Assembly: GCA_000743035.1 (NCBI GenBank)
Contig: CP008936.1
Coordinates: 30,001 to 62,000, forward strand
DNA from: Candidatus Paracaedimonas acanthamoebae
GTDB taxonomy: Bacteria > Pseudomonadota > Alphaproteobacteria > Caedimonadales > Caedimonadaceae
Length of the DNA stretch: 32,000 bases
Direction: 5' to 3'
Part shown: in pieces, positions 1-32,000 of the stretch
How positions within the stretch are numbered: the first letter of the stretch is position 1
Layout: every line of letters starts with the position of its first letter
The notes under the pieces: model-generated
The model's database searches: none
What the model saw: the letters and a program-made list of their open reading frames with translations, nothing else
What the model was told of the DNA's origin: nothing
Position numbers and translations under genes: made by a program

Positions 1-1345
1 TATAATTAGCGCCAATTGTCCAGTAATAATAACAATCATCAAGTAAGCAATAAGAATTTAAGATAATATTCTTGCTGTTTTTTTTCTTTTTTCCAAAATG
101 TATACTACTGTAGTTTCCGCGCCAAGGTTGGGGTAGCTCTAAGAGAGGAAAATAAAGAAAAAACTGATTATTTTGACTTGTGTACTCTTTATAAGATTTC
201 TCAGCCCCTAAAGCAGTGTAACCTTGAATCCAGGTATTAGGGGTATTCAATAAAGGAGAAATCGATGGAGAAGTTGTTGTATGTTTTTGATTACTTGAAG
301 GTAATTGACTTATTTCAGTTTTTAACTTTCCTACAAAATTTTGAATAATTGTAGCTTGAGAAGGATTAATTTTTACAATTCTACCTTTAAATGTATCGCT
401 TACATACATTAAGCCTTCTGGGGTATATTCAATCCCATAAGGCATATTAAATAAATCTATTCCAAGCCCATTACCACCTATACTTTTTTGAGGTTCTAAA
501 TCATGAGATAGAATTGTAATCTTTCCTGTATGAGCATCAGTGATCGCAACCTTATCTTTATAAATACTAATAGAAGTTGGCCATAAGTAGCCATTTTTTC
601 TCCATTCTATTTTTCCCGTTTCTTTTAAAAGCTTACCTTGAAGATTGAACATAAAAATTTTTCTTTCTTGAAGGCTTGTAACATAGATTGATTTTTCATT
701 TTTAGAAAAAGAGACACCATGCGCATTTTTAATAGGGAGAGACCACGCCTTTTTACCTCTATCAAAAAGTACAAGTTTGCTCGCATCATAATCAGCAATC
801 GCACAGATCTTTCCATCTAGCGTTACATCAATATTTTCTGGCCCAAGTAAATCGATGTCTTCATAACGGTCTTTAAGAATTAAGTTAAAAAATTTATCAA
901 ATTCTAATAGTAAAATATCTTTACCTGTATAATTTGCCACATATAAGGTTTTAGTTGTCTTATTGTATTTGATGCCCGTAGGATTCCAGACTTTGATTTT
1001 TTTAGGAGGTAAAAGTATTCTTGCCTTACCATTTTCTATATTTAATAAAAAAATATTCTGATAATTACAAAATACCAAATGCTTTTCATCAATTTGTGTT
1101 AAAGAGCAAATTACGCTTGGGTCTATCATTTTTCCTTGCTCATCAACCATTGGAATTGATTCTAAATGAGGTGAAATATTTAAGTTTTGGGGGTCGAACT
1201 TTTTATCTTCGAAATAGCAATAAGTATAAGAAATAAAGGTTGCTAGAAAAGCTAGTAAACTTACCTTAAGTAGATTTTTATTTTTTAATAATTTTATTAT
1301 TAAATGTAGTTTGCTTAAAATTGACTGCTTAATTAGAAGTATCAT
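1..1345 (-). CDS. Exported NHL-repeat beta-propeller protein, paralogue of 2411..4102. Partial: the 3' end runs off the left window edge, about 448 codons visible.
   Basis: Absent from the supplied ORF track because there is no stop inside the window. I checked every minus-strand codon in the frame set by ATG 1345..1343. There is no stop down to position 2, and an in-frame stop lies just upstream at 1363..1361. The translation starts MILLIKQSILSKLHLIIKLLKNKNLLKVSLLAFLATFISYTYC (signal-like). It continues NLNISPHLESIPMVDEQGKMIDPSVICSLTQIDEKHLVFCNYQ, GPENIDVTLDGKICAIADYDASKLVLFD, LWPTSISIYKDKVAITDAHTGKITILS and FNMPYGIEYTPEGLMYVSDTFKGRIVKINP. These segments are colinear with the 564-aa neighbour. 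Confidence 0.8.
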   Translation of the reverse strand, partial: MILLIKQSILSKLHLIIKLLKNKNLLKVSLLAFLATFISYTYCYFEDKKFDPQNLNISPHLESIPMVDEQGKMIDPSVICSLTQIDEKHLVFCNYQNIFLLNIENGKARILLPPKKIKVWNPTGIKYNKTTKTLYVANYTGKDILLLEFDKFFNLILKDRYEDIDLLGPENIDVTLDGKICAIADYDASKLVLFDRGKKAWSLPIKNAHGVSFSKNEKSIYVTSLQERKIFMFNLQGKLLKETGKIEWRKNGYLWPTSISIYKDKVAITDAHTGKITILSHDLEPQKSIGGNGLGIDLFNMPYGIEYTPEGLMYVSDTFKGRIVKINPSQATIIQNFVGKLKTEISQLPSSNQKHTTTSPSISPLLNTPNTWIQGYTALGAEKSYKEYTSQNNQFFLYFPLLELPQPWRGNYSSIHFGKKKKNSKNIILNSYCLLDDCYYYWTIGANY

Positions 1346-1375
1346 TGCGAAGAAAATTCTCTATTTTTTCAAGAA

Positions 1376-2386
1376 CTATAAAGCCCGCTCTACCATCTCC
1401 ATAATCTTTAATTTTTTTTGTGGTGAAGTATAGTCAGAAGTATTCCAGAGGCGGTTCCAACCATTTTCAATTGTTTCAACCCATTCTGTCTCGGAACGTA
1501 AAGTAATACATGGTTTTTGATGAAAATAGGCTTCTTTTTGTAAGCCTCCTGAATCTGTATAGACAACCGCAGAAAAGTAAAGAAGACTGTGCATATCTTG
1601 ATAGTTTAAAGGATCAATAACTCTAATATGATTGAGGATATCATTTTCAATAAAGTTCTTAGTCCTAGGATGAATAGGCCATACTATTTGTAAATTATTT
1701 ATTTTACTGTGTTCTATGACATAATTTAACATCGTTTTAAGATGCTCTTTATTTGCTGTGTTTTCCTGGCGATGAAGAGTTAAGACAGCATATGCTTCTT
1801 CTTTAATCTCGAGTTTAGTAATGATGTCTTGCGAGATTTTTTCTATTGCAAACAGTGTGGCGTCATACATGACGTCACCTGCGTGGAATACATTGAAAGT
1901 AATTCCCTCATTCTTAAGATTTTCTATGGCTTTAAAAGTGGGACAGAATAAAAGAGAACTAACGTGATCGGATAATATCCGATTAATTTCTTCCGGCATA
2001 AAAGAGTTATACGAACGGAGGCCGGCTTCAACATGTGCAATAGGAATATTTAGCTTTGATGCAGCTAAAGCTCCCGCAAGCGTTGAATTTGTATCACCAT
2101 AAATTAAGATAAGTTGAGGAGCCTCTTTAAGCATAATTTGTTCAAGTTGCTCAAGCATACGACCTGTCATAGCGCCATGAGGCAAGCTATGGATATCCAG
2201 ATAATATTTAGGTTGCGGTATACTTAATTGTTCAAAAAAAATATCCGACATATTTGAATCAAAATGTTGCCCAGTATGAACAATGATTTCTTCGATCCAA
2301 GAATGATTTTTAAAAAGCCGTGAAAGAACAGCCGCCTTCACAAATTGTGGTCTTGCACCAATAATCGTTAGTATTTTTTTCTTCAT
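1376..2386 (-). CDS. wecB: UDP-N-acetylglucosamine 2-epimerase (non-hydrolysing), WecB/MnaA family
   Basis: 336-aa ORF with ATG start. Family motifs: MKKKILTIIGARPQFVKAAVL, HTGQHFD, IYGDTNSTLAGALAA, HVEAGLRS, TDSGGLQKEA, RSETEWVETIENGWN. The C-terminus is shorter than the ~360-380 aa relatives I recall. Confidence 0.85.
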   Translation of the reverse strand: MKKKILTIIGARPQFVKAAVLSRLFKNHSWIEEIIVHTGQHFDSNMSDIFFEQLSIPQPKYYLDIHSLPHGAMTGRMLEQLEQIMLKEAPQLILIYGDTNSTLAGALAASKLNIPIAHVEAGLRSYNSFMPEEINRILSDHVSSLLFCPTFKAIENLKNEGITFNVFHAGDVMYDATLFAIEKISQDIITKLEIKEEAYAVLTLHRQENTANKEHLKTMLNYVIEHSKINNLQIVWPIHPRTKNFIENDILNHIRVIDPLNYQDMHSLLYFSAVVYTDSGGLQKEAYFHQKPCITLRSETEWVETIENGWNRLWNTSDYTSPQKKLKIMEMVERAL

Positions 2387-2410
2387 TGGTAATGGCTGTT
2401 TTCCATTAAG

Positions 2411-4102
2411 TTAGTAGTCAGCATTTAAAATCATACTAGCAAGGCAATTTTCAACCAAATATAGATGTGTTTCTTTCTCAATTTTGTTGAGATAGTTTTT
2501 AGCTGCCATACGCATCTTATTGATATCCTGACCCGCTAAGATGAGGTTGTCATGAAAGATTTTTCCTTCTTTACTTTCAAAAGACAACTTAAGCCTTTCT
2601 GCAAAGTTAAATTTACCATACAGATGTTCAGCCATTGCATCCAAGGGATTGTCACCTCTTTGGATAGCTTTAATAAAAGGAATGATCTTTTTCATGGCTT
2701 CTTGAGTGAGATGCTTAAAAGAGACTTTATCTCCACGACTAGATATTAATTCTTTATCATTTATCCAAAAATCAACACCAATTCTTATAGGACACACAAT
2801 ACCTTGATAGATAACAAGCCATTCTATTACTTGAGGTGAACCTAAAATTGTAAATTTATCGTAATCTTTTCCAAACGTCCAATAATATTGAGCAGAAGAC
2901 ATTAAATGATAAGAGCCAAATAAATTTAAATATCTTGTTGCATTTGAGTTATTTAATTTATTTTGTTCACTGTATAAACCATTAAGATACCCGTTCCAAT
3001 TTTTTGGAATATTAAGATTTGGTATATGTAGGTGAAATTTATTAATTCTATTTTTAAATACATCAAAATTATATTTTATTCCCAAAGGAGGGTATCCATT
3101 AATCCATGATGCTTGTGGTTGTTTTTTAATAAGTTCTTGATTTTGTTTATTGGGGGATTGAGCTTCGAATATTTCTAAAATAATTTCTTGAGTAGGATCT
3201 ATTTTTAGAATTCTTCCTTTAAATGTATCAGTAACATATAGTAGTCCTTCTGAGGTATATTCAATTCCATAAGGCATATTGAATAAACTAATACCTAGAC
3301 CATTACCACCTATACTATTTAGGGCCTCTAATGAAGGAGAGATATTCGTAATTTTTCCAGTTCTCGCATCACTAATACTAATTTTATCATGGTATACATT
3401 AATAGATGTAGGCCATAAGTATCCATCCTGCTTCCACCCATCTTGGCCGTGCTCTTTTAAAAGAGTGCCATTTAAATCAAATTTGTATATTTTTGGCGGA
3501 ATAAGACCTGAAACATAAATAGTATTTTCGTCTTTGGAAAGAGTTATCCCATGGGCTCTTCCTACAGGACGAGCCCAAATTTTACCTTTTTCATTGAACA
3601 TCAAAGCTGAACTATTATCATAATCAGCAACGACAAAAAATTTTCCATCTTTTGAAACATCAATGTTTTCTGGGCCTACTAATTCATTATCTTTATATTG
3701 TTTGACAAAAATTAAGTTAAAATCTTTATCAAATCGAAATAATAGAACATCTTTTCCTAAATAATTGGCTATATACAGAGTGTTATTTTTTTTACAAAAT
3801 TTTAAACCAGTGGGGTACCAAGCTTCAATATTTGAAGGTGGCGGGAGTATTTTCGCTTTCCCATTTTTTAAATTAAGCAGAAAGACCTGTTGATAATTAC
3901 AAAAAATTAAATGCTCTTCATCAATCTGGGTCAATGAACAAATTATACCTGGATCTATCAGCTTTCCTTGTGAGTCAGTAATTAGGATGGTTTTTAAATA
4001 TGGAGAAATATTTAAATTTTTTGGTTCATGACTGCTGTAGGTTTTTTGAAAAAAAACAAATATTAGAAAAATAAAAAGATAGTATTTTTTAATTGAAAAC
4101 AT
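2411..4102 (-). CDS. Exported NHL-repeat beta-propeller protein with an unassigned ~170-aa C-terminal domain
   Basis: The ORF opens at GTG 4105, but ATG 4102 has AAGGA about 9 nt upstream. Hydrophobic signal: MFSIKKYYLFIFLIFVFFQKTYSS. Repeated NHL-like blades: LYIANYLGKDVLLFRFD, GPENIDVSKDGKFFVVADYDNSSALMF, AHGITLSKDENTIYVSGLIPPKIYKFD, LWPTSINVYHDKISISDARTGKITNI, PYGIEYTSEGLLYVTDTFKGRILKID. The C-terminal part (ILGSPQVIEWLVIYQGI...IQRGDNPLDAMAEHLYGKFNFAERL...) recurs in the 626-aa protein at 15943..17823. Confidence 0.8.
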   Translation of the reverse strand: MFSIKKYYLFIFLIFVFFQKTYSSHEPKNLNISPYLKTILITDSQGKLIDPGIICSLTQIDEEHLIFCNYQQVFLLNLKNGKAKILPPPSNIEAWYPTGLKFCKKNNTLYIANYLGKDVLLFRFDKDFNLIFVKQYKDNELVGPENIDVSKDGKFFVVADYDNSSALMFNEKGKIWARPVGRAHGITLSKDENTIYVSGLIPPKIYKFDLNGTLLKEHGQDGWKQDGYLWPTSINVYHDKISISDARTGKITNISPSLEALNSIGGNGLGISLFNMPYGIEYTSEGLLYVTDTFKGRILKIDPTQEIILEIFEAQSPNKQNQELIKKQPQASWINGYPPLGIKYNFDVFKNRINKFHLHIPNLNIPKNWNGYLNGLYSEQNKLNNSNATRYLNLFGSYHLMSSAQYYWTFGKDYDKFTILGSPQVIEWLVIYQGIVCPIRIGVDFWINDKELISSRGDKVSFKHLTQEAMKKIIPFIKAIQRGDNPLDAMAEHLYGKFNFAERLKLSFESKEGKIFHDNLILAGQDINKMRMAAKNYLNKIEKETHLYLVENCLASMILNADY

Positions 4103-4134
4103 CACATAGCATCCTTTAATTAGGCATTTATCTT

Positions 4135-7100
4135 TTATTTACTTTTTAGTAATTTAATTTTTCTGATTAGTATTCGATTTTGACCAGCGGCTTTTAAAAC
4201 TTTAACACGTATATACTTGGTAGGTTTTGCATCTTTTAAATTTATAATATGATGTTTTCCTTCAAGTTGGACTGATTGGGAATGTAAAATAACATTATTA
4301 TCGTCTAAGAATTCAATTAAATATTCTCTTCCAAAGTTCTTTTCATTTTCCCAAGTGATCTCAATTACTTTTAATAAAGTTTCTTTAGGCATCGCAATTG
4401 TAAAAAATTGAGGAAAAGGAGCATCTTCTTTAGTTGCTGCATAAGCTGTCCCATTCTTATTTTTAAAAATGAGATCAAATCCAAAACCATCATAGGTTGG
4501 AGAAGAGTCTAAAATATTTGAAGTTGAAGCAATATCTATAAGCTGTTCTTCTTTTTTATTCGTGTTATTTTTAAAAAACCACATATAAACTTTATCCCTT
4601 ATTTGCAAAAGAAAGCTTTTTTTAGTTTTTCTTTTATCAAGTCTAAATGAAAGATCAATCATTTTCTTTTCTATAATAGGAGAAAGAGACTTCTGGTTAA
4701 GCTCATAATAATACTGGTGTTTTTCAGCTTGCTGACCTGTAAACCAATCTTGATATTTTTTTGAAATCTCAGCCAATTGCTCAACATGATACTTTTGATA
4801 ATCTGGGCCTACAAACCATCCCATGTTTTGAGGTTGAATATTAAAATGCACTTCTTTCCATTGCTGATCACCATTACAATTCCAAATACCGCTTGGAATG
4901 GGCTCAAACTTTAAGACATTCCCTTCATTAATTGATTGTGTTTTAATTATAAATTTTCCTGGAGAAACATCTTTATACCGAATGATTAAACGATGTGTGG
5001 GAACTTCGAAATATTCATCAAAAGAAAAATTAGGTAGTGTCATAAACATAAATACATTATGTAATGTGCCGCCTTTTGGAGCTTTTTGGCGCTTTTTATA
5101 TCCGTTTTCAAAGAAACGTACATTTTTTCCATCAGAAGTTTTGGCTTGACCCCAATCATTTCCTGAAAGTTTACAAGGACCTTTAAAATCTCTCCCAAGT
5201 AAAGTGTCTATTTCAATATGAGAAGCTTCAGAGGTTGTGGGGTTAATTAAAATTACCTCATAAATTTCAGGGGAAGCTTCCCCACTTATCCAATCAATTT
5301 GAAATAAAAATTCTTTTTTTGGGTTTGTGTCATAGCGAAGCCAATACCCATTGTCATATTTATCATAAACATGGTGTAAAGTTTTTAATCCGACCTTTTT
5401 AAGATTTTTAAGAAATTCTTCTTTAACATATTTTGAAACTTCGTCAAAAGTAACAAGTGATGAGAGGTGAGCATTAAGAATATGCACAGCTTGGGGGACC
5501 TCTTCAAAAAAAGCTAAATTATTAAGGTAAGAGGCTTTTATCCCTCCTTGTGACAGGGGAATATTATAAGCTCTACATGCTCGTGTTAAAAGGTCTAAAA
5601 AGTTAATACCTGGTATAATAATTTGTTCATCAAGAGCTTTCCTAAAAGCTTTTATTACATAGCTTTGTCCAAAGGAAGATTGCCATGGAGCTTCAGTAAC
5701 GACGTCATTATAAGTATTAGGGAATTGGAAATACCAAACAAGTGCATCATCTTTAGGTTTTGCATTTTCTGTTAACCATTGGTATGCAGGCTTCCGTTTT
5801 ATATCTTGTATTTTTAAATTTTTAAGCCAAACAGAACCATCATAATAATATTTATTAGTGTGCAGTTCTTCAAAATCCATATGCTGGCTCATATCAAAAT
5901 AGCTTGGGTCTATGGCTTGTTGAGCCGTAATAAAAGGAGAGTACACAGGTTTGCCAATTTTACCTTTTCCATTCCATGCCCCACTTTTAAGAAAAGTGGT
6001 ATTTTTATCTTGAGAATGATAACGAACGACCCCTTTTTTATCCAACGTATATACAGGTAGAATAGTCGTTTGCTTTGGAAGATCATGTTTATGAGTTCTA
6101 ATAAGCTTACATTTAAAATTAGGTTTGTGGAGGTTGAGATAGGACAGAGCTTTATTTACCCATAATTCAAGAGCAGGTAAATCTTTTGCTAAGATTTCAA
6201 GATAGACGAGGTGTTTCTCGGCATAAGATTGACCTACCCAATATCCAAGATCTTCAGGTCTTACGGGGATTTTCCATGTGCGCCATTGATTAGAGCCCTT
6301 GAGTAAGAGATCGCTATTACGAAGTGTCTGAAATACAGCACCAGGCGCTATCGAACGTAATTGAACGTTAATATTGGCTTTTTCAATATCTTTATATTTA
6401 ATAATCAGTTCATAATGTTGAGTTCTCAAATTATCTATTTTCCCTGGTAAATCCAGATAAAAATAGGTGTGTGGGGCGTGATTAAGTGTCCCATCGTTTT
6501 CTTCTTGAGAACTTGCAGGCCAAACTGATTTAAGGCGACGTGTAGGTTTCTGGTCGATTGTTTCGGGCTGGCCCCAATCTATCCCACTAATCTTATCTTT
6601 CTGATTTGCATCATTCTCTGCCCCAACAACAATAATTGTTTCTTCGCCACTTAAAGGATCACGTAATGTAATATTTCCAATTGGTATTTGAGAAAGTTGA
6701 TATCCATAAGGATTATTGAATCTAAAACAGAGATTTTCTTTATTTGGGTTAAGATCATAACGTAACCAGTAACCCGAATCATAAAGAGGAAGCCAACGTT
6801 CTAAAGTTTCTAATCCTTTTTTGTAATAAGTTTCATATTTTTTATCTTTCGTGATGTCTGAAAGCTTTTTCAAAGCTAAAAGCGCTCTCATATGACCATT
6901 TAAGATATGTGTTGGATTTTCTTTTGGCTCGGGGACCTCTTCAAACCAAATATCCTCTCCTTGGACAAAGGCAAGGCCATTTTCTGAAAGAGGGAGCATT
7001 AAAACTTCAGCGGCTTTCTTGGCAAGTTCTAAATGTTCCTTATTGCCGTCAAGCTCATAGGAAGCGAGAAGAGCTTCAATGCCAACTGCCTGCGTAAAAG

Positions 7101-7482
7101 CACTATACCAGGGGGCCTTAATATATGAATCGTTATATGTGTTATCAAAATCAATAAGCCATACGCCTAAATTGTTTTTATATGTTTTTAGATTATCTGC
7201 TAACCATTTTACGCAAGCTTGAAATTTTCTATGATCTTTTTGTACAAGGGACGTTGTATCATAGGTTAAAACTCCCGCATAATGCAGAGCATAAACGGCT
7301 ACGCCACTAGGATGGTAAACTTGTCCTTTGATGCCTTGAATTTCTTGAACAGGAATACCATTATTGTCAGTCATATGTTTCGCTTGTGCAACATCTGTTT
7401 GTGCTGGTAATGCTAAGCAAATTTGAAATGATAATATAAGACTAATACAAAGTAACAAGAACTTGCTAATAATTTTATGCAT
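4135..7482 (-). CDS. Exported multidomain protein: two tandem D-glucuronyl C5-epimerase-like modules, each with a large beta-rich insert, plus a C-terminal discoidin (F5/8 type C)-like domain
   Basis: 1115-aa ORF with ATG start. Signal peptide MHKIISKFLLLCISLILSFQICLALPAQTDVAQA. Module 1 motifs: APWYSAFTQAVGIEALL, IWFEEVP..THILNGHMRALLAL, LPLYDSGYWLRYDL, SYAEKHLVYLEIL. Module 2 motifs: APWQSSFGQSYVIKAF, AFFEEVPQAVHILNAHLSSL, YDNGYWLRYDT, DYQKYHVEQLAEI. C-terminus: FFTIAMPKETLLKVIEITWENEKNFGREYLIEFLDD...YIRVKVLKAAGQNRILIRKIKLL. Confidence 0.8.
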   Translation of the reverse strand: MHKIISKFLLLCISLILSFQICLALPAQTDVAQAKHMTDNNGIPVQEIQGIKGQVYHPSGVAVYALHYAGVLTYDTTSLVQKDHRKFQACVKWLADNLKTYKNNLGVWLIDFDNTYNDSYIKAPWYSAFTQAVGIEALLASYELDGNKEHLELAKKAAEVLMLPLSENGLAFVQGEDIWFEEVPEPKENPTHILNGHMRALLALKKLSDITKDKKYETYYKKGLETLERWLPLYDSGYWLRYDLNPNKENLCFRFNNPYGYQLSQIPIGNITLRDPLSGEETIIVVGAENDANQKDKISGIDWGQPETIDQKPTRRLKSVWPASSQEENDGTLNHAPHTYFYLDLPGKIDNLRTQHYELIIKYKDIEKANINVQLRSIAPGAVFQTLRNSDLLLKGSNQWRTWKIPVRPEDLGYWVGQSYAEKHLVYLEILAKDLPALELWVNKALSYLNLHKPNFKCKLIRTHKHDLPKQTTILPVYTLDKKGVVRYHSQDKNTTFLKSGAWNGKGKIGKPVYSPFITAQQAIDPSYFDMSQHMDFEELHTNKYYYDGSVWLKNLKIQDIKRKPAYQWLTENAKPKDDALVWYFQFPNTYNDVVTEAPWQSSFGQSYVIKAFRKALDEQIIIPGINFLDLLTRACRAYNIPLSQGGIKASYLNNLAFFEEVPQAVHILNAHLSSLVTFDEVSKYVKEEFLKNLKKVGLKTLHHVYDKYDNGYWLRYDTNPKKEFLFQIDWISGEASPEIYEVILINPTTSEASHIEIDTLLGRDFKGPCKLSGNDWGQAKTSDGKNVRFFENGYKKRQKAPKGGTLHNVFMFMTLPNFSFDEYFEVPTHRLIIRYKDVSPGKFIIKTQSINEGNVLKFEPIPSGIWNCNGDQQWKEVHFNIQPQNMGWFVGPDYQKYHVEQLAEISKKYQDWFTGQQAEKHQYYYELNQKSLSPIIEKKMIDLSFRLDKRKTKKSFLLQIRDKVYMWFFKNNTNKKEEQLIDIASTSNILDSSPTYDGFGFDLIFKNKNGTAYAATKEDAPFPQFFTIAMPKETLLKVIEITWENEKNFGREYLIEFLDDNNVILHSQSVQLEGKHHIINLKDAKPTKYIRVKVLKAAGQNRILIRKIKLLKSK

Positions 7483-7492
7483 TCTCTCTCAT

Positions 7493-9382
7493 TCAGTTTA
7501 AGCTTGGTTTGAAAGTGCTATACCACATTTGGAGAGAAAGCGCACCCCATAAATCTCGGCTAAAACCTTGGTCATTATTTAACAAATTTTCAACATATTT
7601 CTTCTGGAAAAGGTTCTCAGGATTATTATTGAGTAGAGTATCGTGCAAGAAACCTTTGAGTTCATTTTTAGCCCATACATCTAAGGGAACAGGAAAACCT
7701 TTTTTATCAGTTCTATTTAATACTTTTGGCGGAAGATATTCTGAAATTGCTTTCGTAAAGATGTATTTCATCTTACCATCTTTAATCTTGAGCGTATCAG
7801 GAATACTAAACGCATATTCAACAAGTCGATAATCTAGTAAGGGGACTCGTGATTCAATACTATTTGCCATGCTGACCCGATCCTCAACATGCAATAACGA
7901 TTGTAAATGGGTTTTTAGATCAAAATACATGTTTTGACTAAAAAGAGAATTTTCAAAGCGGTTACCATAAATCAAGGAAAATTCTTCATAAATTCTTTCT
8001 TGGTTAAAGGACAAATCGCATGCCAAAAAATTGGAGGATTGTTTGAAGCGGTTAATAAGATGAAAATATCTGGCGCTGTTTTCTTCAAATAGACCTTTAG
8101 ACCAATAAGAACGCAACATAGGGACGTAACTTGATAGAACGCTTAAATTATTTTCTAAGTCGCCTAGTTTATAAGAAGTAACATTAGAAGTCGTTGAAGG
8201 AAGTATCGCTTTTTTAATTGCTTGTTCTAAGGCAAAAATAAGGTATCGAGCATACCCACCAAATATCTCATCTCCTCCTTGCCCACCAACAACAACTCTT
8301 AAGTGCTTAGAAACTTCTTGGGAAATTAAATATTGAGGAAAAACTCCTGGGCCCGCAGCTGGTTCATCCATGTGCCAAATGATCTTTTGTAAATGTTGCT
8401 GAAATTCAGAAGCAGAGATGTATTTAACAATATGTTCTGCATCAGTTACTTTCGCAACTTCTCTCGCGTATTCTGTTTCATCGTAAGCAAGACCTTCTTG
8501 GAAAGCACCCGTAAAAACTTTTATATGCGCTTGAGGAAAGTGAGAACGCATAAGAGAAGTGACAGCTGAAGAATCTAGCCCACCAGAGAGATAAGCTCCT
8601 ACAGGTACATCTGCAGTCATATGAATATTTACGGATTGTGAAATTAATTCTTTTAGTTCTTCGGTGATGACTTCTTCGCTTTTATGATGAACTTGTTCTT
8701 GGGGAACATCCCAATATTGATTTATCTGTAAACCTTTATCAGGTGAAAAAATAAGATTATAGCCAGGTTCAAGTTTTTTGATATTTTCAAAAAGGGTTTT
8801 ATTCCCCAGCGTAAATTGAAAAGTTAAATATTCTTCTAAAGCAGGTTTGCAAACAATGGGGGCAATAATTTTTGTTGCTAAAATAGCTTTAATTTCTGAG
8901 GCAAAAACAAAGTTTTTGCCATCATCATAGTAATAAAAAGGTTTGATGCCTAAGCGATCTCTTGAGCAGAAAAGTAAATTTTTTCTTTGGTCATATAAAG
9001 CAAAGGCCCACATTCCATTGAAATAATTTACGCAATTTTCTCCCCAATGGAGGTATGCCTTTAATATAACTTCGGTGTCAGAATTGGTTTTAAAAGAGTA
9101 TCCTTCTTGAATGAGTAAAGCTCTGATTTCTTTATAATTAAAAATACATCCATTAAAAATAATTTGATTTCCGGAGGCGTGGCAAGCCATGGGTTGTTGA
9201 GCATGACCGGGATCAATAATAGATAAAATAACATGACCAAGACCAAGAGTTTTATCTAATGTAATAAAGGTACCTTGTCCATCTGGTCCCCGATAAGTGA
9301 TAGTTTGAAGCATTTTCTTTAAGGTTAAAAGAATGTCCTCATCTGAAAAATCTTTAGAATAAATCCCAACAATACCACACAT
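7493..9382 (-). CDS. asnB: Asparagine synthetase B-type glutamine-dependent amidotransferase (glycan-cluster paralogue)
   Basis: 629 aa. The N-terminal MCGIVGIY gives the Cys2 nucleophile of class II glutamine amidotransferases. SGGLDSS is the PP-loop ATP pyrophosphatase motif. Length and layout are typical of AsnB. The ATG lies 1 nt after the stop of the upstream glycosyltransferase gene. Confidence 0.85.
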   Translation of the reverse strand: MCGIVGIYSKDFSDEDILLTLKKMLQTITYRGPDGQGTFITLDKTLGLGHVILSIIDPGHAQQPMACHASGNQIIFNGCIFNYKEIRALLIQEGYSFKTNSDTEVILKAYLHWGENCVNYFNGMWAFALYDQRKNLLFCSRDRLGIKPFYYYDDGKNFVFASEIKAILATKIIAPIVCKPALEEYLTFQFTLGNKTLFENIKKLEPGYNLIFSPDKGLQINQYWDVPQEQVHHKSEEVITEELKELISQSVNIHMTADVPVGAYLSGGLDSSAVTSLMRSHFPQAHIKVFTGAFQEGLAYDETEYAREVAKVTDAEHIVKYISASEFQQHLQKIIWHMDEPAAGPGVFPQYLISQEVSKHLRVVVGGQGGDEIFGGYARYLIFALEQAIKKAILPSTTSNVTSYKLGDLENNLSVLSSYVPMLRSYWSKGLFEENSARYFHLINRFKQSSNFLACDLSFNQERIYEEFSLIYGNRFENSLFSQNMYFDLKTHLQSLLHVEDRVSMANSIESRVPLLDYRLVEYAFSIPDTLKIKDGKMKYIFTKAISEYLPPKVLNRTDKKGFPVPLDVWAKNELKGFLHDTLLNNNPENLFQKKYVENLLNNDQGFSRDLWGALSLQMWYSTFKPSLN

Positions 9383-9383
9383 A

Positions 9384-10598
9384 TTATTTCTCTAATTCTG
9401 TATATAAATTTAAAAGTTTCTTTTCTTGTGCTGGCCAACCAATCTCAATTTCTGCTTGTAAAAAATTTTCAAGGGGAAAATAGTCGTTAGCTTTAAGCTC
9501 TAACATATTTTTAATGGCCTCAGCTATGCTTAATGGAGTTAACATAGAATGAGTTTTTCCAATTTTGTAACCATCTACAAATTTTACAAGTTCGGGAAGA
9601 TTAGAGGCACAAATTGGAACTCTGGCATGAATATATTCAAACAACTTATTAGGTGTACAATAATGATTATTTAAAATTTTATCTCCTAAATAAGGGATAA
9701 TACCTAAATCTGCTTTTTTTAGTATGCTGATCAATTCCGATTGAAGAACCCAATCGTGAAAAATTACATTACTCAAGTTATTCTTGGTAACTATTTCTTG
9801 AAGATTTTGTTTTAAAGGGCCTTCTCCAAGAAACAATAAAGTAGCTTGATCTTTTAAATATTCAAAAGCCAAAGTTAAATTTTCTAGATTCCGTTCTTTT
9901 CCAAGTGAACCTTGAAATAAAACGAGATTTTTTGTTTTTTTTGCTGAAAGGAATAAAGGATTGATGGCATCGAAACCTGATTGCTTTTGAAAAGGGGAGA
10001 TTCCGTAGGAATTTAAAATGGTAATAATGTTAGAATTAGTAATTCTTTTGCTTAAAATAGTTTTAATACTATCATTGACGGCAATAATGGCATCAACTCT
10101 TTTACACAATTTAACTTCTAATTTGTTCCATGAATTTGCCTCAATCCGTAGAGGAAATTGTTCTCCCCAAAGCTCATGAGAATCATATAGAACTTTTTTA
10201 ACCTTAAGTCGGTGCCTTAAGATATATGCTGCTTTTAAAGTTGAAAGATCATGAGCGTGTATATAATCAAATTCTTCACATGGTGTATTTTTAATCAAAT
10301 ATTTGGTTGTCTTGTAAAATTCAATATAACGCCTGTAAATAAATTTTATAAAATTTGCGACCGGTGTAGCTAATAAAGAACAGATACATGTAAAAATTTT
10401 TTGTTTTTTAGAAGGTATTTGATTAAATGCTTGATGAATAATGCGGATAGAGGGGCTCACTTCTGCTTTAAAGTCACCTTGGATAGGAACAGAAACGAGA
10501 GTAACAGAATATTTTTTAGCATCCAGGGCATTTAGCTGTGCAATAATTCTTCGATCTAATGAAAAACTATGAGCCGAAAGAACTAAGATTTTTTTCAT
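9384..10598 (-). CDS. Glycosyltransferase, GT4 (GT-B fold) family
   Basis: 404 aa. N-terminal KILVLSAHSFSLDRRIIAQLNAL, then IHAHDLSTLKAAYIL...VLYDSHELW, and a C-terminal WbuB-like motif YCTPNKLFEYIHARVPICASNLPEL. Paralogous to the neighbouring 508-aa ORF. Confidence 0.75.
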   Translation of the reverse strand: MKKILVLSAHSFSLDRRIIAQLNALDAKKYSVTLVSVPIQGDFKAEVSPSIRIIHQAFNQIPSKKQKIFTCICSLLATPVANFIKFIYRRYIEFYKTTKYLIKNTPCEEFDYIHAHDLSTLKAAYILRHRLKVKKVLYDSHELWGEQFPLRIEANSWNKLEVKLCKRVDAIIAVNDSIKTILSKRITNSNIITILNSYGISPFQKQSGFDAINPLFLSAKKTKNLVLFQGSLGKERNLENLTLAFEYLKDQATLLFLGEGPLKQNLQEIVTKNNLSNVIFHDWVLQSELISILKKADLGIIPYLGDKILNNHYCTPNKLFEYIHARVPICASNLPELVKFVDGYKIGKTHSMLTPLSIAEAIKNMLELKANDYFPLENFLQAEIEIGWPAQEKKLLNLYTELEK

Positions 10599-12093
10599 TT
10601 TGAGCGAAAAGTGTTTGAATAATGTTAATAAAAATAGGAGATTCTTGCTCCCAAGAAAATTTATTTTTCTGTTGCCTTAGAGCTTCTTTAGCCTGCTTTT
10701 TGTCAAGCCGAATCATTTTTTCTAAATTTCTACTAATACTTTTTGCTGAGCTAAAATCAGCTTCAATAGCGCACTCCTGAAATTCTGAGAGCATTTTTTT
10801 TACTTGAAAAAGATGCTTATTATAAAGAATAGGAAGTTCTGCTTGTATAAATTCAAACATTTTATTTGGAGTGCAATAGGTTGTGTTAAAATCACAAGCA
10901 GGATAAGGAATAATCCCAAAATCAGCTGAGGAAGAAATTCGAATCAGATCTTCTTGAGAAACGGCCTCTAAGAGATGGATGTTCTTATTACCACGAATCA
11001 TCGTTTCAATTTCTTTTTTAAAAAGAGGATCATATATCCCTAAAATAACAAGATGAAAATCATTCCTCTTTAGAGCTAGTACACCTCTGATCATTTCTTT
11101 AATATTTCGATTCTTAAGAACACCCCCCTGGTAAAGCCCAATCGTGTCATTTTTCGAAATATTTAACATTTCCCGAAGGACATTGCTTTTGTAGGTTGGA
11201 GACATTCTAGAGACATTATGTATAATGTAAGGGAGAGAGATATTATACTTTTTTTTCATTAACTCAGCAAAAGTGTCATTAATTGTAATAACGGCCGAGC
11301 ATTTTTTAATGTATTCTTGCTCTACTTCCATCATTATTTTTTTTTGTAAAGAAGAAAAAGCTTTTTGCTCATAATAAAACTCATGAGCATCATAAAGAAA
11401 AGGAACCCCTTTTTCTTCAGCAAGTAAAGCGCCTGCTTTGAGAGATGGTAAATCATAGGAAATAACAAGGTTAGCTTTATATGGTTTAGCTGTGTTGTAA
11501 AATACTAGATCAAAAGGGAGAGGCATATAAATTCCCTTGGGTCTATACTTTAAAGCTAAATGAAAATTGTACAATAAACTATTTAAACGTGTAAATACTT
11601 TCTTCTTATACAGATAATTCACAGGTAAGAGTATACTTCTTTTTAATAAATTCTTTACCGTTACTCTATATTTTTTTGCGAAAGTCCTTATAGAAGGGGT
11701 GCTCTTGTCTTGCTCAGAAAAGGGAATTGTTCTTAAGCGAAAATTTAAACGATGAATTGTATTTTCTATGTAATAATACCGCTTATAAAATGACCAATAT
11801 GCAATACAATCAGGGATAATTTGTGATAATCCAAAACGATGAATATAGAAAAGATCATGAACCTTTTCTACGGAACTTTCACTGCTTTTGGCTAAGCAAA
11901 CAAGCAGAACTTGCATCCCTAGGGTATTGAGAGTTTCAATTTGTTGTGCAACTCTTCGATCAAGATCTTGATCATGACAAATCATAACAACTTTTTTATG
12001 GTTAGTTTGTAGATTCCACTCTTCAAGAATCTGTTTTGGAACTAATGAGTTAATAATTTCTTGTTTATATAATTGAAAGGCATTAGTGGTCAT
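10567..12093 (-). CDS. Glycosyltransferase, GT4 (GT-B fold) family, with an enlarged N-terminal half
   Basis: 508 aa. Motifs VVMICHDQDLDRRVAQQIETLNTLG, FLYDAHEFYYEQ and YCTPNKMFEFIQAELPILYN match the 404-aa paralogue in the same order. Its 3' end overlaps the next start by 32 nt. Confidence 0.75.
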   Translation of the reverse strand: MTTNAFQLYKQEIINSLVPKQILEEWNLQTNHKKVVMICHDQDLDRRVAQQIETLNTLGMQVLLVCLAKSSESSVEKVHDLFYIHRFGLSQIIPDCIAYWSFYKRYYYIENTIHRLNFRLRTIPFSEQDKSTPSIRTFAKKYRVTVKNLLKRSILLPVNYLYKKKVFTRLNSLLYNFHLALKYRPKGIYMPLPFDLVFYNTAKPYKANLVISYDLPSLKAGALLAEEKGVPFLYDAHEFYYEQKAFSSLQKKIMMEVEQEYIKKCSAVITINDTFAELMKKKYNISLPYIIHNVSRMSPTYKSNVLREMLNISKNDTIGLYQGGVLKNRNIKEMIRGVLALKRNDFHLVILGIYDPLFKKEIETMIRGNKNIHLLEAVSQEDLIRISSSADFGIIPYPACDFNTTYCTPNKMFEFIQAELPILYNKHLFQVKKMLSEFQECAIEADFSSAKSISRNLEKMIRLDKKQAKEALRQQKNKFSWEQESPIFINIIQTLFAQNEKNLSSFGS

Positions 12094-12095
12094 AT

Positions 12096-13184
12096 TTATT
12101 TTTGCCCCTCTAATTCTTTAAAAAGTTTACTAAGTATATGAAAAATATAGTTTTTTTTTCTCATATTGTAACTTTCTAAATTAATTTCTTGGTTGTAAAT
12201 AAACCATTTCGGTATTTTTGTCCAATCATCTTTATTTGCACGAATCCGCGGGAGTAAAAACTGAATTCCCTGAGACCATTTTTGAGCAATATATTTGGGT
12301 TCTTCTTCAAGAAGGGTGGTTTGATTTAAATTTGGCCTACTCTGTTTGGCAACAGGAACAGATTCGTAAGGATATATCTCAAGCTCTCTTGTGATATTAT
12401 TATTTCTTGGTTTTTTATTCTTAGAAAATATGGCGATGCATTCATTACAATTTGGGCGATCTTGAATATGACTAACCTCTAAATCAAAATAAACCTTAGA
12501 GAGAATATCTAGCATTTTACCTTCAAGGGCATTGCCTTTTGTTAACTTGCTTGAACAGAGGGGGCAGCATGCATGAGGCCATGTTTTTAGGACGCCAAGC
12601 ATCGCACATATATCGTCATGAATAATTTGTGAATATGGTAATTGATCGCCAGAATAAATTATTTTCTCGCACTGAAAATTATCCTTTTGCAGTGCTAATA
12701 ACTTTTTAACATCAAAAGATCTTTGATGGTGATTGATATGAAAAATATGACCACAGTCACAACATTGGGTTTTATAGGCATCAAGGTTTTCCATAAAAGG
12801 CACGGTAATAATTACATAGTCTTTAGCAACTCTTATAAGTTCGCTAATGACAGTTTCATACTCATTTTCATAGATATGTTCGATAACATCATTGACCATA
12901 ACAAGATCATAAGAATTGTCTGCAAACGGAAGCGCTGAAAGATTTGCAACAACTTTGTTACAACCCAAATTTTTTATAGCTTGATAGCTCCAATCAAGCG
13001 CCGTTACATGATATTGAGGTGGTATTTTTTCGGTAATTAAACCATTCCCACATCCTGCATCTAAAATAGTTCTCACGCCCTCAGGAATGTTAGCAACAAT
13101 ATCAAAAAATACGTTTTTTTGATAAGAAGCTATTTCTGTATCCCATAAAGCCTCTTGTTGGTAATAAGCAATTTTATTTGACAT
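12096..13184 (-). CDS. Class I SAM-dependent methyltransferase with a Cys-rich insertion and a C-terminal extension
   Basis: SAM-binding motif I ILDAGCGNGLITEKI and post-I/II DLVMVNDVIEHI. Cys clusters: CCDCGH, CCPLC, CNEC. The ORF extends to GTG 13235. I prefer ATG 13184 (MSNKIAYYQQ), which overlaps the wzt stop by 11 nt (ATGTCAAATAA). Confidence 0.75.
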   Translation of the reverse strand: MSNKIAYYQQEALWDTEIASYQKNVFFDIVANIPEGVRTILDAGCGNGLITEKIPPQYHVTALDWSYQAIKNLGCNKVVANLSALPFADNSYDLVMVNDVIEHIYENEYETVISELIRVAKDYVIITVPFMENLDAYKTQCCDCGHIFHINHHQRSFDVKKLLALQKDNFQCEKIIYSGDQLPYSQIIHDDICAMLGVLKTWPHACCPLCSSKLTKGNALEGKMLDILSKVYFDLEVSHIQDRPNCNECIAIFSKNKKPRNNNITRELEIYPYESVPVAKQSRPNLNQTTLLEEEPKYIAQKWSQGIQFLLPRIRANKDDWTKIPKWFIYNQEINLESYNMRKKNYIFHILSKLFKELEGQK

Positions 13185-15018
13185 GAACGCTGGCCTTGAA
13201 AGGTTGAATACAAATACCTCGTTCAAATTTCTCACTTAAGGGATCAAATATTTGAAAAAAGTACGATCTATCAATCAAGTGATAAGCTTCTGATTCTAGC
13301 CGGTCATATCTTAAATTTTTAAAAATAGCTACGCTTGCTACGTAATGACCATTCCCTAAAAACAATTTATCTATAGCAAAAGAAAATACCCCAGAATTCT
13401 CTATCAAGGCTTGATTAAGATCTGAGGTATTCGAGAGGAATTGAGCAATACATTTTCCATCGTTACTGTAAATGCAAAAGACAAATACCGGGTTCATGAC
13501 AGGAGAATTTGCAGTATAATGAAGCTCTATTGTAAGAGATTTTCCAGAGATTAAAACCCTTTTATCTTCATTGTCTTGGATCAATTTAACTTGTGTTAAC
13601 TCTATTTCTTTTGAGCCTTTTTCATATTTGGAAGAGTCTTGTAATACTGTCGATTCGGTAGAAGAAGAGAGTGTAGGAGATTCTATAATGCCATTTTCAT
13701 CATTTTCTTCTGGAGAGTTTAGAACTTCATTGGTTTGCACCAAGCTAAAAGGAAAAATTATTTTATGAGTATCGTTTTTTGTTGGAGTTAATTTTCCAAC
13801 TTGCTGGTAAGCATTCAAATTTTCCATAAATATTTCAATGGAACCCACGACATTGGAGGAATAAGTAACTTCTAAAGAAAGTTCATTCTTTGATGTTAAA
13901 TAATTTTCAGGCAATAGGAATTGAAATGGAGCATGCTGAAATTTAGAATTTCTATCATAAACGGCCCTAAAGGAGCCAAATTCATCCTTCTCACGCTCGC
14001 CCCAATCCATATCCTTTTTTGAATAAAGAATATATGCAGGTAAAGATGTATCATCATCATAAGTAGAGCCTGGGATTAACTCATTAATGATTTTATCATT
14101 ATGGAGAATACTGATCTTATAAATTCTTATAGGTTGATCATTCAATGGCTGCCCATCACCATAAATACGGAACAATATAGGTTCATCTATAGAGGTAGAT
14201 TTCATGGGTGAAATATGACTACGGGAAATCTTCATTTCTTTAGATTTTAACCTGAGTTCTTCTTTTTTATGAGAATAGCTAGCATATTCTTTCACAATGG
14301 AAAGAGGATCACCATCTGCAATAATTTGGCCATTTTTGATCCAAATACATCTGTTACATAAATGTTGGATACTGCTCATATCATGAGAGACAAAAATAAC
14401 CGTAATATTATTATTTTCTGTGAGGTTCTTCATGCGTTCAATGCATTTACCCGTAAAATAAGCATCTCCAGCACTTAAAACCTCATCAACCACCATAATT
14501 TCAGGTTCTATCGCAGTTGTTACTGAGAATGCTAACCTCGCGAACATTCCAGAAGAATAAGTCTTTATGGGATGATATATAAAATCTTCAAGTTCAGAAA
14601 AATCAATGATATCCGCTCTTTTTTGTTCTATTTCCTTTTCTGGTATTCCGTGAATGGCAAGATAAGTGTAAATATTGTCGTATCCTGTCATATCGGAATG
14701 AAACCCAGTCCCTAATTCTAGAAAGCTTTGAATTTTTCCTTCAATGCGAACGACCCCCGTTGAAGGGTGTGCGTTTCCTGAGATTATTTTTAGAAGGGTA
14801 CTTTTTCCCGCGCCATTTTCTCCAATAATTCCTAATCTCTCGCCTTTTTTAACAAATAAATTTATATCATTAAGGGCATAGACTTCTCTCTTGGAAATGT
14901 GTTTCCAAGGCATTAGCTTACCCAGGCCGCTTAAATCAATGAATTTATCACTATTATTTTCATAAAGAGTGTATTTCTTGCTTAACTTTTCAATATAAAG
15001 AGAAAATTGATTAGACAT
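13174..15018 (-). CDS. wzt: Polysaccharide ABC exporter ATP-binding subunit (Wzt/TagH type) with a ~380-aa C-terminal extension of two extra domains
   Basis: Walker A GENGAGKST, signature YSSGMFARLAFS, Walker B IMVVDEVLSAGD, H-loop VSHD. The C-terminal ~140 aa (VKLIQDNEDKRVLISGKSLTIELHY...LGNGHYVASVAIF) resemble the Wzt glycan-binding beta-sandwich. The ORF opens at TTG 15075. ATG 15018 (MSNQFSLYIEKLSKKY) overlaps the wzm stop as ATGTCTAA. Confidence 0.85.
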   Translation of the reverse strand: MSNQFSLYIEKLSKKYTLYENNSDKFIDLSGLGKLMPWKHISKREVYALNDINLFVKKGERLGIIGENGAGKSTLLKIISGNAHPSTGVVRIEGKIQSFLELGTGFHSDMTGYDNIYTYLAIHGIPEKEIEQKRADIIDFSELEDFIYHPIKTYSSGMFARLAFSVTTAIEPEIMVVDEVLSAGDAYFTGKCIERMKNLTENNNITVIFVSHDMSSIQHLCNRCIWIKNGQIIADGDPLSIVKEYASYSHKKEELRLKSKEMKISRSHISPMKSTSIDEPILFRIYGDGQPLNDQPIRIYKISILHNDKIINELIPGSTYDDDTSLPAYILYSKKDMDWGEREKDEFGSFRAVYDRNSKFQHAPFQFLLPENYLTSKNELSLEVTYSSNVVGSIEIFMENLNAYQQVGKLTPTKNDTHKIIFPFSLVQTNEVLNSPEENDENGIIESPTLSSSTESTVLQDSSKYEKGSKEIELTQVKLIQDNEDKRVLISGKSLTIELHYTANSPVMNPVFVFCIYSNDGKCIAQFLSNTSDLNQALIENSGVFSFAIDKLFLGNGHYVASVAIFKNLRYDRLESEAYHLIDRSYFFQIFDPLSEKFERGICIQPFKASVHVK

Positions 15019-15802
15019 GGTCAAGAAGTTCTTTTTTAAATTTGTTAAAAAGGTATATGCCGAATAAAAGGACAAGACTACTCAAGCAAGCTAATTTTAT
15101 TAAATTCATAAATAAGATATTATTATAAATTAATAAATCTTGATAAAAAGAGATAAACCAACTTAGAGGATTATAGTTATTAATTGCCATCTTATTCCCT
15201 ACACTTGAAGCTCTGTAAGCAATAGGACTGATAAGCATGAGCAATAAGAGAAGTGGTTGAATAAAATTAACAATATCTTTAAAGAAAATAGATAAGGGAG
15301 AAAAGATTAATGCAAGTCCAATATTAAATATAATTTGAAAAGTATATACGACAAAAACCAGTAATATACTAAAAGAAAAAGATTTTAAATTAAAAATCAG
15401 GCAAGCAAATATTAAAAACAAAAAAGCTAAAGTATAAGTAACATAGGAGACTAAAACCGATTTTATAGGAATTAATGATATATCAAAAGAGCAGTTTTTA
15501 ATAAGGGAAAGATTAGACATGATTGAAACTGAAGATGTAGAAACTGCAGACGAAAAACTCAAGAATGGTAATAGGCCGGCTAATAGAATAAAAATGTATT
15601 CCAAAGAAGAAGTGCCAATGATATTTCGGCTGAATAAATGGGTATAAACAAAATAATAAGCTAATACTAAAATACAAGGTTGGATTAAAACCCACAATAA
15701 TCCAAGCACAGAACCTGCGTATTGTTGCCTAATGTCAATATTTACAAGTGAGTATAAAATACGTACGTGTTTAAGAAAATTGTTTAAATAATTCTTGTTC
15801 AT
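15011..15802 (-). CDS. wzm: Polysaccharide ABC exporter permease (ABC-2 type, Wzm/TagG)
   Basis: About 263 aa and highly hydrophobic, with about six predicted membrane spans. It sits immediately upstream of wzt and is translationally coupled to it. The ORF opens at TTG 15814; ATG 15802 (MNKNYLNNF) is the likelier start. Confidence 0.8.
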   Translation of the reverse strand: MNKNYLNNFLKHVRILYSLVNIDIRQQYAGSVLGLLWVLIQPCILVLAYYFVYTHLFSRNIIGTSSLEYIFILLAGLLPFLSFSSAVSTSSVSIMSNLSLIKNCSFDISLIPIKSVLVSYVTYTLAFLFLIFACLIFNLKSFSFSILLVFVVYTFQIIFNIGLALIFSPLSIFFKDIVNFIQPLLLLLMLISPIAYRASSVGNKMAINNYNPLSWFISFYQDLLIYNNILFMNLIKLACLSSLVLLFGIYLFNKFKKELLDHV

Positions 15803-15942
15803 ACAATAAGCCAATCAAAACATTGTCGTGTGGAATAAGAGGTAACCCATTTAAGTATAGCAACCTAAATAAATCTTATAACCAAACAAGACCTAAAAAG
15901 CTATATGATAATTAGGGTTTTCTATGAAGACAAAATTATATG

Positions 15943-17823
15943 TTATTTAATTTCAGATAACATAATTTCATTAATCATCATGTAAATTCGTTCACCATTA
16001 TTCCTATGATTTATATAAAAAATTTCTTCAGGACTTTTTGCTGTAAAAATAATATTCCATTGATTTATTCTTGGCGCTTGATAAGAATATGTAAAGGTTG
16101 AATAGGGCGAGGCACCTAAGCTTCCGCGAGCAGCTTCTACTATAAAAAACGGATAATCACGAGTATTTCCACCCATACTACTAAACAAATATGTAAGCTT
16201 ATATTTTCTTCCTTTTGTAAGTAAATGAAGTTTTAGCTTGTGGTTAATATTAAGAAAGGTGTTGCCAAGCGCATGCCCACCTTGATGAAAAAAAGCAGAA
16301 GTTGGTTTTTTTAAGTCAATAATATCATTAGGCTCAAGGTTTAATGGAAAAAACATAGGGTTATCTAGGGTGGTAACTCCTGCTGGATCTGATTGTTTGT
16401 ACATATTTATACTTGTGTAATGTTGAGCAAGTTCTCCACCTCTAAGATGTCTTTTTTTATTTAATATCATTTGTTTTATGTTGTAATCTTTTTTACTTGA
16501 ACGCAATTCGGCAAAATTGAAAACTTCCATCTTTCCATTATCATTGAGTTTATAAAAGTAAGTAGTATAGGTTGGATCGAGGGCTATCCATTTATTGTTA
16601 AGAAGTATTTCTAAAATAACGTGCCCAGTATTTTTAGGATAGTTATACATCTCGATAATGCGAGATTTGATATGTTGGGTGTTAAGCATAGCTGCAAGTA
16701 ATCTTGAAAAAGTGCCACAATGCCCTTTCTTTTGCTTTAACGCTGCGACAAGCTCGTGCTTAAAAATTGTTACATCAGGTACTGCTTGCATAAACTCTTT
16801 ATTGTACATAGAAAGCAAGAGTATCTTTTCCAAATCATCCTTAGGTTTATTTTTTTCGATAAGTTTATCACTAATTAACTTTATTATTATTGGTATAGGG
16901 GAGATAGCATCTTTGAGAGGAAAGTCTAGGGCTTCACCTTCTAAAAATGGGAAATAATACGCTGCCTCTAGAATGGTGTTTGCTATAACAATTTCTGATA
17001 AATAAATAATTTTATCTTTTTCAATATCATCAAGGTAGTTAAAAGCTGCTCGAAGTTGGGTTAAAGTATCTTGCGTATTCAAAATTATATTTTTTAATTT
17101 CTTGCCTTTTTCACTTATAAAGCTTTGAGCGAGTCGTTCTTTAAATTTATTACGACCAAATATGAAATCAGCCATGGCATTAAGAGGATTCCCCCCTTGC
17201 TTAATAGCAACAAGGTATTGATCAAATTTGGGAATGGCCTGGTCAATAATGCTTTTTAAATAGTTTTCTTCAGAGGAAGCTCCATTCTTAAGCTTCATAG
17301 TAATTGGAATTAATATACCTTGGGAGTAGACAAGCCATTCATCAACTTCTGGTGACCCGATAATAATATAACTCTGGTCTTTAACCTTGAAACTTCTTAG
17401 AAAGACTTGGGAATAAGGGTTTGTGGAAAATAAGGGATAAAAGTTTTTGAATTTAAATCGATATTTCCCAGTAACATCTGATAACTCATTATCTAAAATT
17501 TGCCATTGGGAAGGCAGAGAAGTATTAGGTATTTCCAATTCTATAAGTGTTGAATCATTAATTTTATCTGATTTCTGAGTAGTCAAAGATACTTCTTTAA
17601 AATTGGCGTGAATAAAAGCTGTTTTACTTTTAGATGTAAGAAAAGTTATTTTTCCTAAAGTAAAATAATATTGTTGTTCATTCAAAATGTGGAGCTTTAA
17701 AAAGATTTTTTCAAGATTAGAATTTAGGAAAATAAATTTTTTATTTGATAATAAAAAAGGATATGAAATTCCTAAAATCATTGTTAAGAAACAGAAAATA
17801 AAAACGCGTTTCTTCATAAACAT
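15943..17823 (-). CDS. Exported or membrane-anchored transglutaminase-like (papain-fold Cys-His-Asp) protein. Its N-terminal domain is shared with the NHL proteins.
   Basis: 626 aa. N-terminal hydrophobic segment MFMKKRVFIFCFLTMILGISYPFLL. Residues ~150-290 (IIGSPEVDEWLVYSQGI...IKQGGNPLNAMADFIFGRNKFKERL) align with the C-terminus of the 564-aa protein. Putative triad: GHC(369)GTFSRLLAAML, GH(401)VILEIL, WIALD(416)PT, with the spacing typical of transglutaminase-like cores. Confidence 0.7.
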   Translation of the reverse strand: MFMKKRVFIFCFLTMILGISYPFLLSNKKFIFLNSNLEKIFLKLHILNEQQYYFTLGKITFLTSKSKTAFIHANFKEVSLTTQKSDKINDSTLIELEIPNTSLPSQWQILDNELSDVTGKYRFKFKNFYPLFSTNPYSQVFLRSFKVKDQSYIIIGSPEVDEWLVYSQGILIPITMKLKNGASSEENYLKSIIDQAIPKFDQYLVAIKQGGNPLNAMADFIFGRNKFKERLAQSFISEKGKKLKNIILNTQDTLTQLRAAFNYLDDIEKDKIIYLSEIVIANTILEAAYYFPFLEGEALDFPLKDAISPIPIIIKLISDKLIEKNKPKDDLEKILLLSMYNKEFMQAVPDVTIFKHELVAALKQKKGHCGTFSRLLAAMLNTQHIKSRIIEMYNYPKNTGHVILEILLNNKWIALDPTYTTYFYKLNDNGKMEVFNFAELRSSKKDYNIKQMILNKKRHLRGGELAQHYTSINMYKQSDPAGVTTLDNPMFFPLNLEPNDIIDLKKPTSAFFHQGGHALGNTFLNINHKLKLHLLTKGRKYKLTYLFSSMGGNTRDYPFFIVEAARGSLGASPYSTFTYSYQAPRINQWNIIFTAKSPEEIFYINHRNNGERIYMMINEIMLSEIK

Positions 17824-17857
17824 TGCCTTTTAAAATTTTGAATGAGCGCTACATAAG

Positions 17858-17886
17858 TGGATAGTGAAAAAGGAGTGAATAGTCAA
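17858..17886 (-). promoter_or_regulatory. Candidate sigma70-type promoter for the glycan operon
   Basis: The minus strand reads TTGACT-N17-TATCCA, about 35 nt upstream of ATG 17823. The -10 is weak because its last base is A. Confidence 0.25.
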
Positions 17887-17990
17887 GAATTTCGAGCTAA
17901 AAGCTATAGAAAAAGCGCGGAGAGAGATTTGTTGATAACGGCTTTATCTCACTGAAATTTTATGAAAATTATTTCTTCAGCTGATTTTTT

Positions 17991-19547
17991 TTAATGGCCC
18001 ATATCATCCTGAAAAGATTGTTCAGGTTTACGCAATAAAAATATGAGAACAAAAGAGGCTGCAAAGAGCCAACCCATAATGTTATAACAATCATTAAAGG
18101 CTTGAACACCAGCTTCGCGTTCTACAAGTCCCGCAAGTTTCTTTAAAGCGGTGCGATGTCCATCTTGAATATTCAGGTCTTCAAATTTAGTTTCAAGGCT
18201 ATATAAAAAGCTTTCAAGTTGAACTTTTCCCATTTTCAAATTATCTGATATACGCGCTTTATGAAGATCAAGGCGTTTAATAAGAATTGTGTTAATAAGG
18301 GCAAGCCCAATAGCGCCTCCGAGGTTGCGCATCAGATTATAAAGGCCACTCGCATTTTTGAGACGTTCCGGGGGGAGTGTGCCAAGAGCAAGGTTGTTGA
18401 TTGGTAAGAAACAAAAGATAATTGCCATTCCGCGTAAAGCTTGCGGCCAAAAATATTCATCAAAGCTTGCTTGATGAGTTAAAGCAGACGAAAGATGAAT
18501 AGACCAAAAGAAAAGCACAATACCAAAGGCGAGAATATAGCGCATATCCATTCGCTTAAGAAGCTGTCCCCCGATAGGCGCTGCAGCAAACTGAAAGAGA
18601 CCAGCAACCATCATGAGCTCTCCTATCTGAAGACTATTATAACCGCGGATACGGGCCAGAAATAAAGGAATAAGATAAACTGTTCCATAAAGACCAATGC
18701 CGATTGTAAAGCTGTAAAAGCATCCAATGCTAAAGTTTCGGTCCATAAAAGCTTTTAAATCGACAATAGGATCTTGATAGACCAAAACACGCCAAAAGAA
18801 ACTGAAGCATGCTACCCCCATTAACCATGTAAAAACTAAGATCGTGGTATCATCAAACCAACCTTCACGGGGGCCTTCTTCAAGAATGTACTCAAGACTT
18901 CCAAGAAAAGTGGCCATCAATAAAGCGCCTAGAATATCAAATCGTTTTAGAAGACTGAAATTAGGTTTATCAATGTTGACAAGGAACCAAACAAGCGCCG
19001 TCACGATAATTCCAGGCACAATATTAATTAAGAAAAGCCAATGCCATGAAAAGAGCTGAGTTAAATAGCCTCCAAGAGTCGGGCCAAGAGTCGGCGCTAA
19101 AGTTGCAACAAGTCCAACAATAACACCAACCGTTGGGCGTAATCGTGCCGGGAACATCGTAAAGCTGGCCGCAAAAACAGTTGGAATCATTGCACCCCCA
19201 ACAAACCCCTGTAAGGCACGGAAAAAAATCATGGACTCAATATTCCAAGCAAAGGAACAAAAGAGACTCATAAGCGTAAAACCAATGCAGGAAAGGCAAA
19301 AAGTGAGCCGCGTTGAAAAAATATGGGATAAATAACCGGAAAGTGGGATCATAATGACTTCTGCAATGAGATAAGATGTCTGAACCCAGCTAATTTCATC
19401 AGCGCTTGCTGAAATTCCAGCTTGGATCTCGCTCAATGAGCTTGAGACAATTTGAATGTCAAGAATAGCCATAAACATCCCAAATGCCATGGCAATAAAA
19501 CCAGCCCATTCACGTAATGTAACCTTCTGTGGAGGGGCGTTTTTCAT
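17991..19547 (-). CDS. emrB: MFS drug efflux permease, DHA2 / EmrB-QacA subfamily (14 TMS type)
   Basis: 518 aa. N-terminal REWAGFIAMAFGMFMAILDIQIVSSSLSEIQAGISASADEISWVQTSYLIAEVIMIPLSGYLS is typical of EmrB. It lies 5 nt downstream of an HlyD-type gene. Confidence 0.85.
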   Translation of the reverse strand: MKNAPPQKVTLREWAGFIAMAFGMFMAILDIQIVSSSLSEIQAGISASADEISWVQTSYLIAEVIMIPLSGYLSHIFSTRLTFCLSCIGFTLMSLFCSFAWNIESMIFFRALQGFVGGAMIPTVFAASFTMFPARLRPTVGVIVGLVATLAPTLGPTLGGYLTQLFSWHWLFLINIVPGIIVTALVWFLVNIDKPNFSLLKRFDILGALLMATFLGSLEYILEEGPREGWFDDTTILVFTWLMGVACFSFFWRVLVYQDPIVDLKAFMDRNFSIGCFYSFTIGIGLYGTVYLIPLFLARIRGYNSLQIGELMMVAGLFQFAAAPIGGQLLKRMDMRYILAFGIVLFFWSIHLSSALTHQASFDEYFWPQALRGMAIIFCFLPINNLALGTLPPERLKNASGLYNLMRNLGGAIGLALINTILIKRLDLHKARISDNLKMGKVQLESFLYSLETKFEDLNIQDGHRTALKKLAGLVEREAGVQAFNDCYNIMGWLFAASFVLIFLLRKPEQSFQDDMGH

Positions 19548-19552
19548 GAGCT

Positions 19553-20584
19553 TTAGCTTTCTTTTGTGAACACCTTTACGATCACTGAAAGACCAGGGCG
19601 TAAGAAAGAAGTATTGATTTGAGTATCCTCCAGGTGAATTTTTACCGGAATACGCTGGACAACTTTTGTAAAGTTTCCTGTAGCATTTTCAGGAGGCAAT
19701 AGGCTGAAAACAGCGCCACTTGCTGGAGATAAACTTTCAATTCGACCATAAAATACTTGGCCTGGGTAAGCATCAACCTTAAACTCAACCTTTTGCCCAG
19801 GTTTCATGCGTGTAATTTGGGTTTCTTTAAAGTTTGCACGAATAAAGGGTCTTTTGCTCACAATCATCATTAAAAATTGTCCGGGCCTGACAAGTTGACC
19901 TTCTTGCACAGTTTTATTCCCAATAAAGCCGGCGCAAGGCGCCGCTAGCTTTGTATCTTTTAAGCTTTGTTTTGCTTGGGTGAGTTGTGCTTGGCTTTGG
20001 GCTTGGCGGGCTTTGATAATCGCTGTACTGGCCTCAAGCACTGCTAAACTCTTTTGGGCTGATGTTAAGTTAGCTTGAGCTTCTTTAAGTGTGGCTTCTG
20101 CTTTCTGGGCATCTGCTTGAGTCCGATCATATCGTTCTTGGCTGGCAAAGGCTTTTGCTTTAAGTGCTTGTGATCTTTCAAAAGATTGTTTTGTTGGAAA
20201 AATCTCTGTTTTTGCTTTAATCACAGCAGACTCTGCTTGTAGGATAACCGCTTTTTGTTCCGCAATTTTCTGTTCTAAAACAAGAAATTCACTCTCGGTT
20301 TGTTGATGGCCAGCTTGCGCTTCATCAAATTTTGCTTGAAAATCAACAGGGTCAATTTCAATAAGGGGGACTTGGGCATCAACTGCTTGATTATCTTGGA
20401 CATGAATTTTGGCGACATACCCTGTGACTTTTGCACTAATGGTGACCATATCAGCTTCAATATAAGCATCATCGGTAGTTTCGTGATAGCGCCATTTAAG
20501 GAACCATAAAAGGCCAAAAATAAGGATAACTAGCCCACCAATGCTTCCGAGGACTGAAAGATGTTTACGAGAGATTTTAGACAT
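19553..20584 (-). CDS. emrA: HlyD-family membrane fusion (periplasmic adaptor) protein, EmrA-like
   Basis: 343 aa. Single N-terminal TM segment (VLGSIGGLVILIFGLLWFL), ETTDDAYIEADMVTISAKVTGYV lipoyl-like motif, a long Ala/Gln-rich coiled coil and a C-terminal beta-barrel segment (FKVDAYPGQVFYGRIESLSPASG). Confidence 0.85.
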   Translation of the reverse strand: MSKISRKHLSVLGSIGGLVILIFGLLWFLKWRYHETTDDAYIEADMVTISAKVTGYVAKIHVQDNQAVDAQVPLIEIDPVDFQAKFDEAQAGHQQTESEFLVLEQKIAEQKAVILQAESAVIKAKTEIFPTKQSFERSQALKAKAFASQERYDRTQADAQKAEATLKEAQANLTSAQKSLAVLEASTAIIKARQAQSQAQLTQAKQSLKDTKLAAPCAGFIGNKTVQEGQLVRPGQFLMMIVSKRPFIRANFKETQITRMKPGQKVEFKVDAYPGQVFYGRIESLSPASGAVFSLLPPENATGNFTKVVQRIPVKIHLEDTQINTSFLRPGLSVIVKVFTKES

Positions 20585-20661
20585 TTTAAAAAATTCTCCC
20601 TGAATGAATTATTTTCCTTCTTTTTGATAGAACATTAAGAAGGATGCAAGTATTAAATATC

Positions 20662-20676
20662 GTCTCAATGTCTCAA
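20662..20676. repeat. Tandem direct repeat GTCTCAA-T-GTCTCAA between the rhlE stop and emrA
   Basis: Two exact 7-mers with 8-nt periodicity. They read TTGAGAC-A-TTGAGAC on the coding strand of emrA, about 80-90 nt upstream of its ATG. Confidence 0.5.
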
Positions 20677-20684
20677 AGAAAGGA

Positions 20685-22037
20685 TTAAATTTTCTTTACA
20701 AACCCGGCAGGCACATCAGGAAAATAGTTTTTCATGAAGGCAGGAGGTGTGTCTCCAAAACCAATAATGGGTTCGCGAGGCTTTGGTGAAGGAGATTGAA
20801 AAGCTGAAACTTTGGGAGCTGGTTCTTTAGACGGCGCTTTATTTTCTTGGTTTGGTTGATTGCTTTTTCTGTTCCTTGACCGTTTTTCCGTGGAAATGAG
20901 GGTGGCATTTTTATCGTCAGTTTCTTCTATTGTATAAGTAGGAATTTCCATGCCAATGAGCTTCTGAATGGCGGTTAAGTAAGATTGCTCCACTGGTGTT
21001 ACAAAGGTGAAAGCTTTTCCTTCCCGTCCAGCGCGGCCTGTACGTCCAATTCGATGCACATATTCTTCGGCATTGGTTGGAACATCAAAATTGAAAACGT
21101 AAGGAAGGTCTGCAACATCAATTCCGCGCGCGGCAACATCGCTAGCAATTAAGAACGAAATCTCTCCTTTTTTAAAAGCTTCTAACGTTTCTGATCGAAG
21201 CGTTTGCGTGAGATCACCATGAAGGCTTGCGGCATTAAAATGATGCCGTTTTAATGAGCTACAGAGAGTTGCAATATCTTTTTTTCGGTTGCAAAAGATA
21301 ATTGCTGTTTTGATGTCTTCTTTTTGAATAATCGCGCGTAAGGTTTGGCGTTTTTTAAGAGGCGCTGTTTTAGCTATAAATTGTTGTATGTTGGCTGAGG
21401 TCGTTGCCGGAGCGGTGACAGTAATTTCTGCAGGGTTTTGTAAGAAGGTGTCAGCGAGTTTGCGGACTTCAGGGGCGACAGTGGCTGAAAACATGAGGGT
21501 TTGTCGATGCGAGGGAAGGGCTTTAATAATCTTTTCAATGTCCGGAATAAACCCCATATCAAGCATGCGATCAGCCTCATCAATGACCAAAACCTCAACA
21601 CTCATCAGCATGACTTTACCACGTTCAACAAGGTCCAAGAGGCGCCCAGGGGTTGCAATGAGAATATCGATATTGCCGCTCAGAGCGCGCTCTTGTTGAA
21701 TCATTGAGCCTCCGCCCATGACAAGTGCTAAGTTAGTTTTGTGATATTTTCCATAAGATTCAAAATGTTCAGAAATTTGTTGGGCAAGTTCACGGGTTGG
21801 TGCCAACACAAGGATGCGAGGCATGCGGGCTCGGGCTCGGCCTTTTTCAAGAAGATCAAGTAAAGGAAGAGTATAAGAAGCCGTCTTTCCTGTGCCCGTC
21901 TGCGCACATCCAAAAAGGTCGCGGCGTGCTAATACATAGGGAATAACTTTTTGTTGGATAGGAGTCGGTGTTTGATAACCTGCATCTTGCACCCCTTGCA
22001 GGGTTTTTTGGCCTAGGCCGAGATCTGAAAAGTTCAT
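20685..22037 (-). CDS. rhlE: DEAD-box ATP-dependent RNA helicase, RhlE-like
   Basis: Q-motif GYQTPTPIQ, AQTGTGKT, PTRELA, DEAD, SAT, HRIGRTGRAG, and a basic/Pro-rich tail. The ORF opens at TTG 22046. ATG 22037 (MNFSDLGL) matches the usual RhlE N-terminus. Confidence 0.9.
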   Translation of the reverse strand: MNFSDLGLGQKTLQGVQDAGYQTPTPIQQKVIPYVLARRDLFGCAQTGTGKTASYTLPLLDLLEKGRARARMPRILVLAPTRELAQQISEHFESYGKYHKTNLALVMGGGSMIQQERALSGNIDILIATPGRLLDLVERGKVMLMSVEVLVIDEADRMLDMGFIPDIEKIIKALPSHRQTLMFSATVAPEVRKLADTFLQNPAEITVTAPATTSANIQQFIAKTAPLKKRQTLRAIIQKEDIKTAIIFCNRKKDIATLCSSLKRHHFNAASLHGDLTQTLRSETLEAFKKGEISFLIASDVAARGIDVADLPYVFNFDVPTNAEEYVHRIGRTGRAGREGKAFTFVTPVEQSYLTAIQKLIGMEIPTYTIEETDDKNATLISTEKRSRNRKSNQPNQENKAPSKEPAPKVSAFQSPSPKPREPIIGFGDTPPAFMKNYFPDVPAGFVKKI

Positions 22038-22299
22038 GCGTGTCAAATTGACTCTTAAAAGTTAGAAATAGTTACCATTTTTAAGAGCTCTTTTTATTAA
22101 AAAGTCAAATATTTTCTTTATAGTTTTATTTTTTTCAAAAGTTGAGGATTTTAAATCACACTTTTTTAAATGGATAAATTTTTCTTATTACTAAATGATT
22201 TGAAGACTTATTTCAATTTTTAAGGTGAGATCTATGCTCGAAAATGACAAAGCTAAATCCGGCGCTCGGTGACAGTTTATTTCAATAAAACTTAATTTA

Positions 22300-22767
22300 T
22301 CAAGGCTTTTTAACTTCAATCTTGTGGGTTTTTTCTTGTTCTTCTTGCAATTTTTTAATAGTAATTGTGAGCACACCTTTGTCTAAATTTGCTTCGATAT
22401 CTTTTGGATTGGCTTGAAAAGGAAGTTGAATGGAACGTGAAAAGAAGCCGTGATTTCTTTCTATAAGATAATAATTATCTTTTTCTTCCTTTTCTTCTCT
22501 CTTCCTCTCACCTTGAATCGTAAGAATATCATTCGTAAGATTAATGGAAATATCTTTTTCTTTAAGTCCAGGGACATCCGTTACAATCACAAGTTCTTTT
22601 CCTTTATCGCAAATATCAAACTTTAAGTTTAAGGATGAAGGACTTATATTTGTATTTCTGGCAAAGAAATTAAAAAGAGAATCTATATCATATTTAAACA
22701 TCTTAAAAGGATCTTGATAAAAGGGGGCCTCGTTCTTATTTTTTTTGGTAAGATTTGTGATGCGCAT
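22300..22767 (-). CDS. Small heat-shock protein, Hsp20 / alpha-crystallin family
   Basis: 155 aa. Alpha-crystallin domain: DICDKGKELVIVTDVPGLKEKDISINLTNDILTIQGERK...ERNHGFFSRSIQLPFQANPKDIEANLDKGVLTITI. Strong SD AAGGAGGAG lies 4-12 nt upstream of the ATG. Confidence 0.9.
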   Translation of the reverse strand: MRITNLTKKNKNEAPFYQDPFKMFKYDIDSLFNFFARNTNISPSSLNLKFDICDKGKELVIVTDVPGLKEKDISINLTNDILTIQGERKREEKEEKDNYYLIERNHGFFSRSIQLPFQANPKDIEANLDKGVLTITIKKLQEEQEKTHKIEVKKP

Positions 22768-23174
22768 CTTCTCCTCCTTAATCGTTGAGATAAAATTAAA
22801 CTTATCATGAAAAGAAGGCGTGAATTAAGTTGAAATAAGGGAGAATTTGAAACTTCATATTGTCACATAATATTCTTAATTCCGAGCGAAAAGTGAAGAG
22901 GATTTGAGCGGAAAAAAGCCATTTTTAAATGGTTAAAAATACTCACTAAGTGGTTGAATAATAAATATATAAAATATGTAATTTATGTTACTTTTTTCTT
23001 CCAAAAAAGGATTCTTTTTGATATACTATAGGAGAGTCAGAAGATGGCCACTGAAGACTCAATTGAGCGCTCAAAATCAAATCGTTTTAAGGAATAACAA
23101 TCAATAAAGGGAGGTTATCTTCTCATGATATAGTTGCGTGTATAATTTAGTCTTGTAGTATTTTGCAAGCGCTC

Positions 23175-23224
23175 ACTGAGTTGCTAAACCAAGGTGATTG
23201 CTTTGTCAGCAACTCAGTTTCTTA
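23175..23224 (+). terminator. Terminator-like stem-loop in the hsp20-dnaK intergenic region
   Basis: An 11-bp perfect stem, 23175..23185 (ACTGAGTTGCT) with 23208..23218 (AGCAACTCAGT). The 22-nt loop can pair internally (CAAGG/CTTTG). The stem is followed by a TTCTT tail. Confidence 0.35.
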
Positions 23225-23255
23225 AAGGCCTATAAAAAGGTTGATTAAGATATGC

Positions 23256-23285
23256 TTGCGAAAAGAGGTGTAAATAATTTATAAA
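23256..23285 (+). promoter_or_regulatory. Candidate sigma70-type promoter for dnaK
   Basis: TTGCGA-N18-TATAAA, about 90 nt upstream of ATG 23373. The predicted leader contains two hairpins: AAGGGC/GCCCTT at 23295..23311 and 23321..23349. Confidence 0.25.
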
Positions 23286-23372
23286 AGAAGTGTAAGGGCA
23301 AGGTGCCCTTATATGGGAGTCCTTAGGGTGCTCGATTGAGATCTTAAGGGTTTGCTAACAAAAGAGGTTATA

Positions 23373-25298
23373 ATGAGTAAAGTAATAGGTATTGACTTAG
23401 GTACAACAAATTCTTGCGTTGCAGTGATGGATGGCAGTAGCGCAAAGGTTATTGAAAACGCAGAAGGTGCAAGAACAACGCCCTCAATGGTTGCTTTCAC
23501 AAAAGACGGAGAACGTCTCGTCGGGCAAGCCGCAAAACGTCAAGGCGTAACAAATCCAGAAAACACCTTATTTGCAATTAAGCGCTTGATTGGGCGTCGG
23601 TATGACGATCCAACCACGCAAAAAGATAAAGGACTTGTTCCCTATAAAATTATTAATTCAGAGACAGGCGATGCTTGGGTTGAAGCCCAAGGAAAAGATT
23701 ACAGCCCAAGCCAAGTGAGCGCCTTTATTCTGCAAAAAATGAAAGAAACAGCTGAGAATTATCTCGGGGAAAAGGTGACCCAAGCTGTTATTACCGTTCC
23801 AGCCTATTTTAATGATGCACAGCGCCAAGCAACTAAAGATGCAGGCAAAATTGCGGGCCTTGAAGTCTTAAGAATCATCAACGAACCAACAGCGGCTGCC
23901 CTTGCTTATGGGCTTGAGAAAAAAGGCACAGGCATCGTTGCTGTGTATGACTTAGGTGGTGGAACCTTTGACGTTTCAATTTTAGAGATTGGTGATGGCG
24001 TTTTTGAGGTGAAATCAACGAATGGTGACACTTTCTTAGGCGGTGAAGACTTTGACCAAAAAATTATTGATTATCTTGCAGATGAATTTAAAAAAGAGCA
24101 AGGAATCGATTTGCGTCAAGATCGCCTTGCCTTACAACGACTTAAAGAAGCTGCTGAAAAAGCAAAAATTGAGCTTTCAAGCGCGACTCAGACTGAGATT
24201 AATTTACCCTTTATTACGGCAGATGCTTCCGGGCCAAAACATCTTAATATTAAAATGACACGTTCAAAACTTGAGTCTTTGGTAGATGATCTTGTTGAGC
24301 GGACGATTCAGCCTTGTAAGGCGGCTCTTAAGGATGCGGGCTTAACAGCTGGGCAGATTGAAGAAGTCATCTTGGTAGGTGGTATGACACGGATGCCAAA
24401 GATCATAGAAACGGTTAAAAACTTCTTTGGACGTGAACCACATCGTGGTGTGAATCCAGATGAAGTCGTAGCCATTGGTGCGGCAATTCAAGGAGGTGTT
24501 TTAAGAGGCGATGTTAAGGATGTCTTATTGCTTGATGTGACGCCCCTTTCTTTAGGAATTGAAACACTTGGGGGTATTTTTACACGCTTGATTGAGAGAA
24601 ATACAACCATCCCAACCAAGAAAAGCCAAGTCTTTTCAACGGCTGATGATAATCAAACAGCTGTGACCATTCGAGTGTTCCAGGGTGAACGCGAGATGGC
24701 CGCTGATAATAAGCTCTTAGGACAATTTGATTTGATTGGACTTCCACCCGCCCCTCGTGGAATGCCGCAAATTGAAGTGGCATTTGACATTGATGCCAAC
24801 GGGATCGTGAATGTTTCTGCAAAGGATAAGGGAACTGGAAAAGAGCAACAAATTCGCATTCAAGCGTCTGGTGGATTAAGTGATGCTGAAGTGGAAAAGA
24901 TGGTAAAAGATGCTCAATCTCATGAAACAGAAGATAAAAAGCGCCGGGCCGTAATTGAAGCTAAAAATCATGCAGAAAGCCTTGTGCATGCCACGGAAAA
25001 GAATGTTTCAGAGTATGGCGATAAGATTTCTGCTGATGAAAAAGCCTCTATTGAGACAGCTATTAAGGATCTAAAAGAGGCTTTAACAGGGGATGATGAG
25101 GAAGCAATCAAGGCGAAAACACAGACTTTGATGGAAGCGTCAATGAAACTGGGAGAGGCCATTTACAAGGCGACCCAAGCTGAAAGTGCTGCTTCTGCTG
25201 CGTCATCAGGAGAACCTCAAGAAGCTAAACAAGCTGAAGGTGAGGTTGTTGATGCAGATTATGAAGAAGTAAAAGACGATAAACAACAAAAAGCGTAA
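23373..25298 (+). CDS. dnaK: Molecular chaperone DnaK (Hsp70)
   Basis: [42 protein letters not shown] and an EEVKD-type tail. SD AAGAGG at 23362..23367. The track ORF starts at upstream TTG 23352, which I reject. Confidence 0.97.
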
Positions 25299-25305
25299 CC
25301 CACAT

Positions 25306-25341
25306 AGAGGCCAGAAGAAAGTAATCTTGTGGCCTCTTTTT
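25306..25341 (+). terminator. dnaK-dnaJ intergenic stem-loop (partial terminator or attenuator)
   Basis: AGAGGCCA (25306..25313) pairs perfectly with TGGCCTCT (25330..25337), with three more inner pairs. TTTT follows at 25338..25341. Confidence 0.55.
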
Positions 25342-25363
25342 CTCTATTTCTGGAAGAAAAACA

Positions 25364-26569
25364 ATGACAGAAAAGCGCGATTATTATGAAATGCTTGGCA
25401 TCTCTAAGGGTGCTTCTGCAGATGATCTTAAAAAAGCCTATCGTAAGCTTGCGATGAAATATCATCCTGATCGAAACCAATCAGATAAAGAGGCTGAAAG
25501 AAAATTTAAAGAAATCAATGAGGCCTATGAAATACTGAAAGACGATCAAAAGCGAGCAGCTTATGATCGTTATGGTCATGCAGCTTTTGATCCTGCGGCA
25601 GGTGGGTTTGGGGGTGGCGCGCGCCATGGGGGAGCAAGTCCAGGATTTGATTTCCATTTCTCCACGGGAGGTGGTGGGTTTTCGGATATTTTTGAGGAAG
25701 TTTTCAGTGAATTTATGGGGGGTGGTGCTCGCCAACAAGGAAGTGCCTCTTCTGCACAACGAGGATCTGACTTGCGGTATAATTTAAAGGTCTCTCTTGA
25801 AGACGCCTTTAAAGGGGCCCAAATTACGATTAAACTTAACACGCCTATCAAGTGCGATGCGTGCGAAGGCCACGGTGCTGCTAAAGGAACCAAGCCTGAG
25901 ACATGTACAACCTGCCGGGGGCGTGGAGCTGTTCGTATGCAGCAAGGATTTTTTACCGTTGAACGAACTTGCACAACTTGCAATGGGGCCGGCCAAATTA
26001 TCAAAGATCCTTGTAAAACATGTCGAGGATCAGGTCGAAAAACAGGCGAGCGCAAACTTTCAGTTGCTATTCCTGCAGGGATTGAAGATGGATCCAGAAT
26101 TCGGCTTGCAGGCGAAGGTGAGTCCGGACTTCGGGGGGGGCCAGCCGGTGATCTCTATGTTTTTGTATCGATTGAACCACATCGTTTATTCGAGCGAGAG
26201 GGAGCTGATTTGTACTGTAAAGCTCCAATTTCATTCGGGACAGCTGCGCTTGGGGGGACGCTTGAAGTGCCTACGATTGACGGAAATCATGTCCGTGTGA
26301 CGATCCCAGAAGGCACACAAAGTGGCCGTCAATTTCGCCTTAAAAGCAAAGGAATGTCCATTTTAAGGCGATCTGGGCGAGGAGATATGATCATTCAGGT
26401 AAGTGTAGAAACACCAGTTCATCTTAATAAGCGTCAAAAAGAGCTGTTAAAAGAGCTCGATGAAACAATGAAAAAAGGAGACCATACGCCTGAAAATGAT
26501 AAATTTATGACGAAAGTTAAAAAGTTCCTTGAAGGATTGAGGCATTGTCTTTCCTTATGGGGATTATAA
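25364..26569 (+). CDS. dnaJ: Molecular chaperone DnaJ (Hsp40, type I)
   Basis: J-domain [33 protein letters not shown], a G/F-rich region, four CxxCxGxG zinc-finger repeats ([32 protein letters not shown]) and the C-terminal substrate-binding domains. Confidence 0.97.
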
Positions 26570-26606
26570 AGACACTTGCTACCTAAAATAATCTAAGCTA
26601 AAAATA

Positions 26607-26628
26607 ATTAATTAAAATTTTAATTAAT
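26607..26628. repeat. 22-nt perfect AT-only palindrome downstream of dnaJ (function unknown; at best a weak terminator)
   Basis: ATTAATTAAAATTTTAATTAAT is self-complementary at every position, as I checked base by base. There is no G/C and no separate U-tail. Confidence 0.4.
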
Positions 26629-26647
26629 AGGTGGGGCTTGGATCTTG

Positions 26648-27961
26648 ATGCAATTTAGGTTTTTTTTCTGGGTTTTAGGCGGGTTTTTTACATTTTCTCA
26701 AATAGCGCAGGCGCATGCTTCTCAACAAGAACTTACGGCCCTTAAAGAGCAATTAAAACTATTAATGCAGCGAATTGAAACCCTTGAGAAAAGCCAGAAA
26801 GTATCTCAGGCGGGCCTTTCAGAACCTCAAAAGCCGATTGCTCAAGTAAGCGATTTACCGAAACCAACAGCGCCTTTACAGGTGTCCTCAGGCAATAATA
26901 AAGTCCAGCTTACGCTTGCAGGTCAAGTCAATCGATTTGTGAGTTTTGATACTAATGGTAACAACTCCCAAGTATCTCATAAAGATAACTCCTTTTCTTC
27001 AACACGCCTCAATTTTACAGGGAAAGGTGCTCTTAATGACGAGACGACCATTTCCGGCGTGATTGAAGTTGAAATCCGCTCAGATCCTAGTTTCGCCAGG
27101 GATATAGGAACAGCATCTGATGCGAGCTCAACCGTTTTTTTAAGGGAACGGCGTCTTGAAGCTATTGTTGACCATAAAAGATATGGAAAGTTATGGCTAG
27201 GACAAGGACCTATGGCAAGTGATAGCACATCAGAAGTAGATTATTCCGATACAGATGTGATTACCAGTGGCTCAGAGATTCAAGATCAGGCAGGAGGCAT
27301 TAAGTTCTTTAATAAACGCATCCGTCAAAAAGATGCTCGCACGATTGCTGCTGCTTATGATAACTACGGGCAAGCCTTCCGCCAAGATCGTATTCGTTAT
27401 GATACACCAAATTTCAATGGTTTTGTGGTCGGAGCCAGCCACGCAACGCGAGATATTGTTGATGCTTCCTTGAAATATGCCGGCGAGATTGGGAAAACTA
27501 AATTTGGAGCCGCTATAGCGATTGCAAAGAATCCTTTCTCGGGTTCAACCCGTAAAGGATGGCAGCAATATAATGGTTCTGCCTCTGTTCTTTTCCCAAA
27601 TGGGATCAGTTTAATGGGGGCTGCAGGCCAGCGTAAATTTAAGGATAAAGGTCGTGATGCTGGTAAATATTGGTATGGTAAAGTTGGTTACCAATTTAAC
27701 TATTTTGAAATCGGGAAAACCGCTCTCGCAATCGATTATGCATGGAGTAAAGCAATTGCAGATGATGCCAGTTTTACCCTGACAGATTTTAAAGTGATTA
27801 ATACTGAACGCTTTAACAGTTATGGTTTGGTCGCTGTTCAATCAATTGATCGTGCAGCAACAGAAGTGTATGCGGCAGCGCGCACCCATCAATTGAAACG
27901 CCGAGGTGATTTGTTCCATAAAATTCTGTCATTCGTGGCAGGTGTTCGGATCAAGCTTTAA
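26648..27961 (+). CDS. Outer-membrane porin (general Gram-negative porin family) with an N-terminal coiled-coil and Pro-rich linker
   Basis: Signal peptide MQFRFFFWVLGGFFTFSQIAQA. Heptad-like ELTALKEQLKLLMQRIETLEKSQK. Porin-like strands STRLNFTGKG, RERRLEAIVDHKRYGKLWLGQG, DRIRYDTPNFNGFVVGAS. The track start TTG 26645 is immediately followed by ATG 26648. Confidence 0.65.
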   Translation: MQFRFFFWVLGGFFTFSQIAQAHASQQELTALKEQLKLLMQRIETLEKSQKVSQAGLSEPQKPIAQVSDLPKPTAPLQVSSGNNKVQLTLAGQVNRFVSFDTNGNNSQVSHKDNSFSSTRLNFTGKGALNDETTISGVIEVEIRSDPSFARDIGTASDASSTVFLRERRLEAIVDHKRYGKLWLGQGPMASDSTSEVDYSDTDVITSGSEIQDQAGGIKFFNKRIRQKDARTIAAAYDNYGQAFRQDRIRYDTPNFNGFVVGASHATRDIVDASLKYAGEIGKTKFGAAIAIAKNPFSGSTRKGWQQYNGSASVLFPNGISLMGAAGQRKFKDKGRDAGKYWYGKVGYQFNYFEIGKTALAIDYAWSKAIADDASFTLTDFKVINTERFNSYGLVAVQSIDRAATEVYAAARTHQLKRRGDLFHKILSFVAGVRIKL

Positions 27962-28176
27962 TGCGGTTTTTCTTTTGGGTCTTAAGTTTAGGGAGTCTTT
28001 GCTTAAGTGGATGTAGTGGCATTAAACCTGGCACTTATCCAGAGCAAAGCGACATGAAAAAAGGGCCGGGTCTTTTCACAGGTGAGCAAGGGGAGTTTGA
28101 GATTTTGTCTTCTCAAAAGCTTCTCAACAAAGAGTCTCCTGAATCTTCACAGAGCATAAAAAACGACCCTAAGTGA
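27961..28176 (+). CDS. Small lipoprotein (71 aa)
   Basis: MRFFFWVLSLGSLCLSGCSG gives an LSGC lipobox. Its ATG overlaps the porin stop as TAATG. Confidence 0.6.
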   Translation: MRFFFWVLSLGSLCLSGCSGIKPGTYPEQSDMKKGPGLFTGEQGEFEILSSQKLLNKESPESSQSIKNDPK

Positions 28177-28963
28177 AGCAAGAAATTAAATGTTCATAAC
28201 TTGTTGAAATTGCTAATAAGACCTCAAACAAAATCAAGATGATAATAATCCATTCAAGCCGTGTTGAATGACGATGATTTAGCTCATCGCCGAGGATCTG
28301 GAATAGTTCATGGATCATCTCAAGCTTACGATTTAAGCTTTGTGTTCGTGATTTGATATCAAGCTCTTTGGCCGCTTGGCGATAAGAAGCTTCATATTCA
28401 GAGTTCTCCCAGAAAAATTCAGGCGTGTCTAGAAAATCACTTTGAAGATTGATAGAGCTTCTCTCAAAAAAGAGAGCACCAATCTTTCGTCCAATTTCTC
28501 GACGAGACAGAGGGACTTTTCCTTTTGTGGCAAGTGCTTGCGTAATAAGGCTTGCATCTTCAATCGCTGATTCAATACGACGCTCGTAAACGAGCAACTT
28601 TACAGATTGAGCAAGGCCATAAGAAATGGCAAGTTTAAGAAGAGAGTCTTGGGCATCTTCAAGTGTGATTTCATCTTGAGACATCCGCGTATTATTTCCA
28701 TAGCTAAACGAAAATTCATCAAATTCAGGAGTTTTTAAGGGCTCTATTTCATATTTTAGAATATATTTTAAAGATTCTTGTTCTTCTTCCTCAGACAGAT
28801 TCCAAAAAATGATACAGCCATGATCAAAACAAAAGACCTCCCCTTTTTTAAAACGGAAATGGATGACATCTTGATAGAGAGTGGTGGGGCAACGTGAGCG
28901 TAAAAACTCATTTATTTTAGGCAGATCATATGTTTTTGCTGTGCAATAAGCTGAACAACGCAT
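28169..28963 (-). CDS. RMD1 / YagE family protein (DUF155)
   Basis: 264 aa. YCTAKTYDL...VIHFRFKKGEVFCFDHGCIIFWNLSEEEE fits the pattern I recall for DUF155. There is a single C-terminal TM segment, LEWIIIILILFEVLLAI. Confidence 0.6.
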   Translation of the reverse strand: MRCSAYCTAKTYDLPKINEFLRSRCPTTLYQDVIHFRFKKGEVFCFDHGCIIFWNLSEEEEQESLKYILKYEIEPLKTPEFDEFSFSYGNNTRMSQDEITLEDAQDSLLKLAISYGLAQSVKLLVYERRIESAIEDASLITQALATKGKVPLSRREIGRKIGALFFERSSINLQSDFLDTPEFFWENSEYEASYRQAAKELDIKSRTQSLNRKLEMIHELFQILGDELNHRHSTRLEWIIIILILFEVLLAISTSYEHLISCFT

Positions 28964-29080
28964 TTTGGTACTTTCTTGTATTCCTGTCTGACCCTACTGA
29001 AAACCCATCTTTTTGGCAAGTCTATCCCATCCAAAAATAAGAATTGCTTATTCTGCATAGCAAAGATGCATAAATTATCC

Positions 29081-29108
29081 TTGAAGTCAAAAAAATGCAT
29101 CCTATATA
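29081..29108 (+). promoter_or_regulatory. Candidate sigma70 promoter for the 304-aa orphan gene
   Basis: TTGAAG-N16-TATATA. SD AAGGA at 29127..29131 lies 8 nt before ATG 29140. Confidence 0.35.
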
Positions 29109-29139
29109 TGATGTATAACTTAATGCAAGGATATTTGTC

Positions 29140-30054
29140 ATGCTTAGAAAATCATTCATTTTACTTTCAGTAATTTCCTTAAATATCTTGCCTGGTTTTG
29201 CGTCAGATGAGCAACAAGATGAAAAGCTTTCTTTCTTTCCTCAAAAATTTACTTCAGAGCAGTTACAGCAACTTATTTCACAAGGAGAAGTAAAAGATAA
29301 TTTTAAAGTTTATAGAATAGAAAAAGAGGATCAAGATATTCTTTACTCTTACTCACCCTATACTGTTCAATTGTTCACTAAGTATTTGAATCCTTTGGAA
29401 GGACGAGTTAATTTTAAGCAAGAAAGTTATCAAACGATCGATGAGCACTCAATCAAACTTTTTGAAGGATATAAAAAAACAGGTGTTCTTAAAACATTTG
29501 TTGGGAAATATGCGCTTCAAGGAGCTTATGAAAAAGAATCTTCTACAGAGATAAGTATTACAGGAAGTTATGATATCTTCCGCTTGATCTTCTCTAATGA
29601 AAAATTTAATGAGAATGGTCTTTGTCTCCATAGGTTACATGAGTTAGATGGAACCTTTACAGGTCAAACTAATGAAGCACACCGTCTCAATCAAACGCTT
29701 TCAAAGTTGTTCTATATGTTAAAAGCTTTGCAGCAACCAGAGAAGTATCCTTTAACCTATAATGAAACTGCAGAAGAGCTTGGTCGAAAATGGTTTGTTG
29801 AGTACATGAGAACAAAAGAAATTTCAGCTGAGAAATGTATGGCAGTGTTACTTAAAGGAAAAGTTGTGGATTCGACGTTATTATCCTTGGAAGCTGAGTT
29901 TTATACTAGGACGCTTGAATTTTTAAGGCATGAAATTTATTCTTTAATGGGAATTGATTGTGATCTTTTAGGCTCTATGTATGAAGGCATTGGCGAGCAT
30001 ATGATTAATTATGATTATACTGTTACTACGTTGGCTGCAGGTCAAATGTCATAA
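29140..30054 (+). CDS. Hypothetical exported protein (no family recognised)
   Basis: 304-aa ORF with signal-like MLRKSFILLSVISLNILPGFASDEQ. It has its own SD, promoter candidate and a strong downstream terminator, and is very AT-rich. Confidence 0.6.
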   Translation: MLRKSFILLSVISLNILPGFASDEQQDEKLSFFPQKFTSEQLQQLISQGEVKDNFKVYRIEKEDQDILYSYSPYTVQLFTKYLNPLEGRVNFKQESYQTIDEHSIKLFEGYKKTGVLKTFVGKYALQGAYEKESSTEISITGSYDIFRLIFSNEKFNENGLCLHRLHELDGTFTGQTNEAHRLNQTLSKLFYMLKALQQPEKYPLTYNETAEELGRKWFVEYMRTKEISAEKCMAVLLKGKVVDSTLLSLEAEFYTRTLEFLRHEIYSLMGIDCDLLGSMYEGIGEHMINYDYTVTTLAAGQMS

Positions 30055-30086
30055 TTAAGTAGAAGTTCACATAAAATTACTTTAAG

Positions 30087-30117
30087 AGGAGCAAATTAAT
30101 TTTGCTCCTTTTTGTTT
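30087..30117 (+). terminator. Rho-independent terminator
   Basis: AGGAGCAAA (30087..30095), loop TTAAT, TTTGCTCCT (30101..30109), then TTTTGTTT. The 9-bp stem is perfect. Confidence 0.8.
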
Positions 30118-30188
30118 AAAGAGCGTATTGTAAATTCTCCTCTAAATCGCGTACTCTTAAGGTGTTAATGGAGTGAAAGGTTAATTGT

Positions 30189-31076
30189 GTGGCGCGACGT
30201 GATTTGAAGTCTGTAAAGTATGCAAGTTATGCATCGGTTGCTGTTGCTTGTATCCTGATTATTGTAAAATTTTTCGCTTGGCAAGTAACAGGAGCTCTTA
30301 GCCTGCAGGCGTCGCTTATTGATTCATTGTTGGATGGGTTGGCCTCGCTTTTGAATATGTTTGCGATCCGTCAAGCACATCGTCCGCCTGATGCTGAGCA
30401 TCGTTTTGGTCATGGTAAAATTGAAGCAATTGGGGCGTTAGCCCAATCCATTTTCATTTTTGGTTCTGCAAGCTGGTTGCTTTATGAAGCGGGCAACCGT
30501 TTTATTCACCCAGAGTCTTTAGAAAAAGCCGAAGTCGGTTTATGGATTATGGTTTTTTCAATCGTCCTAACACTTGCACTTGTTTTGTATCAAAAGCATG
30601 TCTTTAAGCGCACAAATTCCATCGCAATTCATGCGGACTCTATTCACTATCAAAGTGATTTATTCATTAATATGAGTGTTATTATCGCCCTTTTGGGCAG
30701 TACTTTTCAGGGAATGACGCTGCTTGACCCTTTAATAGGCACAGGAATTGCGGCATACATTTTGTACACGGCATGGAAAGTGGCTGCTCAATCTTTTGAT
30801 ATTCTCATTGATCGTGAATTCTCTCAAGAAGAGCGCCAGAAAATCATTCAGCTTGTCTTAAGCCATCCGCAAGTCTTAGGCTACCATGATTTAAGGACGC
30901 GTTCTTCTGGGACCCAAAAGTTTATTCAAATTCATCTCGAAATGGACGGAAGTTTAACTTTAAAAGCGGCTCATAAAGTTTCTCTAGAAGTGATCTTAAA
31001 AGTGCAACAGGCTTTTCCTCATACAGAGGTTTTAATTCATGAAGACCCAAGTGGAGAAGTGGATGAACATCCTTAG
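30189..31076 (+). CDS. fieF: Cation diffusion facilitator family metal efflux transporter, FieF/YiiP-like
   Basis: 295 aa with GTG start. LIDSLLDGLASLLN, HRFGHGKIEAIGALAQS, IHYQSDLFIN and HDLRTRSSGTQKFIQIHLEMDGSLTL closely track E. coli FieF as I recall it. Confidence 0.85.
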   Translation: MARRDLKSVKYASYASVAVACILIIVKFFAWQVTGALSLQASLIDSLLDGLASLLNMFAIRQAHRPPDAEHRFGHGKIEAIGALAQSIFIFGSASWLLYEAGNRFIHPESLEKAEVGLWIMVFSIVLTLALVLYQKHVFKRTNSIAIHADSIHYQSDLFINMSVIIALLGSTFQGMTLLDPLIGTGIAAYILYTAWKVAAQSFDILIDREFSQEERQKIIQLVLSHPQVLGYHDLRTRSSGTQKFIQIHLEMDGSLTLKAAHKVSLEVILKVQQAFPHTEVLIHEDPSGEVDEHP

Positions 31077-31098
31077 TAAAAATTGGGTTAAAAAAGTG

Positions 31099-31123
31099 GG
31101 CGCCATTTAAAAATACTGGCGCC
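31099..31123 (-). terminator. GC-rich stem-loop between convergent genes. Good terminator for the minus-strand gene; may also stop fieF.
   Basis: GGCGCCA (31099..31105) pairs with TGGCGCC (31117..31123). On the minus strand the stem is followed by CAC then TTTTTT (forward A-run 31090..31095). There is no U-tail on the plus strand. Confidence 0.55.
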
Positions 31124-31158
31124 TATAAAAGAGGATACTGATTTTTTTTATGTTTTTT

Positions 31159-31890
31159 TTAATGGCCATTTACATTATAGATACGTAAAGTACCATTTGC
31201 GCATAATAAACTGGCTGTTCTGTAAAATTTTCCGTTTGTTAGCATCTTGTATAACCATTTAATATTTTCTTGGAATTCTTCAGTACATTTCGTGCATGCC
31301 TGTATTACTAAAGCGTTGTGATCATTGAAACACACCTGGGCCTTAGCTCTTTTCTGAACTTTTTTGAGGTTTCCATCAAGCCATTGAAAGGAAAGTTGCT
31401 GGCAGAGAGTGACAGTATCCTTTAACTTTAAACTACATTTACCATTATACTTTGCTTCGTGAAAGATGGGAGCATAACGTCGATTTATCCATCCATCTGT
31501 TCTAAGCACAACAAAAATATCGTCTATACCTTGATCTGCATTGCTACGAAGTTCTTCTTGGATCGTACATCCTTGATTCTTAAACATCGTTGTTATGCTG
31601 ACATACCCAGATAGAGAGTTAACCTTTCTTTTTTCAATCACCTTTCTTGCTAAGAGTTCTCCTACCTTTCCTTTAGCTTGTTCAAGTGTCAAATCCTCAT
31701 CTTCTTGTTGTTTCTGAATGAGAGATTGAACAGTAGAAGCTTTAAAGTTAGTTTGATAAAGAGGTTGTTTTTTATCAACTTCAATTATTTCACATCTTCC
31801 ATCGGTTGCTTGGACATAACTAAAACTAGAAATGAGAAGAGTTAAGGCAACAATAAAACTTATTCTCATTTTACTAAACTTAAACAGCAT
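31159..31890 (-). CDS. Hypothetical exported Cys-rich protein with a PD-(D/E)xK-like motif pattern
   Basis: 243 aa. SD AGGAGA lies 8 nt upstream of ATG 31890. Signal-like MRISFIVALTLLISSFSYVQA. Eight Cys in the mature part. Motif series GELLARKV ... QGIDDIFVV ... IFHEAKY. Confidence 0.6.
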   Translation of the reverse strand: MLFKFSKMRISFIVALTLLISSFSYVQATDGRCEIIEVDKKQPLYQTNFKASTVQSLIQKQQEDEDLTLEQAKGKVGELLARKVIEKRKVNSLSGYVSITTMFKNQGCTIQEELRSNADQGIDDIFVVLRTDGWINRRYAPIFHEAKYNGKCSLKLKDTVTLCQQLSFQWLDGNLKKVQKRAKAQVCFNDHNALVIQACTKCTEEFQENIKWLYKMLTNGKFYRTASLLCANGTLRIYNVNGH

Positions 31891-32000
31891 ACTTGATCTC
31901 CTAACAAAAAGTTAAAGCCTTGCATATGCAATAGCTTTTTAAGCTTATGGTTAAGAATATGTTCGAGATATGAGAAAAATATACTTAAGTAACAAACATG

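Follow-up and report, generated by a model that had tools for sequence, protein, structure and literature searches.

IM40_00135 from Candidatus Paracaedimonas acanthamoebae joins in one polypeptide two modules related to GLCE, the enzyme with whose fold animals epimerize a sugar acid of heparan sulfate. The bacterial family to which it belongs is widespread and uncharacterized, and its members probably remodel a polysaccharide of the cell surface once this has been exported. Each module is interrupted in the same loop by a large beta domain and keeps four of the five catalytic residues of GLCE. The function proposed here, held with slightly better than even confidence, is that of an extracytoplasmic C5-epimerase which would act post-export and at polymer level on (di)acetamido-hexuronate or uronamide residues.

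Architecture of IM40_00135

The gene lies at 4135..7482 of the window, that is, the whole stretch of 32,000 nucleotides that was analyzed, and is encoded, like all features described below, on the minus strand. It is a real open reading frame with an ATG start, and its product of 1115 aa is 100% identical to NCBI IM40_00135, annotated as a hypothetical protein. The chain consists of a signal-like N-terminus, module 1, module 2, a linker, and a discoidin-like domain, and the AF2 model of the whole protein has a mean pLDDT of 90.9 and a pTM of 0.81. The original prediction had claimed a signal-like N-terminus, two GLCE-like modules, beta inserts in the same loop of each, a Tyr-to-Val replacement, and a discoidin-like tail, and all of these architectural claims are borne out. 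It had also called the arrangement unusual; the duplication and the inserts are indeed real, but they are not peculiar to this protein, since homologues with the same architecture form at least 150 clusters from many bacterial phyla.

The N-terminal hydrophobic, signal-like segment (aa 1-27, MHKIISKFLLLCISLILSFQICLALPA; 7402..7482) is modeled by AF2 as a helix over residues 2-19; the conserved QT that comes next belongs to the mature protein. A hydrophobic stretch ahead of the conserved Q28/T29 is present in 65 of 70 homologues, several of them with a lipobox-like Cys, and it is this conservation, together with the hydrophobicity itself, that argues for the predicted signal peptide.

Module 1 (aa 28-467; 6082..7401) and module 2 (aa 468-930; 4693..6081) are, judged by sequence, members of the Pfam C5-epim_C/GLCE superfamily. 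The first is recognized as an alpha-helical catalytic module by Pfam, GLCE alignments, and residue conservation; the second by Pfam, its similarity to module 1, a GLCE alignment, and residue conservation. The whole protein matches C5-epim_C (PF06662) in two stretches with 172.6 bits, against a cutoff of 23.3. Taken alone, module 1 reaches 112.9 bits (E 1.7e-32, aa 103-246) and module 2 reaches 71 bits (E 1.2e-19, aa ~581-719), so that the match expected of each is present far above the gathering score. Both matches break off at the YD(L/T) motif, ~145 positions into the 188 of the profile. The two modules are 30% identical over 358 aa with the inserts included (E 1e-44), in agreement with the claim of two colinear GLCE-like modules in one chain. 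Their motifs are WFEEVP (E181, E182, V183), HILNGH (N195), RYDL (Y242, D243), and SYAEKH (Y420, H424) in module 1, and FFEEVP (E660, E661, V662), HILNAH (N670), RYDT (Y717, D718), and DYQKYH (Y895) in module 2. The GLCE motif series put forward for them stands for these aligned motifs; its remaining pair, GIPVQEIQG... against GVPLSTQW... of GLCE, is aligned by phmmer but scores -3.8 bits alone and is not significant.

GLCE is also the sole family matched when the PDB is searched with the sequence, the nearest solved structures being those of zebrafish (E 1e-12) and human GLCE (E 8e-11), and it comes out on top of a Foldseek search with the whole-protein model, with an rmsd of 1.9 Å over ~166 columns. 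Sequence and fold matches are confined to GLCE chain residues ~314-519, the C-terminal helical domain, leaving the beta-barrel region of GLCE unmatched. The tandem modules, joined covalently, probably take the place of the homodimer of GLCE.

The beta domains are inserted between the equivalents of GLCE Y560 and Y578. Insert 1 (aa 246-412; 6247..6747) is an all-beta domain that is predicted to fold autonomously: modeled alone with AF2, it gives 13 strands with a confident pLDDT of 95.1 and a pTM of 0.89, as foreseen for an independent domain. Insert 2 (aa 721-888; 4819..5322) occupies the same loop in module 2, is all-beta with high pLDDT in the whole-protein AF2 model, and is a paralogue of the first (25% identical, E 1e-12). 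Because of them, the two catalytic Tyr are 178 residues apart in each module (Y242-Y420, Y717-Y895), as opposed to 18 in GLCE. The size of the insert, ~167 aa, varies little, with 160-170 aa in all 70 homologues. Once the inserts are deleted in silico, the alignment with human GLCE crosses the junction and extends as far as the C-terminus of GLCE, with WDYHTTH now opposite SYAEKH and DYQKYH; for module 1, the score against human GLCE is 51.1 bits instead of 43.6. The large beta insert proposed between the YD(L/T) and Y..H motifs is thus found in both copies, in the same loop, and its excision restores the GLCE alignment.

Insert 1 has no match in Pfam, and no fold match to the insert was obtained with Foldseek at E<1e-3 in PDB or BFVD; the insert has no recognizable carbohydrate-binding fold. 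It is confined to this family, with only 84 matches among 1.84 billion representative proteins. Lying in the loop between the two catalytic Tyr, the insert is likely to make up one side of the substrate cleft and to determine specificity.

A linker of low confidence (aa ~941-978; 4549..4662), with AF2 pLDDT values below 50 at aa 941-959 and 966-978, leads to the C-terminal F5/8 type C domain (discoidin/CBM32-like; aa 994-1107; 4162..4503). The discoidin-like end that had been predicted is recognized by Pfam F5_F8_type_C (PF00754) with 33.3 bits, above the cutoff of 28.2, and in the Foldseek search the whole-protein model matches CBM32, APC10, and IFT25 structures with target TM of 0.6-0.8. This tail, present in 55 of the 70 homologues, probably holds the enzyme on the glycan.

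A conserved glycan export cassette

The genes preceding IM40_00135 encode, by Pfam and by an order that is conserved in other loci, a Wzm permease (ABC2_membrane; 15011..15814), a Wzt ABC ATPase (ABC_tran) with a Wzt_C glycan-binding domain (13174..15075), and a methyltransferase (12096..13235). Wzm, Wzt with its Wzt_C, and a chain-end methyltransferase, the hallmarks of an ABC-transporter-dependent glycan pathway, are therefore all present and adjacent. They are followed by two GT4 glycosyltransferases (9384..10598 and 10567..12093), recognized by Pfam and kept in the cassette, and by an AsnB-like glutamine-dependent amidotransferase (Pfam Asn_synthase and GATase_7; 7493..9382), a candidate for uronamide formation. 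The order Wzm-Wzt-methyltransferase-GT4-epimerase-(transglutaminase)-AsnB-GT4 recurs in ~25 loci from many phyla, which makes the link to the adjacent Wzm/Wzt stronger than originally claimed. In its fuller form it comprises a WecB/WbpI-like gene, Wzm, Wzt(+Wzt_C), methyltransferase, GT4, epimerase, transglutaminase, AsnB, and GT4, and it is seen in Pseudomonas, Legionella, Thauera, Hyphomicrobium, Brevibacillus, Lutispora, Desulfobacterota, and Planctomycetota, among others. The AsnB-like match is found in 25 of 31 loci, the other six being short or ending near the epimerase match.

On the other side of IM40_00135 lies a gene of the non-hydrolysing UDP-GlcNAc 2-epimerase family (WecB/WbpI-like; Pfam Epimerase_2; 1376..2386), whose product scores 282.6 bits against TIGR00236 (cutoff 210) and shares 39-54% identity with the cassette epimerases of 22 loci. 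Most loci also contain a UDP-sugar dehydrogenase, a GFO/IDH/MocA oxidoreductase, a DegT aminotransferase, and a hexapeptide acetyltransferase, a set that matches the established WbpA/B/E/D/I route to UDP-ManNAc3NAcA. Neither a uronic-acid-forming dehydrogenase nor WbpB/D/E-like genes were found within the window, and the substrate in this organism is consequently deduced from other species. By that analogy it is probably a polymer of 2-acetamido or 2,3-diacetamido hexuronate or uronamide. The original prediction had suggested heparosan, polyglucuronate, or polymannuronate, and the acetamido-uronate gene sets of most loci point elsewhere.

Two further exported proteins belong to this neighborhood. 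The first (626 aa; 15943..17823) has a hydrophobic N-terminus and a transglutaminase core (Pfam Transglut_core, E 6e-11), and its Cys-His-Asp motifs, GHCGTF, TGHVILE, and LDPTY, align with those of the fused domain found in many epimerase homologues. Such a fusion (PF01841) occurs in 47 of 120 homologues among those listed, and 24 of 31 loci have a transglutaminase-like match downstream of that to the epimerase; a homologue search with the open reading frame 15943..17823 itself matched only self. Its His-to-Asp spacing is 15, the same as for H201/D216 of WbmE from Bordetella (PMC2615507). Transglutaminase core, catalytic triad, and export signal are thus features shared with WbmE, a likeness drawn from motifs and spacing, and the protein is regarded as a putative WbmE-like uronamide deamidase. 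The second (564 aa; 2411..4105) is an NHL beta-propeller protein, recognized by Pfam NHL and by PDB matches to NHL propellers. Its last ~200 aa and the N-terminal part of the transglutaminase protein (aa 95-289 of the latter) are paralogous (35% identity, E 6e-27), and in one homologue, P0072, NHL and C5-epim_C occur within a single protein.

Catalytic residues and proposed reaction

The catalytic residues of GLCE are E499, Y500, N510, Y560, and Y578 (PMC13308652), the Tyr at Y500 being described as critical to activity (PMC12561193). Four of these five show a conservation of 96% or more in each module among 70 homologues: E182, N195, and Y242 in 69 each and Y420 in 68 for module 1, and E661, N670, Y717, and Y895 in all 70 for module 2. 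The two Tyr that were expected to be kept are therefore retained, N195 and N670 align to the GLCE LNG motif, and the Glu preceding the E499 equivalent is likewise conserved. As the Glu, the Asn, and the two Tyr are near-invariant, the alignments argue that both modules are under catalytic constraint. The Y500 position is different. The predicted EEV in place of EEY is found in both copies (V183 and V662), and no homologue has a Tyr there in either module, the residues being I57/V10/M2/L1 in module 1 and V67/F2/I1 in module 2. Since this Tyr is replaced in every homologue, the chemistry or the carboxylate handling must, as far as the alignments tell, differ from that of GLCE. In addition, the catalytic Asn is flanked by a family-specific pair of His conserved in at least 90% (H192/H197 and H667/H672), where GLCE has Phe.

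In the literature searched, neither biochemical or genetic data for any family member nor a published glycan structure from any cassette-bearing organism was found. In the mechanism that we infer, the adjacent GT4 glycosyltransferases would build a cell-surface polymer in the cytoplasm, the methyltransferase would probably cap it, and Wzm/Wzt would export it. IM40_00135 would then tailor it outside the cytoplasm, which in a Gram-negative host would mean the periplasm. This location is proposed because of the N-terminal hydrophobic or lipobox segment of 65/70 homologues and the fusions to WbmE-type transglutaminase domains; for WbmE, the Bordetella member, a periplasmic location is experimentally established, and its substrates are finished O chains (PMC2615507). 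At a hexuronic acid within the chain, each module would remove the C5 proton and put it back with the help of the conserved Glu, Asn, and two Tyr, so that D-manno-configured residues become the corresponding L-gulo C5 epimers. ManNAcA or ManNAc3NAcA, perhaps as uronamides, are the candidates. The epimerase may work together with the WbmE-like transglutaminase-fold deamidase, to which it is fused in many species, and with the NHL propeller.

The loss of the Y500 equivalent in all homologues and the His pairs in place of Phe could shift the outcome of the reaction, and epimerization shares its first step, C5 proton abstraction, with beta-elimination. The protein could then be a polysaccharide lyase, or a bifunctional epimerase/lyase, that trims, releases, or length-controls the exported uronic-acid polymer, with its two non-identical modules splitting the labor. 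Alginate operons, in which a lyase (AlgL) accompanies the epimerase, and the AlgE enzymes that are bifunctional would be precedents. This reading is unlikely, given that PF06662 has no known lyase, that no lyase family is among the Pfam matches of IM40_00135, that the epimerase acid/base Tyr pair and the Glu are kept in both modules, and that chain length is already set by terminal modification and Wzt_C recognition.

It also appears improbable that a single active site is at work, one module being catalytic and the other a degenerate, substrate-binding or regulatory pseudo-enzyme in a monomeric substitute for the dimer. The modules are only 30% identical, and module 2 is the weaker one in Pfam (E 1.2e-19 vs 1.7e-32) and against GLCE in the PDB (E 1.7e-4 vs 1e-12). 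H424 of module 1 aligns with a His of GLCE YHTTH, its counterpart in module 2 is Glu in 40 of 70 homologues, and single-module proteins of either type occur. Against this, the catalytic four of module 2 are, if anything, the stricter ones, at 70/70 each.

Membership in the PF06662/GLCE family and the NCBI label of the homologues, 'D-glucuronyl C5-epimerase family protein', would suit a true D-glucuronyl C5-epimerase, forming L-iduronic acid, as do GLCE and the Bermanella enzyme, in a polymer that resembles heparosan or contains GlcA. We consider this highly unlikely: the cassette combines GT4 enzymes and a 2-epimerase, mostly with the 2,3-diacetamido-mannuronate gene set, and is devoid of heparosan-type synthases, Y500 is not conserved, and the GLCE beta-barrel domain is gone while a different beta domain has been inserted. 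A non-enzymatic role as a binding protein, scaffold, or chaperone of the exported glycan, which the CBM32-like tail, the two extra beta domains, and the missing Tyr could suggest, is scarcely credible, as the near-invariant Glu, Asn, and two Tyr of both modules across phyla are hard to explain without catalysis.

Comparison with known systems

IM40_00135, read as a polymer-level C5-epimerase of acetamido-uronates, is closest to GLCE. They share the C-terminal alpha-helical catalytic domain (C5-epim_C) with the same motif order, the equivalents of E499, N510, Y560, and Y578, and, as predicted for IM40_00135, a polymer rather than a nucleotide sugar as substrate. GLCE is described as a dimer (PMC13308652), whereas here the domain is present in tandem in one chain. 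IM40_00135 further differs in the ~167-aa beta domain between the Y560 and Y578 equivalents and in the discoidin tail, and lacks the N-terminal beta-hairpin and beta-barrel part, where no match is found. In its family, Y500 is replaced by I/V and the Phe flanking N510 by two His. Its host is bacterial, and its substrate is probably an acetamido-uronate instead of GlcA.

A D-glucuronyl C5-epimerase of Bermanella marisrubri RED65 was reportedly described by Raedts et al. in 2013. This enzyme, known here from its published description, is likewise a bacterial PF06662 protein, listed at 448 aa (PMC3068255), with a single module as opposed to two. It is active on O-desulfated heparin and is reported to share the catalytic mechanism of GLCE (PMC13308652). 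The claim that bacterial activity is limited to one marine homologue agrees with this June 2026 paper, in which it is assigned to Bermanella marisrubri only.

The wbm polymer of Bordetella bronchiseptica is a 2,3-diacetamido-hexuronic acid homopolymer, partly uronamide and capped at the chain end, whose ABC-transporter-dependent locus encodes AsnB-like amidotransferases and the periplasmic, transglutaminase-fold WbmE acting post-export (PMC2615507). The present cassette resembles it in Wzm/Wzt, the AsnB-like gene, and the Transglut_core gene with its Cys-His-Asp triad, and differs in the double epimerase, for which homologue searches found no counterpart in Bordetella.

With AlgG and AlgE the proposed function shares the principle of a D-manno uronic homopolymer that is made first and then epimerized at C5, at polymer level and outside the cytoplasm. 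AlgG and AlgE are right-handed beta-helix proteins. Membership among these mannuronan C5-epimerases is ruled out, since IM40_00135 has no Pfam match to this beta-helix family and its catalytic parts are predicted to be helical; the folds are unrelated and the resemblance is functional only. King et al. draw the same alginate analogy for periplasmic polysaccharide modification (PMC2615507). If the proposed reaction is true, IM40_00135 and its homologues would represent the logic of alginate performed by the enzyme fold of heparan sulfate.

Architecture and fold of the double epimerase

The minus-strand ORF at 4135..7482 encodes a protein of 1115 aa, whose sequence is that of IM40_00135, a hypothetical protein of the amoeba endosymbiont Candidatus Paracaedimonas acanthamoebae. 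The original prediction had placed in it two modules resembling GLCE, the animal D-glucuronyl C5-epimerase that acts on heparan sulfate, and this was borne out by Pfam: C5-epim_C (PF06662) matches the whole protein over two stretches with 172.6 bits, against a cutoff of 23.3, and separate scans match module 1 at E 1.7e-32 (aa 103-246) and module 2 at E 1.2e-19 (aa ~581-719). Zebrafish GLCE (E 1e-12) and human GLCE (E 8e-11) were the sole solved structures retrieved by sequence. The proposed duplication also holds, as modules 1 and 2 share 30% identity over 358 aa, inserts included (E 1e-44).

Each module had further been described as interrupted by a large insert. The RYD(L/T) motif marks the exact end of both Pfam matches, at profile position ~145 out of 188 and, after in silico deletion of the inserts, the phmmer alignment with human GLCE crosses the junction and continues to the GLCE C-terminus. 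The segments SYAEKH (module 1) and DYQKYH (module 2) are then paired with WDYHTTH of the human enzyme, with module 1 scoring 51.1 bits against human GLCE instead of 43.6. The Tyr residues equivalent to Y560 and Y578 of GLCE are separated by 178 residues in both modules, as opposed to 18 in GLCE. The two inserts are homologous to each other (25% identity, E 1e-12), which indicates that the insertion is older than the duplication.

A whole-protein AlphaFold2 model, built from a 70-sequence alignment, reached a mean pLDDT of 90.9 and a pTM of 0.81. This model shows helical catalytic parts, two inserts confidently predicted as all-beta, a disordered linker at aa 941-978, and an all-beta C-terminal domain. 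The latter had been predicted to be discoidin-like, and F5_F8_type_C indeed matches the tail scanned alone at aa 994-1107, with 33.3 bits against a cutoff of 28.2, the match lying just above the cutoff in the whole-protein scan. Foldseek searches with the whole model gave an overlap with GLCE limited to ~166 columns (rmsd 1.9 A) and also returned many CBM32, APC10, and IFT25 domains, which are assigned to the discoidin tail, none having been matched by the excised insert. Neither excised insert has any Pfam match. A relocated discoidin/CBM domain or GLCE beta-barrel was rejected as the origin of the insert, given this result, the lack of Foldseek matches at E<1e-3 in PDB or BFVD, and the hhalign comparison of the insert profile with that of the C-terminal tail, which gave a probability of 3.4%. 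The structural novelty of the family is a conserved beta domain of ~167 aa, without detectable structural relatives, located between two catalytic-Tyr equivalents.

Active site and distribution of the family

The catalytic residues of GLCE are E499, Y500, N510, Y560, and Y578, according to a passage of PMC13308652 that cites Debarnot 2019, and Y500, Y560, and Y578 have been reported as critical for activity (PMC12561193). Conservation was counted over 70 full-length homologues. The equivalents of E499 (E182 in module 1, 69/70; E661 in module 2, 70/70), N510 (N195, 69/70; N670, 70/70), Y560 (Y242, 69/70; Y717, 70/70), and Y578 (Y420, 68/70; Y895, 70/70) are retained. Y500 corresponds to V183 in module 1 (Ile in 57 homologues, Val in 10, Met in two, and Leu in one) and to V662 in module 2 (Val in 67, Phe in two, and Ile in one), so that the predicted replacement of EEY by EEV is found as a non-Tyr residue in both modules of 70/70 homologues. 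In addition, a family-specific HxLN[GA]H motif, at 6895..6915(-) and 5464..5484(-), flanks the catalytic-Asn equivalent with two His residues (H192/H197 and H667/H672) that are at least 90% conserved, where GLCE has Phe at both positions. Together with the change of Y500 to Ile or Val, this His pair suggests, at the level of sequence, a re-wired active site. A search for single-domain bacterial PF06662 proteins on plasmids, aimed at the Y500 position, gave no match.

In total, 188 homologues were found, and the 120 listed are mostly full length, with 37-48% identity and one close relative at 81%. Many carry the NCBI label 'D-glucuronyl C5-epimerase family protein'; automated annotation already recognises the homology, and both fold and chemistry belong to a known type. 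Among the matches listed, hosts include Pseudomonas, Legionella, Thauera, Azonexus, Stutzerimonas, Brevibacillus, Lutispora, Bdellovibrio, and many metagenomes, and a genome scan extends them to Coxiellaceae, Berkiella, a Rickettsia endosymbiont, Hyphomicrobium, Desulfobacterota, Planctomycetota, Nitrospiraceae, Anaerolineales, and Bacteroidales. In 65/70 homologues, the conserved QT is preceded by a hydrophobic segment of signal, lipobox, or anchor type. The insert keeps a steady length of 160-171 aa, and of 1.84 billion representative proteins its profile matches only 84, almost all with two copies. There are also a few complete single-module relatives of 464-516 aa, of module 1 or module 2 type, which keep the insert and have their own signal peptides. 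Such proteins (P0160, P0163, P0164, P0168-P0170, P0175, P0178, and P0181; loci L032-L034) include one that also has a discoidin tail (638 aa); in locus L032, where the gene is of module 1 type, the next ~1.1 kb downstream hold no second module.

The glycan cassette and its exported partners

The same-strand neighbours of the double epimerase encode a WecB/WbpI-like 2-epimerase, an exported NHL propeller, an AsnB-like amidotransferase, two GT4 glycosyltransferases, a methyltransferase, a Wzt with a Wzt_C domain, Wzm, and an exported transglutaminase-core protein. Comparison of the window proteins with 31 related loci by tblastn revealed a conserved order of 2-epimerase, Wzm, Wzt, methyltransferase, GT4, epimerase, transglutaminase, AsnB-like, and GT4, common to Gram-negative and Gram-positive hosts. 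The transglutaminase is fused or adjacent in 24/31 loci and the AsnB-like protein is present in 25/31, the loci lacking either match being mostly short or ending near the epimerase match. Where flanks are long, most loci additionally hold, beside the 2-epimerase, a UDP-sugar dehydrogenase, a GFO/IDH/MocA oxidoreductase, a DegT aminotransferase, and a hexapeptide acetyltransferase, a gene set in line with the established WbpA/B/E/D/I route to UDP-2,3-diacetamido-2,3-dideoxy-D-mannuronic acid. NCBIfam has no specific WbpB/D/E models for a profile check of this assignment, nor any model matching the epimerase or transglutaminase ORF. These precursor genes are absent from the window, and no remnants of WbpB/D/E or dehydrogenase genes were found in 1..1500; the ~1.4 kb at 1..1375 are 70% A+T, with no ORF longer than 71 aa.

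The transglutaminase ORF retains the Cys-His-Asp motifs, as do the fused transglutaminase domains, the latter being C-terminal (Transglut_core) in 47/120 of the matches listed (proteins of ~1400 aa). Its homologue search returned a self-match only, and the PDB sequence search returned none. Over its C-terminal ~200 aa (aa 358-564; 2411..3034(-)), the NHL-propeller ORF is a paralogue of the transglutaminase ORF at aa 95-289 (16957..17541(-)), with 35% identity (E 6e-27) and the shared motifs GSP.V.EWLV and GxNPLxAMA. No family is assigned to this domain, which may serve the exported tailoring proteins as a common module for docking or glycan binding. NHL repeats and the epimerase domain occur in one protein in a single case among the 120 matches listed (P0072), and in two loci, L005 (Lutispora) and L027 (Rickettsia endosymbiont of Bradysia), the epimerase has an NHL-like gene close by and no transglutaminase could be detected, while the window has both. 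The propeller may be an alternative or additional tailoring partner.

G+C is ~0.27-0.37 in the glycan cluster (1..18000) and 0.40-0.45 in the adjoining MFS/HlyD, DEAD helicase, and dnaK-dnaJ region (18000..28000), apart from one bin of 0.29 at 22001..23000. This contrast fits a horizontal acquisition of the cassette, which occurs in many phyla as well. The MFS transporter and HlyD-family membrane-fusion protein abutting the cluster (17991..20584(-)) are linked to the cassette in 0/31 loci and are probably unrelated to the glycan pathway. Within 12096..15814(-), the methyltransferase and Wzt ORFs overlap by 62 nt and those of Wzt and Wzm by 65 nt; the two GT4 ORFs overlap by 32 nt. In view of these overlaps and the TTG starts of Wzt and Wzm, translation of some of these ORFs probably begins further downstream. 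At 379 aa, the window methyltransferase is much shorter than its counterparts elsewhere (712-930 aa). The ORFs at 29140..30054(+) (304 aa) and 31159..31890(-) (243 aa) have no Pfam match, and tRNA and Rfam scans of the whole window gave none.

Proposed function and comparison with the Bordetella O antigen

The most likely function of the double epimerase, favoured on balance, is C5 epimerisation, at the polymer level, of acetamido-uronate or uronamide residues (D-manno to L-gulo type). In such an enzyme the insert would form a wall of the cleft, the tandem modules would substitute for the GLCE dimer, and the discoidin domain would anchor the enzyme on the glycan. Given the conservation of the Glu, Asn, and two Tyr equivalents, both modules look catalytically constrained, with a consistently altered predicted site. 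A lyase or bifunctional enzyme is improbable, and so, to the same degree, is the loss of activity in one module, which would be compatible with polymer-level epimerisation. A genuine GlcA to IdoA epimerase, as the family label would have it, seems highly improbable, and a non-catalytic binder is the least credible of all.

A further, rather unlikely, reading is an 'amidate, export, epimerise, deamidate' cycle with a uronamide as the true substrate. Here, the cytoplasmic AsnB-like enzyme would turn the uronic acid carboxylate into a carboxamide, the exported uronamide would be acted upon by the double epimerase, and the fused or adjacent transglutaminase-fold enzyme, similar to the deamidase WbmE, would hydrolyse the amide back to the acid. 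The C5 proton is more acidic in a carboxamide than in a carboxylate, and there is no charge to neutralise. If true, the cycle would explain why the Y500-type Tyr is lost throughout the family and two His are gained around the catalytic Asn, and why amidotransferase, epimerase, and deamidase are tightly linked or fused. The gene fusions themselves point to a coupled epimerase-deamidase tailoring machine.

The family, which is widespread and apparently transferred between phyla, is a candidate for the C5 epimerisation of acetamido-uronic acids at the polymer level. Once confirmed, this activity would provide an enzymatic origin for the L-configured (di)acetamido-hexuronic acids of bacterial surface glycans, and an independent GLCE-fold route to the chemistry done by beta-helix enzymes in alginate producers. 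Possible uses include the enzymatic engineering of uronic-acid polymers, heparin-like materials among them, and the family may help to understand how antigens vary in symbionts and pathogens with an intracellular habit, for instance Legionella, Coxiellaceae, and Rickettsiales endosymbionts.

To date, only one bacterial GLCE-type epimerase has demonstrated activity (PMC13308652), and the largest entry in a 2011 census of prokaryotic candidates has at most 737 aa (PMC3068255). In the literature searched, no mention was found of the double-epimerase architecture, family, or cassette, and nothing relevant on PF06662, on a link between epimerase, transglutaminase, and O antigen, or on diacetamido-guluronic acid. 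The closest characterised system to the cassette is the O antigen of Bordetella bronchiseptica, an ABC-transporter-dependent, capped homopolymer of 2,3-diacetamido-hexuronic acid, partly as uronamide, whose system has AsnB-like amidotransferases (PMC2615507). The gene order wbmC(AsnB)-wbmD-wbmE(TGase) led to the guess that wbmD encodes a double epimerase, which was dropped as no Bordetella protein appears in the genome scan or in the homologue sets obtained with the window protein and with P0106, a family member from Alcaligenaceae; no description of WbmD function was found in the literature searched. WbmE has a transglutaminase fold, is periplasmic by experiment, and deamidates the completed chain, in what has been described as the first post-export chemical tailoring of an O-antigen-type polymer, very few cases being known (PMC2615507). 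Fusion to a WbmE-like domain and the presence of signal peptides place the epimerase, by prediction, outside the cytoplasm and on the finished polymer. The amide cycle, if true, would also solve the Bordetella puzzle of a polymer that is amidated and then deamidated after export.

What the first reader, a model, noticed from the sequence alone, without database searches (positions are those of the whole stretch)
13738..14184. Wzt carries a middle domain resembling the insert of the exported epimerase-like protein
Between the ABC ATPase core and the terminal Wzt-type beta-sandwich (nt 13177..13608) lies an extra ~150-aa segment, aa ~298-446 of the 633-aa ORF. Its motif order parallels the inserts in the 1115-aa protein. 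IRIYKISILHNDKIINELIPG resembles EIYEVILINPTTSEASHIEID. KKDMDWGEREKDEFGSFRAVY resembles SGIDWGQPETIDQKPTRRLKSVW and SGNDWGQAKTSDGKNVRFF. QHAPFQFLLPEN resembles NHAPHTYFYLDLPG. ELSLEVTYSSNVVGSIEIF resembles YELIIKYKDIEKANINVQL. A common module in a cytoplasmic exporter ATPase and in a Sec-exported tailoring enzyme suggests a shared recognition domain for one glycan feature, read on both sides of the membrane. Known Wzt proteins, as I recall them, carry a single C-terminal carbohydrate-binding module.
Basis: seen in the sequence. Interest (0 to 1): 0.7.

Follow-up and report, generated by a model that had tools for sequence, protein, structure and literature searches.

The report
Shared beta-sandwich in Wzt and epimerase
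The ATPase that exports a cell-surface sugar polymer carries an extra, undescribed ~145-residue domain that is truly related to a domain inserted at the active site of the exported enzyme that later modifies the same polymer, so it is probably a new sugar-chain-binding module used on both sides of the membrane.

Summary
The window is from Candidatus Paracaedimonas acanthamoebae. Its Wzt (13174..15018, minus strand) has a compact all-beta domain (ORF aa 298-443, nt 13747..14184) between the ABC ATPase and the Pfam Wzt_C module.

Pairwise, its likeness to the two inserts of the 1115-aa C5-epimerase-like protein is no better than chance. Independent AlphaFold models (pLDDT 94 and 91) show the same strand order.

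A bridging protein exists: a single-barrel C5-epimerase whose insert resembles the Wzt version. In 21 of 22 epimerase loci with enough upstream flank, from many phyla, a Wzt with this domain lies 3-6 kb upstream. Some clusters also place the domain in a WbdD-like methyltransferase with a coiled coil.

In the epimerase the domain sits between the equivalents of catalytic Tyr560 and Tyr578 of human GLCE. It matches no Pfam or NCBIfam model and no solved fold, and it is not a Wzt_C duplicate.

Best reading: a new carbohydrate-binding-type module for one polymer. Homology is shown. Glycan binding is inferred.

The parts
13174..15018 (-). wzt gene: ABC-transporter ATPase of the glycan exporter, 614 aa from M20. 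The mechanical ORF extends to 15075 from a TTG.
   Evidence: P0121, 100% identical, 614 aa. PDB: Aquifex Wzt 8dku, E 2e-63, over the ATPase only.
14266..15018 (-). Nucleotide-binding (ABC ATPase) domain, ORF aa 20 to about 270.
   Evidence: Pfam ABC_tran aa 68-199, E 8.9e-19. PDB matches cover P0121 aa 43-246.
13747..14184 (-). The finding: middle beta-sandwich domain of Wzt, ORF aa 298-443. Family-invariant residues are G336, W358 and R370; H381-A382-P383-F384 and Y423 are nearly invariant.
   Evidence: AF2 model pLDDT 94 with 11 strands. 44 relatives, 43 of them Wzt-like (same position in the full-length ones) and one a C5-epimerase. hhalign to the epimerase inserts 97-98%. No Pfam or NCBIfam model.
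13627..13746 (-). Ser/Thr/Glu/Asn-rich linker between the middle domain and Wzt_C, ORF aa 444-483.
   Evidence: Translation. Lies outside both domain models.
13213..13626 (-). Wzt_C terminal carbohydrate-binding-type domain, ORF aa 484-621.
   Evidence: Pfam PF14524, E 1.3e-16. Unrelated to the middle domain at profile level (0.4%).
15011..15814 (-). wzm: ABC-2 permease partner, overlapping the wzt start.
   Evidence: Pfam ABC2_membrane. Same Wzm-Wzt order in L001, L002, L032, L034 and L035.
4135..7482 (-). 1115-aa exported protein: signal peptide, then two units of C5-epimerase alpha-helical domain with an inserted beta-sandwich, then an F5/8 type C domain.
   Evidence: 188 homologues, the listed ones 37-48% identical (one 81%) over most of the length; insert columns have occupancy about 1.0.
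6262..6735 (-). Insert 1 (aa 250-407): beta-sandwich homologous to the Wzt middle domain. It lies between Y242 (human GLCE Y560 equivalent) and Y420 (Y578 equivalent).
   Evidence: AF2 pLDDT 90.8. hhalign. The mid HMM hits aa 248-375 at E 7e-4. Deleting the insert restores alignment to the GLCE C-terminus.
4828..5310 (-). Insert 2 (about aa 725-885): second copy of the same beta-sandwich, in the second epimerase unit, between Y717 and Y895.
   Evidence: BLASTP insert 1 against insert 2, E 1e-18. hhalign ins1 against ins2 99.9%. Mid family against insert 2, 96.3%.
6748..7362 (-). C5-epimerase catalytic alpha-helical domain, unit 1 (aa 41-245).
   Evidence: Pfam C5-epim_C, E 8.5e-51 for the whole protein (two stretches, the best aa 103-246). 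PDB 4pw2 and 6hzz. Catalytic-residue equivalents conserved.
5323..5820 (-). C5-epimerase catalytic alpha-helical domain, unit 2 (aa 555-720).
   Evidence: Second C5-epim_C stretch. Local barrel HMM, E 2e-32. Conserved E661, N670, Y717 and Y895.
4162..4503 (-). F5/8 type C (discoidin) domain at the C-terminus of the epimerase protein.
   Evidence: Pfam PF00754, E 6.9e-7. Unrelated to the shared domain.
12096..13235 (-). SAM-dependent methyltransferase with Cys-rich segments, directly downstream of wzt and overlapping it. Probable chain-end modifier. This copy lacks the shared domain.
   Evidence: Pfam Methyltransf_11/25. Sequence. Orthologous position in L007, L029 and L034, where the protein does carry the domain plus a coiled coil.
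15943..17823 (-). Transglutaminase-core protein. It is the free-standing counterpart of the C-terminal domain fused to the epimerase in Legionella, Pseudomonas and others. Candidate WbmE-like polymer deamidase.
   Evidence: Pfam Transglut_core. BLASTP to P0029 aa 1085-1387, E 2e-26. WbmE precedent: PMC2615507.
7493..12093 (-). Asparagine-synthase-like amidotransferase (7493..9382) and two GT4-type glycosyltransferases (9384..10598 and 10567..12093) of the same cluster.
   Evidence: Pfam. The same gene set recurs in L001, L002, L034 and L035.
1376..4105 (-). UDP-GlcNAc 2-epimerase (1376..2386) and an NHL-repeat beta-propeller protein (2411..4105) at the end of the cluster.
   Evidence: Pfam Epimerase_2, E 1.5e-94, and NHL. 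An NHL plus C5-epimerase fusion exists (P0072).

Best explanation
The segment is a genuine, previously undescribed beta-sandwich domain of about 145 aa. It is homologous to the domain inserted in each of the two C5-epimerase units of the neighbouring exported 1115-aa protein.

Both proteins belong to a conserved, widely distributed ABC-transporter-dependent glycan gene cluster. The cluster holds Wzm/Wzt, a methyltransferase, GT4 glycosyltransferases, an asparagine-synthase-like amidotransferase, UDP-GlcNAc 2-epimerase (in other genomes also WbpA/B/D/E-like genes), a C5-epimerase and a transglutaminase-like enzyme. Together these should make a uronic-acid or uronamide-type polymer.

The most likely function is a carbohydrate-binding-type module for that polymer. 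In the cytoplasm it would give Wzt a second grip on the chain, beside the terminal Wzt_C module. After export it would hold the chain at the active-site cleft of the polymer-level epimerase. In some clusters it would also equip the WbdD-like terminating methyltransferase.

Shown here: the domain exists, the homology is real, the predicted strand order matches, the genes co-occur, and the insert sits between catalytic residues. Inferred: that the ligand is the glycan, which feature of it is read, and what the polymer is chemically.
For: Homology:
- hhalign 96-98%, E 1.7e-9 to 2.6e-13, over about 140 columns, with failed shuffle and reverse controls.
- Direct HMM cross-hits in the correct register: insert HMM to the Lutispora Wzt, E 4e-7; mid HMM to the window epimerase, E 7e-4; ten other epimerases at E below 1. 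The local database holds 1192 ORFs.
- Bridging protein P0152: C5-epim_C at aa 115-247, then a Wzt-like domain at aa 266-406. Whole-library phmmer E is 1.1e-4.

Fold: two independent AF2 models (pLDDT 94 and 90.8) are all-beta, and each of the 11 Wzt strands has a counterpart in the same order.

Shared invariant residues across Wzt, both inserts and (W in 3 of 3, R in 2 of 3, Y in 3 of 3, G in 2 of 3) the methyltransferase version: G336, W358, R370 and aromatic 423.

Same pathway:
- 21 of 22 epimerase loci with at least 5 kb of upstream flank carry a Wzt of 584-632 aa (one ORF of 960 aa) with this domain. They include Bacillota, Legionella, Pseudomonas, Coxiellaceae, a Rickettsia endosymbiont, Hyphomicrobium, Desulfobacterales and others.
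- Starting from Wzt, an epimerase is nearby in L002, L032 and L034.

Third host acting on the same chain: methyltransferase + this domain + coiled coil in L007, L029 and L034 (E 1e-8, 4e-5 and 4e-14).

Position in the enzyme: with the insert removed, the epimerase aligns through to the GLCE C-terminus. The insert lies between the Y560 and Y578 equivalents. E499, N510, Y560 and Y578 equivalents are conserved in 117-120 of 120 homologues in both units (residue list from PMC13308652).

Opposite sides of the membrane: 111 of 118 epimerase homologues have an N-terminal hydrophobic segment, whereas Wzt is the cytoplasmic ATPase. The polymer is the obvious entity that both meet.

Precedent for periplasmic post-export modification of a Wzm/Wzt-exported uronamide O-chain: WbmE (PMC2615507).
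Against: - There is no direct evidence of carbohydrate binding. The domain resembles no known CBM or any solved fold (Foldseek against PDB: no hit at E <= 1e-3, TM <= 0.37).
- The conserved W, R and G could be structural rather than ligand-contacting. Model coordinates could not be inspected.
- The coupling is not obligatory. The Nitrospiraceae locus L006 has the epimerase with inserts but a 454-aa Wzt without the domain. L001 and L035 have the Wzt domain but no epimerase within the flanks fetched.
- The Wzt and epimerase versions are very divergent (13-24% identity in the profile alignments), so they may bind different things.
- The window's own copy departs from the family motif VGxPMDN (it reads PGSTYDDD).
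- Co-occurrence could simply reflect inheritance of one gene cluster.
- The two models could not be superposed, so no TM-score is available.
Confidence: 0.6

Rival explanations
1. The domains are homologous, but the domain is a structural spacer, oligomerisation module or protein-docking module rather than a glycan reader. In Wzt it would position or dimerise the Wzt_C modules under the ATPase. In the epimerase it would act as a lid or a dimer interface.
For: No similarity to any known CBM. The Wzt version sits in a linear chain between two domains, whereas the epimerase version is an insertion. Some Wzt proteins carry two copies in tandem (P0127), as spacers might. L006 does without it.
Against: The hosts sit on opposite sides of the membrane and have no obvious common protein partner. 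The third host, the terminating methyltransferase, again acts on the polymer. The insert lies between catalytic tyrosines. W and R are invariant across all contexts, which is typical of sugar or acid-group binding. None of this is decisive.
Confidence: 0.25
2. The domain binds a feature common to all lipid-linked intermediates, for example the undecaprenyl-pyrophosphate-proximal primer or the methylated chain end, rather than the repeating backbone.
For: Wzt, the terminator methyltransferase and periplasmic enzymes all meet the Und-PP-linked, capped chain. A methyltransferase always follows wzt.
Against: Wzt already has Wzt_C, the module known to read chain ends in characterised systems (established knowledge of the E. 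coli O9a and Klebsiella O12 Wzt proteins). An epimerase that acts on internal residues needs the backbone. Nothing here discriminates between the two.
Confidence: 0.1
3. The middle domain is a degenerate duplicate of the Wzt_C carbohydrate-binding module, and its likeness to the epimerase insert is secondary.
For: Both are beta-sandwiches of about 140-150 aa and they sit next to each other.
Against: hhalign of the mid family against the Wzt_C family gives 0.4% (score 13.8); inserts against Wzt_C give 1.6%. Pfam Wzt_C does not hit the region. Wzt_C structures are absent from the Foldseek hits.
Confidence: 0.04
4. The motif matches are chance in AT-biased, low-complexity sequence.
For: Pairwise statistics within the window are at background.
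Against: Profile-profile E values of 1e-10 to 3e-13 with failed shuffle controls, a bridging protein, matching predicted folds, and conservation in GC-rich genomes such as Pseudomonas and Thauera.
Confidence: 0.01

Closest known systems
Wzt of ABC-transporter-dependent O-antigen export (E. coli O9a, Klebsiella O12/Raoultella, Aquifex aeolicus; PDB 7k2t, 8dku; Pfam PF00005 + PF14524)
   Same: ABC ATPase paired with a Wzm ABC-2 permease, a C-terminal Wzt_C beta-sandwich, and a methyltransferase gene next door that could cap the chain.
   Different: An extra domain of about 145 aa from an unrelated sequence family lies between the ATPase and Wzt_C. The solved Aquifex Wzt is 404 aa and matches only the ATPase. 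Some relatives carry the extra domain twice.
Heparan-sulfate D-glucuronyl C5-epimerase GLCE (PDB 4pw2, 6hzz; Pfam PF06662)
   Same: The alpha-helical catalytic domain is the same. Equivalents of E499, N510, Y560 and Y578 are conserved. GLCE acts on uronic acid within a polymer.
   Different: The unit is duplicated, and each unit has a beta-sandwich of about 160 aa inserted between the Y560 and Y578 equivalents. The Y500 position is Ile or Val. The protein is bacterial, has a signal peptide, and carries an F5/8C domain or a fused transglutaminase domain. Its substrate is unknown.
Carbohydrate-binding modules appended to or inserted in polysaccharide-active enzymes (CAZy CBM concept)
   Same: A small beta-sandwich recurs in several different proteins that act on one polymer, with an invariant aromatic residue and an invariant Arg.
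   Different: No sequence or fold match to any solved module, and no Pfam or NCBIfam model. Binding is untested. Use of one module by both a cytoplasmic transporter ATPase and an exported enzyme is unusual.
WbdD chain terminator of E. coli O9a (methyltransferase/kinase with a coiled-coil ruler)
   Same: In L007, L029 and L034 the gene after wzt encodes a methyltransferase with a long C-terminal coiled coil.
   Different: Those proteins carry the shared beta-sandwich between the methyltransferase and the coiled coil. No kinase domain was found. The window's methyltransferase (379 aa) lacks both the beta-sandwich and the coiled coil.
WbmE of Bordetella bronchiseptica and AlgG of alginate biosynthesis (periplasmic post-polymerisation modification)
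   Same: An exported transglutaminase-core enzyme and a C5-epimerase accompany a Wzm/Wzt cluster that also encodes asparagine-synthase-like amidotransferases. This is the logic shown for uronamide deamidation by WbmE (PMC2615507).
   Different: Direct homology to WbmE itself was not tested. AlgG is a beta-helix epimerase of a different fold. The polymer here is unknown.

Membership tests
Wzt (glycan ABC exporter ATPase with CBM) | ABC ATPase domain closely related to characterised Wzt or TagH proteins | tested here: met
   Pfam ABC_tran, E 8.9e-19. PDB 8dku/7k2t Aquifex Wzt, E 2e-63.
Wzt (glycan ABC exporter ATPase with CBM) | Adjacent Wzm ABC-2 permease gene | tested here: met
   ORF 15011..15814 matches ABC2_membrane. 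The same order holds in related loci.
Wzt (glycan ABC exporter ATPase with CBM) | C-terminal Wzt_C domain (PF14524) | tested here: met
   aa 484-621, E 1.3e-16, above the gathering score.
Wzt (glycan ABC exporter ATPase with CBM) | Export of an Und-PP-linked, end-capped glycan | not testable with these tools
   Inferred only from gene content (methyltransferase, GT4s, Wzm).
Wzt_C / PF14524 (as the identity of the middle domain) | Sequence-profile similarity to Wzt_C | tested here: not met
   No Pfam hit in aa 270-483. hhalign mid against Wzt_C gives 0.4%.
Known solved folds or CBM families (as the identity of the middle domain) | Significant structural match to a PDB chain | tested here: not met
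New shared domain family (Wzt-mid / epimerase insert) | Profile-profile homology over the full domain, with controls | tested here: met
New shared domain family (Wzt-mid / epimerase insert) | Same fold | tested here: inconclusive
   Both AF2 models are confident and all-beta with the same strand order, and their weak PDB hits overlap (2okm, 3u6g, 2biq). No superposition or TM-score could be computed.
New shared domain family (Wzt-mid / epimerase insert) | Binds the cluster's polysaccharide | not testable with these tools
   Needs binding assays.
D-glucuronyl C5-epimerase family (PF06662) for the 1115-aa protein | C5-epim_C domain above the gathering score | tested here: met
   E 8.5e-51, two stretches. 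PDB 4pw2 and 6hzz.
D-glucuronyl C5-epimerase family (PF06662) for the 1115-aa protein | Catalytic residues E499, Y500, N510, Y560 and Y578 (human GLCE; list from PMC13308652) | tested here: inconclusive
   Four of five are conserved in both units in 117-120 of 120 homologues. The Y500 position is Ile or Val.
D-glucuronyl C5-epimerase family (PF06662) for the 1115-aa protein | C5-epimerisation of a uronic acid within a polymer | not testable with these tools
   No biochemical data. The substrate is unknown.
WbmE-like periplasmic polysaccharide deamidase (for ORF 15943..17823) | Transglutaminase core domain | tested here: met
   Pfam Transglut_core, E 6.1e-11.
WbmE-like periplasmic polysaccharide deamidase (for ORF 15943..17823) | Orthology to Bordetella WbmE and deamidase activity | not tested
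Only the literature analogy applies.

The most novel reading that the evidence does not exclude
The domain founds a new carbohydrate-binding module family that recognises one specific uronic-acid or uronamide backbone. It is reused as a common substrate handle by every machine that processes the finished chain: the terminating methyltransferase, the Wzt export ATPase and the post-export C5-epimerase. One glycan-reading module would then operate on both faces of the cytoplasmic membrane within a single pathway, which is found from Holosporales endosymbionts to Pseudomonas, Legionella and Firmicutes.
Probability: 0.45. Interest if true: 0.75.

Novelty: new variant of a known kind. Interest (0 to 1): 0.62.

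Why it matters
Wzt proteins are the model for how ABC transporters recognise a finished polysaccharide. So far the known logic is one terminal module that reads the chain cap. A second, unrelated module would point to a two-point recognition mechanism and to a new binding-module family.

The same module sits in the polymer-level epimerase, between two catalytic tyrosines, and in some chain terminators. That suggests a pathway-wide substrate handle.

The finding also flags a widespread, uncharacterised gene cluster for a uronic-acid-type surface polymer with post-export epimerisation and probably deamidation. The cluster occurs in culturable hosts (Pseudomonas mosselii and P. putida, Legionella nagasakiensis, Lutispora saccharofermentans, Hyphomicrobium zavarzinii), so the idea can be tested directly.

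Tried and rejected
- BLASTP and Smith-Waterman with shuffles inside the window gave no significance. The pairwise route is uninformative.
- Word-indexed homologue searches with the isolated domains found nothing. Full-length and exhaustive searches were needed.
- The search for related loci with the mid-only alignment failed because no stretch was conserved enough.
- Middle domain as a Wzt_C duplicate: rejected.
- Relation to the F5/8 type C domain of the epimerase: rejected (4-10%).
- The window's own methyltransferase was checked for the domain and has none.
- Literature searches for this cluster, for a C5-epimerase linked to Wzt, or for ManNAc3NAcA/GulNAc3NAcA epimerisation found nothing specific.
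- The exact sugar could not be deduced. WbpA/B/D/E-like genes occur in related loci but not in this window.
Full report
WHAT IS THERE. The window matches Candidatus Paracaedimonas acanthamoebae (Holosporales, an amoeba endosymbiont). The 1115-aa protein is 100% identical to hypothetical protein IM40_00135. Positions 1-18 kb hold a minus-strand glycan gene cluster:
- UDP-GlcNAc 2-epimerase (1376..2386)
- NHL-repeat protein (2411..4105)
- 1115-aa double C5-epimerase-like protein (4135..7482)
- asparagine-synthase-like amidotransferase (7493..9382)
- two GT4 glycosyltransferases (9384..12093)
- methyltransferase (12096..13235)
- Wzt (13174..15018)
- Wzm (15011..15814)
- transglutaminase-core protein (15943..17823)

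The cluster is 27-37% GC, against 39-45% for the housekeeping genes to its right.

CHECK OF THE OBSERVATION. Pfam finds ABC_tran at aa 68-199 and Wzt_C at aa 484-621, with nothing between. NCBIfam also has nothing there.

Within the window alone the likeness to the epimerase inserts cannot be told from chance. BLASTP gives a best E of 1.9, elsewhere in the protein. Smith-Waterman z-scores against 1000 shuffles run from -0.3 to 1.6. The two inserts are clearly homologous to each other (E 1e-18).

BRINGING IN RELATIVES. Word-indexed searches with the isolated segments found nothing. The full-length epimerase found 188 homologues; the 120 listed are 37-48% identical (one at 81%) over 81-100% of the length. 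They come from Pseudomonas, Legionella, Brevibacillus, Lutispora, Thauera and others, and many are fused to a transglutaminase core. In their alignment the insert columns have occupancy about 1.0 and are among the best conserved. The inserts are therefore an integral part of this bacterial family.

An exhaustive phmmer search of 1.84 billion representatives with Wzt aa 275-480 found 44 relatives. The full-length ones are Wzt-like proteins of about 580-750 aa with the match at residues about 250-440, which is the same architecture; a dozen shorter entries are fragments. Their alignment defines a family with the motifs LFRF, VGxPMDN, W, R, HAPF and Y..LG.

One hit, P0152, is not a Wzt. It has a signal peptide, a C5-epim_C domain at aa 115-247, and then the Wzt-type domain at aa 266-406, exactly at the insert position. 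It bridges the two families.

THE DECISIVE COMPARISON. hhalign of the Wzt-mid family, with P0152 left out, gave these results:
- against the insert-1 family: 97.6%, E 4e-12
- against the insert-2 family: 96.3%, E 1.7e-9
- against both: 98.0%, E 2.6e-13, score 82, about 142 aligned columns

Twenty column-shuffled versions scored 8-24 (best E 0.003) and the reversed alignment 11.6. The session's own hhalign tool compared a mid-only alignment with the full-length epimerase alignment. It gave 97.0%, E 9.6e-11, and placed the match on the insert-1 columns.

HMM-to-sequence cross-hits also occur in the right register, in a local database of 1192 ORFs:
- insert HMM to the Lutispora Wzt, E 4e-7
- mid HMM to the window epimerase aa 248-375, E 7e-4
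- mid HMM to ten other epimerases, E below 1

STRUCTURE. AlphaFold2 with independent alignments gave confident models. Wzt aa 295-449 scored pLDDT 94 and pTM 0.89 and has 11 strands. Epimerase aa 243-425 scored pLDDT 90.8 and pTM 0.86. Read against the hhalign register, every Wzt strand has a counterpart in the same order in the insert. The insert adds one short helix, one short strand and the helix that leads back into the catalytic domain.

The domain is not a Wzt_C duplicate (0.4%) and is unrelated to the F5/8C domain (4-10%).

WHERE THE INSERT SITS. With the insert deleted, epimerase unit 1 aligns with human GLCE to chain residue 519 of 527. The key catalytic residues of GLCE are E499, Y500, N510, Y560 and Y578 (PMC13308652). 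With an offset of 90 between chain and residue numbers, their equivalents in the window protein are as follows:

| GLCE residue | Unit 1 | Unit 2 |
|---|---|---|
| E499 | E182 | E661 |
| Y500 | V183 | V662 |
| N510 | N195 | N670 |
| Y560 | Y242 | Y717 |
| Y578 | Y420 | Y895 |

Four of the five are conserved in 117-120 of 120 homologues. The Y500 position is Ile or Val. The beta-sandwich is therefore inserted between two catalytic tyrosines, at the rim of the substrate cleft.

Of 118 homologues that start with Met, 111 have an N-terminal hydrophobic segment, which is consistent with export.

GENOMIC ASSOCIATION. A scan of one genome per species with the epimerase alignment gave 28 loci from many phyla. 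Local HMM annotation shows a Wzt of 584-632 aa (one ORF of 960 aa) with the middle domain plus Wzt_C, 3-6 kb upstream, in 21 of the 22 loci that have at least 5 kb of upstream flank. The exception is a Nitrospiraceae MAG whose Wzt is an ordinary 454-aa protein.

Starting from Wzt-mid proteins instead, an epimerase is adjacent or nearby in L002, L032 and L034. None lies within the flanks of L001 and L035.

The constant companions are Wzm, a methyltransferase (alone, fused to a GT4, or fused to a coiled coil), GT4s and asparagine-synthase-like genes. Several loci also have WbpA/B/D/E/I-like genes (UDP-sugar dehydrogenase, GFO/IDH/MocA oxidoreductase, DegT aminotransferase, hexapeptide acetyltransferase, 2-epimerase), which suggests a 2,3-diacetamido-mannuronic-acid-type precursor. 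That last step is inference from the established Wbp pathway.

A THIRD HOST. In L007 (Lutispora), L029 (Proteocatella) and L034 (a metagenome), the gene after wzt encodes a methyltransferase, then this same domain (mid HMM E 1e-8, 4e-5 and 4e-14), then a long coiled coil. This architecture recalls the WbdD chain terminator. A merged alignment shows G336, W358, R370 and aromatic 423 (Wzt ORF numbering) as near-invariant in Wzt, in both inserts and in P0152. In the three methyltransferase versions, W and the aromatic residue are kept in all three, and G and R in two of three.

INTERPRETATION. Three classes of protein carry one module: a terminator, an exporter ATPase and an exported epimerase. 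What they have in common is the polymer they handle, and they sit on both sides of the membrane. In the enzyme the module lies at the catalytic cleft.

The simplest explanation is a polymer-binding (CBM-type) module. This is inference; no binding data exist. The main rival is a structural or docking role.

The broader pathway logic has an experimental precedent in Bordetella WbmE (PMC2615507). That logic is cytoplasmic synthesis and amidation, Wzm/Wzt export, then periplasmic epimerisation and probably deamidation by the transglutaminase-core protein. The window's transglutaminase-like ORF is homologous (E 2e-26) to the domain fused to the epimerase in Legionella.

VERDICT. The functional reading is plausible and strengthened but untested. 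The domain has no Pfam or NCBIfam model, no solved relative and no literature that I could find. I rate it a new variant of a known kind: a Wzt with an additional, novel putative binding module shared with the pathway's polymer-modifying enzyme.

Noticed in passing
L007:5482-7710, L029:4561-6477, L034:10830-12980: The gene directly after wzt encodes a methyltransferase, then the same beta-sandwich domain, then a long C-terminal coiled coil (WbdD-like terminator architecture). This is a third host for the domain. The window's methyltransferase (12096..13235) lacks both the domain and the coiled coil.
   Followed up: partly
P0152 (L002:10001-11974): A single-unit C5-epimerase whose insert is closer to the Wzt version than to the double-epimerase inserts. 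It has a weak GH130-like C-terminal region and is followed by an integrase and an IS91 transposase that interrupt the cluster.
   Followed up: partly
P0127, P0134, P0140 (Wzt-like, 731-753 aa): These longer Wzt proteins have room for two middle domains in tandem. A second, weaker copy was detected in P0127 (aa 420-547, E 5e-4).
   Followed up: partly
window 15943-17823 (-): A free-standing transglutaminase-core protein is homologous (E 2e-26) to the C-terminal domain that is fused to the double epimerase in Legionella, Pseudomonas, Thauera and others. This is a fusion/fission pair and a candidate WbmE-like polysaccharide deamidase.
   Followed up: partly
window 1-18000 versus 18000-28000: The glycan cluster is 27-37% GC, whereas the neighbouring efflux, helicase and DnaK region is 39-45% GC. 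Together with the patchy distribution of the cluster across phyla, this suggests horizontal acquisition.
   Followed up: no
window 2-1345 (-) and 2411-4105 (-): Two NHL-type beta-propeller proteins flank the UDP-GlcNAc 2-epimerase gene. One database homologue (P0072, 1662 aa) fuses NHL repeats to the double epimerase, so the propeller may be another extracytoplasmic component of the modification machinery.
   Followed up: no
L006:6045-7406 and L006:9057-13141: In a Nitrospiraceae MAG the Wzt is an ordinary 454-aa protein without the middle domain. The epimerase reading frame appears split (274 aa plus 1123 aa), which may be a frameshift or an assembly error.
   Followed up: no
window 13174-13235 and 15011-15018: The wzt 3' end overlaps the methyltransferase ORF by about 60 nt, and wzm overlaps the wzt start. 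This is typical of translationally coupled operon genes. The mechanical ORF start (TTG at 15075) is probably not the real start, which is M20 at 15018.
   Followed up: partly
window 4135-7482 (-), aa 183 and 662: The position equivalent to catalytic Y500 of human GLCE is Ile or Val throughout this bacterial family, while the other four listed catalytic residues are conserved. This hints at a modified catalytic arrangement or a different substrate.
   Followed up: partly
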